DNA from: an uncultured Desulfosarcina sp.
GTDB taxonomy: Bacteria > Desulfobacterota > Desulfobacteria > Desulfobacterales > Desulfosarcinaceae
Length of the DNA: 64,000 bases
NCBI GenBank assembly: GCA_963674945.2
Contig: CAXXWQ010000003.1
Location: forward strand, 2,304,001 to 2,368,000
Reading direction: 5' to 3'
In this document: piece after piece, positions 1-64,000 of the stretch
How the letters are laid out: every line of letters begins with the position of its first letter
How positions within the stretch are numbered: the stretch's first letter is position 1
Made by a program: the position numbers and the translations under genes
The notes under the pieces: model-generated
Databases searched by the model: none
The model's input: the letters and a program-made list of their open reading frames with translations, nothing else
What the model was told of the DNA's origin: nothing

Positions 1-1762
1 GCAACTCATTTCTGAACCATTGGGCGATGGGTACGCCGAACCCCATCTTGGGCCGCTCAACCAGATGCCGTGGAACATACCGGGTCAAAAGTTCCATCAA
101 CAGGTATTTTCCCTTCCCGCTTCTGTATTTCAATGAGACCGGCAGGCGGGATGTGAATTCGACTACACGGTGGTCGAGCAATGGCACCCTCACCTCGAGG
201 CTGGCAGCCATACTGGCACGATCGACCTTCGTTAACATGGCGTCGGGCAAGTAGGTTTGCCGATCCACCATCATGAGTCGATCCATGACGCATCGATGGG
301 AAGGTGCCATGAACGCGTTCTCGAATGTGCCGGACGGCACGGGTCGTCCCGTCAGTTGCAATACCGCTTCTTTGGACCAGATCGAAACGGTCATCCGATA
401 CAAGTCGGATAAATCGGCATATCCCAATTGATTGATCAGTTTTTCCCATTTGTCGGGAAAGTTTGCGACCTGGAACCGCCGGGGCAACAGGTGGCGAATT
501 CTGTCGTAATAACGGGCCGTTTTTGACGCGGGAATCATCCCAAGGACCTGTTTGACAAACTTTCTGGTGCCGGTGGGAATCCAATTCATCGTTCTTGTCA
601 TTGTATCGGTCATCCAGTAGCGAACGTACCCGGCAAATTGTTCGTCACCACCATCTCCCGAGAGGGCCACGGTCACCTGATCCCGTGTCAATTTGCTGAC
701 GAGGAAAGTTGGAACCGCAGATGAATCGGCAAAGGGTTCGTCATATATTTCTGCCAACCGGTCGATCGTATGCAATGCATCCTGCGGGGACACATACAGC
801 TCGGTGTGCGCCGTTCCTAAGTGGTCGGCTACCTTGCGGGCCCAAGGTGCCTCGTTGAAGCCCTGCTCTGTAAAGCCGATGCTGAAGGTTCTTACAGGGC
901 TGTCACTGACTTTCTGCATCATGGCCACGACGATGGACGAGTCCACGCCGCCACTGAGCAGGGCACCCAAGGGAACGTCGCTGATCAGATGATCGGAAAC
1001 CACCCGTGTCAATAGGCTGTCCAATCGGCGCAATGCGTCTTCTTTGTCGATGGTCTCAACGGGGTCGTTTGCTGGACGATTTTCGGTTGGTGTCCACCAC
1101 CGTTTTTTTGACACCTGATTGCCGTCGTAAAGCAGAAAATGACCGGGTTCCAATTTAAAGGTATCGAAAAAGATCGTTCGCGGGGCAGGAATATATTGAT
1201 AATGAAGGTACAAGGAGAAGGCATCCGGGTCGATGCGTCGCGCAAAGCCGTTCATGGCCATCAAGGCTTTGAGCTCGGACCCAAAAAGCAATCCTTTTTC
1301 TGTAAAGCTGTAATACAGCGGCTTGATTCCCAGGCGATCCCGGGCGAGGAACAGATGCCCTTTTCTTCGGTCCCAGATGGCAAGGGAAAACATCCCGTTG
1401 AACCGTTCAAGACAGTCTTCTCCCCATTGGGCATAGGCGGCCAGGACCACTTCCGTATCGCTGGTTCCCATGAAGGCGTGGCCCAGCCGAACCAAATCGC
1501 GCCTGATATCGAGGAAGTTATAGACCTCCCCATTGAAAACGATAACGAGATTGCCATCGTTGCTTTCCATGGGCTGGCTGCCGGTCGGCGACAGATCGAT
1601 GATGGAGAGCCGCCGGTGGCCCAACCCCACGCCATGAAGGTCGTCAAAGAAGATACCGGCATCGTCCGGTCCCCGGTGGCGCAGCGAATCCGTTGCCGCT
1701 TTCAGGCTTGCCGCGAAGTGATGAAAATCCTGCGTGATACGAAACCCCACGAAACCGCACAT
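1..1762 (-). CDS. asnB: Asparagine synthase (glutamine-hydrolysing)-like amidotransferase, 3' end outside window
   Basis: Absent from the ORF track because there is no stop in the window. Manual minus-strand translation from ATG 1762 gives MCGFVGF (Ntn Cys); later motifs are SDVPLGALLSGGVDSS, DEPFADSSAVPT, VALSGDGGDEQFAGY and RPKMGFGVP. The two ends are in the same frame. Confidence 0.92.
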   Translation of the reverse strand, partial: MCGFVGFRITQDFHHFAASLKAATDSLRHRGPDDAGIFFDDLHGVGLGHRRLSIIDLSPTGSQPMESNDGNLVIVFNGEVYNFLDIRRDLVRLGHAFMGTSDTEVVLAAYAQWGEDCLERFNGMFSLAIWDRRKGHLFLARDRLGIKPLYYSFTEKGLLFGSELKALMAMNGFARRIDPDAFSLYLHYQYIPAPRTIFFDTFKLEPGHFLLYDGNQVSKKRWWTPTENRPANDPVETIDKEDALRRLDSLLTRVVSDHLISDVPLGALLSGGVDSSIVVAMMQKVSDSPVRTFSIGFTEQGFNEAPWARKVADHLGTAHTELYVSPQDALHTIDRLAEIYDEPFADSSAVPTFLVSKLTRDQVTVALSGDGGDEQFAGYVRYWMTDTMTRTMNWIPTGTRKFVKQVLGMIPASKTARYYDRIRHLLPRRFQVANFPDKWEKLINQLGYADLSDLYRMTVSIWSKEAVLQLTGRPVPSGTFENAFMAPSHRCVMDRLMMVDRQTYLPDAMLTKVDRASMAASLEVRVPLLDHRVVEFTSRLPVSLKYRSGKGKYLLMELLTRYVPRHLVERPKMGFGVPIAQWFRNEL

Positions 1763-1880
1763 GTTTAATCTACGCTTTCAATCGTGAATATGTGAAATGA
1801 TTTCTTGTGGAAAGAAAGAATGTTCGGTAAAACAACGGTCACAAAACCGACAACCCAAACAGACACATTGAATTTCTTCG

Positions 1881-3404
1881 ATGCAACCCTATCGCCAACT
1901 GACCCGATCTCCCGTGCTCGCGAAAAACACCCTGTTCAACCTTGTGGGATACGGTTTCCCATTGATCGTCGCCCTGTACTGCATTCCCAAAATCGTGGTT
2001 GGATTGGGTACGGATCGCTTCGGAGTTCTAACCCTTGCCTGGGTATTGATCGGATACTTCGGACTGTTGGATCTGGGGCTGGGCAGGGCATTAACCCAGG
2101 TTGTCGCCGAGAGGCTGGGCACGGACCAGACCGATGAAATCCCGGCGACCATCTGGACGGCCCTGTTGGGCATGCTGGTATTGTCCCTCTTTTTGAGTAC
2201 GATTCTTTTTTTCTGCAGCAATTTTCTGGTGCTTCGTTTCTTGAACATTCCCCCGGAACTAGTAGAAGAAACCGTTGGCGCATTTCACTGGGTAGCGATT
2301 TCGGTGCCCGTTGTGATCATCAGTGTCGGCCTTCGGGGGATTCTGGAGGCCTACCAGCGATTTGACCTGGTCAATGCCGTTCGTATTCCATTGGGTATTT
2401 TTTCCTTTGCCGCACCGCTGGCCGTGATCCCTTTTACCGTGAAGTTGCAATGGGTGATCATGGCACTTTTTCTGGGTCGTCTGTTTGCGGCTGGCGGCCA
2501 ATTTCTGTTTTGCCGTCAGATCATTCCCGGCCTAATCTCCCGTTTTTCCATGGATACGAAAGGATTCTGGATTTTAATGCGATTCGGTGGCTGGATGACG
2601 GTGACCAATATCATCAACCCCTTGCTCGTGCATGTGGATCGATTTTTCATCGCGTCTCTCCTGTCGACCACTGCGGTTGCCTACTATGCGACACCATCCG
2701 AAATGATCATGAAAATCGCCCTTCTTTCGGGTGCCTTGATGAGCGTTCTGTTTCCGGCCATATCCACGAGCTTCAAGATCGACCGGCAACGAAGTGCCTT
2801 TTTGTTGGAGAGGGGATTGATTTATGTTTTTCTGGGCATCTTCCCTCTATTGGTGATCCTTTTTTCCCTTGCTCCGGAGGGGCTCGCCATTTGGCTGGAT
2901 GAAGAATTCATGAGAAACAGTTCGTCGGTGACGCGGATCCTGCTGGCTGGTGTTCTCTTTTATTGTATGGGCCAAATTCCCTATGCGTTCATCCAAGGCG
3001 CCGGTCGACCGGATCTGACCGGCAAGCTTCACCTGATCGAGCTTCCTCTGTACATATTTTTTGTAATCCTGGGAATCCATTGGGCCGGTATCGCCGGTGC
3101 GGCGATAATCTGGGCGCTTCGGTTCATCGGGGATACGACCTGTATGCTCCTGATGGCAAAAAAACTGCTCGGCAACCATGATTTTCAGATAAAGCCCGTC
3201 ATGGTTGCCGTTTCCATGTCCTTTCCGGCGATGGGCATGCTTGCCCTGCCGGTACCACTTTCATGGCGCATGATGGGCTGCATACTGGTCCTTGTGGCCT
3301 TCTTGTGTTTGGCGTGGCGATATCTATTATCCGCCGGCGAAAAAGATATGATCAACCATGTTCTTCGCACGGCGTCGCATTGGAGGGGAATTCATCGTGG
3401 TTGA
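1881..3404 (+). CDS. wzx: Wzx-type oligosaccharide flippase (MOP family)
   Basis: 507 aa, highly hydrophobic with many TM segments; LAKNTLFNL, FGLLDLGLGRA and VDRFFI...AVAYY motifs. Confidence 0.85.
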   Translation: MQPYRQLTRSPVLAKNTLFNLVGYGFPLIVALYCIPKIVVGLGTDRFGVLTLAWVLIGYFGLLDLGLGRALTQVVAERLGTDQTDEIPATIWTALLGMLVLSLFLSTILFFCSNFLVLRFLNIPPELVEETVGAFHWVAISVPVVIISVGLRGILEAYQRFDLVNAVRIPLGIFSFAAPLAVIPFTVKLQWVIMALFLGRLFAAGGQFLFCRQIIPGLISRFSMDTKGFWILMRFGGWMTVTNIINPLLVHVDRFFIASLLSTTAVAYYATPSEMIMKIALLSGALMSVLFPAISTSFKIDRQRSAFLLERGLIYVFLGIFPLLVILFSLAPEGLAIWLDEEFMRNSSSVTRILLAGVLFYCMGQIPYAFIQGAGRPDLTGKLHLIELPLYIFFVILGIHWAGIAGAAIIWALRFIGDTTCMLLMAKKLLGNHDFQIKPVMVAVSMSFPAMGMLALPVPLSWRMMGCILVLVAFLCLAWRYLLSAGEKDMINHVLRTASHWRGIHRG

Positions 3405-4014
3405 TCATGTCCAGATCCCGGATCCCATTCGGAACAAGCTTGAATCAGGAGATCGAATCGATCTCGAGTTGGGTTGCGGAAACCGCAAACGCCATTTCCA
3501 TGCCATCGGCATCGATCGACTGCCCTACGAAGGGGTCGATATTGTGGGCGATATCGAATCGGTTATCGAACAATTTCCCATCGGCCGCGTCGACCATGTT
3601 TACGCGTATCATTGTTTTGAACACTTGCCGAATCTTGAAAGAATCATGGATCGTTTGGCGCGGATCATGAAATTATCCGGCAAACTGTTTGTCGAGGTAC
3701 CGCATTTTTCGAATCCTTATTACTACTCAGATTCGACCCATCGGCAGCCCTTTGGATTGTATACCTTTTCCTATATAACCCGCGAAGCGCTATTTCAACG
3801 ACGTTGCCCGACATATCAGCGCCGGATCGATTTCGAGTTGAAAAACGTCAAGCTGGTCTTTAAATCGCCCCCCCCTTTTTACGGACGCTATGGCATGAAG
3901 AAAATCGTCCAGTCCATTGTCAACCTGAGCCGGTACATGCAGGAATTCTACGAGGAAAATGTATGCTGGATGGTGCCCTGTTATGAAATCCACTACGAAC
4001 TGGAACGGTGCTGA
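3397..4014 (+). CDS. Class I SAM-dependent methyltransferase
   Basis: LELGCGN motif I, HCFEHL, GKLFVEVP; GTG 3397 follows a GAGGGG RBS. Confidence 0.8.
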   Translation: MVDHVQIPDPIRNKLESGDRIDLELGCGNRKRHFHAIGIDRLPYEGVDIVGDIESVIEQFPIGRVDHVYAYHCFEHLPNLERIMDRLARIMKLSGKLFVEVPHFSNPYYYSDSTHRQPFGLYTFSYITREALFQRRCPTYQRRIDFELKNVKLVFKSPPPFYGRYGMKKIVQSIVNLSRYMQEFYEENVCWMVPCYEIHYELERC

Positions 4015-5078
4015 TGCGGATACTGCTCCTTAGCCGCTACACGCGATTGGGTGCCAGCAGCCGCATGCGCTGTTTTCAGTACATTCCCCTGCTGTCCCGG
4101 TGCGGTATCCATGTCGATATTCAGTCTTTGTTCGATGACAGATACCTGGTCGATCTGTATGGCACCAACCGTCGCCATTGGCGAAATATCGTCGCCAACT
4201 ATCTTCGGCGCGTACCGGCACTTCTTACCCTTGGCCGGTATGATCTCTTATGGATCGAGCAGGAGCTGTTTCCGTGGTTGCCGCCGCTGGCAGAACGGCT
4301 GCTGTACGGATGCAAGGTGCCCTGTATCGTCGACTATGACGACGCCATTTTTCATCGGTACGACCTGCATCGGAAGCAATTGGTTCGGCAAGTTCTGGGT
4401 CGAAAGATCGATTTCATCATGAATCGTGCCGAAGCGGTGGTCGTGGGCAACCGATACCTTGCCGAGAGGGCTATCAACGCCGGCGCCAATCGGGTTGCCA
4501 TGATTCCCACGGTCATCGATTTGGAACGCTACGTGCCGAAACCCGATTATGAACGCATACAGGTGACCATTGGCTGGATCGGCAGCCCCGCGACCTATCC
4601 ATTTTTCGAATCCATTGCACCGATACTGACAGATCTAATGAAACGGCTTCCCATTCGGGTCGAAGTCGTGGGCGGGCCGGAAATAGGCGAACGAGGGATG
4701 TGGCCCTTTACCTATCATCGGTGGTGTGAAGCGTCGGAAGTCGATCGTCTGAACCACTTTGACATCGGGATCATGCCGTTGCCCGATACACCCTGGACGC
4801 GGGGAAAATGCGGCTACAAATTAATCCAATATATGGCTTGCGGCATCCCCGTCGTCGCATCCCGTGTGGGCACGAACCTGGATATTGTGGAGCCGGAAAA
4901 AAGTGGATTTTTGGTATCGACCGCGAAGGAGTGGATTGATGCCATCGAACGCCTCGTTACAGACGCTGCGCTGAGAAGAACCATGGGACGACAGGGGCGC
5001 CGGCTTGTGGAAGCGCACTACCATCTGGGTAAAACGTTGCCGGTTCTGGTCCGGTGTATGGTTCAATCACAAAGGTAA
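4008..5078 (+). CDS. Glycosyltransferase family 4
   Basis: IGWIGS, DIGIMPL...GKCGYKLIQYMACGIPVVAS. Confidence 0.88.
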   Translation: MLMRILLLSRYTRLGASSRMRCFQYIPLLSRCGIHVDIQSLFDDRYLVDLYGTNRRHWRNIVANYLRRVPALLTLGRYDLLWIEQELFPWLPPLAERLLYGCKVPCIVDYDDAIFHRYDLHRKQLVRQVLGRKIDFIMNRAEAVVVGNRYLAERAINAGANRVAMIPTVIDLERYVPKPDYERIQVTIGWIGSPATYPFFESIAPILTDLMKRLPIRVEVVGGPEIGERGMWPFTYHRWCEASEVDRLNHFDIGIMPLPDTPWTRGKCGYKLIQYMACGIPVVASRVGTNLDIVEPEKSGFLVSTAKEWIDAIERLVTDAALRRTMGRQGRRLVEAHYHLGKTLPVLVRCMVQSQR

Positions 5079-5113
5079 TGTTGGTCGGATACGGCATCGG
5101 CCAGGTTTTGATG

Positions 5114-5710
5114 TTAGATGTCGTTGTTTTCGACCGCTTTTAGGAATGCATCAATATTTGAGCTCAGCAAAAGTGGAATCGCCTTGTCGATTCGATTTGC
5201 ATCCCAATCCCACCATTTTATTTCCAAGAGTCTTTCGATGACCCGATCACCGAATCGTTTTCCGATTTCGTGGGCCGGATTTCCGGCGACAATGGCATAG
5301 GGCTGCACCGTTTTGGTAACCAACGCCCGGGCACCAACCACGGCACCATCACCAATCTTGACGCCTGACAGAATCATGGCCTCTTTGCCGATCCACACAT
5401 CGTTACCAATGACGACGCTCCCTTTGGTACGGGGATGTCCAACGATATGGGATGCAGATTTCCGCAGCACACTAAAAGGATAGGTAGTGACCCAATCAAT
5501 GTTGTGCTCCCCGCCAAGATATATTTGAACGCCATCAGCGATCGAACAATAGGCACCAATGGATAGGGTTGAACCTTCATTCCAGGAATGAATTTTTAGC
5601 CCACTGGCATAGGTTCCTCGACCGAATCGATAACCCGGATATCGTCGATCCAATTGAAACGATCTTCGCAAGAGATAGGCACGCGCGATCTTTTTGAGCA
5701 GTTCGACCAT
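5114..5710 (-). CDS. CatB/Vat-related hexapeptide O-acetyltransferase (probably acting on glycan)
   Basis: IGAYCSIA, TTYPF, IGNDVWIG, AGNPA, WWDW motifs; lies inside the polysaccharide operon. Confidence 0.82.
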   Translation of the reverse strand: MVELLKKIARAYLLRRSFQLDRRYPGYRFGRGTYASGLKIHSWNEGSTLSIGAYCSIADGVQIYLGGEHNIDWVTTYPFSVLRKSASHIVGHPRTKGSVVIGNDVWIGKEAMILSGVKIGDGAVVGARALVTKTVQPYAIVAGNPAHEIGKRFGDRVIERLLEIKWWDWDANRIDKAIPLLLSSNIDAFLKAVENNDI

Positions 5711-5724
5711 TATTGTTGGCCTTC

Positions 5725-8700
5725 CTAATCGGCGATCATCATCAATCGATTGTACAATCCTTCAATATCCTCAACGAGACGGGCAATGGAGTAGTTCTCG
5801 ACAACATAGCGTTTGGCTTTGTCAAAACGTTTCCGGTCATTCAGATAACCACTTTCAATCATATACATCAGTGCATTGCAGAAGGTTACGGCGTCATCTT
5901 TCGGGCACATGATGCCCCTTTTGCAGATGCGGAAAGCAGACCGGACAGGTTGATCCGGTTGGTGAACTCCCAATAGATCCTTGATTCCGCCGACATCCGT
6001 CGTAACCACCGGAACACTCGCTGCCATGGCTTCGATGATGGAAACCGGTGTGCCTTCATTTAAGGAAGTCAATGCGAGGATATCGAGGTCCGCATAAATC
6101 ATGGGGATATTCTTTTCCCACCCGTAAAAAATAACGTGGTCGGCCAAATCGTTTTCGATCGCATATTTTTCCAGCGATTGTCGAAGTTCACCGTCTCCAA
6201 TGATAAGAAAGTGGATTTTTCTGTCTTTGGTTTTTTTCAGTAATAAACTTGCCGAATCAAGGAACATTTTGTGGTTCTTGATTGGAACGAGCCGGCCCAC
6301 GATTCCGATGAGGATGGTATCGTCTGAAACCCCTATTCTTTTCCTGAGAATATATTTACGTTCGTAACATTGCAAAAATGGCTGCAAATCGAAACCGAGT
6401 TTTATCGTAACGATTTTCTCCGGTCGACTGATTCTGTATAGATTCAACAGCTCCCATTTTTGTGACTCACTGATGGCAATGATCCGATCCGTATATTTAC
6501 CCAACATTCGTTCAATCAGATTGAACAGATAAGTTGAGAATATATTGAAATAACTATCCAGGATATGGCCATGGAATGTATGTATGCTTATGATTTTTTC
6601 CTTTTTTCCGAAATTACATAAGATAACTGCTATACGGGCAATCGTTCCTGCCTTGGAAGTATGCGAGTGGACAATATCGGGTTTGAAAGATCGAATTGTT
6701 TTTATCACTTTTTTGAGCGAGATCAATTCCTTTAACGGTTCGATCTCTCTTTGAAGTTCCGGGATATGAATCAGCGTATCCTCGTTTACGTTGACGATGT
6801 AGCTCATATCGCCTTCATGTGAGGATATGGAACCGGTAATTAATTTTGTATCGAATTTACTCTTGTCCAAACATTCTGTAAGATTTTTTACATGAATTGC
6901 CGGGCCACCGATATTCATTCTTGAAACAAGCCGTAGAACCTTTATCTGTCTACCTGCTGATTTTCCAATATGCGGTCTTGCTTGGCGATCCTTGACTATC
7001 GGCTTCCTTGTGATTTCCTGATATAATTGAAGTGTACGTTCAACCATAGTATCATTGGAAAACAGATCTTTGACCCTCTTGTAACCGGACTCACCGTAAG
7101 ATTTTCTCTTGCCTGGATTATCAATGAGAAATTGAATTGCATTGGACAGGGATTCATCATCGGCGGGTCTTATCACGATTCCCGTTTTCTGATCGAGGTT
7201 GACGAAACTGGTACCTGTCCCCAACTTCGTGCTGATGACTGGTTTTTTACAACACATGGCTTCGAGTTGGACGATGCCAAATGCCTCGCTTCGAAGATGG
7301 GATGGCAAAACAAAAATATCGCATGCCTGATAGTAGGCGTTGACATCGTCATCCGGTAATTCACCCAAAAAATGGATTTTTTCACCAAGATGGTTTCTGT
7401 CAACAAATCGTCGCAGCTTTGATTCTTCCGGCCCCGCACCAATTAACAAGAGAACGGCATTAATCCTTCGCATCGCCGACAACAGATAGTGCAATCCCTT
7501 ATAATAACGAAAACACCCAACAAACAGAACTATCGGATGCGTTCCGTACCGGCGTTTAATCTCGTTAATTTGAAAGCGATCTTCGTATGACCTGAATCTT
7601 TCGATATCGATCCCAAGCGGAATCACAGTGCATTTATCTTTATACTTATTTAAAACAGCTGAAGATTCAATGTAGTTGGGTGAAGTGGAAATGATCCTGT
7701 CGGCTTTATCAAGAAAAACTTTTCTGAAAGGTGAATAGATTTTTCCCAACTTATCCTGTCTGATGATGTCGCTGTGATATGTGACGACAAGTTTTTTATG
7801 GAGATTGGTTAAGAAATACGAAAATTCTGCAGTCGGGTTTGGATAATGGAAGTGAATAATGTCGGCGCTCTCTCCAAATCGTTTCAGATAACGATAGAAG
7901 GTCGGCGTCAAGGGTGCAGAAGAAAATCTTCCAAGCTGTGGCGCCTTATGAATATTTATGCCGTTGTACGTCTCCTTTTCATACCTATTGATGGTGTTGG
8001 AAACGAGAACTTCGACATCTATTCCGCGACGCATCAGTCCAGTGGACAACAAGTTGATATGACTTTCGATTCCTCCTTTCACGGGAGGATAAAAATCCTT
8101 GTAGACATGTAGAACTTTCATCTTGGAGATGTTTCGCGAAACTCTCGTTTTGTCAGTAGAAATTTTTGTTTTGACGATATGTTTGGAATCGGCTTCCGTA
8201 GCCCGCTCAACGACCAATCGCAAGAAACTGAACAAAACAGAAATCAGGAACCGGAGCATCAGTGCAACGCCGGCAAAGGGAGATAACAGGGAATAGGGCC
8301 ATGTTGCATATTTTTCGAAAAGACGATAACCGCTTTTGTGAAAATGAAATTTAGAGAAGATGGGCTTGGTGCTGCTGCTCATTCCAACAATATGGGTTGC
8401 CTTGGCAAAGGGAAAGTAGACAACCTTCCAGCCTTTATTTCTCACCCTTCGGCACAAATCGGTATCTTCCCAGTAGAGAAAAAAATGTTCATCGAATCCA
8501 TTAATATTTTCAATGGCATTGCGTCGGATGACCATACACGCACCCGAAACCCAGTCCACTTCCCTTGGACTTTCATTATCATCCGCCCACGTCAATATAT
8601 TCGATTTGGTGATGGAGTTGTTGGGAAATATTCTTGTCAGAGGAGATTTGCGACCGAACAAAGATGTAAGAGGTGTTGGAAAAGACCGCGCCGATCCTTG

Positions 8701-9075
8701 GACGCTGCCATCTTCATCCATGATCTTTGGCCCGATAATTCCAATGCTCTCATTTTTTTCCATGAAACCGATGGCGATTTCGAAAAAATTCTTGGAAATA
8801 AAACAATCCGGATTGATGAGTGTTACGTATTTCGAGTCGCAATATCGAAGTGCCCTATTGATCGCGGCACCAAAGCCGATGTTCTTTTTGTACGTAAACA
8901 GTTTGATTTCCGGGAAACGAGCTTTGGCTCGGGTTACGTCGTCCGTTGATGCATTGTCGACGACGATGATGTTGAGACGGTGATCACGGCTTATATTTCC
9001 AAGGAGGCATTCGATAGAACGAATGAGGCAGTCCGTACTATTGAAATTTACATAGATGATATCCGATAATATCAC
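5725..9075 (-). CDS. Three-domain glycosyltransferase fusion GT2-GT4-GT4
   Basis: N-terminal GT2 (VVDNAS, NPD, FFLYWEDTDLC); two GT4 domains (EAFGIVQLEAM; EGTPVSIIEAM). Confidence 0.88.
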   Translation of the reverse strand: MILSDIIYVNFNSTDCLIRSIECLLGNISRDHRLNIIVVDNASTDDVTRAKARFPEIKLFTYKKNIGFGAAINRALRYCDSKYVTLINPDCFISKNFFEIAIGFMEKNESIGIIGPKIMDEDGSVQGSARSFPTPLTSLFGRKSPLTRIFPNNSITKSNILTWADDNESPREVDWVSGACMVIRRNAIENINGFDEHFFLYWEDTDLCRRVRNKGWKVVYFPFAKATHIVGMSSSTKPIFSKFHFHKSGYRLFEKYATWPYSLLSPFAGVALMLRFLISVLFSFLRLVVERATEADSKHIVKTKISTDKTRVSRNISKMKVLHVYKDFYPPVKGGIESHINLLSTGLMRRGIDVEVLVSNTINRYEKETYNGINIHKAPQLGRFSSAPLTPTFYRYLKRFGESADIIHFHYPNPTAEFSYFLTNLHKKLVVTYHSDIIRQDKLGKIYSPFRKVFLDKADRIISTSPNYIESSAVLNKYKDKCTVIPLGIDIERFRSYEDRFQINEIKRRYGTHPIVLFVGCFRYYKGLHYLLSAMRRINAVLLLIGAGPEESKLRRFVDRNHLGEKIHFLGELPDDDVNAYYQACDIFVLPSHLRSEAFGIVQLEAMCCKKPVISTKLGTGTSFVNLDQKTGIVIRPADDESLSNAIQFLIDNPGKRKSYGESGYKRVKDLFSNDTMVERTLQLYQEITRKPIVKDRQARPHIGKSAGRQIKVLRLVSRMNIGGPAIHVKNLTECLDKSKFDTKLITGSISSHEGDMSYIVNVNEDTLIHIPELQREIEPLKELISLKKVIKTIRSFKPDIVHSHTSKAGTIARIAVILCNFGKKEKIISIHTFHGHILDSYFNIFSTYLFNLIERMLGKYTDRIIAISESQKWELLNLYRISRPEKIVTIKLGFDLQPFLQCYERKYILRKRIGVSDDTILIGIVGRLVPIKNHKMFLDSASLLLKKTKDRKIHFLIIGDGELRQSLEKYAIENDLADHVIFYGWEKNIPMIYADLDILALTSLNEGTPVSIIEAMAASVPVVTTDVGGIKDLLGVHQPDQPVRSAFRICKRGIMCPKDDAVTFCNALMYMIESGYLNDRKRFDKAKRYVVENYSIARLVEDIEGLYNRLMMIAD

Positions 9076-10040
9076 GTATCACTTCCTTTTTTATTGGGCA
9101 CGAGATTTTTGTCCAATGCATCCCAGATTGTTTTTGCCCCGACACTGCGATTTCTTTGTATATTTGTTCGTTTCTTCATCACCTCCGGTAATCCCCGTAT
9201 GGCATCCATCTTGGACCGGAGAATCACGCCACCCTGTCCCCTGTTCAAAAAATAGAAGATTGTAACGATATTCAAAATCAGATGTATTGGCAGAAGGAGC
9301 CATAACAAGCTGCCAGGCATGTTCTTGAAAAATGTCCAAACCAGATTGCGGTGGCCATAATAAACGGTAAAATCACTATGTCTGCCACCGGTTGTTGCCG
9401 AACCGGCATGATAAACAACCGCGTCCGGAACATATTTTGCCGAATAACCCATAAGGCGGAGCCGAAAGCCCAAATCGATATCCTCGGAATAACAGAAATA
9501 CATCTCATCGAAACCGCCTATGGAACGAATTGCATCGCGTCGATACATGGCGGCAGCGGCACATGGTGAAAAAATCTCACGTTCTTCGATATCACCGGGG
9601 GTCTGATGCTGGCCATGCCGATGGCGCCACACGAGGCCGGTCAGATGGTAGCAATCTCCGATTCCATCGATTGTATTTTTGTTGTCATAAGACAACTGCC
9701 TGGAGCCAAAGGCTGCTGTGGTGGGATATTTCTCGGCGGCCCGCAGCATATTTTCAATCCAATGGGGTTCTGCGAATGCATCGGGATTGATAAGGGCAAC
9801 GAATGTCGAATCGCATTTGGAAAGTGCATGGTTGTTGGCGCCGGCAAATCCAATATTGGTTTTCAATTTTAAAATGGAAATTCGGTCCGATGCGATGCCG
9901 ATTTCCAAAGAATGATCAGAACTGTTGTTATCGACGACAATAATTCTTTCAGGTAAACGGGTTTGCATCAATAAATGTTGAATGCATTTATGCAGCAGAT
10001 CTCCACTATTCCAATTAACAATGATAATGTTGATGGACAT
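9072..10040 (-). CDS. Glycosyltransferase family 2
   Basis: VVDNNSSD, GFAGANN, NPDA, YFCYSEDIDLGFR. Confidence 0.88.
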   Translation of the reverse strand: MSINIIIVNWNSGDLLHKCIQHLLMQTRLPERIIVVDNNSSDHSLEIGIASDRISILKLKTNIGFAGANNHALSKCDSTFVALINPDAFAEPHWIENMLRAAEKYPTTAAFGSRQLSYDNKNTIDGIGDCYHLTGLVWRHRHGQHQTPGDIEEREIFSPCAAAAMYRRDAIRSIGGFDEMYFCYSEDIDLGFRLRLMGYSAKYVPDAVVYHAGSATTGGRHSDFTVYYGHRNLVWTFFKNMPGSLLWLLLPIHLILNIVTIFYFLNRGQGGVILRSKMDAIRGLPEVMKKRTNIQRNRSVGAKTIWDALDKNLVPNKKGSDT

Positions 10041-10063
10041 ACTGTAGTATCATGACAGAAAAA

Positions 10064-11488
10064 TTATCGCCGAATCGCTGAGCTGTTAATTTTTCCTTTT
10101 ACCATATTGTAAAGTATTCCAAGTGATAAAAATGATATCCATGCAATTGGATGCAAATATCGAATGCTTGTCAACTGAGAAAACATCGCGATAATCATCA
10201 GTTGAGCAAGATGCAGAAAAAAGATGAAATATATGAAAAAATTTTGGGGACGCATAATAATTACTCCCAAAAAAAGAATTATGGGAAAAACTAGAAGAAA
10301 CTGGTACCATAGTATCGCTTTTTGAAAGTAAGCTCCGGTAATCGAGGATTTGTTGGGGTAAGGATCCAAAGACAGACAATATGCCTCTGAGATTTTGTTC
10401 AATGTCTTTTCGTTGAGAGGTATGTTTAAACCACGATGTCTCACTGCCGCTTTGTTGAGCGACGAATTTTTTAAATAATCCAAATAAGTAGCTGCGCCGA
10501 TTTTAATTATTCCAACAGGATCGTGGAGTAACAGATATTTTGCAGCTCTCATGGAAAATTGGTTGGCTTCATCCCTGTTTTCAAATTTTTTAATCAACGA
10601 CTTAATTAAACATCCGGGCAACCAGCGTTGTGAATTGCGAGCTTGTATATTACCTATCTCGCATTTTGAGTTGTTGATTATTTCTCTTAAATCAGGACCA
10701 AAAGGGATCGTGTTCGTTTCTAACAAGGGCGCCCAAGCAGATAGTAAGGCAAAACCTGTTGCGGAATAATTTGGAAGTTTGCCATATCTGGTTTGGATTG
10801 TCTTGGCAGTGGAAAATAGAAAAGGAATTGTAAAAAATACAACAAACCAAAAGGAAAATATTTTGAGCAAACGATGTAGCCTATTCGCTTGAATTTGACT
10901 ATTTTTGTGTGTTCGAATTATTGTTGCTGTTACGTGAATTGATGCCAAGAATAATCCGAGCAAATATATTGGAATGAACACCATCCTTAGTTTAATCATT
11001 AAAAAACCACTGATAATCGATAAAACCAGATGGCTCAGCTTAACCGTAGAAACATAATGAAGTAAAAAATATACAAAAAGCACAAAAAACAAAAGTGAGA
11101 AGGTTTCAGTCATGACATTGCGTTCGTAAAAAAGCTGTATCGGTTCAATTGAACAAAGAACTGCAATGAATCCGTATTCCCAAAAATTCAATTCAAAATA
11201 CCTTTTTAGAATAGCCGATAACACGATGCAGGTGCTTGCACTTGCTAAAACCTGGAGAAATAGAAGGGGTATGAGAGAATGGCCAAAAAAAGTAACGGCA
11301 GCTATGAGTATCCCATAGAAATACGAACGATCTGGAGGCGCCGATCCAGTGAGAGCCGTATGAATGTAGCTCAAAGAGTCTCCTTGAAACAACATCACGT
11401 TCGGGTCAATTATGAAAAAGAAAAACTTTATGGAAAAAATAAAAAAAACAAGTATTCCCCAATATTTATTGTCGTTACACGGAAGCAA
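10064..11488 (-). CDS. Polytopic membrane protein, probable GT-C (GtrC/ArnT-like) transferase
   Basis: Many TM helices; DSLSY in the first loop, MTET motif and a late RY; large soluble loop; adjacent to GtrA- and GtrB-like genes. Confidence 0.55.
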   Translation of the reverse strand: MLPCNDNKYWGILVFFIFSIKFFFFIIDPNVMLFQGDSLSYIHTALTGSAPPDRSYFYGILIAAVTFFGHSLIPLLFLQVLASASTCIVLSAILKRYFELNFWEYGFIAVLCSIEPIQLFYERNVMTETFSLLFFVLFVYFLLHYVSTVKLSHLVLSIISGFLMIKLRMVFIPIYLLGLFLASIHVTATIIRTHKNSQIQANRLHRLLKIFSFWFVVFFTIPFLFSTAKTIQTRYGKLPNYSATGFALLSAWAPLLETNTIPFGPDLREIINNSKCEIGNIQARNSQRWLPGCLIKSLIKKFENRDEANQFSMRAAKYLLLHDPVGIIKIGAATYLDYLKNSSLNKAAVRHRGLNIPLNEKTLNKISEAYCLSLDPYPNKSSITGAYFQKAILWYQFLLVFPIILFLGVIIMRPQNFFIYFIFFLHLAQLMIIAMFSQLTSIRYLHPIAWISFLSLGILYNMVKGKINSSAIRR

Positions 11489-11512
11489 TCGCAGATCCTA
11501 TAATTTGGATGT

Positions 11513-11926
11513 TTATTGTTTCTCGGAGAAATTAAAGATATTTCTAAAAACAAAAAACCTTGCCATAGTAGTAATGCTGAGGATAATAAAAAGAGATAAA
11601 ATATAATATACGCCGAGGACTCGAAACATAAGGAGAAAACCGAGATAGTCAATCAACCGGAAGAGACCGTTCGTTAATAAAAACCTGACATATTCTTTTA
11701 ATAGCGGGCCGCTGCTCCGAAAAACGAAACAGCGGACGTTGAAAAAATTTACATGGAAAACGACGATAAAAACCAAAGCAACCGCAATTTCTTCTTTAAC
11801 GTGCAGTCCATCAACGAAGATAATAGGCAGCCCCATAGATAACAATGCACTGATACCGCTCGTGAAAACAAAACGAGTGGCAGAATTCTTTTTTATTGCT
11901 TTGAATAGTCCGGTGGCAAAGTGCAT
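11513..11926 (-). CDS. GtrA-family lipid-linked sugar flippase
   Basis: 137 aa with about 4 TM segments; RFVFTSG, NFF..FVFR and RFLL patterns. Confidence 0.75.
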   Translation of the reverse strand: MHFATGLFKAIKKNSATRFVFTSGISALLSMGLPIIFVDGLHVKEEIAVALVFIVVFHVNFFNVRCFVFRSSGPLLKEYVRFLLTNGLFRLIDYLGFLLMFRVLGVYYILSLFIILSITTMARFFVFRNIFNFSEKQ

Positions 11927-11993
11927 GTATCATCTATGAAACATCATATAAAAACAGATATTCATCCTGCTTTTATCCATGTCTGTAACACTT

Positions 11994-13040
11994 TTATTTT
12001 CCACGAAGCCAGGTTGTTGTCAGTACATAAAAAAAACGAAAAGCGTAAAGAAGTTCATGCCCTTTTTTACTCTTGCCACTGATGCGCCGTCTAAAGACAA
12101 TCGGTCTTTCGTCGATCTTTAATTTTTTCTTTGCTGATAATATCAGAAACTCTGAGGTATGATATTGATCCTGAAAAAGGCGCAGGCTTTTCAATGATTC
12201 AGTTCTGATGGCTCTGTATCCACTGGAACAATCCGTTATTTTCGTGCCCATCAGCAGGTTTATCAATCGACTGAACAAGATGACACCAAGATGGCGCCAC
12301 CAGTGAGTGATTTCATGTTTTCCTAAAATTCTTGAGCCAATGATGACATCTGCCTCATTTTCTATCACTGGTTGTACTAGGTCCGGTACAACTTCGGGGT
12401 CGTTTTGGCCATCAGCGTCAATGGTTACGACAACAGCAGATTCAGTGATAACTGCAATATCAAAGCCAGTGCGCAAGGCAGCACCGCCACCCCGGTTAAC
12501 AGGCACCTTGGCCAGCAGACATCCGGCCGCCTTTACAACCAATGACGTATTATCGGTGCTTCCATCATCAACAACAAGAACATTTATTGGAACTCCATTG
12601 GCATCTTTGGGAAATCTACGCAAAACCTTTTTTAAGTTATATTCTTCATTAAGTGCAGGGATAATGCAAAGTATCGTATTCTTTAAATTGGACGTGTTGT
12701 GTTCTAAAAACTCACTGACGACCGAATTTCTGATGTATCGGTCAAACTGACGATTTAATTTTGTTATTCTGTTAAAGAGAATTATGATAAGAACCCAGAA
12801 AATGATGAAACCGATCATCAAGAGAGCTATAAGTCTGCTACCAGTGAATTTACCTATGGCGAGAATGTCGCTTAATATTTGCGCAATGTTTGGAAAAATG
12901 GCGACAAGTCCAATGATAAAGCCTGTAAAGAGAATACTCAGAGGAAAAAGGGATTCTTCACGCTCTATTCTGAGCGAGCGGCCGCCGACGATAAAAAAAG
13001 CAAGCGAAACAAAAATACCAACAAATTGTAGTTGAGACAT
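11994..13040 (-). CDS. Polyprenol-phosphate glycosyltransferase (GtrB/DPM1-like GT2) with N-terminal DUF2304-like membrane domain
   Basis: 3 N-terminal TM helices, then IPALNEE, VVDDGSTD, DADGQNDP, GSR, TDCSSGYRA. Confidence 0.8.
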   Translation of the reverse strand: MSQLQFVGIFVSLAFFIVGGRSLRIEREESLFPLSILFTGFIIGLVAIFPNIAQILSDILAIGKFTGSRLIALLMIGFIIFWVLIIILFNRITKLNRQFDRYIRNSVVSEFLEHNTSNLKNTILCIIPALNEEYNLKKVLRRFPKDANGVPINVLVVDDGSTDNTSLVVKAAGCLLAKVPVNRGGGAALRTGFDIAVITESAVVVTIDADGQNDPEVVPDLVQPVIENEADVIIGSRILGKHEITHWWRHLGVILFSRLINLLMGTKITDCSSGYRAIRTESLKSLRLFQDQYHTSEFLILSAKKKLKIDERPIVFRRRISGKSKKGHELLYAFRFFYVLTTTWLRGK

Positions 13041-13081
13041 AATGTCAATCCTAAGAAAACAATCGATTGTTATATATAATA

Positions 13082-14858
13082 CCTGAATTTTGCACCAACA
13101 ATTTAACCAAGTCTGGATACCACCTGGGAACCCTTGCTACAATGGGGGTTACGACACCAACCCATAAAAGCAGGAGGTACCCAGATGGTAAAATCCAAGA
13201 AATCAAATTTCCGGAAAAACCGCAACCCTAAAGGATTTAGAAAAAACGGCGCCAAGGCCAAGAAAATCAACGCTTCAACCGCTTACGATACCTGTAGCGA
13301 GCAATTGAGCCCATTTGGCGGGCTTTTACCGCTGATCAAATTTTTGGACTTGGTCGAATTTCAGAAATTATTTGACTTCGCATATAAACCGCCCACGCGT
13401 AAACCTAAGCTGGGCCACTATTCAATGGTGGTCGGCTTGCTGATGCTACTGTTTATAGGGTTTAACCGAATCTGGCACTTTTCCTATCTGCGCCTGGACG
13501 CCATGCTGTGCGGATTTTTCAAACTCACGCGTCTGCCGGTGGCCAGCACCTTCTGGCGCTATGTCGATAGCCTGGGCATCAACCAGGCCCATGCGCTGCT
13601 GCATTTGATGGCCCTGTTGCGCAATCGGGTCTGGCAGCTTTGCGATATCTCCTATTACCGCATCTGCCTGGATATCGATACTACGGTGGAGACCGTGTTT
13701 GGCAATCAACAAGGTGCGCTAAAGGGTCACAACCCACGCAATCGGGGTAAAAAAGGATACCGGCCGGTGTTATGTTTCATCGAACAAAGCCGCGAGTATT
13801 TGCTGGGCAAGCTTCGCAGGGGCGAAACCATCAGCGGCAAACAAACCGCAGCGTTCATCGCTAAAATAAAAAGATACCTTCCCGATTGCGTTAACCAGGT
13901 GTTGATTCGCGCAGATGCGGAATTTCAAAGCTGGCATAGCATTCATGAATGTCTCAAGGCTGGTTACAATTTTATCATCGCCAACAAGAAATGTGAGCCG
14001 CCATTTGATCCCAACGGGTGGTACCGGCCGCATCGGCGAAAACCCTATGAATTCAACAGCTGTATCTACCAGCCGACGGGGTGGCTGCAGCCCGTTCGGT
14101 TTGTGGCCATGCGAATCCCCAAGCAAGATAAGGTTGTCAAAGACCAATACGTGCAGTGTGAACTGTTTGAAGTCGACCGTTATGAATACCGCATCTTTTG
14201 TACCAATCTTGGCCGTAAGGCCCATAAGGTCATCGCCGAGTATGACAAACGAGCCGATGTTGAAAACCTCGTGGGGGAGGCCAAACGCGAAGGCCTGGAT
14301 GCGATTCCGTCATCGCGCTTTAAAAACAACTATGCTTATTTTCAAATCGTCATGCTGGCCTACAATATCTGGCGCTATTTGAAGATGATCGCCGAGTTGA
14401 GTGCTAAAACTGAACCGCCGGTAGAAAAAAGCGAGCAGCGCCATGGCTTCTCAGGTATTGAAACCAATACGGTGCGCATAGCGCGGCTGCGCCTGTTGAT
14501 CATTGCAGCCAAAGTAGTAATGTCATCAAATAAAGACAAAGTTCGTTACTCGATCCAGGACAGCCGAACGCCAGCATTGATGTCTTTTCTAAAATACCTG
14601 GATAAAAAAAGATCGCAGCCCAAACCATGGGCCGGTAGCATACTCCAGACTGCTATCGGTTAGCCATGCAGTTGATGCAAAAAATTTCTTGCATAAAAAT
14701 ATCATGATTGATCTTAAATACATACTGTATAAGTTGCCAAGGCGTTTTACTGCAACATGTTCTCAGCGCCACCATTGACTGTAGCCTCGGAAATTGGGAG
14801 CGAATCTAAAAAAATCGCGGACATTGGCCGCTATGGCCGTATGCGTGCAAAATTCAGG
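13082..14858 (+). mobile_element. IS1380-family insertion sequence
   Basis: Perfect 14-bp terminal IR CCTGAATTTTGCAC/GTGCAAAATTCAGG; 5-bp target duplication TAATA at 13077-13081 and 14859-14863. Confidence 0.93.
13185..14663 (+). CDS. IS1380-family DDE transposase
   Basis: LDIDTT...GNQQGA..GHN, GYRP, IRADAEF, YDKRADVENLVGEAK, LAYNI; ATG 13185 follows AGGAGG. Confidence 0.9.
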   Translation: MVKSKKSNFRKNRNPKGFRKNGAKAKKINASTAYDTCSEQLSPFGGLLPLIKFLDLVEFQKLFDFAYKPPTRKPKLGHYSMVVGLLMLLFIGFNRIWHFSYLRLDAMLCGFFKLTRLPVASTFWRYVDSLGINQAHALLHLMALLRNRVWQLCDISYYRICLDIDTTVETVFGNQQGALKGHNPRNRGKKGYRPVLCFIEQSREYLLGKLRRGETISGKQTAAFIAKIKRYLPDCVNQVLIRADAEFQSWHSIHECLKAGYNFIIANKKCEPPFDPNGWYRPHRRKPYEFNSCIYQPTGWLQPVRFVAMRIPKQDKVVKDQYVQCELFEVDRYEYRIFCTNLGRKAHKVIAEYDKRADVENLVGEAKREGLDAIPSSRFKNNYAYFQIVMLAYNIWRYLKMIAELSAKTEPPVEKSEQRHGFSGIETNTVRIARLRLLIIAAKVVMSSNKDKVRYSIQDSRTPALMSFLKYLDKKRSQPKPWAGSILQTAIG

Positions 14859-14911
14859 TAATAACTATAGGTTATATAAGAGCCTTCTTGGATATATTAA
14901 TTCGTTTGCCC

Positions 14912-16120
14912 TCAATTCACTGGAGATGCTGATCCAATGAAATCAACGGACATGTCAGACCTCCAGGTAGATGTGCATATTACTTTTTTGAGATCGCAGC
15001 GTTCTTTATATTTTTTTGCAATATCCATTACTTCAGTCAATAATCCGTCATCAAGGGTGATAGGGTTCAAACCCAGATTAAGAAAACTATCCTTGTTAAA
15101 CCGAAGTTCATTTTCTGCATCTTCATTCCTTGGGTTTTTATAATATCGAATTTTGGCACCCGTGATCTTGGCGATTTTCGATGATAGTTCTTTGATATTA
15201 TGGCATTCGGTTGTTTGATTAAATATTTTTACGCGCTGGCTTTTTTCCGGAGGATTTTCTACGGCAAGCTTTATACAATTAACAGTATCTTTTATGTGAA
15301 TAAAGGCTCTGGTTTGTCCTCCTGTTCCATGAATCGTTAACGGATGGCCGACAGCGGCTTGCATGAGAAAGCGGTTAAGGACAGTCCCATAATCACCATC
15401 ATAGTCAAAACGGTTGATTAATCTTTCGTCAAGCAAGGTTTCCGAGGTGTTTGTACCCCAGACAATTCCCTGATGGAGGTCCGTAATGCGAACTTGGTCG
15501 TTTTTGTTGTAGTAATAGAAAAAAAGCGCATCCTGGGTTTTGGTCATATGGTAAATGCTTCCTGGGTTCGCGGGATACATTATTTCGAGCTCAGTTTCCT
15601 TGCCATCCACATCAACCTTAACCCTGAGGTATCCTTCGGGTATTTCCATCCCGGCGGTTCCATATCCATAAACCCCGGTTGTGCCAAGATGAATCATGTG
15701 AATATCCAGTCCAGATTCGACAATGGCACAAAGAATATTGTGGGTCGCACTTAAATTGTTATTGACGGTGTATCTCTTATGATAGGCGGATTTCATGGAG
15801 TAAGGCGCAGCGCGCTGTTCTGCGAAATGAATCACCGCCATTGGCTTTATTTCTTTGAATAAGGTTAAAATTCGATGATAATGTTCCGACACATCAATGA
15901 ATTTAAAATGTATTTTTTTTCCGGTTATTTCTTCCCAGCACTGAAGGCGTTTGCTGATCGGCTGAATTGGGGTCAATGAACTGCATTCAAGCTCAATATC
16001 AATCTTACGCCTTACGAGATTATCGACAATCGTCACATCATATCCATTCTTGGATAGATACAGGGCCGTCGGCCAACCACAAAATCCGTCACCACCAAAG
16101 ACAATCACGCTTTTTTTCAT
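14912..16120 (-). CDS. sqdB: UDP-sulfoquinovose synthase (SqdB/SQD1/Agl3 family)
   Basis: GGDGFCGWPTAL, HFAEQRAAPYSM, HLGTTGVYGY, PGSIYHMTK, TDLHQGIVWG, RFDYDGDYGTVLNRF. Confidence 0.92.
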   Translation of the reverse strand: MKKSVIVFGGDGFCGWPTALYLSKNGYDVTIVDNLVRRKIDIELECSSLTPIQPISKRLQCWEEITGKKIHFKFIDVSEHYHRILTLFKEIKPMAVIHFAEQRAAPYSMKSAYHKRYTVNNNLSATHNILCAIVESGLDIHMIHLGTTGVYGYGTAGMEIPEGYLRVKVDVDGKETELEIMYPANPGSIYHMTKTQDALFFYYYNKNDQVRITDLHQGIVWGTNTSETLLDERLINRFDYDGDYGTVLNRFLMQAAVGHPLTIHGTGGQTRAFIHIKDTVNCIKLAVENPPEKSQRVKIFNQTTECHNIKELSSKIAKITGAKIRYYKNPRNEDAENELRFNKDSFLNLGLNPITLDDGLLTEVMDIAKKYKERCDLKKVICTSTWRSDMSVDFIGSASPVN

Positions 16121-16230
16121 TTTATCTCCAAATTTTTCGAGCCGTTTTCTTGATCAGGCGTTAATGTGCTGAAATAAGATACCCTTTATGCAACAACATG
16201 AAAAAAACAGTTGACAATATTGTTGTCGTA

Positions 16231-17121
16231 CTAACCTGCGGAAAGGCGTACACACCGATTCCTAAATTCTTTCAATTCTTTTTCTAAATCATCAAACACG
16301 CGTAACCTATGAAGAAATTTTTTTCTTGCATAGTCATACAATTTTAAATCAAGTCTATTTCTTTCCGAAAGGAGTGCAAAAATTTTATTTCCAACATCGT
16401 TTTTCATTTTTTCAATGCGGATCTCCAAGGGTTCTGTATTGGTCTGGCCGATGTTTTGTTTTACATAGGAAAGATCCATAAAAGGGAAATATTCGCGTAA
16501 CGTTTTCTCGAAGAGAATCATGCTTTCATCAAAAAACTCGACGAATCCGAATAGCGCCGTGCCATCTATATAAGCCTTGGATCGGGACAGGTTCTTTTCA
16601 TCCATCTCTCTTCGCCAGTCAACTGATGGCGATTGGCTTTTAAAAACGTGGAAATTGCGGATTGATGGCGGAACATCATGCTTCATCCGCCATTCCACAT
16701 ATTCACAAAGGGAGTGATCCCGTGCAAAACGGGCGCCCAGCGTGTCAGATTCGGTCTGCCGTCTTTCAAATCGATAGACCGAGCGTACCCGCTCGAGGGG
16801 GTGCCGAAACATCATGATCGTATAAAAGCCGACATCGTCTATCGTTGGTAACGGGAGTCGAAGATGATGGGAAGACAGCGCTGCGATTTCTGGGTTCTCT
16901 GTCAGGTAAGGCCCCAAATAGTCAGCACCTCGCATCATCTTTTCATCGTCGCGGTGATCGATGAACTTTTCTTGGAAATTTTTCGCCAGTGCCCAGTCGA
17001 TGGTCGTTCCCGCATTCTTGAACAGGTGATTGTGGATGATTACCTTTCTATTATCACTTCGCGGCAAAGACGTGGAGCTACCCATGGTCTTAAGCTTTTG
17101 TATCAATGATCGCCAGCCCAT
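16231..17121 (-). CDS. Sulfotransferase family protein
   Basis: HNHLFKNAGTT (5'-PSB-like) and FRHPLERVRSVY (3'-PB-like); NRLDLKLY. Confidence 0.78.
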   Translation of the reverse strand: MGWRSLIQKLKTMGSSTSLPRSDNRKVIIHNHLFKNAGTTIDWALAKNFQEKFIDHRDDEKMMRGADYLGPYLTENPEIAALSSHHLRLPLPTIDDVGFYTIMMFRHPLERVRSVYRFERRQTESDTLGARFARDHSLCEYVEWRMKHDVPPSIRNFHVFKSQSPSVDWRREMDEKNLSRSKAYIDGTALFGFVEFFDESMILFEKTLREYFPFMDLSYVKQNIGQTNTEPLEIRIEKMKNDVGNKIFALLSERNRLDLKLYDYARKKFLHRLRVFDDLEKELKEFRNRCVRLSAG

Positions 17122-18011
17122 TATATCGCATCCTCGTTTGCATCGTATATGCGATAATAGGTCTCTACGATTTCGAGGCCGCCGAACCTTTTGTTTTTGC
17201 CGGTTTCGGTACCTTCTTTATCAATCTTGACGACTTCCACCCCGCACCAACTGTCCGCCACAGGGGGATCCAGGCCGAGTTCATGGACCACCCACGGGTT
17301 TACCGGGGGGCAAAATTGTCCCAGCGGTTCGAAGTCATCGGAAGAATGGTTCCGGTCATTTGGTATCCTGGCCCAATGCAGCAGATTTTTGGCTGTTTCT
17401 GATAATAGTTCGGCCACCGGGTGGTTAAAGGTAAAGAATAACCTTCGATCACTTTGATTTTTCGCGATATAATCTGCAATTTCGATATCGCAATCCGATT
17501 CCCGCATTCGCAACTCTGACAAAGAGGCTTCCGGAATCTTACCATATTGCTCGCGGTTGTATTCGATGTCCAAGTGGCGCCGCAAGGCCTCTGCCGGCTT
17601 GATTCCTTCTTTCCACCCTTCGAGAATGGTCTGATTGTGATAATCGCCCAAAGGCCCCCGTAAGGGGGATCGATTTGCATTCCTGATATAAGTCAGCTCC
17701 GGATTGTATCCCCTGAAGAAGATGTTGGGCCAGACGACGACCTTGTTGCCCCAGTTTGCTTTCAGTTCCTTGCTGCGAACGAAGGTGCATGGGTAGTTGT
17801 CCATTACTCGTTGTGCGAAAATCCAGTCGGCACTGAGAAAATGCTTTGCGTAGGTGTCTGTCTCCTCATTTTTCAATAAATGAACAATTCCTATGGCCGT
17901 AACCTTGACTCTTCCTGAGATAGCGGTCAGTTTCTGAGCAAGTGGACGCGCCTGGCAATTTCCGATGACCACCACATTGATTTTGTTTTTTTTCTTCCAG
18001 AAACGGAACAC
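17121..18011 (-). CDS. WcbI-like polysaccharide biosynthesis protein
   Basis: IGNCQA, PNIFFRGYNP and LFFTFNHP motifs. Confidence 0.72.
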   Translation of the reverse strand: MFRFWKKKNKINVVVIGNCQARPLAQKLTAISGRVKVTAIGIVHLLKNEETDTYAKHFLSADWIFAQRVMDNYPCTFVRSKELKANWGNKVVVWPNIFFRGYNPELTYIRNANRSPLRGPLGDYHNQTILEGWKEGIKPAEALRRHLDIEYNREQYGKIPEASLSELRMRESDCDIEIADYIAKNQSDRRLFFTFNHPVAELLSETAKNLLHWARIPNDRNHSSDDFEPLGQFCPPVNPWVVHELGLDPPVADSWCGVEVVKIDKEGTETGKNKRFGGLEIVETYYRIYDANEDAI

Positions 18012-18028
18012 TCTCGAATTTCCCGTCC

Positions 18029-21000
18029 TTATCCAAGCAGTTCATTGGTCAATTGATATAGTTTCTCATTGACCGCTTCAATGGAAATTTCCCGTTGGCA
18101 AAACTGAATGCCCGCAGATGAAAGGGATTGCCAACGCTCCTGGTTACCATAGAGGTCCTGAATCAAAGACGCCATATCGTCGGCATCCTTTGCCACGAGA
18201 ATGTTCTCATCATGGCAAAGTCCCGTTCCTTCAACGGCGATCTCCGTGGCAACGCAAGGGATGCCATAGCTTAAGCTTGTAACGACCTTCCCTTTCATGC
18301 CTGCCCCGTAGCGCAGTGGCGCCACAGAAAGCCGACACGCCCCGAAGAGTTCTGACAAATCCGGCACATATCCCCGGATGATGACGTTATCCTCAGATAG
18401 CGCTTCAATCTCGCTTGGCATATCGCTTCCCGCGACAATGAATTTGCCTGAAAATCCCTGTCGGCGGAGAATGGGCCATACATCGGAGATGAAGTAGACA
18501 ACGGCGTCGATATTGGGCGGATGACTGAATCCACCGATGAATACGATGTCTTTCAATTCATCCCACGGTCTTCTCGTGGGCTCCGGAAGATCGCGGGCCA
18601 CGGGTATATGGTATGTCCTGGCATGTGGCAAAATGTCGTTGATTACCTGAATTTCATAGTAACTGCGGCACATTGTTGCATCGGCCTTTTTTATCACATC
18701 GAGTTCATCTTCCCGCGTTTTCGCAGCCTTCTCATCCATTCGTGGAGAAAGGCACAAAGCTGCCTGCCGAGACTCCCGAAGAAAGTGAAGATCCACGGTA
18801 TCGAATACGATTTTTGCCTTACCGGCATGCTTTTTTACGATATCGATTAACGGGGCTGCCACCTGCACGCGACATAAGATAATCAAATCGGCCTTCGGAC
18901 CATATTGGCGTATGGCTTCTTGTGTGGATTCAATCCAGGGGAGGTGGACACACTCAACTCCCAGTCGCTGCAAATCCGTTGTATAGCCCTCGAAGGCAGT
19001 GACGTCCAATGTTACAAACGTAATATGGAATCCGAGATTTTTAAAAATCTTCATGTAATTGACGGCATCGATGGAACCCGAATCTTTATTCGGCCTGGGT
19101 GTCGTCGCGTCGATGAACAGGATTCGTCCCTTGATTCCACGAAGATAGGGAAGTGTGGGGGGGTTGCAAGAGCCATGGGATGACAGCTCCTGTCTCCATT
19201 TTTCTAAGAATTGATACCGATTCACCACTTGATATCGTTTTACGCCTTCGTTCTCCCGGGTACCACAGGTAGTACCCTCGAAGTGAACCAGCTGTGATTT
19301 GGGCTGATAGACAACACGCCGATGGGCCGCACGCACCTGAAAAGAGAGATCGGTATCTTCGTAGTAGGCCGGAGAATATCTTTCGTCAAACCCACCTATC
19401 AATTTCCACAGCGCAGCGGGAATTGCAATGGATGCACCCGAACAATAGTCTACATCGCGAGCATGATCGTACATGGGCTCAAACGGATCTTCAAAACGTC
19501 CGAAGTTCCACCCGCTGCCGTCTTCAAAAACGATTCCACCGGCTTCCTGGAGTCGGCCTTCCGGATAGATCAACTTCGATCCCACTAGGCCGATCTCGGG
19601 ATCATTTTCCAATGTCCGTATGAGTTCTGTTAACCACCCACTCAGTACGATGGTGTCATTATTTAAAAACACCAAGTAGTTCCCTTTAGCTATCGTGGCG
19701 GCCTCGTTGCAATTTCTCAAAAATCCCAAATTCTTCTTATTTCGCCGATAGATGACATTGGCAAACGGTTCGGTAAAGACATCTTGTGTTGCATCTGTCG
19801 ACCGATCGTCCGATACGATGATTTCATAATCGATTCCATCTTGACCATCCAGATAAATGGAGTGGATGCAGGCAAGCGTGTATCGGATTTGATTGTATAC
19901 GGGAATGATGATGGAGATATTTGGTTCTTGGGTTTGTTTAATCGTCTGTGCAACTTTTTTTAGGCCATTTTTCCAGCAGACGATTTCATTTTGGCGGGGT
20001 AACGGTGGTCGCTTTGAATGGGAAAATCGTGGCAAATCGTAAAGATCAATCAAAGAAATGGCCGGATCATGAATTGTACCAAATGGTTGGTTGGGGTCGC
20101 GAAAATGAACCTCCTCACATCGATTGGCAAACAATGCCAAATTTCCTTTACTCATCAACAAAAAGTCGAGCGTACGACGAATTCTTCCCGGATTGATCAA
20201 CCCGAGTGCCTGATTTGGATTCATCAGGAACAGGCGGAAAATACGAAGCAGGAGTTCAACGTCGCTTTTTTGAATTCGTCTGCCATGGTAGCGATGTTCA
20301 GGAGGAACCAGAAGGCAATCGATACGTTTGAGTTCTGCGTGAATACCGGACTGCCCCAATCCCAGAAAGCGTGTCAATTTTGCTATGACTCTCACGATAC
20401 GGGAATGGGATATCGCATTCAATCGTGTTTTATATTCGTTATGCTCCGATGTGATGCCGTTGAACTTTTTCCAAAGCTCTTCATGGTGTCCTTCCAATTG
20501 ATGCAACTCATCTTGAAGTCTGCCGCGCTCCCCTCGCAGCCGCTGGGTCTCTTTGGTAAGACGGTTGTTTTCCTTAAAGAGGTCGTCATTTCTTCTTGCC
20601 AGTTCTTGGGCTTCTTTTTCAATCCGACGATTTTCCTCCTCAAGCGTTTTGCTCTTTGACTCAAGGTCCGCCAATCTGCGCATTGAAGTTGAGAACCGTT
20701 CCACCTTGGGTATTTTTATTACCCATTTGCCGTTTTTTTGTAACTGCCGCATTTGTTGCGCGAGGACCTTCATCCGGGATGCATCGTTTGGGACCGGTTG
20801 CCCTGCACAGAGTGCATCAAATAGTGAAGTGACCGGCCCGTCGGTCTGCAAAGCCCTGTCCTCGGCGTCATGGTGACAAAGTTTCGGATCTACGAATGCC
20901 TCGATCTCATTTCGGCTTGGCGATTGCAAACCGTTGACACCGTTGTCGGTCAACCAACGGTGGACATCTTTGGTCGTTTCGTAGGGTCTTTTGAGAATCG

Positions 21001-21526
21001 ATTCATATCGAACGGAAAGATAGTGAATACCTACCAAATGGACGCATAAAGCGCGCATGTAATATTCCCATAATGCAAGGCCGTACTTCATCGGGATGCC
21101 GTTGCGCTCCTCCAGCGATTTTGCAGCCGAAAACGGAGATCGCAGCACAAGGATAAAAACGGCTTTTTCCAAATGGTGACACCAGAAAGGCAGCGTAAGA
21201 CATAAACGAGGATCTTTTATGAACCAGGGACGGTGAGAATCCAATCGGAAAATGATATCTCTGATTTCGGTATCGATCAGACTCCGATCGGCTTCGGATA
21301 TTTTTTGAATATCGAGGTCGTAAACTTCCCACCAATTCCCGCCGGCAACGTCTAAAATGAGATCGTTTGCCGCCATCACGTCCTTTCGCTCCCAGAACCC
21401 CTTCGGATTATCGGGAGCCGTTACCATGGAGGCTTCTTCACTTCCATAATAGCAGCCCATTAGATTCACAATTCTGGCCAGAGCGGATGTGCCGGAACGG
21501 TGCATACCCAACACGATGATCTGCAT
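18029..21526 (-). CDS. Sulfotransferase-coiled coil-GT2-GT4 multidomain glycan enzyme
   Basis: VLGMHRSGTS...KDPR sulfotransferase-like domain; heptad-rich segment at about aa 280-375; GT2 (IPVYNQ, FLNNDT, YYEDTDL); GT4 (PLRYGAGMKGKV). Confidence 0.85.
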   Translation of the reverse strand: MQIIVLGMHRSGTSALARIVNLMGCYYGSEEASMVTAPDNPKGFWERKDVMAANDLILDVAGGNWWEVYDLDIQKISEADRSLIDTEIRDIIFRLDSHRPWFIKDPRLCLTLPFWCHHLEKAVFILVLRSPFSAAKSLEERNGIPMKYGLALWEYYMRALCVHLVGIHYLSVRYESILKRPYETTKDVHRWLTDNGVNGLQSPSRNEIEAFVDPKLCHHDAEDRALQTDGPVTSLFDALCAGQPVPNDASRMKVLAQQMRQLQKNGKWVIKIPKVERFSTSMRRLADLESKSKTLEEENRRIEKEAQELARRNDDLFKENNRLTKETQRLRGERGRLQDELHQLEGHHEELWKKFNGITSEHNEYKTRLNAISHSRIVRVIAKLTRFLGLGQSGIHAELKRIDCLLVPPEHRYHGRRIQKSDVELLLRIFRLFLMNPNQALGLINPGRIRRTLDFLLMSKGNLALFANRCEEVHFRDPNQPFGTIHDPAISLIDLYDLPRFSHSKRPPLPRQNEIVCWKNGLKKVAQTIKQTQEPNISIIIPVYNQIRYTLACIHSIYLDGQDGIDYEIIVSDDRSTDATQDVFTEPFANVIYRRNKKNLGFLRNCNEAATIAKGNYLVFLNNDTIVLSGWLTELIRTLENDPEIGLVGSKLIYPEGRLQEAGGIVFEDGSGWNFGRFEDPFEPMYDHARDVDYCSGASIAIPAALWKLIGGFDERYSPAYYEDTDLSFQVRAAHRRVVYQPKSQLVHFEGTTCGTRENEGVKRYQVVNRYQFLEKWRQELSSHGSCNPPTLPYLRGIKGRILFIDATTPRPNKDSGSIDAVNYMKIFKNLGFHITFVTLDVTAFEGYTTDLQRLGVECVHLPWIESTQEAIRQYGPKADLIILCRVQVAAPLIDIVKKHAGKAKIVFDTVDLHFLRESRQAALCLSPRMDEKAAKTREDELDVIKKADATMCRSYYEIQVINDILPHARTYHIPVARDLPEPTRRPWDELKDIVFIGGFSHPPNIDAVVYFISDVWPILRRQGFSGKFIVAGSDMPSEIEALSEDNVIIRGYVPDLSELFGACRLSVAPLRYGAGMKGKVVTSLSYGIPCVATEIAVEGTGLCHDENILVAKDADDMASLIQDLYGNQERWQSLSSAGIQFCQREISIEAVNEKLYQLTNELLG

Positions 21527-21633
21527 CTATACGCTATCCTCCTGATAATGCATCGAAGGTATTGAGATTTTCCAAGACCGTTGCTGTTTTTGGTGACAGG
21601 CGCATCCAGTGTCCTTTATCGGGAGGAAAAACA

Positions 21634-22596
21634 TTATCGCGTCACTCGAAATATTGACAAACCATTGTCAAGATGGCCGAAGTTTTCCGAGGCGTACACT
21701 TCGATGAACGCGCGTGAGAACCCCGCCGCCTGAAAAGAGTGAATGACATCCCAGCCAAAATCCGTGAAGACCAGCGCTCCCGATGAACTGATTGGGTTGC
21801 CATGAAATACCGGAGGCCGTTGGTAAACGGCTCCACGGGAACCCTGGCGCGCCCGTTTGATAGAATTTTCCAGACGATTGTGGAAAGGAAATGTGGCCAG
21901 CAGCACCCCTCCGGACCGAAGCACGCGGGCGCATTCCGTAAAAGCGCGATATGGATCCGGAACGTGTTCGAAAACATCATTGCTGACGATCAAATCAAGA
22001 CTGCCGCTAGCGAAACTCAACTGTGTTGCATCCTCGTGTCGAATTCCACCCATCCGAAAGATATGATATGTCAATTTCATTTGGTTTCGAATCCATCGAA
22101 AAAGATATGGATGAATCGGCGTGATGTACTGCCATGCCTTGACGATGGATCCGCTTTTAAATTTTTTGCCAAAGTATTCGCTGCCGATAATGGTATGCCC
22201 CTTCAGATGCCCGGCGAGGTATCGGTAAAACGACGTCATCTTTTCCATCAAATAGACCCGCTGCCCCGCCCTGCCCTGCAGTTGATGCTTCACAACCGCG
22301 GCCATCAGCCGCTGCCGGCTTGACATCATACAACCTGGACAAATCAGCCCCTCACGCCAATTCAATGCGAGTCGCTCATTTTTCTGTCCTTTACTTCTTC
22401 TGCCATCTAATACAAAGGAGACCTTCTCATTGCATGGCAAGCAGTAGCCTTTAACGAAACGTGTGCCGGGTGATGTGGCAATTGTGTACCGGACGTTTTG
22501 CAGCCGTTTGAATATCTTGTTTTCCATGCCACACGCAAAGTTCCTCCGCGTCGATGCGATAAATACCGGCGAGATATTGGGGCTTGTAACTGTCAT
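21634..22596 (-). CDS. Class I SAM-dependent methyltransferase with N-terminal Cys pairs
   Basis: CLPC...CPGC...RQR; DLIVSNDVFEHV, RVLRSGG. Confidence 0.75.
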   Translation of the reverse strand: MTVTSPNISPVFIASTRRNFACGMENKIFKRLQNVRYTIATSPGTRFVKGYCLPCNEKVSFVLDGRRSKGQKNERLALNWREGLICPGCMMSSRQRLMAAVVKHQLQGRAGQRVYLMEKMTSFYRYLAGHLKGHTIIGSEYFGKKFKSGSIVKAWQYITPIHPYLFRWIRNQMKLTYHIFRMGGIRHEDATQLSFASGSLDLIVSNDVFEHVPDPYRAFTECARVLRSGGVLLATFPFHNRLENSIKRARQGSRGAVYQRPPVFHGNPISSSGALVFTDFGWDVIHSFQAAGFSRAFIEVYASENFGHLDNGLSIFRVTR

Positions 22597-22642
22597 GAAG
22601 GGATTCTCATTGTGCGTCGGGCAGATATGCCAACCGTGTGGC

Positions 22643-23380
22643 TCACCCGCTCCGTTTCGGGGATATGCTTTCCAAATAAGCCGTCAACACCTCATCGACA
22701 ATACCCTGGGCACGGGTCCTGCCATCCTCGATCCAGACCAAACGATTGCAGACTTCTTTGAGTAATGATGCATTGTGAGATACCAATACGACTGTCTTTT
22801 CCGATTGTATCTGTTTTTTCATCGCTTCGGTGGATTTATTCCGAAAGGCCTCATCGCCAACGCCCAGAACTTCGTCGAGCAAGATCACATCCGGATTTAC
22901 GTGGTACGCTACCGAAAATCCCAGCCGTGCACGCATACCCGTCGAGTAGGTATTGACCGGTTCCTCGAAAAAACTGTTTAGCTCGGAAAAAGAGATGATC
23001 TCATCCATTTTCGAAAGTATCTCTTTTTTCGTTGCTCCCAATAACATTCCGTTAAGTATTGCGTTTTCTCGACCACTTAAGTAGGGTACGAATCCGGCCT
23101 GTAATGATATCAGGGATATTCGAAGTCCAGGTCGATGGATCTTCAGTTTCCCGGTATCTGGAGCGATGATGCCGGCCAAAACCCGAAGGAGTGTGCTCTT
23201 ACCGACACCATTTTTACCAATAATCCCCAAGGTTTCTCCAGCATATAGATCAAAAGATACGTCCTTTAGAGCCCAGAAAAAGGAGCGTTTTAGGAACCGT
23301 TGCCGGCGGCTGTAATACACTCCGACATTCCGCATACTCAGGATCTTGTTCTCTGAATACGATGGGTTTTCTGTATACAT
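22643..23380 (-). CDS. wzt: Polysaccharide ABC exporter ATP-binding subunit
   Basis: WALKDVSF, GKNGVGKST, YSTGMRARLGF, LLDEVL.VGD. Confidence 0.9.
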   Translation of the reverse strand: MYTENPSYSENKILSMRNVGVYYSRRQRFLKRSFFWALKDVSFDLYAGETLGIIGKNGVGKSTLLRVLAGIIAPDTGKLKIHRPGLRISLISLQAGFVPYLSGRENAILNGMLLGATKKEILSKMDEIISFSELNSFFEEPVNTYSTGMRARLGFSVAYHVNPDVILLDEVLGVGDEAFRNKSTEAMKKQIQSEKTVVLVSHNASLLKEVCNRLVWIEDGRTRAQGIVDEVLTAYLESISPKRSG

Positions 23381-23388
23381 AGTTCGGA

Positions 23389-24186
23389 TCAGTGAATGAT
23401 TTTTGGATATACGCGGTCAAACCGACAATAAATCCATATGGAAAACAGCAATAAAACAAACGAAAGCAAAAGGATAAAAAACAGACTGTGCCAGTCCGGA
23501 GAGGCGCCATCAAGGATAATCCTTCGGTACATGACAATCAGGGATGCCATGGGATTAAGCAAGAGGAACCGCTGAACGGACACAGGAAGGCTGGCAACGT
23601 CGAAAAAGATACCGGAAAGAAATAAAAACATCATGAGTACGTTGTCCAGAATCATCCGGAAATCCGGGAAAAACGGCATAAGGGCGGCAATCAGACTCGT
23701 AATTGCAATGGTCAGCAACAATTGGGTCATGATCAGTGCCGGTAAGAATACCCATGCCAATGAAGCTTTTGTAGACATAAATTGCAAGAAAATGAGAAAA
23801 AGAGTCAGAACGATGAGAAATTTGAAGGTATTGATTACGGTTGCCGTCAGGGGAAAGATGATTTTGGGCAGGTAAACCTGGTTCATGAGGCTGGCATTGG
23901 CCAGAAGACTGTTCGAGCCGGTAGTGATTGTTGCATGGAACCATTTCCATGCGATCAAACCCGTAAGTAGGAAGAGAATGAAATTTTCATCCCCTCGGTG
24001 AAAAAGATGGACGAACACGACGTAAAAGACGCTCATATACATCAACGGTTCAATGATCCACCACAGTACGCCCAAATAGCCCCTCGATGCCTCTGCGCGA
24101 AGCCCGGCTTTGGCATTTTGAAACACCAGATCAGTGAAATTCGTTACTGCTTCTATCTTTGAAGGGAGAATAGGATTGTTTTTCAT
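23389..24186 (-). CDS. wzm: Polysaccharide ABC exporter permease
   Basis: LGVLWWIIEPL, VYLPK, LNP motifs; ATG 24186 lies right after the upstream stop. Confidence 0.88.
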   Translation of the reverse strand: MKNNPILPSKIEAVTNFTDLVFQNAKAGLRAEASRGYLGVLWWIIEPLMYMSVFYVVFVHLFHRGDENFILFLLTGLIAWKWFHATITTGSNSLLANASLMNQVYLPKIIFPLTATVINTFKFLIVLTLFLIFLQFMSTKASLAWVFLPALIMTQLLLTIAITSLIAALMPFFPDFRMILDNVLMMFLFLSGIFFDVASLPVSVQRFLLLNPMASLIVMYRRIILDGASPDWHSLFFILLLSFVLLLFSIWIYCRFDRVYPKIIH

Positions 24187-24187
24187 T

Positions 24188-25348
24188 TCAAACACGGGCC
24201 AATATGGATGCGATAGATTCCTGCGCTCCTTCGTCGAGATAGGGGTGCATGGGTAAACTAAAGATCCTTTCACTGCAATCTTCGCTTACGGGAAAATCGC
24301 CAGGCTTGTATCCCAAAGATTTGAATACACCCTGCAAATGCAGTGGTATGGGATAATAAATCGCCGTCGGAACACCGGCATTTGTGAGTGCCGCCTGGCA
24401 GGCGTTCCGGCGTTCTTTGCTTTCAGCAAGCAGCGAGTACTGGGCCCATACCGATCCATACCCTTCACCCACGGTGGGGATGGTCAATGAATCAATGCCC
24501 GCAAGCAGTGTACCGTAACGCCTGGCCACTTCATCTCTAAGCCGGACCTCCTCGGGAAAAATATCGAACTTGGCCAGCAGAATGGCAGCCTGCAGGGTAT
24601 CCAAACGACCGTTTATTCCGATACGAATATTGTCATATTTATCCATTCCTTTGCCATGGATGCGGATGGACCGCAATACGTCGGCAGCCCTCTCATCATT
24701 GGTAAAACACATCCCGCCATCGCCGTACCCTCCCAATGGTTTGGCGGGAAAGAAGGAGGTACAGCCGACATCGCCCAATGAACACGCCATTTTCCCTTTG
24801 TACCGGGCGCCGAAGGATTGGGCAGCATCTTCGATGACAAACAATTGATGTGCAGAGGCGCAGGCGACGATGGCCTCATAATCGGCCGGCAACCCGAACA
24901 GATCCACGGCAATGATGCCTTTTGGGGTCAGGGGAACGTCGGTATTGTCCGGCAGTGGCAGCAGCGTCCGATCGTTGTCTTCGATGGCCTTGATCGTCGT
25001 TTCCAGATATTGGGGATCCATATTGAAGCATGCAGGATCGATATCCACGAAAACCGGCGTCGCGCCCAACATTCGAATTACTTCTGCCGTGGCGATAAAG
25101 GTGAACGGGGAGGTGATGATTGCATCCCCCGGGCCGACATCATAGGCCATCAAAGCCATCAACAGGGCATCGGTTCCCGAGGCGCATCCAATGGCATGGT
25201 CGACGTTGCAGTGGTCCGCCAAACGGGCTTCGAGTTCATCGATTTCCGGTCCCATAATATATTGGCCATGATCCAGAACCGCCTCGATGCGGGCGTTAAC
25301 CTCTTTCCTTATTCTTTTCTGTTGCGATTTCAAATCGATAAATTGCAT
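24188..25348 (-). CDS. DegT/DnrJ/EryC1/StrS sugar aminotransferase (WbpE-like)
   Basis: IEDAAQSFG, SFFPAKPLGGYGDGG, NGRLDTLQAA, SLPMHPYL. Confidence 0.92.
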   Translation of the reverse strand: MQFIDLKSQQKRIRKEVNARIEAVLDHGQYIMGPEIDELEARLADHCNVDHAIGCASGTDALLMALMAYDVGPGDAIITSPFTFIATAEVIRMLGATPVFVDIDPACFNMDPQYLETTIKAIEDNDRTLLPLPDNTDVPLTPKGIIAVDLFGLPADYEAIVACASAHQLFVIEDAAQSFGARYKGKMACSLGDVGCTSFFPAKPLGGYGDGGMCFTNDERAADVLRSIRIHGKGMDKYDNIRIGINGRLDTLQAAILLAKFDIFPEEVRLRDEVARRYGTLLAGIDSLTIPTVGEGYGSVWAQYSLLAESKERRNACQAALTNAGVPTAIYYPIPLHLQGVFKSLGYKPGDFPVSEDCSERIFSLPMHPYLDEGAQESIASILARV

Positions 25349-25493
25349 GGTCTTCCACTTCGCTTCCGTAAAAAGTCCTTTTTAATTGGAATAATGAACG
25401 AGTTCCTTAGAGGCCTATTTTATTTGTAGGGTTAACGGGTTCCTAAGAAAGAGCCAAGCGATCCCCGCATATTCGCAAAACAGCGTCCAACGG

Positions 25494-26132
25494 TTAGAAC
25501 AAGAGTATTTTGTCGGGTGGTACACCAACACGTTTCAAGGTGGCGACAGCCGCTTCATGGTCCGTTTCGACTGCAATCAGAACCACATCGAAATCGACTC
25601 GCTTGAGTCGTGAGACTGCCTTGACGACCATCTGCTCGAATATCTCCCCTTCCCTATCCGAATCGACGACATCAAGCAATTGTAAACCGGTCCCGATAAG
25701 TGACAGATAGGCAATTTCAGCCAGTTCACCGGAACCGTAGAAAATGAGTCTTGAAAGTCCCTGTTCGCTCAGCTGTTTGTATACATCATGGACCCGGCAT
25801 CTGGCAGATTTGAAGTATTGGTATGAACTTAAAATATACGCATAGGTTAAACGAGTCTTTTCCATCGCACCCGCAGGCGTGAGGATGTACCTGGCCCGCT
25901 TTTTGGGCACGGTGGTGACCTTGCAGTATCCTTTTTTTACCAATCGCTTGATAAAAGAATTGATCATTCCTAGCGAGATCTGCAATGCATCGGACAGGTC
26001 TCGTTGGGACATTGGCTTGTCCTCGGCGATGGCCTCCAAAATTTGGAGTGTTTTAAGACTCTTGGCATCCATATGGAGATTAATCGGGCGTAGCTCCGCC
26101 GTTTCGATTACATGCTTGTCTGCATTTGGCAT
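25494..26132 (-). CDS. MarR-type winged-HTH regulator (EPS-associated) with C-terminal Rossmann-like domain
   Basis: SQRDLS...SLGMIN...LVKKG...YILTPAG..EK; YGSGELAE. True start may be ATG 26072. Confidence 0.82.
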   Translation of the reverse strand: MPNADKHVIETAELRPINLHMDAKSLKTLQILEAIAEDKPMSQRDLSDALQISLGMINSFIKRLVKKGYCKVTTVPKKRARYILTPAGAMEKTRLTYAYILSSYQYFKSARCRVHDVYKQLSEQGLSRLIFYGSGELAEIAYLSLIGTGLQLLDVVDSDREGEIFEQMVVKAVSRLKRVDFDVVLIAVETDHEAAVATLKRVGVPPDKILLF

Positions 26133-26170
26133 CGAGCAGGAGTATGCACGGCAGTTGGAAAAACGATGAA

Positions 26171-26208
26171 GTGTTCAACTATTGAACACAAAATAGGCGG
26201 GGTGTCAA
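26171..26208 (-). promoter_or_regulatory. Sigma-70-like promoter with palindromic operator GTGTTCAA-N3-TTGAACAC
   Basis: TTGACA on the minus strand at 26208-26203; perfect 8-bp inverted repeat at 26171-26189 over the -10 region. Confidence 0.6.
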
Positions 26209-26400
26209 TGCAAAAAAATACAGGATATTGTGTTCAGGGGAAAAAGGCGGGACAAGGAGCAGGTGCCCATCCAACCACGACTGTTTTCTTTTATCGGGAA
26301 TATGGCAAAAGGTTGTCCATGCAGGTTCCAATGGACCATTAAAAAATCCCGTAAACAAATCGTCGGGTTTGGATGGGCACAATTTTAGACGGCTGTGACC

Positions 26401-26679
26401 TTATATCACGATACGGTCTTTATTGGCCTCCCAAGTCTTTTTTCCGATACCCTTTACGTTCATGATCTCTTCCGGTTTCTGGAAATCACCTTTTTCTTCA
26501 CGATATTCGACGATCCGTTTCGCATATTTCGCGCCAACCCGGTCCAATTGCATCAATTGTTCGATGGATGCCGTATTGATATTGACCTTTTCCGTGGCGT
26601 TTGCATAACATGTACTTGCGACAAAGATAGCCATCGTGAGAAAGAGAACGTAAATAACTTGTTTTTGAATTTTCGCCAT
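26401..26679 (-). CDS. comEA: ComEA-family helix-hairpin-helix DNA-binding protein
   Basis: Signal peptide, VNINTAS.EQL, VKGIGKK; AGGAGG RBS. Confidence 0.88.
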   Translation of the reverse strand: MAKIQKQVIYVLFLTMAIFVASTCYANATEKVNINTASIEQLMQLDRVGAKYAKRIVEYREEKGDFQKPEEIMNVKGIGKKTWEANKDRIVI

Positions 26680-27040
26680 GTGAATCCCTCCTAGTTATAA
26701 TGTTAGTATAGCTGCCATGCCCGTCATGGCAAAATCGTTGTTTTGTTGATCGAACGAAAGGATTAGGATGTATAATGACAGATCAGATGAAAAGGAGAGT
26801 TCAAGACAGCGGCAATAACAATGGACGATCGATACTGAATATTGCCGAACAAGAAAAGCAGATTCGATGCCAATATGTATCGACCCCAGTCACGGTTTCA
26901 TGCATTTGATTTTTTTGTTTACGATAAGAAAAGGTTACGGACCATGCATATAATTGACATGCAGGCTGGATGGTCTTCGGAGTCTCTTTTCACTGCACAG
27001 ACCTCGCTTTCCATGGTCTTTTGTGTTTACATTTTTAGCC

Positions 27041-28411
27041 ATGCCCACAAAACAATTTATGAAAAATTATAAAATTCTCTTCATCGATGACGATCGACAA
27101 ATTCTGAACATCGTCGAACGATATATAGGGAGGTTCGGATTTACTGTCATTACCGAATCAAACGGTTTGCGGGCCATCGAAATGGTTCGAAACGATTTTT
27201 TTGCCATTGTCATTACCGACCTGATCATGCCCGAGATCGGTGGCATGGAGGTACTGAAAAAAATTAAAGCGTCGTCTCCGGAAACGGAGGTCATCGTGGC
27301 TTCCGGCTACGGCACCATCGAAACCGCCATCGAGGCGATGAAGTTGGGAAGCTATGATTTTTTGCAAAAACCCATCAATTTCGACCGATTCAGGATCCTG
27401 ATCGAACGCATCATCGAGAAAAAACAACTGGAGGATGAGAACCGATCCATTCGCAATCGTCTGAAGGAGCGCTATAAGTATGATGAACTCGTCGGGATGT
27501 CACCTCCGATGCAAAACATCTATGAAACCATCGATAAAATCAGTTCGAGCAGCCCGACGGTCTTGATTGAAGGAGAAAGCGGAACGGGAAAAGAGCTGAC
27601 GGCCAACGTCATCCATAACAACAGCGATCGAAAAAACGGTCCTTTTATCCCCGTTAATTGTGGAGCGATTTCCGAGGGAATTTTGGAAAGGGAACTGTTC
27701 GGCCATGTGAAAGGGGCGTTCACGGGTGCATTGCAAGATTCCATCGGATTGTTCAAAGCCGCCGATGGAGGAACCATTTTTTTAGATGAAATCGGAGAGG
27801 TCTCACCGTCCGTTCAGGTCAGTCTTTTGCGCGTGCTGCAGGAAAAAAAGGTCCGACCTGTCGGCGACACGCGGGAAACAATAATCGATGTACGGATTAT
27901 CGCAGCGACAAACAAGAAATTGGATGAGGCCATAAAACAAAACACGTTTCGGTCGGATCTTTACTATCGGCTCAACGTTATTTCCATCAAGATGCCGCCG
28001 CTACGTGATATCAAGGAGGATATTCCCTTATTAATCCGGCATTTTATCAAAAAGCACAAGCCGGCGGGAATCGACAGTGATCCCGAAGTGAGCCCTGCGG
28101 CAAATGCCATTTTGATGGGATATTCATGGCCGGGCAATGTCCGGCAACTGGAAAATGTGATCCAAAGAGCTTTCGCATTGGGTATGAAAAACGGTATTCT
28201 GGATATCGACGACCTGCCCGGTGAGATTGCGAAAAAGGCTAACAGAAAAACCACAGATGATATGATGTATAATCTGAAGGTCATTGAGGAACGCACCATC
28301 CGACGCGCCCTTCAGAGAACGGGGGGTAACAAGGCCGAAGCCGCCAAATTGCTGGGTATCAACTTGACGACGGTATACCGCAAGATGGCTCGGTACGACA
28401 TCATTGATTAG
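27041..28411 (+). CDS. NtrC-family sigma-54-dependent response regulator
   Basis: Receiver domain (IDDD, TDLIMP), GESGTGKE, GAFTGA, WPGNVRQLEN, Fis-type HTH; start is 27041 or 27059. Confidence 0.93.
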   Translation: MPTKQFMKNYKILFIDDDRQILNIVERYIGRFGFTVITESNGLRAIEMVRNDFFAIVITDLIMPEIGGMEVLKKIKASSPETEVIVASGYGTIETAIEAMKLGSYDFLQKPINFDRFRILIERIIEKKQLEDENRSIRNRLKERYKYDELVGMSPPMQNIYETIDKISSSSPTVLIEGESGTGKELTANVIHNNSDRKNGPFIPVNCGAISEGILERELFGHVKGAFTGALQDSIGLFKAADGGTIFLDEIGEVSPSVQVSLLRVLQEKKVRPVGDTRETIIDVRIIAATNKKLDEAIKQNTFRSDLYYRLNVISIKMPPLRDIKEDIPLLIRHFIKKHKPAGIDSDPEVSPAANAILMGYSWPGNVRQLENVIQRAFALGMKNGILDIDDLPGEIAKKANRKTTDDMMYNLKVIEERTIRRALQRTGGNKAEAAKLLGINLTTVYRKMARYDIID

Positions 28412-28562
28412 CCGTATTCAATCCGGGTGTTTTGCATCCGGAACCAGCCCGGACGATACTGTGCTGACGTGCTTTTGATTCGTGACAAGCTTCGATTCGA
28501 CATGTATAATAGCGTAAGTTTTGCTTTTTGATTTCTAAACCGTAGAATGATGGAGGGCAAAA

Positions 28563-29012
28563 ATGTCTGATGGATTGGATGTGATTATTGTCGATGACGA
28601 TCCAATCGTATGTGAACTTATATCTACGACCATAGATCGGTTCTACACGTGGGGAAACGTTTTCTCTTTCACGGATCCGGAGGAAGCAATCACCTATTGC
28701 CGGAATAGAGACATCGGTGTCGCTATTTTCGTGGTGGACGTTTTTTTGGGCGGTGCAAGCGGTTTCTTCTTTTTAGACGCCATCGAGGAAAAGTTTCCCA
28801 CTGCGCATTCCGACGCCGTCATCATTACGGGAAATGCCAGTGATGACATCGTAAACATGTGTGTGGCTTCCAATGTAAACCACCTTTTGGAAAAGCCGGT
28901 CAAACCCTATGCCCTTCAACTGGCGGTCAGGGCAATCGCCGAGAAATACTTGAAATTTGCCAAACGGATATTTCAAGATCCCGATTTCGCCAAAAGCATA
29001 TCCAATTTGTAA
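28563..29012 (+). CDS. Single-domain response regulator receiver protein
   Basis: IVDDD, VVDVFL, ITG, KP. Confidence 0.85.
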   Translation: MSDGLDVIIVDDDPIVCELISTTIDRFYTWGNVFSFTDPEEAITYCRNRDIGVAIFVVDVFLGGASGFFFLDAIEEKFPTAHSDAVIITGNASDDIVNMCVASNVNHLLEKPVKPYALQLAVRAIAEKYLKFAKRIFQDPDFAKSISNL

Positions 29013-29126
29013 CGCAAACCTTATAAACAGGCTTTACGCAAGTGATTTTGGCAATGCCAGAGGGAGGAATCCGTATAACGATACCGCGACGACCGGTAAC
29101 GCGGCCCAAAAGCATTTTCATAAGGC

Positions 29127-29918
29127 TTACAGCAGACCGCGATAATTACCACCATCCACCAAAAGGTTCTGCCCTGTGATATAACGAGCCTGCCGACTGG
29201 CAAGAAAGGCTGCAGCAGCGCCGAAGTCGGATGGATCGCCGATGGTGTTGGTGGGATTTGCCGACATCATCTCTTCAATGATATTTTTGGCATCTTTGCC
29301 CTCCTGGGTGGCGCGGTGGGCCGCCAGCTGTTCGATTCGCGATGTTCTGTGAATTCCTGGGAGCAAGGCGTTTACGGTTATACCATGTGGGGCAAGTTCC
29401 GTGGCGATGGTCTTTAAAAAACCCGTCAATCCGGTTCGTGCCATATTGGAGAGAAGCAGGTTGTCGATGGGCTGTTTGACAGAAATGGAGGTGATGGCGA
29501 TGATTCGCCCCCACCTTCTGGCTTTCATGGCTGGTGTTACACCCTGGATCAGATGAACGGCACTCATCAGATTCAGATCCAGGGCTTTCTGGTATTCCTC
29601 GATCGGTGTGCTCGCATAGGTCCCCGGGGCGGGTCCCCCGGCATTTGTCAGCAGGATTTCCGGATCTCCCAACTTCTCTCTCACCTCTTCCAATAGCCTA
29701 TGGATATCTTCTTTCTTACTCAAGTCTGCAAAAAACCCGGTAACCTTTGCGCCTGTTTGGGCGGAGATTTCTCCCGCAGCGGATTTCACCGAGTCAATGT
29801 TCCGGGAACAGATTGCCACCTGGCACCCCTCGGCGGCCAATTGCTGCGCACACCCTCTTCCCAGTCCTCGACTGGAAGCCGTCACCAACGCAATCTTTCC
29901 TGCAATGCCGAAATCCAT
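29127..29918 (-). CDS. SDR-family oxidoreductase
   Basis: TASSRGLG, NAGGP, SNMARTGL, ITGQNLLVDGG. Confidence 0.9.
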   Translation of the reverse strand: MDFGIAGKIALVTASSRGLGRGCAQQLAAEGCQVAICSRNIDSVKSAAGEISAQTGAKVTGFFADLSKKEDIHRLLEEVREKLGDPEILLTNAGGPAPGTYASTPIEEYQKALDLNLMSAVHLIQGVTPAMKARRWGRIIAITSISVKQPIDNLLLSNMARTGLTGFLKTIATELAPHGITVNALLPGIHRTSRIEQLAAHRATQEGKDAKNIIEEMMSANPTNTIGDPSDFGAAAAFLASRQARYITGQNLLVDGGNYRGLL

Positions 29919-30155
29919 AACGATTCCTCCATGAGATGTATTGTATTGTGCGACTCGCCGATTGAATCGCAGGGTTCAACATGGTAATGGGGACGCCAAG
30001 CGCCATGGGACCATGTGGAAGAAAATAACAACATATAGTTGATTGTCGAGCCGACAGCCATGTTCCGGCAATACCCAAGAAGCATACAGAAGAAAATCCT
30101 GCAGATGACCATACCAATGCGTCAATCCGTTGTTACTGCCAAGGAGCATCGCTGG

Positions 30156-31322
30156 ATGGCAAGGACGGTGGTACTCCTCCTGTGCCTCGTTTTCGCGACC
30201 GCTGCCCGCGGGCAGGATTTCTTTATCTCCTTGACCAAAGATCGCTGGACGGCCGGTCAACGGATCGAGTTTTTACTGTTTCCGGCAAACAGCGAAATGA
30301 GCGAAGATGGCGCTGCACCACCGGATCAGCTGACGTGCATCCTGTCAGACAACGGGCGGACTTATTCCGTTCAGGCCAACAGGGTTGAACCGAAAAACAT
30401 GGACACGATTGATGCGACAAAGACGAAATCCCCATCCCGCTATGCCTTTGATTCACCGGATCGCATCTTTGGGACGGTTCGAATGAAGATTGCCGGAATC
30501 GATTGTCCGCCGATCCTGTTCGATATTGCTGCACAAAAAGAAAGTTCCGCTGCAGAGGCCGACTATACCTCCCTCGACGCATTCTTTGCGCTTTACCAAC
30601 CCTACCTGAAAAACATCGACGCTTATGAACCCATGTACTTTTTGATTGGAACAGAACCGGAGAAAAGCAAATTTCAGATCAGTTTCAAATATCGTTTTTT
30701 CAACCCCGAGTCGGATTTTTCAGTCCGCCATCCCTGGATCAATGGATTGCATTTGGGCTATACGCAGACCTCGTTCTGGGACCTGAATTCCAGTTCCGCT
30801 CCGTTTGAAGACACCAGTTACAAACCGGAACTCTTTTGGTTGTCGAAAAATTTTGTGACAGGTGAAGCGAGCCTAAAAGGCCTGTTTCTCCAGACCGGCG
30901 GGCAGCACGAATCCAATGGTCTCGGCGGGGAAGAGTCCCGGAGCACCAATTATCTTTACGTCAGGCCGGTCTTTATTTTCTATTGGAAACCCTTTCAAAG
31001 CGGACTCCAAGTGGCGCCAAAAGTGTGGGCCTATGTGGGAAATGACAACGAAACCAATGCGGACTTGGATGAATATCAAGGCTATTTTGATCTGGAAGTC
31101 ACAGTGGGAAAACAAAATGGCTTTGTCTTGGCGTCTTCTTTCCGTTGGGCCAAAGAAGGTGCTTCCATATGCCTGGATCTCACCTATCCGTTGCATCGGC
31201 TTTTTTTCAAATCACTGGAAATGTACTTGCATGCGCAATACGCAAATGCGCTGGCAGAACGGTTGATCGCATATGACGAGCGGTCTCACGCCTTCCGTCT
31301 GGGTTTTTCCATCGTGCGCTGA
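30156..31322 (+). CDS. pldA: Outer-membrane phospholipase A with N-terminal extension
   Basis: KFQISFKY, GYTQTSFW, PFEDTSYKPELF and catalytic HESNG; signal peptide from ATG 30156 after AAGGAG. Confidence 0.85.
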   Translation: MARTVVLLLCLVFATAARGQDFFISLTKDRWTAGQRIEFLLFPANSEMSEDGAAPPDQLTCILSDNGRTYSVQANRVEPKNMDTIDATKTKSPSRYAFDSPDRIFGTVRMKIAGIDCPPILFDIAAQKESSAAEADYTSLDAFFALYQPYLKNIDAYEPMYFLIGTEPEKSKFQISFKYRFFNPESDFSVRHPWINGLHLGYTQTSFWDLNSSSAPFEDTSYKPELFWLSKNFVTGEASLKGLFLQTGGQHESNGLGGEESRSTNYLYVRPVFIFYWKPFQSGLQVAPKVWAYVGNDNETNADLDEYQGYFDLEVTVGKQNGFVLASSFRWAKEGASICLDLTYPLHRLFFKSLEMYLHAQYANALAERLIAYDERSHAFRLGFSIVR

Positions 31323-31548
31323 GCCGTTTCAATAATTGTCGGGAAAAACACCTGTCTGTATCGGTAGCATTTGATCAATTCGGGCTTATTTGTCTCCACG
31401 TATCAGATGGTACCTCCTATCGTCGCTTGTACGGGGCAGAAGTACAGTAACAGCAATTAGATTGACTGGAATATCGCATTATGCAATTCTAGTTTCGATG
31501 TTCTTTTGCATATTGCACGATTCACTTCGTACCGCAAAAACCGATTCC

Positions 31549-32910
31549 ATGGCACCTGAAAAAAAAGACGATGCGCGAGATGTCATTCTCGATTCAATCA
31601 ACGAGGGGGTCTTTACCATCGATATGGATTGGCGCATCACGACATTTAACCGCGCCGCGGAAAGGGCCACTGGAATACCACGCGAAAAGGCTTTGTACCG
31701 TCCCTGCCGTGAGATCTTTCAGGCCAATATCTGCAAAGAAGACTGCGCACTCAATCGAACCTTTACAACCGGAAAGCCGATCGTCAACACCAACGCGTTT
31801 ATCACAAATTGCCATGGCCAGCGCGTCCCCATCCGTGTTTCCACCGCCATCATTAAAAACGAAGCAGGGAAGATCGTCGGTGGTGTGGAAACCTTTCAGG
31901 ATCTCAGCCAGCTCGAGCTGCTCCAGAAACAACTTCGCAGCATTTATACCTTTGAGGACATTATCGGCCATAGCTCGGAGATGCGACAGTTGTTCGAAAT
32001 TCTTCCACAGATTTCCAAAAGCAGCAGCAATGTACTGATCGAAGGTGCCAGCGGCACCGGAAAAGAGCTGTTTGCCCGCGCGATCCACAATCTGTCTCCA
32101 CGAAGGTCGCACCGTTTCGTTCCGGTCAATTGCGCGGCGCTACCGGACACGCTGCTGGAGAGCGAGCTGTTCGGCCATCGCGCCGGCGCCTTTACCGATG
32201 CGAAACGAGATAAGGTGGGCCGTTTTCAGCTGGCCCACAAGGGCACATTGTTTCTCGATGAAATCGGCGACATCTCTCATGCCATGCAGGTCCGCTTGTT
32301 GCGGGTATTGGAGGACGGCCTCATCGAACCGTTGGGCGCTGAAGAGCCGGTAGCCATCGATGTGCGTGTCGTGGTGGCGACGAACAAACCCCTTTACGAT
32401 CTGGTGAAGCACGGAACATTTCGTGACGATCTGTACTATCGTATCCGCGTCGTTCATTTGAGACTTCCTGAGTTGCGCCATCGCCGCGAAGACATTCCGT
32501 TGTTGATCCAGCATATGATAGACAAGTTTAACCGCCTTCAAGAAAAAAATATCGCCGGCGTGTCCACCGAAGTCCTGACCCTTTTAATGAAGCATGATTA
32601 TCCCGGCAATGTTCGTGAACTGGAGAATATCATCGAGCAGGCATTCGTACTCTGCCGGGAGATGGTGATTGATTTGAAACATCTTCCTCCTGAATTGCGT
32701 ACGTCCACGACGGCGGAAGCTGCAACCTTGGATCATGTGAGCCTCAAGGATATGGAGAAGGCCGTGATCACGGAAGTTCTAAGACGACATCGTGGCAATC
32801 GGAAAGCAGCGGCCGAAGATCTCGGCATTCATCCCAGCACACTCTACAGAAAAATTCAGGGGTACCGTATACCGTTGCCGACAACCGACGGTCGTTATAA
32901 ACAGAAGTAA
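31549..32910 (+). CDS. PAS-domain sigma-54 activator, OrpR-like (C-x8-C-x3-C)
   Basis: PAS domain with CREIFQANICKEDC; GASGTGKE, GAFTDA, YPGNVRELEN, HTH. Confidence 0.88.
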   Translation: MAPEKKDDARDVILDSINEGVFTIDMDWRITTFNRAAERATGIPREKALYRPCREIFQANICKEDCALNRTFTTGKPIVNTNAFITNCHGQRVPIRVSTAIIKNEAGKIVGGVETFQDLSQLELLQKQLRSIYTFEDIIGHSSEMRQLFEILPQISKSSSNVLIEGASGTGKELFARAIHNLSPRRSHRFVPVNCAALPDTLLESELFGHRAGAFTDAKRDKVGRFQLAHKGTLFLDEIGDISHAMQVRLLRVLEDGLIEPLGAEEPVAIDVRVVVATNKPLYDLVKHGTFRDDLYYRIRVVHLRLPELRHRREDIPLLIQHMIDKFNRLQEKNIAGVSTEVLTLLMKHDYPGNVRELENIIEQAFVLCREMVIDLKHLPPELRTSTTAEAATLDHVSLKDMEKAVITEVLRRHRGNRKAAAEDLGIHPSTLYRKIQGYRIPLPTTDGRYKQK

Positions 32911-33024
32911 TCGCGCATTTTGCAATTCTACGATGATCCCTCCCTTTTTTTTGTTCTTGGTAACACCAACTAACTTTCTGTTATTATAGATGTATTATGC
33001 CATAAGATAGTTTCTTTTATACAA

Positions 33025-33040
33025 TGGTATGATTTTTGCT
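33025..33040 (+). promoter_or_regulatory. Sigma-54 (-24/-12) promoter
   Basis: TGGTATGATTTTTGCT matches TGGYAYR-N4-TTGCW; lies directly downstream of a sigma-54 activator gene. Confidence 0.78.
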
Positions 33041-33113
33041 TTCATTACCAATGAATCAAGTTCATAAGTTGTATGTCCATCATGCATTATTTATTCAAAA
33101 TGAGGGCAATGAA

Positions 33114-33335
33114 ATGAAAGCAGAAACGCGATATGGAAACCAGCCAACGAAAGATGCCATCCTGTCCATGATAGAAAAAAGGCCTTGTTCAGTGCAACGA
33201 ATTACGCATGCATTCAGTGCCAGAAGCTATGAAGTCGTCAGACTCATCTCCGAAATGGTGCGCGATGGCCAGGTTATGATCAAGTCCACCAATGAGCGTC
33301 CTTTCGTGGTCAGAAATATCGGGATGAACCATTAG
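33114..33335 (+). CDS. Small winged-HTH-like protein
   Basis: ILSMIEKRPCSVQRITHAF...EVVRLISEMVRDGQV; ATG 33114 chosen because TTG 33036 lies inside the promoter. Confidence 0.5.
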   Translation: MKAETRYGNQPTKDAILSMIEKRPCSVQRITHAFSARSYEVVRLISEMVRDGQVMIKSTNERPFVVRNIGMNH

Positions 33336-33424
33336 CTGCTGCAAGCACCGCCTTTTCGCATGGCAGTACCGTCTGATCATAATTGATGCTTTTAACGATC
33401 GAGATGATCTTTAAGGAGCTTGCT

Positions 33425-34504
33425 ATGCACTACTATAGTCAACACACCTGTTTTATCCTCATTTCTCTGGTGTTGTTTTTTTACCCAACCAGTTTTGCCC
33501 AGGAGGTAAGTCACGAAGAATGCTTTTATTTAAAGAGTCTGCACTATACGGCCGACGGAATGGAATACTGGTACAGCCGTGATAGAGGCGGACTCGAAAC
33601 ATTGACCGGCATTCCTTATCATCAACTGGGCTGCAAAAACTGCCACGCACCTGGATGCGATCGCTGCCATAAAGCCGAAAGCAAATCCGGTGATTGCGAA
33701 TATGCATATTATTCCATAGTGGAGGCGTCCAACCAATCCTTGTGTCTGACCTGCCACGGCCGTGAGAAAGCGATGATTCGTGTGGATCACAAGGCCGGCC
33801 ATGAGGATATTCATGTTCAGCAGGAAATGATCTGTACCGACTGCCATTCCCAAAGGGAAATGCACGGTGACGGCACATCCTATCTTTCCCTGAAACAGTC
33901 CGGAGCAATGGATACGGCCTGTGAAAACTGTCATGACGACATAAAACCGACCGAGGCCCACACCGTGCACAACGGCCGCTTGGATTGCAAGGCCTGCCAT
34001 ATCCGCCACGTTGTCAGCTGTACCAACTGCCATTTTGACACGCTGGTGGAAAAAGGGGTGCGCAAGGCGATCCCCGTATCCGGATGGATGTTTCTCATGA
34101 ATTATGAAAACAAGGTGACATCTGCAAGCATGCAGACTTTCGTCACCGGCGGTAACAAAACCTTTCTCATGTTCGCTCCACACATGAGCCACTCGGTTAT
34201 GCGGCAAGGTCATTCCTGCGAGGTTTGCCATGCCAGTGAAAATGCCAAAAAGGTAAAAAGCGGACGAATCAGTCTCACCTGGCTGGAGAACAAGCAGGTG
34301 GAGAACCGTAAAGGCGTGATTCCGGTGGTGGATGGCGTGGACTATGTCTGCGTGTATCAAAATTTCGTCGATGGTCAATGGATTCCCGTTAAAAAGCCAC
34401 TGCAGCCGATGGTTCAATATGCCGCTTTTGGAAAACCGCTGACAACCGAACAGCTGGATAAATTGGTGACAAAGCAGTCTGCACCGGGTTTAAAAATGAG
34501 ATAA
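33425..34504 (+). CDS. Exported octaheme c-type cytochrome
   Basis: Signal peptide; 8 CxxCH motifs (CKNCH, CDRCH, CLTCH, CTDCH, CENCH, CKACH, CTNCH, CEVCH); AAGGAG RBS. Confidence 0.9.
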   Translation: MHYYSQHTCFILISLVLFFYPTSFAQEVSHEECFYLKSLHYTADGMEYWYSRDRGGLETLTGIPYHQLGCKNCHAPGCDRCHKAESKSGDCEYAYYSIVEASNQSLCLTCHGREKAMIRVDHKAGHEDIHVQQEMICTDCHSQREMHGDGTSYLSLKQSGAMDTACENCHDDIKPTEAHTVHNGRLDCKACHIRHVVSCTNCHFDTLVEKGVRKAIPVSGWMFLMNYENKVTSASMQTFVTGGNKTFLMFAPHMSHSVMRQGHSCEVCHASENAKKVKSGRISLTWLENKQVENRKGVIPVVDGVDYVCVYQNFVDGQWIPVKKPLQPMVQYAAFGKPLTTEQLDKLVTKQSAPGLKMR

Positions 34505-34640
34505 CACCATACGTATCTACTATTTTCGCCCAACAAGATAAATCAAGACGTCACAAGATATCCACGCAGTTGATTTGCGGCATTATCGATACGCCCCAAC
34601 GAATCACCAGCCTTCCCAGACACATCTTTGTGACCTAATT

Positions 34641-37098
34641 TCAGAACACTGCATCTCCGGGAAAACTATGTGACACCTCCGGCATGATTTGAGGTGCTGC
34701 AGCCATTTAGTTCGAATATCATTTGCAGCTCGGTACCGGGGTATTTTACCTGCGCACTGTTCAGATGCGCAAACAGTTGGCAAAGAGCCCGATTGGCCGC
34801 TGGGAACGAAGCGCCGTGCAATCGTATATTCAATTGCTGATTTTCAATATCGGGCAGTACATCGCCTTCGGTCTGGAACAGTGTCTGGAGAAGACTCCGT
34901 GCATCCGACGAGTTTACCGTCGGACCCGTGAGCAACCCAACCATTGCCGTCTCTGCACGATATGCAATCATACGAACCGTGTCCATCAGGCGTTTTCTGC
35001 CCGGTTGTAAACGTAAAAATTTATCTTTTGCTTCAAGTTCTCCCCACGTGATGTGTTTACTTGTCTGTTTTCGTTTTTCTTTCAACTCGCTGAGTTGATA
35101 CTCCATCTTTTCGATTTCTTCTAACAGCTCGGCCTTTTTCTCTATCCACTTCTTAAACTTTACCGGTTTGTCTTCATTTTCAGGGTGAATGGTCATCTCG
35201 GCAAAACAGGCACGACGATATCGTAGCTTGTTCTGCAACGAATTACGGGATTGATTCAATTGCCGCCAAACGGGGTTGATTACCCGTTCGGTATCAGGAA
35301 ATTCAACGACACCATAATCTAAAAGCACATCGATATCAAAATGTTGCATCATATAGTTGAAAAAGTTTTCCTGACACCACCGGCTGAACATGCGTGCTGC
35401 CAATTGAGTATGCGGCAAATCGAAAGCGGTGCTGATTACGCTGGTCTGGTGTCCGGAATCGGTCAGTTTTCGCACTTGTCGCATCCATGTTGCACCCTTA
35501 CCAGATCCCACCAAACTACCCATTTCGCAAAGCCGCATCTTCACCACCTCTTTGTTTGGCATCGCAACTTCATACTCGGTGAACCAATGCTCCGGCCATG
35601 ATTCACCAGGATGCTTATGATACGTCATGCAGCCGATTCGATGGCGATCCCACATTTCCTTGAAGAATGCGGGACTATATCCTTCCCTGTCGAAAACAAG
35701 AACGAACCGGCATAAACATGGGTTCTCTTGTAGTTGCTGCAAACCGGGTTGATTCGGAACGTCTTGCAACAACCGGGGAACGATATCGTCTCTTAAAACC
35801 GCCAATAATCCAGGATCGATCTGCTTTTCGACGACAAAAAAAGGTCGGCCAATCGCATCGTTAACCCAATAGTCGGTAATGCCCCTCATGCACAATCGTT
35901 CCCGGGACACGTAGCGGCGCGGTAGTCGGGTCAATTTTCCATGATAAACACGTACATGCCCGTCAACATAAAGCGCGCCAACCGATTCGGGCGCCTGTTC
36001 CATCCAGTATTTACCGAGGTATGCGGCCCACTTTTCCGCGCCGTGGTCTGCGCTCAACGCATCCATCTTGTAACGCAAACAGCGAACCTCCGGTGCACGA
36101 TCCAAGCCCAATAACTTACCAAATTCTCCCGGAGCATGGCCTCGTATTTTTTCTGTCGTCTTGATCCTGCATAAGGCCATAAACGAAAGCAGCAACAAGA
36201 CATGAAAGATCGTGTAATAGCCTTTGACTTGGCCGAGGAACTGTTTTGCGCCGGTAAACAACCCGTTTGCCACCAATGACGGTATCGCACAAAGAACGCC
36301 TGCTTTGGGAACGTCCAGGCATCTGTCAAAACGAACCGGCGCACCAACCATTTTGCCCAATGATGCCAATATGCGTTCCCCGACTCGGTTGCAAGCCGTC
36401 CCCATACCATCGGCAGCAGCCATGTCGACCATGTCCCGATCTGATTTGGTTAGACACGGTTCACCAATCCTTGATTCGATTAACCGACCATCATCTATAG
36501 CTTTGCGAAACGTATCGTATTTAATGCCAAGTTCCAGGGCGGCATCTTTTTTCGAGCACCCTTGATCCAGTAAACGTTGGGCTTGTTCAAGCACCTCAGG
36601 TTTGAAAACCTTGCCGCCGCGTCGTCCCCGCCGCTGAACGAAAAATGCCTCGGCGCCGCCGGACCTGAGTTTGTTCACGGATCGGATGACATTGCTCTTG
36701 GATACGCCGAATGTGTTTTGGATATCGATCTGGCGGCAAGCTCCGGATTCAACCAGTTGGGCTGTTATCATCCGAAACATTCGTTGATCGCCTTGTCTGT
36801 GAGAATAAATCGGAACGGTCGATAGAAAATAGGTCCAGGTCGTATCGTCACGAAATACACTGACAAGCCCGTTGATTTGTCTTGCACCGCGAGGAATAAG
36901 TGGTAGTATCTGTTGAGGCATGGCATCCTTTTCCTTTCATTTATCCGCCAAGATAATAAGGTTAAAGGTGCCATGTTCATTTTCCGGTTGCAATACCTTA
37001 CCGGCCTGCTGGATTCAGACTCCTATCTTTCTGTTTTTCAACCACTTACATTATGTTTTGCTTGCCATATGCAACAATTAGGAAATCAAGTTTCCTGA
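34641..37098 (-). mobile_element. Insertion sequence with large DDE transposase (family not assigned)
   Basis: Imperfect 18-bp IR (TCAGAACACTGCATCTCC vs GGAAATCAAGTTTCCTGA, 13/18); ATT flanks both ends. Confidence 0.6.
34666..36921 (-). CDS. 751-aa DDE transposase with N-terminal HTH domains
   Basis: YVDGHVRVY, VFDREGYS, RWCQENFF (IS4-like DDE spacing); two HTH-like segments at the N-terminus. Confidence 0.8.
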   Translation of the reverse strand: MPQQILPLIPRGARQINGLVSVFRDDTTWTYFLSTVPIYSHRQGDQRMFRMITAQLVESGACRQIDIQNTFGVSKSNVIRSVNKLRSGGAEAFFVQRRGRRGGKVFKPEVLEQAQRLLDQGCSKKDAALELGIKYDTFRKAIDDGRLIESRIGEPCLTKSDRDMVDMAAADGMGTACNRVGERILASLGKMVGAPVRFDRCLDVPKAGVLCAIPSLVANGLFTGAKQFLGQVKGYYTIFHVLLLLSFMALCRIKTTEKIRGHAPGEFGKLLGLDRAPEVRCLRYKMDALSADHGAEKWAAYLGKYWMEQAPESVGALYVDGHVRVYHGKLTRLPRRYVSRERLCMRGITDYWVNDAIGRPFFVVEKQIDPGLLAVLRDDIVPRLLQDVPNQPGLQQLQENPCLCRFVLVFDREGYSPAFFKEMWDRHRIGCMTYHKHPGESWPEHWFTEYEVAMPNKEVVKMRLCEMGSLVGSGKGATWMRQVRKLTDSGHQTSVISTAFDLPHTQLAARMFSRWCQENFFNYMMQHFDIDVLLDYGVVEFPDTERVINPVWRQLNQSRNSLQNKLRYRRACFAEMTIHPENEDKPVKFKKWIEKKAELLEEIEKMEYQLSELKEKRKQTSKHITWGELEAKDKFLRLQPGRKRLMDTVRMIAYRAETAMVGLLTGPTVNSSDARSLLQTLFQTEGDVLPDIENQQLNIRLHGASFPAANRALCQLFAHLNSAQVKYPGTELQMIFELNGCSTSNHAGGVT

Positions 37099-37886
37099 AT
37101 TTTACAAAATTCGAACATGCCCGGTTACATTGGAATCTGCGACCAGCAGGGCCGTCGTCAGGTGACAGGAGCCGTTACGGAGCATTCGGATATTGACAGT
37201 TTTTACCCTGCGGGATAGGGTACTTTCGTCCGGTAATTTGTAAAGCAGCCGACAAAGCGAGTAGAAAGCTGTCAAGGAAACAAGCCTGAATACCTCTGGC
37301 GGCATCATCACCGCCAGCGCCTATGGTACGGATTGGGAAGATGGAAAACCATGATCTTCCGTAAGCCAGAGGTCGTTATCTTCAGGATTTTACGTACTAC
37401 ATCGATCAAATAGATCCAATCATCACCACGATCCAAAAAGCCACCAAGGAATTTCTCGAAACTCGGTTTTTTTGAGTGGAAAGGGATTCCTATCGTCGGC
37501 CTTGTCGTGCCGGTAAATGACAGATTCGTCGTCCTGCGATTACATGCGCCACGTGAAAAGCTGGAAGACACGAACTTCTGAATTTGATGAAGCAGGAGGG
37601 TAGCGCCATGAATGTTTTTAGTATGTAACCAATCGTATTTCCATGGGATATCTCCAACGCACCTTTAATCCCACATTTCCAGATACAAACTGCGTTCCAA
37701 AACAATCGTAGACTGAAATCGTCTATTTTTGTCCCTATTGGATGTCGCCAAGACGTCCATATGGCATTTTCATATGGGATTTAAAATAGACGCATAGATA
37801 ACTCTATCGAGTTATCGCAATGTTAACATTGTTTTACACCAATAGAGAACACACCCTTGGTGAAAATATAGCGGTGAGTAAAGATT

Positions 37887-38147
37887 ATGTGCATAAATAC
37901 AAAAAAAATAGCATTTATTCTCATTGTACTTTTCTCGGCTTGTTCAAATGATAAAAACACTGAAATTTCTTTTCATAAGCCACTCACGGCAATATATATC
38001 GGTGATTCACTGTGTTCTGAACCCTTCTTGGGATTCGATAACGCGGCAACCATGGCAGGCATCGATAGTGACTGTAAATTTGGAAGAGCGTCCATAGACT
38101 ATGGTGGCCTTCCTGACTACGATATTGTTTTCTATGCACTTGGATAA
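37887..38147 (+). pseudogene. Truncated lipoprotein with GDSL/SGNH-like start
   Basis: Lipobox FSAC, IYIGDSL; ends at IVFYALG-stop, where an SGNH block III (GxND) would be expected. Confidence 0.4.
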
Positions 38148-38319
38148 AAATAGCGGATACATATCATTGAAAGGGGGCTACTCCGTTCTTGATGAATATA
38201 GAGATTGTGGGTTGAATTTGCTCTCAATAGTCTTTAAATAGTGCAAGGTGAAATTGTCTAATCTTGTTCCTATTTGGGATTTTGAGTCTAAAGCCAAAGA
38301 TGTCCAGAAAAGATGGAAG

Positions 38320-38853
38320 ATGAAAAAGGTCTGCGCTTGGTGTGGGAAAAATCTAGGTAGTGTCGCTTCGAAAAAAGGTTTCGAACATGGCGTCACGCAT
38401 GGTATTTGCGGCAACTGTAAAGACAATCTGTTATTTCAGATGGGTGTTGGAAATAATCTTGGCGTGTTCCTTAACAACCTGAAGCGACCGATCCTTGCGG
38501 TTAATCGAGAAGGAACAATTGTCTCCGCAAACAATCAAGTTAAGACGTTGCTTCAACATGGATTATCAGGGATTGAAGGGAACAATGGTTGCGAACTGTT
38601 TGAATGTATATATGCGCGACTTCCCGAGGGACATGGGAATACGATATATTGTTCCGGCTGCGACATCCGGAGGACGGTAATGGAGACACATGCGACAGGA
38701 AGGAGTTATCTGAAAATTCCAGTCTCACTCAGCAGAAACACTCCGGAAGGTCCGGAAAAACTCAACTTGTTGATCTCCACCGCAAAAAATAATGATCTGG
38801 TTTTTTTGCGGATCGATCATATAAAAGACGTCCTTCAGAAAAATACCAATTAA
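38320..38853 (+). CDS. Zn-ribbon + PAS-like domain protein
   Basis: MKKVCAWC...THGICGNC followed by PAS-like PILAVNREGTIVSANN and further Cys residues. Confidence 0.65.
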   Translation: MKKVCAWCGKNLGSVASKKGFEHGVTHGICGNCKDNLLFQMGVGNNLGVFLNNLKRPILAVNREGTIVSANNQVKTLLQHGLSGIEGNNGCELFECIYARLPEGHGNTIYCSGCDIRRTVMETHATGRSYLKIPVSLSRNTPEGPEKLNLLISTAKNNDLVFLRIDHIKDVLQKNTN

Positions 38854-38928
38854 AAGCCTACGCTAATACCGATCATATTAATCGAAAGGCTATTCGTTCC
38901 AGATTGAGAAACATTTTTTCATACTGTC

Positions 38929-39014
38929 AGCGAATGGTGAAGTAAGGGGCGACCGAACGAACTACAAGAAAAAATGCAGAGAATTACAGCGGACCCTCCA
39001 CAGACTGATTGGCA
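38929..39014 (-). other. Degenerate integron attC-like site
   Basis: Minus strand GCCAATCAGTCTGTGGAGGG...GCCCCTTACTTCACCATTCGC: attC-like arms with both core triplets mutated. Confidence 0.4.
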
Positions 39015-39045
39015 CCTTACTGATCTCGATGCTTTTGGATAAGCA

Positions 39046-39111
39046 GCGTTACGGTTAAGCTATGCTGCCCGGCCGCTTTTTGGCCTGGTCAGCACCGGAG
39101 AATCGTTGAGT
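39046..39111 (-). other. Integron attC-like site
   Basis: RYYYAAC (ACTCAAC) 1 nt after the DUF4019 stop; internal stem TGCTGACCAGGCC/GGCCGGGCAGCA; ends in degenerate core GTAACGC. Confidence 0.6.
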
Positions 39112-39112
39112 T

Positions 39113-39535
39113 CTAGTTAATGTAGTAACCTGAAACTCGCCAGTTTCCGTCTATTTCCAACATAGGAGTTACGGTTTCAATTGCTGATTTCTTTTTTTCG
39201 AACGATGTTTTGAATTGAATGATGACATATTGTCCGTCAGGAGCACCGGGAAGGGAAGTCTCATATGTTTTACTCTTAACCTCTCTAAAAATCAATTTTC
39301 CGAGTGGTTCCCGTTCGGCCTGAAGAGACTGCTCCCATCGGTCCTTCTTTACTGCATTTTTAAATAATGAAGCTGTTTCATTCCAACTATCTGCATATCG
39401 CCCCTCATCAATTGCCTTCAACCACTTTAGTGCTACAGTTTCGGCAACTTTTTCTTTTTCAGAATCCGCCATCGCTCCTGACACAGAAAGTAGTACCATG
39501 CTTACAATTATAATATATGCTATTTTCTTAACCAT
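39113..39535 (-). CDS. DUF4019-domain exported protein (gene-cassette-like)
   Basis: Signal peptide; WL..ID.G.Y..SW, LPGAPDGQY, ETVTPM, WRVSGYY; ATG 39535 follows AGGAGGAG. Confidence 0.82.
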   Translation of the reverse strand: MVKKIAYIIIVSMVLLSVSGAMADSEKEKVAETVALKWLKAIDEGRYADSWNETASLFKNAVKKDRWEQSLQAEREPLGKLIFREVKSKTYETSLPGAPDGQYVIIQFKTSFEKKKSAIETVTPMLEIDGNWRVSGYYIN

Positions 39536-39743
39536 TGTCTCTCCTCCTCTATTGCACAGACCCAACATTAGTTAGTATGTGGCAGACTTCTTTTTGTCTG
39601 AAAAACGGCTTTCAGGTCATTTTATCCAAATCCCGCTGTTTTTCAACAAAATTAACATATCATTGATATAATAAGAAAAAGTTAGTTTTCAGAACATTTC
39701 GATAAACGTCGAATGACAGCTTTTTGTTACAATTATCACACCC

Positions 39744-39917
39744 ATGACCGAATGCGTGTGCCCTAAGTGCGGCAGGCGCCATCGGATACAGATCTATTTT
39801 ACCGGCCGGGGCATTCCTCGTAAGTTTTGTGATTATTGTCGGTTTCACACCGCTTCGTTACGGACAACCGAAGAGACTGTCTACGATGTGAATCATACCC
39901 CTGACCTGGTGGCATAA
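39744..39917 (+). CDS. 57-aa CxxC...CxxC zinc-finger-like protein
   Basis: Below the ORF-track cutoff; MTECVCPKCGRRHRIQIYFTGRGIPRKFCDYCRFH... Confidence 0.55.
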   Translation: MTECVCPKCGRRHRIQIYFTGRGIPRKFCDYCRFHTASLRTTEETVYDVNHTPDLVA

Positions 39918-39949
39918 GTGTTGACGTTTTTTTCGGATCCATAAAAATA

Positions 39950-39979
39950 GACAAGGCCCCCACCATTGAGGGCCTTGTC
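39950..39979 (-). terminator. Hairpin, likely intrinsic terminator
   Basis: GACAAGGCCC-N10-GGGCCTTGTC with a T-rich tail on the minus strand. Confidence 0.5.
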
Positions 39980-40713
39980 CGAGGGGCTAAGCAAAAATTT
40001 CCCAAACTAATGTATCCGTTTTCTAATTTTCGTTTTGAGAATCATTCTTGGAAAATATTCTGCTTTTTCATAAGTTAGCAATATTTATGAAATCAATTTC
40101 ATATTGTGTAATTGGTGATATAGCAAATAACAGTATGATTTATTTTTAAAATTTTAAAATCAATCCCGAACCATCTAAATTATTTAGAATTTTTGCTTTT
40201 TATTTTAAATATGGGTATTTTGCACATTATTTGCTTCAATCTCTGGACGTTCCTATATAAATTTCCAGTCTAAGTTCCATTTTTAACAATTCAGAAGAAG
40301 CAGATCCTATTGTGAGATAGGTGCGGAAACCTACGTGTTTCAGGTGGCATGTGAATTTTGTCTATCCTGTTAGGACATTTATACTTCGGTATTGTGGATA
40401 AACAGATTTTGTTTAACGGAGGGAGACAATGACACCACAAAATGAAATACTTAAAAAAGAAGCTGCGTATCATGATGCAATTGCAGAAAAAAATGTTGTC
40501 GATAGGGGCGCTGCAGAATGGCACTACGCACAAGATTCGCCAGCATCATATATAGCCGATGAACTACCGAGATTGAAAAAAAAGCTTCTACAAACCCTTG
40601 GTGATGTTAGCAGGAGAAGAGTTCTCGTTTTAGGTTGTGGTGAGTAAGGGTCAAATAAACCCCATCTTCACATAGCCCAGATATTATGACATCATAGGCT
40701 TGGCAATGAAAAT

Positions 40714-42369
40714 CCTGAATCAGTGGCCTAATTTTTGCTGTTAGGATTGGCGCGGGGCGATTGCCTCACACACCATCATTTGTTGATAATTTTTCTCACT
40801 ATTTTCAAATTTCGAAGGAATTTTGCTCCTGTTTCTCATTCTTTAGCCATAGCAAATCACCAAGCAAATGCCTGTAAAATTGTTCTTTTAAAAATTATAG
40901 CTACTTCATAGCGGAAAGCAAATTCAGACGAAGATAAATCCGATCCATCAGTTTGGAAAATGGATTGAGTTGGCCAAAGGATATGTACCATTTTCTACTT
41001 CTGGTTACTAATCGACCGGCCATATACATCAAGTCCTGCATGACTGTCCGGATTCGACGCCGGGTAACTTTCTTCCGGCGTATACCGGGCAATTCAGTCG
41101 GATCACTCTCTTCGATGCTGATTTGTCCGATAATCCGTAGCATGTTGTACGTCAGCATCGCCAAATGAAGAATCAAGCTATTGGTGGAAAAATGACCGCT
41201 CGGCAAGCGCTCCAGGCCCATGTCGGATTTGAGTTCGGAGTGAAACTGCTCGCTGGTACCGTGATCGTGATAAAGTCGAATCACCTCATCCGGTGGCAAC
41301 TGTGCGAGGCTGCACCAATAGGTATCGATCTGATACTCGGGGAACAGCAGTACTTGGCCCTTTTTGGTATGCCTTTCGGTAACCTCAAAGATGATTGGGT
41401 AGCGCAATGGATTGCCGTTGATGTCTTCAATCGTCTTTCCGATCCATACACATTTTCCTGAGCGGCAATGCTGTTGCTTGCCGGATTTTTTTGCCAGATC
41501 AACCCACTTTTGAACAGATTCTCTACGCAAATTGCGTTTGATGATAAAGTGGACATTCTTTCGTGAATCGTCAGGAAAGTTGTCTTGACTGTCGTTTCCT
41601 GAATCCAACCTCATCAAAATAGGCTGATCGGTAATTTGCCTGGCATAATCCAAGGTGGCGTTGATAAATTCGGGGGTGTTTTTCTGGCAGTGTTGTTTTC
41701 CTTCTCTGAACTCAAGATTCACCAGATACCCCTCGGTGCCCAGGTAGGCAAAGATCGGAGCGAAGCCATCCGTGCCTTTGTAGGTTCTGGAAACGCCTTC
41801 CTTTTGAGTCTTTGAGTTGTCAAACGGACTCACATCCATATCCAAAGGAAGGAAATCACCCGCACTGGTTTGGATGGGTGAAATCGCCGGAGCGCAGGAT
41901 CGAACCAAATCAACGCCTGCATCCTTAATCAGCTTATCGGCTTGGTTGCCGATCAAATCGATTCGCTGACGCAATGTCGGGCTTGACGGGCATGCACGAT
42001 TGCCAATGGCCTTGTTGAAAAATTCTTGCTTCTCACGAAAAATCTCGATCGCATCGTAATCAGGTTTACCAATACTCATGAGAGCAATCATCGAAGCTAA
42101 AATGTCACCATGAGAAATTTTCGGGTCTACACAATGGACGCCGTTGATCTTTTCGAAACGGAACCTGAAATTTATCGCATCAAGTAATGCGCCGATATTG
42201 ATCAATCCGCTATGACTGGCAAGTTTTTCCATCTCGTGTTTTATGGTGATCGGACGCCGCATTGATTTCACCTCCGAAGTGAGCGTTTAGTGCCCTAATA
42301 TTACCATAATATATATGTTTTATCAATTGGTTATAGTGTTTTAATCAGGTTTTGTGCCACGGAAACAGG
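40714..42369 (-). mobile_element. IS1380-family element nested in IS66
   Basis: IR CCTGAATCAGTGGC / GCCACGGAAACAGG (11/14); 5-bp duplication AAAAT at 40709-40713 and 42370-42374. Confidence 0.88.
40901..42262 (-). CDS. IS1380-family transposase
   Basis: LDMDVSPFDN, RLDSGND, YHDHGTSEQFHSELK. Confidence 0.88.
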   Translation of the reverse strand: MRRPITIKHEMEKLASHSGLINIGALLDAINFRFRFEKINGVHCVDPKISHGDILASMIALMSIGKPDYDAIEIFREKQEFFNKAIGNRACPSSPTLRQRIDLIGNQADKLIKDAGVDLVRSCAPAISPIQTSAGDFLPLDMDVSPFDNSKTQKEGVSRTYKGTDGFAPIFAYLGTEGYLVNLEFREGKQHCQKNTPEFINATLDYARQITDQPILMRLDSGNDSQDNFPDDSRKNVHFIIKRNLRRESVQKWVDLAKKSGKQQHCRSGKCVWIGKTIEDINGNPLRYPIIFEVTERHTKKGQVLLFPEYQIDTYWCSLAQLPPDEVIRLYHDHGTSEQFHSELKSDMGLERLPSGHFSTNSLILHLAMLTYNMLRIIGQISIEESDPTELPGIRRKKVTRRRIRTVMQDLMYMAGRLVTRSRKWYISFGQLNPFSKLMDRIYLRLNLLSAMK

Positions 42370-42422
42370 AAAATGTGTATGGGAGACGATTGTGAACCGG
42401 CCGGTAGAAAGTAAGAGAAGAA

Positions 42423-43982
42423 TCAATAGCGAAGGATCGCCAGCGTCTGTTTGTCGATATTTTTTGGCAAAAGCGCCAGATGGTCCTCCCGCGTCCTGGC
42501 CAGCGGAAGTTTGGCGAACAGGTATCGAAGATAGGCATAGGGTTCCAGCCCATTGGCTTTGGCCGTTTCGATCAAACCGAAGAAGGTGGCGCTGGCTTCC
42601 GCACCCCGGGGCGCGCCGGAAAACAGCCAGTTCTTGCGACCCAACACGAATGGCCGGATGACATTTTCAGCCACATTGTTGTCGGGCTTCAGAAATCCGG
42701 CATTGATATAGACAACCAGTTTGTCCCATTGGTTTAGGCAATATTGGATCGCTTTGCCGAGAAGGCTTTTCGGAGGAGCTTGCCAATGGTAGGTGTCCAG
42801 CCAGGTTTTAAATTGTTTCAGAATCGGCTTGGCCTTTTCCTGTCGCAGGTCACGGATCTGTTCATACGACAAATCCTTGTCTCGCGCATACCGTTCTATG
42901 CCATACAATGCGCCAATGTAATCCAGCGCCTCGTCGGCAAGCCCCTTGGCTGCTTTTTGTTTGCCGCGCGCCTTGCGCCCTTTGTTCACCTCGACAAATT
43001 TACGTCGGGCATGGGTCAGGCAACCTAAATGGATGATCCCTTGCTTTTGGGACAGCTGATCATAGCCGCTGTAGCCGTCGCTTTGAACATAGCCCGAATA
43101 GTCTTCTATCATATCTTGCACTACCTTCCCACTACGGGTGGGATGATACTGGTAAAGCACCACAGGGGCATCCAACGGGCCGCCACAAAACACCCACATA
43201 TACGATTTTGTTGTATTGCTGCGGCCCGGTTCCTGAAGCACCTGAAACGGACTTTCATCGATATTGATCACAGGACCGCTTCGAATCTCCTGATGCATCA
43301 ATTCGACGATCGGCTGGCAGCAACCGGCGGCCTGAATCATCCAATTGGCCATGGTTGACCGTGAGATGTCAACGCCCAGACGGTCAAATATCTTTTGTTG
43401 GCGATGCAGGGGAAGCGCATCGGCGAATTTTGAGACAGCGATGTGGGCCAGCAGTCCCTCAGTGGCGTTGCTCTTGGGAATCAGTTGTTCTGGCGGCGGA
43501 GCGATCCTAACGGTGGGGCCGTCATCCTCGACGCCTTCGCAGGCCTTGCAGGCGTATTTGGGGCGGATGTGACGGATCACCTGGATTTTTGCCGGGATAT
43601 AATCGAGCTTCTCACAGGTCTCTTCGCCGATACGGCTCAGTTCAACTCCGCAAGCACACCGTTTCTCGGCCTCAGGGATATCGTGCAGGACCTCGACGCG
43701 GGGCAGATCCTCAGGCAACGGTTTGCGGCCACGCTTTTTGCGGGTGTGCTCCGGGACGGTGATGTCGTCATCGGCAAGGACGGGCTCTGCGGTTTCGTCG
43801 GGTTTGAACAACTGGAGTTGGTTGGGATTGACGGCCGGCAAAACTTCACTTTTGCGACCGAACAGCTCGTTCTTCAGCAGACGTACCATTTCTTGCAGAT
43901 GGTCGATTTGCTGCTGCTGAGAAGAGATAATCTCCTTAAGCGATTGGGCGTCATCGGGCAGGTTGTTCGATTCCGAAAGCAT
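42423..43982 (-). CDS. tnpC: IS66 transposase TnpC
   Basis: Coiled coil + Zn finger (CACG, CKAC), IDES, QSDGYSGY, CLTHARRKF, DNNVAENVIRP...GRKNWLF. Confidence 0.93.
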   Translation of the reverse strand: MLSESNNLPDDAQSLKEIISSQQQQIDHLQEMVRLLKNELFGRKSEVLPAVNPNQLQLFKPDETAEPVLADDDITVPEHTRKKRGRKPLPEDLPRVEVLHDIPEAEKRCACGVELSRIGEETCEKLDYIPAKIQVIRHIRPKYACKACEGVEDDGPTVRIAPPPEQLIPKSNATEGLLAHIAVSKFADALPLHRQQKIFDRLGVDISRSTMANWMIQAAGCCQPIVELMHQEIRSGPVINIDESPFQVLQEPGRSNTTKSYMWVFCGGPLDAPVVLYQYHPTRSGKVVQDMIEDYSGYVQSDGYSGYDQLSQKQGIIHLGCLTHARRKFVEVNKGRKARGKQKAAKGLADEALDYIGALYGIERYARDKDLSYEQIRDLRQEKAKPILKQFKTWLDTYHWQAPPKSLLGKAIQYCLNQWDKLVVYINAGFLKPDNNVAENVIRPFVLGRKNWLFSGAPRGAEASATFFGLIETAKANGLEPYAYLRYLFAKLPLARTREDHLALLPKNIDKQTLAILRY

Positions 43983-44045
43983 GCCTGATACATAGCATAA
44001 CCAATTGAATTTGTACACACTTATTTTACTTCCAGGTGGATGTTC

Positions 44046-44393
44046 TCAGCTTGCATAACGGTAGTTTAAACGCACATGAGCATTCGTATAATCCAGTCCG
44101 GCGAGAAGCCATTCCAGTTCTTTCGCACTAAGGGAAACGACTTCTTTTGTGGTTGTTGGCCAGTGGAAACGGTGCTTCTCCAGCCGTTTGAGCCAGAGAG
44201 CAAATCCATTTTTATCCCAGTATAAAATTTTTATCATGTTCCGACGCCGATTGCAGAAGACGAACAGGTCCCCTTCGAAGGGATTCAAATCCATGGCCTG
44301 TTCCACCAAAACCGAAAGCCCGTTGATCGATTTGCGCATATCGGTATTACCCACGGCCAGAAAGACCCTTTTGGGATTGGTGGGCAACATCAT
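44046..44393 (-). CDS. tnpB: IS66 accessory protein TnpB
   Basis: DMRKSINGL, LFVFCNRRR, KILYWD.NGF.LW.KRLE. Confidence 0.93.
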   Translation of the reverse strand: MMLPTNPKRVFLAVGNTDMRKSINGLSVLVEQAMDLNPFEGDLFVFCNRRRNMIKILYWDKNGFALWLKRLEKHRFHWPTTTKEVVSLSAKELEWLLAGLDYTNAHVRLNYRYAS

Positions 44394-44719
44394 AATGTAG
44401 CCACCATTGCAACAAGCTTGTTGATTTCTATCGATCCGTTTTGATCATCGACTTCGATGGTAAATCCGTTGGGGGTATGAATACGAACGGATGGATGTTT
44501 CCTCGTCGCTGATCCGTTGAGCGCAACCGGCAAAAAAGTAACTCGGGTTTTATCAACGGGCATGATGCGCCGTTTCCAATCGTAAAACCGATGGAGAATG
44601 AGATCGTTTTTTTTACAATAGGCCCTTTGGCTTAGGCTGCTGATCTTCCATTTCTCGATATGATTTTCCCAAAATTTTCGCCTTTGCTTGGAATCGAATG
44701 AATCATAGTCTTCAGGCAT
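44390..44719 (-). CDS. tnpA: IS66 accessory protein TnpA
   Basis: W..HI..W..SSLSQRAYC...FYDWKRR HTH pattern; overlaps tnpB. Confidence 0.85.
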   Translation of the reverse strand: MPEDYDSFDSKQRRKFWENHIEKWKISSLSQRAYCKKNDLILHRFYDWKRRIMPVDKTRVTFLPVALNGSATRKHPSVRIHTPNGFTIEVDDQNGSIEINKLVAMVATL

Positions 44720-45459
44720 GATATCTTCTCCTTTCTTTGGGGAAACACATTGCCATGCCTGAACAATTTTGTGAAGATGGGGTTAATAAACCGCTTACTG
44801 TGGTGATGACAGTGCAGCCGTGTGGTTTAGCAAATCGGGGGCTGATGTCGATGCAATAGATATATCGCCAAAATCAATTGAGAACCAGAAAATAATTGCA
44901 GAATTATTGAGATTAAATATTTCTTGTTTTGTCATGGATGCAAATAATCTGGATTTTCCCGACGATGAGTATGATATTGTTTACGGGAATGCAATTTTAC
45001 ACCATTTAGATGTAAAAGAATGTTGTGAGGAAATATATAGAGATGTGATGGACGGGAATGCTTTTTTAAAACTCTTTCGCTTAGCCACTCCCTTTTGGAG
45101 AACTGAGGATGAGCACCCTTTAACGAAAAATGACTTTGCATTCTTTAAACAAAGATTTTCAGATTGTAATAATACACAATTTATACTTTCTGGTCTACCT
45201 TACTTTTTCTTTGTCAGAATAATGAATAATGTAATCCTTAAAAAATTAAAGATAAAATTAAAAATCCCATTGAATAATTCTATTTATTCTTTTTTTGACA
45301 AAGTTGATGATTTTTTATTTTGGCTTTTCCCATTCACGAAAAGTCGGGCATGGTTATGTTTGGTTGAATTACAAAAATAGCTTGAAGCAATAACCACTCA
45401 TAATTACATCGACGCTTCAATTTTTTCATTGTTCGAATTTGCTTACAAAACCTAAATAC

Positions 45460-45494
45460 AAAAAAGGGGGTGCAGAACTAAGTCTGTAACCCCC
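45460..45494 (-). terminator. Intrinsic terminator after the tRNA 3' end
   Basis: Stem GGGGGTGCAGA/TCTGTAACCCCC with a U tract on the minus strand. Confidence 0.65.
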
Positions 45495-45505
45495 AATTGA
45501 TTTTA

Positions 45506-45550
<45 letters not shown>

Positions 45551-47491
45551 ACAGGGCCTTTGAGCTTCCTACATTCCTTATTTTTCAACAACTTATTGAA
45601 ATAAATACATCTTCCAATACCACGCTTTTTCCCATTTTGACCTGTTTTGGGTAGTTTTGGAAAAAAAGTCTCACACAGATTCTCACACGGAAATCATGGT
45701 GTATAGACACCATTGCACCCATAATTGCCCTCCAAAATTATTCCGGCCATCACCGACCTCAAACAACAAGCCGAAGTGTGTGTCACCGGCACCCCATCCC
45801 CCAAATTTACGATCTGCCATCAGGTTACGATCTACGAAACATGATGATCCCCTACCCTATTTTTATTTATGCGCGAACATGATGCAGACCTGTGTCCATT
45901 GTCATTTTACTTTCTATGCCAGATTGTTTTCGACCCCGTTTCAGTTTCCCGCCCATGTAAATAGTTGCACTGGTTTTTCTGACTGCATAATCTATTGTAA
46001 ATACAGATTGATTTGGCTGTTTATTATCATATTCAACCAAAATTTACTTAAGAAATTTACGTAATATACGAATATAACAGCATCACGTATCAAGCAGATA
46101 TCATTGAAAACCCGTTCCACGAGCATGGAGCTGTGCCATGACAACGAGACCGGATCAACTTGCAGCAGTTCCTTCTACGAACTCATCCCCTTGGACTGAG
46201 GGCGATATCCCTCGTCGTCAGGGGACATGCAATGTCATGTTGATTGCGCCTCATGGGCATCCTAATAACGATGGCAGAACATACTCGATTACCAGACTGG
46301 CGTCTGACGTGCTCGATTCATATGCTATCGTCAACAAAACTTACCAGAAACCACCTTTCAAAAGAAATAAAGACAGCAGCTATGTTATTGTGAATGGCAA
46401 AAAAGTTCGGCATGACCCAGATAAATTAAAGAAGTGGATCAACCTGAATCGGAAAAATCAGGTCGAGCAACATCTTGGAACAGAGTTCAAAGTTCCACTC
46501 CGCAATTTCGTCAACGAGATCATTCAAAAATACGGTAATGCCATCGTTATCTGGATTCATGGCATTGATGATGACAATCTAACCCCTAAAAATACATATG
46601 GTAGCCGTCCAGGTATGGACGCGCTGATTGGTATCGGTCAAGGTGAACCTGACAGCCTAACGGCCAGCAATAAAACCGTCGCCAAATTGATTAAATATCT
46701 TTCATCTAACTCAGCCAAACCCATAGCGGCCTCTCTTGCAAAGAAGGGTTCGGATTATTGTGGCTGGCACCAAAACGTCATGAATCAATTTTTTGTGAAG
46801 CAATACGGGCTGGACAAGGTCGAGTCCATCCAAATTGAGATCAAGAAAAAGGGGTTTCGAGAATCTGGTAATTACAAAATCACAGCTCAAGCCATTGCCA
46901 AATCCATTATGGAGATGACCTTGCAAAAGCCTAAAAAAGACACAGAGAGCGCCTCAGTGGACAGCGCTGACCAAAATGGCACCATCCAGCAAATCAAGGC
47001 TGGCGATATTGACCTCGACAATGATCAATTCAAAGCAAGGATCGATGAAATCGATTCCGACTCGATTGAATTCAAACGGCTGGTGGAATCAGTAGGAAAA
47101 GACGGGGTATTGAATAACATTATCGTCAGACTGTGTTGCGGTGACGGTGATGAAAAACCGTATCAATTGATTTCTGGTTTCCGAAGGATGACAGCCCTGA
47201 AGGCATCCAAAAATGGGTTAGCTGGTTTCAAAGATGAACCAGTTTGGGCTAGGGTGCTGGATGCCAATGTATCAAACGATGATGCCTACCGAATCAGCTT
47301 CACGGAAAACTTGGCCCGGAAAGATTTGTCCTTGTGGGAAATTGCTCAGGCATGTGCCGAAATAAAGAAGAAAATGGAAGTACCCGGTAAGATTAAGGGT
47401 GATATTGACGATTATATTGCCAGCTTGATCCAAAAAGATAAAAGGACTGTAAGACGTTATCTGAAGCTGGCATCAATTCAGAATAATAAAA

Positions 47492-48539
47492 CTGGGGTAT
47501 GCACTTGACTCCAGTGGCCACAACATATAGTGTACCAGTCTATGGAGGAAGATTACCCCAGAACGTTGATAGAATTTGAAAAACGATTTAGCTCTGAAGC
47601 TGGATGCACTGACTATTTGATGGCTCTTAGATGGCCCGAAGGCTTCCGTTGCCCTCATTGCGGTTCTGCATCCTCGTGGAGAACTAAACGATCCCAGTTT
47701 CATTGTACTGATTGTGGAAATCAATCTACGATAACTTCCGGTACAATTTTTCACGGCACCAGAAAGCCCTTGTCTCTTTGGTTTCGGGCTATGTGGCACA
47801 TTACAGGTCAGAAGTACGGAGCTAATGCACTTGGGCTTCAGAGAGTACTTAACCTTGGGAGTTATAATACCGCCTGGCAATGGCTCCATAAACTTCGAAG
47901 AGCAATGGTTCGTCCAGGACGTGACCGATTGTCCGGGATTGTTGAAGTTGATGAAACCTATGTCGGTGGGAAAAAGTCTGGAAAACGCGGTCGGGGTGCT
48001 GAAGGTAAAGCTTTGGTCGGTATTGCCGTGGAGGATAAAGGCCGAAAAGGAATTGGGCGAATTAGACTCTGGCACCTCGAAGACGCATCGGGAGATAGTC
48101 TGACTCAATTTGTACAAGAAATCGCCCAGCCAGGCAGCACCATCAGGACGGATGATTGGCCCGGCTATAGCAGCCTTGGCGATAAAGGATTTAAGCATAT
48201 TGCGATTCCATCGCATGACTTGAAGATTGTACATTTGGTAGCGTCGCTCATGAAACGATGGTTACTTGGTACTTATCAAGGGGCGGTCAGACCGTCTCAT
48301 TTGATGTACTATTTGGATGAATTCACATTCAGGTTCAACCGTAGAACATCAGTGTCTCGCGGAAAACTATTTTACAGGCTGGTCCAACAGGCCGTGATGG
48401 TGGACCCTGCCCCAGCTAGTACTCTTAAAGGTGCATCGTTACCGTTTTTGGAAGGGGCAGCAAATTTAAATCTCGATCCAATTGACGATGACCTGGGCCA
48501 CAACATATAGTATGTGCTGGATTTAAGTGCATACCCCAG
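47492..48539 (+). mobile_element. IS1595-family insertion sequence
   Basis: IR CTGGGGTATGCACTTGACTCCAG / CTGGATTTAAGTGCATACCCCAG; 8-bp duplication TAATAAAA at 47484-47491 and 48540-48547. Confidence 0.94.
47542..48510 (+). CDS. IS1595-family transposase
   Basis: Zn ribbon CPHC/CTDC, VEVDETYVGG, IRTDDWPGY, YLDEFTFRFNRR. Confidence 0.92.
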   Translation: MEEDYPRTLIEFEKRFSSEAGCTDYLMALRWPEGFRCPHCGSASSWRTKRSQFHCTDCGNQSTITSGTIFHGTRKPLSLWFRAMWHITGQKYGANALGLQRVLNLGSYNTAWQWLHKLRRAMVRPGRDRLSGIVEVDETYVGGKKSGKRGRGAEGKALVGIAVEDKGRKGIGRIRLWHLEDASGDSLTQFVQEIAQPGSTIRTDDWPGYSSLGDKGFKHIAIPSHDLKIVHLVASLMKRWLLGTYQGAVRPSHLMYYLDEFTFRFNRRTSVSRGKLFYRLVQQAVMVDPAPASTLKGASLPFLEGAANLNLDPIDDDLGHNI

Positions 48540-49259
48540 TAATAAAATTAAAGAAGCGGTCCATTCCGGTAACATTTCACCAACTATGGCCCTTGAAATA
48601 GGCAAAAAAGATTTGGTGAAAGACGATCCTGATAATATTTCAGCATTGTTGAATTATCTTGTTACACACCCCAAAACAACAAGGGAATTTGAAAAAGTTT
48701 ATAGAAATCTTGAATATTGTTGCGAATGCTCAAAGATGTCAATGGCTGCCGTACTGGAATGCAAAAACGCGGATGATTTCCTTTCCTTGCCAGACGATGA
48801 GCTTGGTGCTCGAATAGAAAACTTACACAGCAAGACGCATAAAGATTATCCAGAAATCCTCAAAGGCAGGGCCGGATCGTTGATTAAAGAAGCTGGTGAA
48901 ATCGATTCTGGATTGAAAAAAAAGGATGCCACTGCTGAATTCAAAAAGAACAATAAAGACATCGTCGATAAAGTCCACGAAGCCTTCCATAAATCAGATA
49001 TCGATGGAAAGTTCAAAATAATACCAGCTCCGGGCTCCGATGTAAATAAAGTCACGGTAACTATTACGGTTCCTAAAGATCAGATGTGGCAAGCTTTTGA
49101 TGCTATCTCGGGAGAAAATAATTCCCATGCTGAAAAGGTCATTCGAAAAAAGAAAACGAAGCCTTTAAAAGTCGTTTCGGCATTATCTAATAATGTCGAA
49201 AATTCTGAGTCTACCGTCAAAGGTGAATCAAAAACCGTATATAGAGGTAGTTTCAAGAA

Positions 49260-51908
49260 ATGAATGCTCAGGAATTGATTGACGAGCTGAAAGCCCAAGG
49301 CATAACCCTTCAATGGGATGGCGCCAGCATAAATTGGGAGGCCCCTTTTGACTTCGTACCTCCGGAAGAAATCGTCGAGTTGGTCAAGAAAAACTGGGAT
49401 GAAATAATAAAGCGTATAAATGGCCCACCACCGGAATGGTTGCTTAGTGGAACGAATATCGTAAGATTAACCCAAGGTGATTGTCTCGGGGTAATGGGAA
49501 TGTATCCAGACAACCTTGTGGATCTAATCGTAACCGATCCGCCATATGGGTACCAGTTCATGGGAAAGGATTGGGATAAGGCGGTTCCCTCGGTTGAAAT
49601 ATGGAAGGAATGTTTGCGAGTGCTCAAACCGGGAGGGTTTGCCTTTATCATGTCTGCCCCTCGTCAAGACGTCTTGGCTCGGATGATCATAAATCTTGAG
49701 GATGCTGGATTCAGAACAGGGTTTACCTCGCTATACTGGACTTATGCGAGTGGATTTCCAAAAGCCCATAACATCAGTAGATCAATAGATAACCGTGATG
49801 GTTATAAAGGGAAAATAGTTGGCTATAAAAAAGGAGTCGGTGGCGAAAATATAAACGATATTGTCAGAGGAAAAAAAGTCAGGAATACTACAGAATCAGG
49901 AGCTAAGGGCGTCGGAGCCTATGGATGCGGTGCTAAACAGGTGAGCGTAAACGTTCCTATCAGGGAACCCTCAGAAAAAGCAAAACAATTCAATGGATCC
50001 TATGGTGGATACCAACCTAAACCAGCTGTCGAAGTCATCATAATCGCTCAGAAACCATTGTCAGAAAAAACATTTGTTGACCAAGCGCTTTCGAACAAAA
50101 AAGGAATTACTTGGTTGGACGATTGTAGAATTCCATACGGTAATGAATCTGTCTGGTCGGCAGAAGGAGGGGTTCAATGGTCTCCGGAGAAAAAGTGGAA
50201 TAAAATAGAAAAAAGAAGTGGCAATGAATCAGGCCGATTCCCTGCCAACCTATTGATTAGCGATAATGTACTTGACGATGGATTAGACCATACCAGCCAC
50301 CCCATGGATTGTGTCGCAAAAAATGATGGTGGCGTGTGCTATGGAAAATATTCACCTCACAGGGCATTCAATCCAGGTGACACTGGAGGCTATTCTCGTT
50401 TCTTCTCATTGGATGCTTGGATACAAAAAAATCAGCAAGAGGGTTTGAACTTCAATAACCTTGAGGAGATTGTACAGCACAACCTCCCTTTTATGATTAT
50501 TCCAAAGGCCTCAAAAAATGAAAAAAATTTTGGATGTGATGAATTAGATGAGAAACCAAGTGCTTCCTCAGAATTCAGACCGAACCATACGAAAAAGGCA
50601 AAGAAAGGTGAGAATGGCAATCCGTATGGTCGCTGGAAAAAGCTAATAAATAATCACCCTACGGTAAAGCCCATCCTGCTGATGTCCTACCTCATCACCA
50701 TGGGAAGCCGTGAGGGTGACATAGTCCTCGACCCTTTTTGTGGTTCTGGGACAACCTGTTTGGCCGCGCGTCTCTTGAAACGGCCGTGCATAGGCATTGA
50801 AAAAGACCCTGGATATGCAAAAATCGCTGCCGCAAGAATACGGGAGTTGACTCTGCTGTCTTATATCAAGCAGGGACAACAGAAAAGAACCAATACAAAA
50901 TCTAAGGGAAGGGATCACAATCCTGTAAAAAGGACGAGTGCTGGTAAGACAGTCATCTTCCACGACAAATCTGGTATCGCCCTTACAAAACAGACTAAAA
51001 TCGACAGCCATAATTTCCCGTTCACTTTGAATACAGGCATCGGCTGTCATTTTGGTTGCCGGTATTGCTATCTCCAAGGGTATCCGTTCAATCGGCACGC
51101 CAAATTCCCCGTTGAGGCCAAAGTCAAGCTCTGGATTGCCGACAAATTGGACAAGGAACTCGGAAAATACAAGCACCTTCCTCAACATCTGAAACGAGTA
51201 CAGGTAAACGTTGCCGCAGAAGGATACCTGCCGTTAGTGATGTCAAAAGTGAAAAAAGAAAAAAACCGAGACATCATGGCCGAGGTGCTTCAAGTTTTCA
51301 GAAAGCACTGGGAAAAAGGCAACCATTGGATGGTGCACCTGATTACTAAAAGCCACATGGTCCTCAAACATCTCGACATCATCAGCGCCATGAAAGATCA
51401 GGTCCAGCTTGAATTAACCATCACCACTCTTGATGAAAATCGCAGACGAAAGATGGAGGGATTGGCACCATCGGTCGCGAAACGCTTGCAAGTGATAAGA
51501 AGATTTTCCTCCGCCGGCGTTTTCGTTCGCGCCATGTGCATGCCGCTGATCGGTGACCGAAAAGATGCCGAGACTATCAAGGCTGCCTGTTTTGAAAATG
51601 GCGCACGGGCCTTCAAACACAAGGGCGTCAACTATTGGGATGAAAAAGCCTTGCTGAATGGTGAAACTACGAAAGCTACCGGTCGGCATGACGATGTTTT
51701 CGAAGACCTTTTGGTAAAAAGCTGCGAACCATACCGGGTCGATAGTGAAATCCAGAAAATGACAGTCAAGATGCCGGTTATCGTGAATTCTGGGAAGACG
51801 AAACGTTGGAAGGGTTACAAAGAAGAGAACCTTGAAGATCGTGAAATGACTATGGAGGTATCTGGATATTCGGAGATCAATGACATTGATTGGGGATATG
51901 TAAAATAA
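49260..51908 (+). CDS. Fusion of TubC_N-like domain, beta-class N4C/N6A DNA methyltransferase and SplB/Rv2578c-like radical SAM domain
   Basis: TDPPY precedes HPTVKP and DPFCGSGTT (beta order); C-terminal GCHFGCRYCY (CxxxCxxC), ITKS, TITTLD...APSVAKRL. Confidence 0.85.
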   Translation: MNAQELIDELKAQGITLQWDGASINWEAPFDFVPPEEIVELVKKNWDEIIKRINGPPPEWLLSGTNIVRLTQGDCLGVMGMYPDNLVDLIVTDPPYGYQFMGKDWDKAVPSVEIWKECLRVLKPGGFAFIMSAPRQDVLARMIINLEDAGFRTGFTSLYWTYASGFPKAHNISRSIDNRDGYKGKIVGYKKGVGGENINDIVRGKKVRNTTESGAKGVGAYGCGAKQVSVNVPIREPSEKAKQFNGSYGGYQPKPAVEVIIIAQKPLSEKTFVDQALSNKKGITWLDDCRIPYGNESVWSAEGGVQWSPEKKWNKIEKRSGNESGRFPANLLISDNVLDDGLDHTSHPMDCVAKNDGGVCYGKYSPHRAFNPGDTGGYSRFFSLDAWIQKNQQEGLNFNNLEEIVQHNLPFMIIPKASKNEKNFGCDELDEKPSASSEFRPNHTKKAKKGENGNPYGRWKKLINNHPTVKPILLMSYLITMGSREGDIVLDPFCGSGTTCLAARLLKRPCIGIEKDPGYAKIAAARIRELTLLSYIKQGQQKRTNTKSKGRDHNPVKRTSAGKTVIFHDKSGIALTKQTKIDSHNFPFTLNTGIGCHFGCRYCYLQGYPFNRHAKFPVEAKVKLWIADKLDKELGKYKHLPQHLKRVQVNVAAEGYLPLVMSKVKKEKNRDIMAEVLQVFRKHWEKGNHWMVHLITKSHMVLKHLDIISAMKDQVQLELTITTLDENRRRKMEGLAPSVAKRLQVIRRFSSAGVFVRAMCMPLIGDRKDAETIKAACFENGARAFKHKGVNYWDEKALLNGETTKATGRHDDVFEDLLVKSCEPYRVDSEIQKMTVKMPVIVNSGKTKRWKGYKEENLEDREMTMEVSGYSEINDIDWGYVK

Positions 51909-52000
51909 TTGATTTTAAGCCAAGCTAAAGTCTAATCGGGTATCTTAGATCGCACTAAAATAAAATCAAAATATTAACTCCAAATTAAGGGGACTATACC

Positions 52001-52591
52001 ATGGACATTTTTCCATTTGAAGACGAGACAGAATACAGATACGAGATACCATATAACATATTTGGAGGCGGACCTATCGAAACTGCACGAAGAAATGACT
52101 ATATAAATGCACTTAGAAGAGGAGCTTTGAAAAGAAATGGTAATTTTACGATTCTCCGGCATATAGGAGAACATTTTTTAACGGATACAAATGATGTCCC
52201 AAATGAAGACATACTGATTATAAAAACTTACGGAAAGATACCATTGCCAGAAAAAGCTTTGAAGCTTTTCGTTGATTATTTATCCCAAGAATCTCTTTAT
52301 GTGGGAGAAGGGGACCAATGGAAAAAATATCTACATAATGAGCAACCAAGATCTTTGACTGAGGATGATGTCAATGGGATTGAACATGGACATGGTTCCT
52401 ATTCCGTTTACGAGATCAAACATAATGACGATGGAATGATCTATTTAAAAGCTGATCATTTTGGCTATGAAGGATCTTCAAAAGAAAGCATAGAACTGAA
52501 AAAAAATGATATTAATACAATCATATCATTGGGTGATGAAGCATTAAAAAAACTCCAAGATACATACACAGATATTGTTGGTCGTGCTTAA
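52001..52591 (+). CDS. Hypothetical protein
   Basis: 196-aa ORF with AAGGGG RBS; no recognised motif. Confidence 0.6.
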   Translation: MDIFPFEDETEYRYEIPYNIFGGGPIETARRNDYINALRRGALKRNGNFTILRHIGEHFLTDTNDVPNEDILIIKTYGKIPLPEKALKLFVDYLSQESLYVGEGDQWKKYLHNEQPRSLTEDDVNGIEHGHGSYSVYEIKHNDDGMIYLKADHFGYEGSSKESIELKKNDINTIISLGDEALKKLQDTYTDIVGRA

Positions 52592-52735
52592 TAACCTGTA
52601 TAATAAACTCGCAAAATGAAAAAATGAAATCGAGATACCAGATGGTCCTCGGTTCAAACTTTAAATTCTTACGAGAAGATCAACACATTTATTAACGTTT
52701 TCATTATCTCCAGGATATGATTTTCGGAGGATCAT

Positions 52736-53333
52736 ATGCCCATCTATGAAAAAAGCACTAATCAACTGCTGACGGAATATATCACCGAAAATTGCAAACC
52801 AGGAGAGACTATCAACAAGGAAGAAATTGTTGACTGGTTTTCACGAAACTATCCTAGAATCAAATCAAACACAGTCGGATGCCATATCATTAAATTTACC
52901 ACCAACCATCGGACAAGGATTCACTACGGTGCAAATCCCAGGTGTGACATGCTGTTTCAGCTCCCAGATAAAAGATTGCGCTTGTACATTCCACCAGATA
53001 GAACCAGGGCTACAACTCTATCGTGATGAAGAGGACAATACGATTACTGGTGTCGAATTCGATGCCGGTGGCAGACGTATTGATATTCTTGCTGCTGATA
53101 AAGAAAACAATCCAGTTATTATCGAATTGAAGGTTTCAAGAGGTTACGAGCGGACGGTGGGCCAATTGCTCCGATACAAGGCTTGGGTCAGGGAAAATAT
53201 AGCGGAAGGCCACAAGGTTCGAGGCGTAATCATAGCGAAATCTATCAGCCCCGACCTGAAAATGGCGGTGAGTGAAATCCAGGATATCGATATTTTTGAA
53301 TACGAACTAAAACTCGAACTCAAAAAGATTTAG
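52736..53333 (+). pseudogene. NucS/EndoMS-like PD-(D/E)xK nuclease with N-terminal HTH-like domain, frameshifted
   Basis: N-terminal part in one frame; IEPGLQLY...RRIDILAAD...IIELKVSRG...VGQLLRY in another frame; junction near 52990. Confidence 0.72.
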
Positions 53334-54027
53334 TGGTTTTTGCCTTTTTTTTCTCGGGCCACCGCATCACTTCATCAATGACTGGTTCCGGTAACGGGCG
53401 GGGCAAGATGATCGTACCCAGACCGTCCCTGCCCCCGACTTCAGTTCCCCTGCCCTCTTCGAATTCCCTCATAGTTGCAGCAGCCACCCACGCATCCAGC
53501 ATGTCCTTGGGACCGGGTGAGCAGGCAGAAAAATCGGCGTCTATGCGGACATCCTTGTTGCCTTGAAGCAGAGTATAAGAAGCTGTGGGGAAAACTTCAT
53601 GGACTGTCGCAAGACCATTATCAAGGGCTTCGTAAAGCCTGAAACCCAGTTGCATCCATTCGGGAGCTTCATCTTCCAAGGGTGTCCATTGAGGATTAGC
53701 GATTCGGTGTGCGCTGATGACAACTTCACAGTGCCGGCCGTAGCCTCTTTGGGCATTCCGTTTTTCCCATCGCTGATGGTTTCCGTTCCAATACCAATTG
53801 CGAGGCAAAACGAGTGGCATTCGGGGAGCATCGATACCAACAACGACTTGGCCTGATCCAGATATTCTCTTTACCAGATCGACTGCATCGGCTTCAGCTT
53901 TGGAGAACCAGCCAGATTCGATCAAAGTGCCGGTATTGTCGATGACGGCGTAGCTGCAGTTTCGACGGATTTGGATGTCTATTCCAATAAAGAAACGACA
54001 ACTTGCCTGGTCTGTAGGTTGAATCAT
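53320..54027 (-). CDS. DUF429-family predicted nuclease (RNase H-like fold)
   Basis: FIGIDI, VGIDAP, HEVFP, DMLDAWVAA, G.DG.GTIILP. Confidence 0.75.
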   Translation of the reverse strand: MIQPTDQASCRFFIGIDIQIRRNCSYAVIDNTGTLIESGWFSKAEADAVDLVKRISGSGQVVVGIDAPRMPLVLPRNWYWNGNHQRWEKRNAQRGYGRHCEVVISAHRIANPQWTPLEDEAPEWMQLGFRLYEALDNGLATVHEVFPTASYTLLQGNKDVRIDADFSACSPGPKDMLDAWVAAATMREFEEGRGTEVGGRDGLGTIILPRPLPEPVIDEVMRWPEKKKAKTTKSF

Positions 54028-54030
54028 TTC

Positions 54031-54180
54031 CTAATATTCACATCCATACTTTTCGACGAAACGATCAACAACCTCCCCAAGATCGGGTGTCAATTTCTTC
54101 AAAGCTTCTAAAACAATCATTTCAGGGACTTTCTCATAAAAAGCCTGAACTATACCACCAGCAATCCAGGCCATTGTATC
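54031..54180 (-). pseudogene. C-terminal remnant of an ADP-ribosylglycohydrolase-family gene
   Basis: Manual translation DTMAWIAGGIVQAFYEKVPEMIVLEALKKLTPDLGEVVDRFVEKYGCEY-stop resembles the (GGDS)DTxAxIAGGIAxAFY ARH C-terminus. Confidence 0.65.
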
Positions 54181-54194
54181 CTTTAGAACAGGCC

Positions 54195-56798
54195 TTACTC
54201 GTCCCCCCCAGCTTCACTTGCAATGGCACCTATAAGGCCGCTTTTGCCTTTGGAGTACATAAAGTCCACAATTCCCTGAATGAGCCCGTCAATCTGGGCC
54301 AAAATGTTAGGCTGATCCCGTACGATAGCCCTGGCTTTTTTCAGGCAATTCTCCACTTCCTTAAACAGGCTTACATCTCTGGGGTTTTCCGGGTCCATGA
54401 ACTCAGGCTCCTTGATCCTAAACCTGAGCAGTGCAAGAAAGAGTAAAGCCCCTTGAAAAAAGATTTGCGCGATCGTCCTATTATTCACTTGCTTACGTAT
54501 GGCTTCAGCCGCCCGCTTGGCGAAATGCACTGCCATATCACTTTCCAGTGCATCATAGGCATCTTCTCGATAAGCCAATACCCGTGCCAAAGCTTTTGAG
54601 GATTGTAGAGTAAACGGGTTATTTACGCCACTTATGGATCTCCGGTAAATAGCATCAAATAAAGCTGCAAAATGTTGCTTGCTATTGAAGCATCTGCTTG
54701 CCGCTTCAGCAAAATAGCGCCAAGTATTACCATAATTATTTCCCTCATAGGTCAAAAAATAATGCATTAAATAATCTGATATTGCTTCGGGGGTTTTACC
54801 CCAAAGCCATGTTGCCCTCACAACGTATTTTATCGCTTCAGAAGGTGGATTTCGGCTATGAAGAAACTCGTTTGCTCTGGATTCTATTTTGGAGGCAATC
54901 GCCGTCACTAATGTGTCACCATATTCAGATCCGGAGATTCCATTCTCATCTATTCTCTTTCTCGTTTCAAATATGTTTGTTTCCTGATCAAAAAAAGAAG
55001 AACATAATACCCTCTTCATTTCGTCCAATTTTTCTATAAAATAGCTTCGTGAAACATCCTCCGAAAGTGCAATGAACCCTTTGAACCTGGTATCCGTAAA
55101 GGCATCCTTGCTCGTGGCAACCTCGTAGTGCAAAGTCTCTGGCCATCGTAGCTCTGGTTCTGGCAGGTCCTTTTCCTCCACCTTGATCATATTAGAATAA
55201 TCGAAAACCCTTGCTCTGCCTTGGAATGTTTCCTCCTTTTCGGGAACGATGACAACGCGGGCCAGTCCACTGGCAGGGCGCATCTCCACTTCAATTGTCA
55301 ATTTGACGTCTCTGGCTGGAATGGAAGGGAATTTCACCTCGCCGTAGCGGTACGGCGACTCGGTCCCTGTTTCCTGAGCGTCCTTGCGCATATAGACATG
55401 CAAGGCATCGGTATGTTTTTTCAGGAAAAAACGGTTCGGAATGCTGCGGGTGTAGGTTTTACCTCCGGCGCACTCCTTGGCTTCCACAATATCCATCCAC
55501 TCCAACCCACCCCCAACTTTTTCCGCATACAATGCCAGCCTTGGCAAGGTGTCCAAGTATGTGGGAAGCCCCGCAGCCAGGCGCCGGCCGAAGAGCCTTG
55601 CACCCGTTGCGACAGGGTCCTCTTCTGCACTTGCCAGCCAAATTGTATCTGGGCAAGCGTCTGGCCGGCATGGAAGGTTTATGAGTGCTTCTTGAATCCA
55701 TGCCTGAGTAGTTACAGGGCAAAGCGGCCCGCAGATCACCGCCCCGCGCAGGCGGCCATTGCGCTGCAACAAGGCTCGGCTCAGCGAGGCAGTTAAGTGC
55801 TGTCCCCAGGTTTCCTCCTTAATTTCGCGCTTGCGAGGGAGAATAGAACTGGATGTCTTGACCAAATCCAGCAGCAGGTCGCCGCCATCGGTGACGCAGC
55901 AGACAGACTCTGCAAACAGTTTCTTTGGAGGGTGCCAGTACCTCCACCCGTCAGCAGTGGACCAGGCTCGCGGAAGCTCGTGTTTTTTCCATGGTCTGCC
56001 AGCAATGGCGGCCCATAGTTCGGGAAAGTTGGTGAAAGTTTGCCAAAACGCCCCATGATCTATCGAGCATATTGGGTCCGCCTTGGCGGATAGGGCGCAA
56101 GCCCACTGCCAGCCAGCAGGACCGGGCGAGTGCCGGGGACGATTGCGTACGGGTAATATGAAGCGGTTGCCGCCGAAGACCTCTTCACGCAGTTCGAATG
56201 TCATGAAATCCATTCCGTCTGGCCCGATGTATACCACCAGCATCCAATCGCCAGTTTCCAAATCCTCGGGCATGGCCTTGTCCAGCCACTCCATGGCAGC
56301 GGCCACGGTGCGCCAGACCATTGAGATCCTGTGCCTGACGCCGCCAAATGCCCGGAGCAGCGTTTCCTGATGGTATTCGTCTAAATGGTCGGGAATGGCT
56401 ACTACCGCCCGGTTATCATTCTTAGCGTCAAAACCGCTGCCATGCAACAGGTCCTTCAGGTGGGCTGCCATGATGGAAGCGAGCGGAATCGAGACACCGC
56501 CTCCCACGTTCCAGCGGACCGGAACTGTAGTGTCTCCCGCGTCCACCAGCAGTGACCAGGCCACGGGAATAGGCACTCGCCGTAGCGGTTCGCCGGGCTT
56601 AACCCTCGCCTCGGGGGGCCAGTATAAACCGGAATGCACGCGCTCCTGCTCGGCCTCATCGCCGGTTCGGATCTGGCCAAGAGCGCGCTTGGGCAACACT
56701 GCGTCCGCCACGTAAAAACCGCTTGTCTTGAGCACGCCATCCAGATCAGCAACACAGTCGTTCAAGCCGAAAGCAGATACACCATACACGCTGGTCAT
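54195..56798 (-). CDS. Divergent Hsp70/actin-fold protein with novel C-terminal helical domain
   Basis: VVAIPDHL..HQETLLRA, RTVAAAMEWL, VVYIGPDGMD and DPVATGA occur in the order of DnaK motifs; ATG 56798 overlaps the upstream TGA. Confidence 0.6.
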   Translation of the reverse strand: MTSVYGVSAFGLNDCVADLDGVLKTSGFYVADAVLPKRALGQIRTGDEAEQERVHSGLYWPPEARVKPGEPLRRVPIPVAWSLLVDAGDTTVPVRWNVGGGVSIPLASIMAAHLKDLLHGSGFDAKNDNRAVVAIPDHLDEYHQETLLRAFGGVRHRISMVWRTVAAAMEWLDKAMPEDLETGDWMLVVYIGPDGMDFMTFELREEVFGGNRFILPVRNRPRHSPGPAGWQWACALSAKADPICSIDHGAFWQTFTNFPELWAAIAGRPWKKHELPRAWSTADGWRYWHPPKKLFAESVCCVTDGGDLLLDLVKTSSSILPRKREIKEETWGQHLTASLSRALLQRNGRLRGAVICGPLCPVTTQAWIQEALINLPCRPDACPDTIWLASAEEDPVATGARLFGRRLAAGLPTYLDTLPRLALYAEKVGGGLEWMDIVEAKECAGGKTYTRSIPNRFFLKKHTDALHVYMRKDAQETGTESPYRYGEVKFPSIPARDVKLTIEVEMRPASGLARVVIVPEKEETFQGRARVFDYSNMIKVEEKDLPEPELRWPETLHYEVATSKDAFTDTRFKGFIALSEDVSRSYFIEKLDEMKRVLCSSFFDQETNIFETRKRIDENGISGSEYGDTLVTAIASKIESRANEFLHSRNPPSEAIKYVVRATWLWGKTPEAISDYLMHYFLTYEGNNYGNTWRYFAEAASRCFNSKQHFAALFDAIYRRSISGVNNPFTLQSSKALARVLAYREDAYDALESDMAVHFAKRAAEAIRKQVNNRTIAQIFFQGALLFLALLRFRIKEPEFMDPENPRDVSLFKEVENCLKKARAIVRDQPNILAQIDGLIQGIVDFMYSKGKSGLIGAIASEAGGDE

Positions 56799-58540
56799 AC
56801 CAGTTCTCCCAGTACTTCTTCGATGACAAGGGCAATCCACTCCACAGACTCAGCCCATAGCTGCTGTTTGGTTGGGATCTCAACAAGATGTACACGTCCC
56901 TCCCTTGAAGGGATCAAATCAGGCTTCAATACCTCCATGTCACTGGCAACCACGAAAGCACGCAGATCAGGGAATCCCTGTGCCCGATCGCTTAGAAACA
57001 TACTGTGTCTGTTGAGTGCGACCGCTGCAGAATCTGCAATAGTCTGCCATGAAGGACGAATAGAAGGGGTACAGGCAGCGGTATGTACTGCCCACACGAC
57101 AACAACTGTTTGCTTTGAACCGTCCAGTGGGCTGAACACTAAGTAGAGGTGGCCGCCCATTCGCCCAAAATGCCTCGTCACCTTGTGCTCTTTGGCCAGG
57201 TCGGGATGAACGACTTCCAGGGCTACGGCCCTGCCTGCCATCCCATTCGGAGGACGGACGAGGAAAGGCCCCGGTTCAGAGCCACGCTCGATGCGCGTTC
57301 CCAGCCGCTGCTCGGGTAGAATTTCGAATACTGAAGCCAGTGTTTCCTCGAATCGATACCCTACCTGTCCAGATGTCTCGCCCCGCAAGGCCATGAGTGC
57401 GGCGTTCACCAGCATGCGGCTAATGTCGGCCCAAGTACGGGCCTGCCAGTCCCACAAGCGGTCCTCCTCGTCCTCCTGACGCAGCAGCTTGAGGTAAAAA
57501 TCCCATATTCGCTTGTAGCGGACGTCGTTCTGCAGCACATAATTTGGTTTCGGAACGGAGGGAGGTCTGGTGATGTTTGCCAACTGTGGTAATTGCCTGA
57601 GCTCAGCGCAGATGTTGCCGAAGGAATTAACTTTGTTGCCACGCTCTGAATACATGCGCTGCTCCGGGGTGCAGTCAAAGTTTAGATAACGGCGAGACTC
57701 CAGGCGGCAGCGGACCAGGAAGTCCTTGAGCACCTTGTTTTCCAGAGTATCCAACGACTCTCGGCGCGAAACGCCCATAAGTTGATGCCGGTTAGTAGCT
57801 GCCTTTTCTGTAGATGTGGTGCCAGGCTGTCGCATGTACCATTGCAGGCAAGTGGCGTCGGTCTCGGCAACGCGCGGTGCTGGCATCATCTTTCGTTCGC
57901 GTACCAGGATACGCCTTGCGGCATGCACAACGCCGGGCAACTGCTGGCGCATAGCGTCCGCGATATGCACGATGAGCGCCATACGCGGCTCATTTTCACT
58001 CTGGGCGAGCTTTTTTATGTAATCTACAATGTTTGACCATGGCAGCTTGCCTTCGCGATGGGTTTCCTTGGACTCCAGAATACACTCGTCAAAAAAATTG
58101 GACCAAGCCAGGATGGTGCGGTAAAGTGGGCTTTCGTCCCATTTGCCATTAATATTTTCTGCGCTCGGTACTGCGTATGAGGTGGAAAGATATACCTCAC
58201 GAGCGCCCTCTTTACTATGGATGGCCAGGGCCGTCTTTATGGAGCTATCATCGTTTCTGTTTGGTGTTTTAAGTTTTTGCGACACGGCCTTCTTGGCAAC
58301 GACGCCATGTGGCGTCTGGTAGAGCCGATATGCGCCGTCTGCCGCCTTAAACCTTGGCCCAAAGGGCTGAAAACGTTCGTAACGCCTGGTCAGTAGTACA
58401 GTGGTGTTTTCGGATACCGAGAGTACCGGGCTGCCGTAAAATGGCACGGTGACCGGCCCGTAGATGAGGTTAACGGTTTCGTCCCCGTTGCCTACGGACC
58501 ATGGCCACAGATGCAGTTGGACGTCCACGGCACCGTTCAT
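56795..58540 (-). CDS. McrC-like DUF2357 protein
   Basis: SLDTLENKVLK, PNYVLQNDVRYKRIW; directly downstream of an McrB-like GTPase. Confidence 0.75.
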   Translation of the reverse strand: MNGAVDVQLHLWPWSVGNGDETVNLIYGPVTVPFYGSPVLSVSENTTVLLTRRYERFQPFGPRFKAADGAYRLYQTPHGVVAKKAVSQKLKTPNRNDDSSIKTALAIHSKEGAREVYLSTSYAVPSAENINGKWDESPLYRTILAWSNFFDECILESKETHREGKLPWSNIVDYIKKLAQSENEPRMALIVHIADAMRQQLPGVVHAARRILVRERKMMPAPRVAETDATCLQWYMRQPGTTSTEKAATNRHQLMGVSRRESLDTLENKVLKDFLVRCRLESRRYLNFDCTPEQRMYSERGNKVNSFGNICAELRQLPQLANITRPPSVPKPNYVLQNDVRYKRIWDFYLKLLRQEDEEDRLWDWQARTWADISRMLVNAALMALRGETSGQVGYRFEETLASVFEILPEQRLGTRIERGSEPGPFLVRPPNGMAGRAVALEVVHPDLAKEHKVTRHFGRMGGHLYLVFSPLDGSKQTVVVVWAVHTAACTPSIRPSWQTIADSAAVALNRHSMFLSDRAQGFPDLRAFVVASDMEVLKPDLIPSREGRVHLVEIPTKQQLWAESVEWIALVIEEVLGELV

Positions 58541-58543
58541 GGT

Positions 58544-60958
58544 CTATTCATTCTCCAAAGACCTGGTGACACCTCGCCAGGTGAACATGCCTATGTTCTT
58601 GCTTTCATCGATGGCCGATGCTATGGCTGAGGATAGTTCTGCATCTCCAAGCGAGTCGATGACGCTGGCAACCTCCTGGAGGCAGCCCAGAGTCTTTGGC
58701 TCGGCCACGTCCAGCCCACGCAACTTGGGAATGATCTTCTGCTCTACCTGGTCTGCAAAAGCCAGTTTGTACCGGTTGTCCTGGCCGGCATCTGGGTAGT
58801 TGGCCAGGTACAACGCAATGGCGTCTTGAGCACGGTAGCCGAAGGGGCGTCCAACTTTCTCTAATGCGTTGTTCAAACAACGGATCCACTCTCTCATCTT
58901 GGGTTGCCATTCATCACTGCCATCAACTGGTTTGCACCAACTGCTCCACTGGTCCCGCGTAAGAAAGGGGCGAGTCATTCTTTCCTGCCCACCGTTATCA
59001 TTATGCTGACGCCGATCGTCAGGCTTGCCAAATCGCAGCAAATTGGAACGGTCCAGCACCTTGTCGGAGAGTGTTTGGGTGGTTTCGTCCTCGTTCATAG
59101 TGCCCACGAACAAAACGTTCTCCGGCACCCAAATACGGAAGCTGCGATTGCTGCCCGGACCGGTATCCAGTTCGATCTCGGCCTTCTCGCGATGTGCCGG
59201 GTTTGAAGGGTTCTCTACGAGCCGACGCAGTTCCAATTTTGAGAGAAACTCGCTAAAGTAATATTCGGTACGAGCCAAGTTCATTTCGTCCAGTAACACC
59301 ATAATCATGCGTTCTCTTGGCCAGTCGTAATCCAGGCCGGGGAACTCGCTGGGATCGTAGTTGTAGGGGTCCATGCGTACCAGGGCGCGGGATAGTTCTG
59401 TTGCTTTATAACTTTTTTCCAGATAGTTATAGAAGCCAAAGAGGTCCTGTGGTGAGTCCCAACGCGGCTGCACTGGAATAACCAAGGAATGGAGACCCAT
59501 GTGTTCGGCATACTTCACTGGCAGCAGGGTCTTGCCCGTGCCAGATACACCTGCAAGCACGGTCAGTGGGTTGATGCTCTGGCATTTTAGCGAAGTGTGA
59601 AAGGCATCGATGACCCTGGAAGGAAAGTAGAGATTGCTCTCCCGCAACTCTTTTTTAAATTGCTCCAAGGCCAGGTATTCACCTTTAGTACCTGTGGTGG
59701 GGGCAAACTCGGTTTTCTTGAAACAAACCGCATTTCGCTTTAGCAGGTCCTCATAGGCTTTGTGCACTTCCTCTGTTTCTTTGCCGGACATTTGCCCTTG
59801 GAGCTTTTCGACACTTTGTTTTAACAATGTCTTGCGAGCCACAAATTCTTCAACTTGCTCCTGTTCCCGTTGTCTTTTATTTTTCAGGGACTTTAGCTCA
59901 TCAAGTAATTCTATCACCTCTTTCTTTGCGCTATTGTATTTTACGATTGTATCTTTCGTCTGTCTTAATTCGTTTGTTAATAATTCTTTCTGTGTAACAA
60001 GAACATTTACCAGAGCACCAAGCTCCGCCTTCTCCTTACGTATAATTGATAACTCAGCCTTGGATTTATCAGCTTCGTGGGATGTCTCTACAACCTCATT
60101 TTTTTTAGTTTTTAGCTCTTCGCTCGCCTTCTCTAAGGCCATCCGCAGCTTACCCACTTTTTCTACAAAATTATCATGTTCTTTTCTCAAATAATCCAGA
60201 CGAGATTCCAGTTCATTTTTATTCCCCATCAGTTTATTAACAATAGCTTCAGCCTCAGCTTGCTCCCTATTAATTTCAGCAAATTTCATTTTGCTTTGTT
60301 CTAATTCATGAGAGACCTTTTGAGCATCCAAACGTTTTAATTCGGTCTCCTTGGCTGTAATGTCTCCTAAAGCGCGAATCTCAGCCACTTGATTTTCAAG
60401 TGTTACCTGCTCTGCCTTAAAAACCACAAGCTTCGCCTCAACGTTCGCGAAACTTTCGATTGTTTTTTGAGAGTCGTCTATTTTCTTTTGTAGTTGCTTC
60501 AATTCTTCACTAAGTGAAGCAGCCTCACCACGTTTGGCCTCTAAATTGCCAACTTCTTGATTGAGTTTCTCAAGTGTTTGAGTTACAAAGTGGCGTTGAT
60601 TTTCCAGTTCTCCCACCTCTTTACGTAAAATCTCGTTTTTTTGATCCTGAATTGCACCTTTTTGAGCAAGGTCATCAAGAAGTGCTCGCAGCCGTTCTTG
60701 TTCTTCACGTTCGGCCTTTACTCGATTTAGTTCATCGCGCTGGATATCTAACCAATTTCTAAGTTCTTTCACATCAGCTTGAAGATTTTCCTTCTTTGCT
60801 GCAAGTTCTGCTGCACTTATGCCATCTTCAACCAAAGCTTTCATACGCCGTTGATAATAAAGATAATGTGTTAATGACAAAAGGACGAGAATTATCGCTA
60901 AAGCTGCAGCGAATATCCAGATTGTGGTAGGGAGAAACGGAATTGTTATACCGTCCAT
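58544..60958 (-). CDS. TM-coiled coil-McrB-like AAA+ GTPase (NxD variant)
   Basis: N-terminal TM helix, about 350-aa coiled coil, LAGVSGTGKT, PVQPRW...DLFGFYN, LLDEMNLAR.EYYFSEFLS, GTMNEDET...LSDKVLDR. Confidence 0.88.
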   Translation of the reverse strand: MDGITIPFLPTTIWIFAAALAIILVLLSLTHYLYYQRRMKALVEDGISAAELAAKKENLQADVKELRNWLDIQRDELNRVKAEREEQERLRALLDDLAQKGAIQDQKNEILRKEVGELENQRHFVTQTLEKLNQEVGNLEAKRGEAASLSEELKQLQKKIDDSQKTIESFANVEAKLVVFKAEQVTLENQVAEIRALGDITAKETELKRLDAQKVSHELEQSKMKFAEINREQAEAEAIVNKLMGNKNELESRLDYLRKEHDNFVEKVGKLRMALEKASEELKTKKNEVVETSHEADKSKAELSIIRKEKAELGALVNVLVTQKELLTNELRQTKDTIVKYNSAKKEVIELLDELKSLKNKRQREQEQVEEFVARKTLLKQSVEKLQGQMSGKETEEVHKAYEDLLKRNAVCFKKTEFAPTTGTKGEYLALEQFKKELRESNLYFPSRVIDAFHTSLKCQSINPLTVLAGVSGTGKTLLPVKYAEHMGLHSLVIPVQPRWDSPQDLFGFYNYLEKSYKATELSRALVRMDPYNYDPSEFPGLDYDWPRERMIMVLLDEMNLARTEYYFSEFLSKLELRRLVENPSNPAHREKAEIELDTGPGSNRSFRIWVPENVLFVGTMNEDETTQTLSDKVLDRSNLLRFGKPDDRRQHNDNGGQERMTRPFLTRDQWSSWCKPVDGSDEWQPKMREWIRCLNNALEKVGRPFGYRAQDAIALYLANYPDAGQDNRYKLAFADQVEQKIIPKLRGLDVAEPKTLGCLQEVASVIDSLGDAELSSAIASAIDESKNIGMFTWRGVTRSLENE

Positions 60959-60994
60959 GTTGACCTCTCAATTGCGTTAGTATATTTCATCGGA

Positions 60995-62470
60995 CTATTG
61001 AACTTCGGTTGGTTCAATAGATTCCTTTAATTGACTCTCCAAAGTCTTAATTTTGTCATCAACCTGCGAAAGTTGCTGCATCATACCATCTGAAAGATGC
61101 TTTATTTCTTGGAGTTTTTGTGAAATTAGACTTGATTCGGAACCAAAATTATTATGCACCTTGGAAATGATATCTATCAACTCCTTTGATTGATTGTTAA
61201 GGGTGGATTGTGTTGATTCAAGCCCGTTTGCTGTTCTTGCCATATGAAGGTTAAATTCATCAAACTTGGTCACATCCTTTTGAATGTCATCCAAATATCC
61301 TTTTAGTGTTTTTGCTCTGCTATCGAATTCCGTTATTTGCTCTGTGAAGCTGGTTAAATTGCCATTAAGTTGCTTAATGTGATCATCCAAGTTTGTATTT
61401 TGCGAACTGAGCGTTATTACCATTCGATTGATAGAATTAATTGGTACCTCAATGGTTTGAGCCAACTGCTTAGCCTGGGTATCTACATTTTCTGATGCGA
61501 CTTCAATGCCTCCTATAGTAGCTCTCAACTTTTCGACAGTCTTATCTACTGTTCCTGAAGCGGTATCGATTGTTTTTGAGCTGACTGAGATAGACTGAGA
61601 AGTTTTACTCAATGATTCACAAGAGGTTCCAACACGTTTAGTTTCACCAGATAGATTTTCCACTTGGTCATGGATGGTCGCAATAGCCTCCTTTAATTTT
61701 GCAGCTTGGCCATGCAATTCGTTGATACTTGCATCTGTTTTCTGATTCGTGGCTTCAATCTTATCAGCTATAAAATTGAACCGATTTCCAAGTTTAGCCA
61801 ATTCGGATCTATCTTCCGACATTTCCGAGAGTACTTGCTTAAGATAATCCTTCTGTTTTTCAAGACCTGCAAGATCTTCCGAAAGCTTTCGTTCTTGAAT
61901 TTGGTACGCTTTAATTTTATCTTTGTGATCCCTGCTTTGTACTTGTAATTGGGCAACCTCGTCCTTTAACTCTTCCGCATTATTGCTTGATACCTTAATA
62001 TCATTTTGCAATTGCGCGTAAGCCCTTCTTGCGACCTCTTTGTCCGAAATTACCTGATTTCGTTCTGCGATGGCCCTATCCAACATTTCTTGAGCCGATT
62101 TAACCTGGGTAGTTAGACTTTCAAACTTTGCTTGCCTTGCCTGTAACTCACCTTTTATTTTGTCCCCAAGGGCTTTGAGGTTATCGTTTTCATCCTTGAG
62201 TGATGGCAATTCCTTTAATATGGTGGCATGTGATTGAAGATTGATCTCCAATTGTTCACGATCTTTTTCTAATCGTACTCGTTCCACCGCCACGCTTTGA
62301 CGCTCTGCTTCGACATTGACAATTTTCCAACCAGAAAGAATCATGAGGATAATTATCAGTATCACAGCTGCGGATAGAAGCCAGACATGCGGAAAGGCCA
62401 TATCAAGCTGGCTTGATTTCTTTCCTTGGTGGTTTTTCGAACCACTCTTAATATTGTTTAAATCATTCAT
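60995..62470 (-). CDS. Membrane-anchored long coiled-coil protein
   Basis: One TM helix (WLLSAAVILIIILMILSGW) followed by about 440 aa of heptad-rich sequence. Confidence 0.8.
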   Translation of the reverse strand: MNDLNNIKSGSKNHQGKKSSQLDMAFPHVWLLSAAVILIIILMILSGWKIVNVEAERQSVAVERVRLEKDREQLEINLQSHATILKELPSLKDENDNLKALGDKIKGELQARQAKFESLTTQVKSAQEMLDRAIAERNQVISDKEVARRAYAQLQNDIKVSSNNAEELKDEVAQLQVQSRDHKDKIKAYQIQERKLSEDLAGLEKQKDYLKQVLSEMSEDRSELAKLGNRFNFIADKIEATNQKTDASINELHGQAAKLKEAIATIHDQVENLSGETKRVGTSCESLSKTSQSISVSSKTIDTASGTVDKTVEKLRATIGGIEVASENVDTQAKQLAQTIEVPINSINRMVITLSSQNTNLDDHIKQLNGNLTSFTEQITEFDSRAKTLKGYLDDIQKDVTKFDEFNLHMARTANGLESTQSTLNNQSKELIDIISKVHNNFGSESSLISQKLQEIKHLSDGMMQQLSQVDDKIKTLESQLKESIEPTEVQ

Positions 62471-64000
62471 TTTCGCTCCATGCTTTTTGTATTTTGCTTA
62501 CACAACCCTTCATATCCTCGCGTAACTGGTACGTCCAAAACCGGAGAACTTTCCATCCCATCGCCTGCAATTGAATATCTCGCCACGTGTCATCAGTTTT
62601 ACGTGATCCATCTGAATTGCGATGACAAGCACCATCTACCTCGATATCTATCTTTAAAGGTGGCTCCCCTTTTTTTATTAGGGCAATATCCAGCCGTCTA
62701 CTAGCAACCGGAAATTGTGGTCTGGGTTCAAGGCCTACAGCTATTAACGCATCAAAAAGCATTTTTTCAAATGGTGAGTCATGCGGATGCCATGGCCCCC
62801 TTGGGGAAAAGTAGTCAGCTTTTTGGGGGGCAGCTGTGAGTCGCTCTATGTGTCTTATTTTGGAATTTCGTGCCCATTTTCGGTTTCCTACAATATGAAG
62901 CACGGCCCTTGCGCGGCTGGCCGCCACATTAAAAAGATTTGCGTTCTCTCTTAAAAATCCCTTGGAACCGACAGGCATCTCTGATCCGGCACATAAACTA
63001 AAGATGATGACATCTCGTTCGTCTCCCTGAAATCCATGTGCTGTATCGATGTGAGTCTGAGAGGCTTCCAACCAATAATAGAGATTACTATCAGATTCAT
63101 ATAACGCATCGCGAATGCGATTTGCCTGCTTTCGAAATGGCGTAACAATCCCCAGAGATCCACGAAACTTATTTTTAACTAGCATTTCCCTTACAATGTT
63201 TAGGATGGTGTCAACTTCTTCCTGGCAAAAGCAACCGCTCCCTCCTCCACTTTTTACGTCACCTTCAACCTCTGTCCAATGGATGCCTGGAGGAACCCCA
63301 TGAGGGGCTTTTAGATGTGTCAAATCTGTGGCCACTCTTAGTCGGCCACTATAGAAAATATCGTTTGAATACCCAGCGATTTCGGTGGCGCTGCGGTAAG
63401 TTTCACTCAGAAACACTGGTTCGGCATCGTTCGTACCTGCCAACAAATCATAGAGAGAATGATCGGAATAGGAAAAACGGGTGTCTTCAATACGCGTAAT
63501 GCCAATTTCTCGCTGTAAGAGTGTATCCTTTGCTGTGGATAATTTCGAGCAGTGAGTTAACTGAAATGGGTCCCCTACCACACCAACACGTTTGGCCCGG
63601 AAAAGCAGTGGAATAGCAGATGGGATATCAGACTGACTGGCTTCATCTACAATGACCAGATCAAATAACCCAGGCATAAGAGGTAGGCGAGATCCTGCTG
63701 ACAGATTGGTTACCGCCCAACATGGAAAGCTGTGAAGAACATGAGGTGCCCGTTCTTTGAGTATCGAAATTGCTTCCGCTCGAATCTTTCCTTCATCAAG
63801 ACCTGTCCGCATAGCCCTTAGCGTGGTCTTTAGCCCATCCATCTTTTCTCTGCTAACACCCTCTGGTAATCCTTTCCTATCATTTAGGTCAAGAGAAATG
63901 GCTCTTTGAACAATTTCTTCAAGCCGTTGCGTTATTTCTGATATCGAAGTGGTCAGTACCTCCAATGGTGGATGAATACGAGCCTCGTCCTCCAATGGCC
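62463..64000 (-). CDS. SF1 (UPF1/DNA2-like) helicase with C-terminal Vsr/DUF559-like nuclease; 5' end outside window
   Basis: IVDEASQ, GDPFQL, ETYRS, VTPFRKQ, TAHGFQGDE, NVAASRAR; then SPFE, RLDIA, IEVDGACH, RD..LQAMGWKVLRFW. Confidence 0.9.
   Translation of the reverse strand, partial: PLEDEARIHPPLEVLTTSISEITQRLEEIVQRAISLDLNDRKGLPEGVSREKMDGLKTTLRAMRTGLDEGKIRAEAISILKERAPHVLHSFPCWAVTNLSAGSRLPLMPGLFDLVIVDEASQSDIPSAIPLLFRAKRVGVVGDPFQLTHCSKLSTAKDTLLQREIGITRIEDTRFSYSDHSLYDLLAGTNDAEPVFLSETYRSATEIAGYSNDIFYSGRLRVATDLTHLKAPHGVPPGIHWTEVEGDVKSGGGSGCFCQEEVDTILNIVREMLVKNKFRGSLGIVTPFRKQANRIRDALYESDSNLYYWLEASQTHIDTAHGFQGDERDVIIFSLCAGSEMPVGSKGFLRENANLFNVAASRARAVLHIVGNRKWARNSKIRHIERLTAAPQKADYFSPRGPWHPHDSPFEKMLFDALIAVGLEPRPQFPVASRRLDIALIKKGEPPLKIDIEVDGACHRNSDGSRKTDDTWRDIQLQAMGWKVLRFWTYQLREDMKGCVSKIQKAWSENE

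Follow-up and report, generated by a model that had tools for sequence, protein, structure and literature searches.

What is the five-gene operon at the end of the window (the whole 64-kb stretch of DNA analysed), and does it represent a new membrane-associated McrBC derivative or a system already described? The genes, cnuH, cnuA, cnuB, cnuC and cnuD, are five co-oriented intact ORFs, all on the minus strand and tightly packed: in gene order, neighbours overlap by 8 nt (cnuH-cnuA), lie 36 nt (cnuA-cnuB) and then 3 nt (cnuB-cnuC) apart, and overlap in an ATGA (cnuC-cnuD). The first-pass annotation had given these genes and spacings exactly as the ORF coordinates do, and the motifs that it named are all present in the translations (GKT within GVSGTGKT, GTMNEDET, and EVDG within IEVDG); the minus-strand orientation and the truncation of the first gene by the window's end were absent from it. 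It had read the operon as a CoCoNuT-like derivative of McrBC that has the NxD motif and coiled coils and is joined by an Hsp70-like subunit and a UPF1-like helicase-nuclease, which our analysis bears out, and had held that no described subtype could be assigned, which does not stand: judged by gene content and order against the published description, the five genes make up an intact Type III-B CoCoNuT, a subtype characterised by computation only and predicted to serve in antiviral defence (Bell, Sahakyan, Makarova, Wolf and Koonin, eLife 2024, PMC11090510). Most of the novelty is therefore removed, and the remaining point of interest is a pair of N-terminal anchors.

As published (PMC11090510, sections 7 and 9, supplement 1), Type III-B comprises a CnuH helicase that carries a fused nuclease of Vsr-like type, a coiled-coil CnuA encoded separately, CnuB, a CnuC whose nuclease is inactivated and a separate Hsp70-like CnuD, without the TerY-P module; supplement 1 assigns a coiled coil to CnuB, a wHTH, an OB fold, a helicase and a Vsr domain to CnuHE, an IG domain and an inactivated PD-DxK to CnuC, and Hsp70 and HEAT domains to CnuD. 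The present operon is alike in its UPF1-like CnuH with directly fused Vsr-like nuclease, stand-alone coiled-coil CnuA, coiled-coil NxD CnuB, DUF2357-bearing CnuC whose nuclease is dead, and separate Hsp70-like CnuD with helical repeats, and it too has no TerY-P. Gene order also agrees, as far as published accession numbers show: the III-B representatives TBW38397, TBW38399 and TBW38400 are CnuHE, CnuB and CnuC (PMC11090510), and their numbering thus implies that a single gene separates H from B, as in the present operon.

The 3' part of cnuH occupies positions 62463..64000 (minus strand) and continues beyond; the whole gene (L002:8463-12017, 1184 aa) starts 2017 nt past the window's end. In the encoded protein a UPF1-like SF1 helicase, in which a long helical insertion follows Walker A, is joined to a C-terminal Vsr-like nuclease; the SF1 helicase and the Vsr-like nuclease had already been assigned from the sequence and are now backed by Pfam AAA_11 (E 3.6e-19), AAA_12 (1.1e-26), MTES_1575 (2.7e-12) and DUF559 (1.9e-7). 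The best Foldseek matches of its AF2 model (pLDDT 84.3) are SETX, UPF1, Sen1, Aquarius, IGHMBP2 and Dna2 (E 7.9e-22 to 1e-15), and the secondary structure of the same model suggests putative wHTH and OB parts; a sequence search with residues 1-80 gave no significant match. In an alignment of 43 sequences (A4), helicase residues D791, E792 and Q795 are invariant, and seven of the eight Walker A residues (GPPGTGKS; G438-G441, G443-S445) are invariant or at least 90% conserved. The Vsr-like (DUF559/MTES_1575) domain (residues 1083-1184; 62466..62771, minus strand), with the pattern LDIAL...IEVDG..H, keeps D1110, E1126, D1128, G1129 and H1132 invariant in the same alignment.

CnuC (56795..58540, minus strand) is a 581-aa McrC homologue whose DUF2357 match (E 1.6e-6) is better than the Pfam cut-off, in agreement with the McrC-like DUF2357 protein proposed earlier. 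Across 74 aligned sequences, residues 190-370 are rich in columns at least 80% conserved; within residues 400-581 just E410, G414, W483 and position 528 reach 80%, and the D...(D/E)xK motif is absent. On this alignment the CnuC nuclease region is degenerate, which, together with the invariant catalytic residues of CnuH, makes the helicase-nuclease a plausible effector.

The last gene, cnuD (54195..56798, minus strand; 867 aa counted from the ATG), encodes an Hsp70-like NBD and SBD-beta and, in its C-terminal part, an all-helical repeat region (about residues 584-863). The Hsp70 fold claimed in the first-pass annotation is clear in the AlphaFold2 model (pLDDT 91.3, pTM 0.85), for which Foldseek found 120 PDB matches at E<=1e-3; the best of them (led by 9a5j_A, 6.2e-12) are all DnaK/Hsp70, and the matches listed are without exception chains of the Hsp70 family or entries that contain one. 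Pfam, PADLOC and NCBIfam gave no match to this fold. In an alignment of 55 CnuD sequences (A2), none of the acidic residues or lysines reaches 90% conservation.

In CnuB (58544..60958, minus strand; 804 aa), a TM helix at the N terminus is followed by about 430 aa of coiled-coil type and an McrB-type AAA+ GTPase; the protein matches Pfam AAA_5 (1.1e-5) and PADLOC PDC-M26A (6.7e-41), while SMC/Rad50 coiled-coil profiles stay under their cut-offs. Homologues with E<=1e-3 number 521 of 8000 candidates scored. Walker A, GVSGTGKT (59528..59551, minus strand), has G470, S472, G473, T474, G475, K476 and T477 invariant (alignment A1), and the NxD signature GTMNEDET (59081..59104, minus strand) is present as GT[ML]NxD in all 120 homologues listed. 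In classical McrBC, the Type IV restriction system of E. coli K-12, the AAA+ GTPase likewise carries Walker A, Walker B and an Asn/Asp signature, and its partner has a DUF2357 N-terminal domain; here, in contrast, the signature is NxD rather than NxxD, an N-terminal modified-DNA reader is lacking, the McrC homologue has a degenerate nuclease region, and three extra subunits and a membrane anchor are added. CnuA (60995..62470, minus strand) is a 491-aa coiled-coil protein with a TM helix and no other recognisable domain, Pfam, NCBIfam and PADLOC yielding coiled-coil-type matches below threshold only; its consensus (alignment A3) has leucines at 7-residue spacing.

The TM helices were called from hydropathy only, as the Kyte-Doolittle 19-residue mean (KD19). 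They are predicted at residues 26-48 of CnuA (FPHVWLLSAAVILIIILMILSGW; 62327..62395, minus strand; KD19 2.76) and residues 10-32 of CnuB (PTTIWIFAAALAIILVLLSLTHY; 60863..60931, minus strand; KD19 2.53). A TM-like segment recurs in the ORF at the CnuA position in 58 of 64 relatives' loci, and in CnuB in 116/120 of the homologues listed and in 67 of the 69 loci having an intact 5' end. The same test on control subunits was positive in 2/74 CnuC, 0/43 CnuH and 2/55 CnuD, and the present CnuC and CnuH have no strongly hydrophobic N-terminal segment by it. Thus the two TM coiled-coil proteins noticed at first reading are upheld, and CnuA and CnuB each have one conserved, predicted N-terminal membrane helix. 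RmuC-like proteins combine a TM helix, a long coiled coil and a nuclease. In ShdA of Shield (PMC11090510), a membrane helix at the N terminus similarly leads into a long coiled coil that bears an enzymatic head; there, however, the head is an RmuC-like nuclease within a single protein, and the likeness is one of layout. Nearly all relatives examined here carry these helices, whereas the Type III-B description mentions N-terminal TM helices in CnuA or CnuB neither in its main text nor in supplement 1 or the legends to figures 3 and 6 (PMC11090510).

Gene order recurs across 80 relatives' loci: wherever this could be tested, cnuB is followed by cnuC (78 of 78) and mostly cnuC by cnuD (69 of 74), and cnuH is adjacent in 49 of 54 (41 upstream, 8 downstream of cnuD). 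This shared order, together with a hydropathy test that is nearly always negative in CnuC, CnuH and CnuD, indicates that the five genes are more than a chance assembly. The loci come from several phyla, most, by record title, from Desulfobacterota, Planctomycetota or Verrucomicrobiota, a much wider spread than the published 'primarily Alphaproteobacteria' (PMC11090510), and the five-gene order is shared with plasmids of Rhizobium leguminosarum and R. tropici, whose copies have the NxD motif and both anchors, as here.

The DNA around the operon is rich in IS elements and also holds a methyltransferase, an endonuclease resembling NucS/PDC-S02, and genes like PDC-M48B and Cas4; the RadC, Rad52 and Cas4-like genes nearby are typical of integrated elements. 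With so many IS and defence-like genes about, 'variable island' is a fair label; neither a tRNA nor an integrase marks it. The tRNA link proposed earlier is not confirmed, either as observation or as interpretation: ARAGORN found no tRNA in the 64-kb window or in L002, L085 and L086, to 54 kb past the window's end; the genes, spacings, motifs and domains, the CoCoNuT-kind identity and the conserved anchors stand.

We take the operon to be an intact Type III-B CoCoNuT cassette that likely acts as an inner-membrane-tethered anti-phage or anti-plasmid machine (probability about 0.7). The first-pass annotation had proposed that such a machine may act at DNA entry or on envelope perturbation. By analogy with what is established for McrBC, for which Bell et al. 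cite Niu et al. (2020), CnuB would assemble into a ring, its GTP hydrolysis being stimulated by the DUF2357 part of CnuC; without a working nuclease, CnuC would serve as an adaptor. CnuD may bind the trigger, RNA or peptide, without much ATP turnover, and CnuH would be the effector, unwinding and cutting nucleic acid. The charges flanking the CnuB helix (mean K+R of 0.03 before it and 3.1 after it; more after than before in 115/116) suggest that its N terminus is outside and its C terminus inside, so that the ~430-residue rod and the GTPase would hang in the cytoplasm from the membrane. For CnuA the flanks are even (K+R of 2.7 before the helix, 2.8 after it). Its N-tails (median 23 aa with 3.5 K/R; at least 2 K/R in 32/38; in two cases 70-89 aa long, one of these showing a CxxC...CxxC pattern) would, if cytoplasmic, leave the rod facing the periplasm; at about even odds, CnuA would thus have the opposite topology and the CnuA-CnuB pair would span the membrane.

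Placing both rods in the cytoplasm would add an anchor to the reading that Bell et al. gave: the CnuA coiled coil would pair with that of CnuB, the helices would merely fix the complex to the membrane, CnuD would bind aberrant or viral RNA, perhaps at ribosomes, and CnuH would degrade RNA, leading to dormancy or death of the infected cell. We put this a little below even. The equal charges flanking the CnuA helix are compatible with it, as is the first half of the CnuA rod, rich in E/K/R like cytoplasmic SMC-type coiled coils; the top structural matches of CnuH are RNA helicases (SETX, UPF1, Sen1), and the published account argued for RNA targeting from the Hsp70-like CnuD and the UPF1-like helicase, and also for interactions among the coiled coils (PMC11090510). 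It requires, however, that the charged and sometimes long CnuA tail cross the membrane, whereas the N terminus that CnuB is predicted to place outside is nearly free of K/R, and the lengths of the two rods are uncorrelated (Spearman 0.21, p 0.20; 38 loci, kinship ignored). Moreover, Vsr-family nucleases are known as DNA enzymes.

The word defence rests on family and context, since literature searches found no experimental test of a CoCoNuT of this type. This, the relatives on large Rhizobium plasmids and the IS elements and integrated-element genes around the present copy would also fit a non-immune cassette of mobile elements, for example one excluding or competing with incoming conjugative DNA at the membrane, or a membrane-associated nucleic-acid quality control. 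Such a role is improbable: the core derives from a Type IV restriction enzyme, other restriction-like genes are neighbours, the genes beside the Rhizobium copy carry the annotations Shedu nuclease and restriction endonuclease, and plasmid exclusion counts as defence in the usual sense. Very improbable is a new membrane-tethered subtype apart from Type III-B, perhaps closer to CoCoPALM, whose NxD McrB GTPase is published as fused to a TM and coiled-coil, FtsB-like region (PMC11090510). The silence on membrane helices for III-B and the phyla of the 80 loci speak for it. Yet CoCoPALMs are defined by signal-peptidase-like pilus assembly genes, with coiled coils on McrC and without the CnuH and CnuD set (PMC11090510), whereas CnuH, CnuA and CnuD are present here and no such pilus assembly gene was found near the operon. 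The same five genes, NxD and two anchors on plasmids of Rhizobium, of the class named for III-B, also argue against it, and a weak hint is the accession prefix shared by the III-B representative RLB93046.1 and the CnuC of relative locus L034 (RLB09919.1, a Guaymas MAG).

Loci resembling the other Type III subtypes depart from the present operon in expected ways. Types III-A and III-C share the NxD coiled-coil McrB, the UPF1-like CnuH and the Hsp70-like module. The III-C-like locus of Synechocystis pSYSX differs in its phospholipase D effector and gene order, and resembles the present operon in a hydrophobic N-terminal segment in CnuB (KD19 2.39; one example). The III-A-like locus of the Klebsiella plasmid pKP57-mcr10, in contrast, has a CnuC-CnuD fusion (1348 aa), a separate CnuE and a CnuB without hydrophobic N terminus; a neighbouring gene there, cut at the locus edge, is annotated as a lipopolysaccharide kinase.

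The operon consists of five long open reading frames (ORFs), all on the minus strand of the window and transcribed in the order cnuH (window 62463 to beyond 64000; complete at 8463-12017 of L002, a stretch that adds the next 14 kb, with its start past the window end; 1184 aa), cnuA (60995-62470; 491 aa), cnuB (58544-60958; 804 aa), cnuC (56795-58540; 581 aa) and cnuD (54195-56798; 867 aa from the ATG at 56798). The junctions read in the first-pass annotation (an 8-nt overlap, a 36-nt gap, a 3-nt gap and an ATGA overlap) all agree exactly with the ORF coordinates, and the 8-nt overlap joins cnuH to cnuA without an intervening gene. A longer start for cnuD (GTG 56840, 881 aa) was dropped because the ATG at 56798 overlaps the cnuC stop, as it does in many relatives. 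From the gene overlaps we infer that the five genes are co-transcribed; a promoter scan returned 21 sites against 18.1 expected. Among the sequencing runs listed, four of DNA type, all from one study, contain the stretch and none is of RNA type. A TetR gene that lies upstream of cnuH, at a distance of 115 nt, was considered as a sixth component and rejected: none of 80 relatives' loci has a homologue of it, and a weak hairpin and then a T run separate it from cnuH. Nor is a 235-aa ORF on the downstream side of cnuD conserved in the relatives' loci, and the core is thus the five genes.

CnuH combines an SF1 helicase (Pfam AAA_11, AAA_12 and AAA_19) with a directly fused Vsr-like nuclease at residues 1083-1179 (Pfam MTES_1575, 2.7e-12; DUF559, 1.9e-7). 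An AlphaFold2 model built from 43 sequences (pLDDT 84.3) arranges the protein as a three-helix/two-strand unit, a disordered linker, a beta-rich part, the helicase and, at the C-terminal end, the nuclease, with an all-helical insertion (residues 517-763) lying between Walker A (438-445) and DEASQ (791-795). In this model residues 10-75 fold as helix-helix-helix-strand-strand with pLDDT 78-91 and residues 173-259 are beta-rich, which is consistent with putative N-terminal wHTH and OB domains; searching by sequence with residues 1-80 brought up nothing stronger than E 0.14. Catalytic positions are strongly conserved across the 43-sequence alignment: of the eight residues in the Walker A motif GPPGTGKS, seven either reach 90% conservation or are invariant, and D791, E792 and Q795 of the helicase as well as D1110, E1126, D1128 and H1132 of the nuclease are invariant. 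The best Foldseek matches are SETX, UPF1, Sen1, Aquarius, IGHMBP2 and Dna2 (E 7.9e-22 and weaker), and the closest of these structural relatives (SETX, UPF1, Sen1) act on RNA. The Vsr family is known for acting on DNA.

CnuB gives only a weak match to Pfam AAA_5 and a strong one to the PADLOC candidate family PDC-M26A (6.7e-41), and its Walker A (GVSGTGKT), Walker B (LLDEMN) and signature (GTMNEDET, of the NxD type) are intact; the GKT of the first of these motifs and the whole of the last, together with the EVDG of the CnuH nuclease, had been read from the DNA earlier and are all found in the translations. The NxD pattern occurs in 120 of the 120 homologues listed, and N622 and D624 are invariant in the CnuB alignment. 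About 430 residues separate the Walker A motif from a membrane helix near the N terminus, and SMC/Rad50 coiled-coil profiles match this part of CnuB below their cut-offs. CnuC matches DUF2357 above the Pfam cut-off and, in a 74-sequence alignment, is dense in conserved columns between residues 190 and 370; residues 400-581 hold only four columns at 80% conservation and no conserved D...(D/E)xK motif, so that the nuclease of CnuC is most likely dead, as judged from this alignment.

CnuD has no match in Pfam, PADLOC or NCBIfam. Its AlphaFold2 model (55 sequences; pLDDT 91.3, pTM 0.85) gave 120 Foldseek matches with E≤1e-3, the best at 6.2e-12, and every match listed is an Hsp70-family chain (DnaK, BiP, Hsc70, Hsp110, Ssz1) or an entry containing one. 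Residues 584-863 are modelled as stacked helices or helical repeats, consistent with a correspondence to the HEAT-like repeats of Type III-B CnuD. No acidic residue or lysine reaches 90% conservation in the alignment of 55 CnuD sequences, which fits a degenerate ATPase site. Finally, CnuA yields only sub-threshold coiled-coil-type matches (Pfam, NCBIfam, PADLOC), with leucines spaced seven residues apart in its alignment consensus, and otherwise no recognisable domain but a transmembrane helix. The five-gene cassette is intact: catalytic residues are conserved in the GTPase CnuB and in both the helicase and the nuclease of CnuH, alongside an Hsp70 fold without conserved catalytic residues, a degenerate nuclease region in CnuC and two conserved membrane helices.

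This architecture is that of the Type III-B CoCoNuTs as described by Bell et al. 2024 (PMC11090510). In that description CnuH is UPF1-like, bears a large helical insertion, a Sul7s-like wHTH at the N terminus and an OB fold, and has a Vsr-like nuclease fused directly to it; CnuA is a protein of its own made of a coiled coil alone; CnuB is a coiled-coil NxD GTPase; CnuC starts with an IG-like region and contains DUF2357 and a PD-(D/E)xK domain that is inactivated; CnuD, also encoded separately, has Hsp70-like NBD and SBD and HEAT-like repeats; and there is no TerY-P module. The window operon shares with this description the NxD GTPase, the CnuB coiled coil, the UPF1-like CnuH with its insertion and fused Vsr-like nuclease, the separate coiled-coil CnuA, the DUF2357 and degenerate nuclease of CnuC, and the separate Hsp70-like CnuD; no TerY-P triad (VWA, PP2C phosphatase, Ser/Thr kinase) is found by Pfam among the ORFs of the window, L002 and L085, a further stretch beyond the window end. 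It also shares the spacing of one gene between H and B that is seen in the published III-B representatives TBW38397 (CnuHE), TBW38399 (CnuB) and TBW38400 (CnuC) (PMC11090510). An exact look-up of ten proteins from relatives' loci found nine in the collection, none of them identical to a III-B accession of that paper.

Plasmid-borne relatives point the same way. Rhizobium leguminosarum p2 and R. tropici pRtrCIAT899b carry an identical five-gene order and the GTMNEDE motif, and their homologues of CnuA and CnuB both have a hydrophobic N terminus; the CnuB from the Rhizobium plasmid shares 43% identity across the GTPase part and lies within a like operon, which serves here as a proxy for placement in a tree. 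Other plasmid loci differ: that of Synechocystis pSYSX (L087) is III-C-like, since it has a phospholipase D gene and a different gene order, and those of Klebsiella plasmids (such as L088) are III-A-like because CnuC and CnuD are fused and CnuE is separate. Classical McrBC is likewise distinct, having an NxxD signature, an N-terminal DNA reader and an active McrC nuclease, whereas the window operon has NxD, a transmembrane helix and coiled coil at the N terminus, and a degenerate nuclease region; and the signal-peptidase-like pilus assembly genes of CoCoPALM are not found adjoining the operon. Because the tested features of the subtype are present, with the wHTH and OB domains of CnuH as putative ones, and because the Rhizobium plasmid copies are alike and the III-A- and III-C-like plasmid loci are not, the window operon is, by its architecture, a member of Type III-B and not a new subtype. 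The initial reading, which had found no described subtype for the operon, was right about the kind of system but overlooked that the architecture is that of an already described subtype (PMC11090510); as a gene cassette the operon is already on record, to which it adds one more member.

The family is large and its gene order is well preserved. Among 8000 candidates scored, 521 CnuB homologues reach E≤1e-3, and species-representative genomes hold an estimated ~820 matching stretches (at least 594 matched, 537 confirmed). By the submitters' labels, the best 80 of the 537 confirmed matches comprise about 24 loci of Desulfobacterota type, 27 of Planctomycetota (including the anammox genera Brocadia and Jettenia), 14 of Verrucomicrobiota or Lentisphaeria, 12 of Pseudomonadota and three others. 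When the ORFs of these 80 loci are searched by phmmer with the five proteins of the window, cnuB is followed by cnuC wherever this can be tested (78 of 78 loci), cnuC by cnuD in 69/74, and cnuH is adjacent in 49/54 (upstream in 41, downstream of cnuD in eight); the arrangement, the conservation of which had been raised as a point to verify, is conserved in most of these loci. The order A-B-C-D-H is found in eight loci (L031, L032, L053, L060, L067, L069, L077 and L078), seven of them with Verrucomicrobiota-type labels; L031 is labelled Limisphaerales, taken here as Verrucomicrobiota. Eight Phycisphaeraceae-labelled MAGs (L038, L039, L041, L048, L050, L054, L074, L076) have CnuB homologues of 1177-2296 aa, up to three times the usual size through far longer N-terminal regions, and at several of these loci neither a CnuA-like ORF nor a CnuH was found adjoining. 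On the MAG contigs L010, L034 and L007, cnuB or cnuH is divided into two or three ORFs by frameshifts or assembly errors. GTPase relatives also occur in 170 plasmid records, 109 of them from Klebsiella, and of the 15 enterobacterial entries listed (H10-H24), 13 annotate the GTPase as "chromosome partitioning protein ParA" and the other two as "hypothetical protein"; at the one such locus analysed, the Klebsiella plasmid locus L088, the ParA name looks like a misannotation, as the gene is the McrB-like subunit of a III-A-like cassette.

What appears to be missing from this record is the membrane. Both CnuA (residues 26-48) and CnuB (residues 10-32) have one strongly hydrophobic segment near the N terminus, with 19-residue Kyte-Doolittle means (KD19) of 2.76 and 2.53, respectively, and the same scan finds no such segment in CnuH or CnuC. 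The segment is present in 116 of the 120 best CnuB homologues and, within the relatives' loci, in 67 of the 69 CnuB proteins with an intact 5' end, and an ORF with a hydrophobic segment ends beside cnuB in 58/64; applied as a control, the KD19 test is positive in 2/74 CnuC, 0/43 CnuH and 2/55 CnuD sequences. The anchors proposed from the sequence of this one operon are thus conserved, as helices predicted by Kyte-Doolittle hydropathy alone. For CnuA, a homologue search gave only two matches at E≤1e-10, and starts in relatives were taken from our own calls of ORFs adjoining the cnuH stop, because the pool of homologue candidates was swamped by coiled coils. Outside Type III-B, the III-C-like CnuB homologue of Synechocystis pSYSX (L087:8767-10926) begins with a hydrophobic segment (KD19 2.39), and the III-A-like Klebsiella CnuB has no hydrophobic N terminus, its highest KD19 anywhere being 0.78; going by one example of each, the anchor may be common to III-B and III-C.

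The two proteins differ sharply in the charges that flank the helix. In CnuB, lysines and arginines (K+R) average 0.03 in the 15 residues before the helix as opposed to 3.1 after it, with the C side higher in 115 of 116 sequences; by this clear case of the positive-inside rule, the short N terminus should lie outside and the coiled-coil rod and GTPase in the cytoplasm. In CnuA, the N-terminal tail has a median of 23 residues with 3.5 K/R, at least two K/R being present in 32/38; in two relatives the tail is charged and reaches 70 and 89 residues, and one of these shows a CxxC...CxxC pattern. Charged tails of this kind would not be readily exported, and this favours an N-in/C-out orientation with the CnuA rod in the periplasm. 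Against that orientation, K+R beside the CnuA helix is about equal (2.8 after versus 2.7 before), and the periplasmic placement is given about even odds. Rod lengths of CnuA and CnuB are not significantly correlated across 38 loci (Spearman 0.21, p 0.20) and so give no support for lengthwise pairing of the two.

The anchors, together with the contrast in charge pattern between CnuA and CnuB, appear to be an unreported, family-wide feature of Type III-B. In the main text of PMC11090510, "transmembrane" occurs six times and "membrane" as the start of a word not at all, and none of these mentions concerns III-B: they refer to an FtsB-like CoCoPALM fusion, EssC, a four-TM protein, ShdA and a reference. 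No TM label is defined in the legend text of figures 3 and 6, and none of the nine rows that supplement 1 gives for III-B mentions a membrane helix. A 2025 preprint on YprA (PMC12458937) extends the CoCoNuT classification and, in the part available, does not touch on membrane anchoring, and full-text searching of the literature turned up no later publication that deals with membrane anchoring or with experimental tests of Type III-B.

The prediction of both coiled-coil subunits as membrane proteins in nearly all members examined, the rhizobial plasmid copies included, bears on the published model of a soluble complex surveying RNA; Bell et al. favour RNA as the target (PMC11090510). An anchor would place the machine at the inner membrane, where the nucleic acids of phages and plasmids enter. 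By analogy with McrBC, whose mechanism is cited from primary work in PMC11090510, CnuB would assemble into a ring activated by the DUF2357 domain of CnuC. The whole complex would hang from the inner membrane by the CnuB rod, CnuD would bind the trigger and CnuH would act as the effector. Should CnuA face outwards, the system would couple a cytoplasmic nuclease to the periplasm. A trans-envelope alarm could then be envisaged, in which a periplasmic CnuA rod on an N-in signal anchor is paired through its helix with that of an N-out CnuB, whose rod and GTPase are cytoplasmic, and in which phage adsorption, injection or pilus-mediated DNA entry disturbs the envelope, the signal being relayed inward to the CnuB-CnuC GTPase, which then licenses the CnuH helicase-nuclease where the nucleic acid enters. 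We put the probability of this full scheme at roughly one in four; were it true, Type III-B would be the first restriction-enzyme derivative to sense from outside the cytoplasm.

The genomic surroundings are those expected of a defence island or of a mobile element. Around the operon the DNA is variable and IS-rich, with transposases of IS66, IS1595, DDE group 1 and Transposase_29 types (window 13134-14663, 34666-36921, 40901-44719 and 47530-48510; DDE group 1 twice, Transposase_29, an IS66 set of TnpB and a small ORF, and IS1595), which interrupt the region that runs from a polysaccharide-synthesis cluster (window 1.9-25 kb) to the defence-like genes. On the plus strand beside cnuD, an 882-aa ORF (49260-51908) with N6/N4 DNA methyltransferase and radical SAM domains (Pfam; PADLOC MTase_II, 7.6e-34) is followed ~900 nt downstream by a 168-aa NucS_C-like ORF (52827-53333; PADLOC candidate PDC-S02, 1.3e-17); the two are possibly a separate restriction-modification-like pair. 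On the other side, past cnuH and the TetR gene, RadC, an MBL-fold protein (PADLOC PDC-M48B, 4e-28), Rad52/22 and a Cas4-like PD-(D/E)xK nuclease (L002:13789-18989, equivalent to window positions 67789-72989) form a set typical of integrated mobile elements. The description of the island as tRNA-linked does not hold, as ARAGORN detects no tRNA gene anywhere in the window, L002 and the further stretches L085 and L086, which extend to 54 kb past the window end; no integrase was seen around the operon. Some CoCoNuTs are linked to RtcR (PMC11090510). Farther out, L085 encodes a 695-aa sigma-54 activator (L085:1527-3614) that matches the PADLOC profile RtcR_PspF2 at profile positions 146-446 (AAA and HTH) only, its N terminus being 360 aa without an assigned CARF or other domain, and, near it, a DUF1848 protein (L085:6227-7132).
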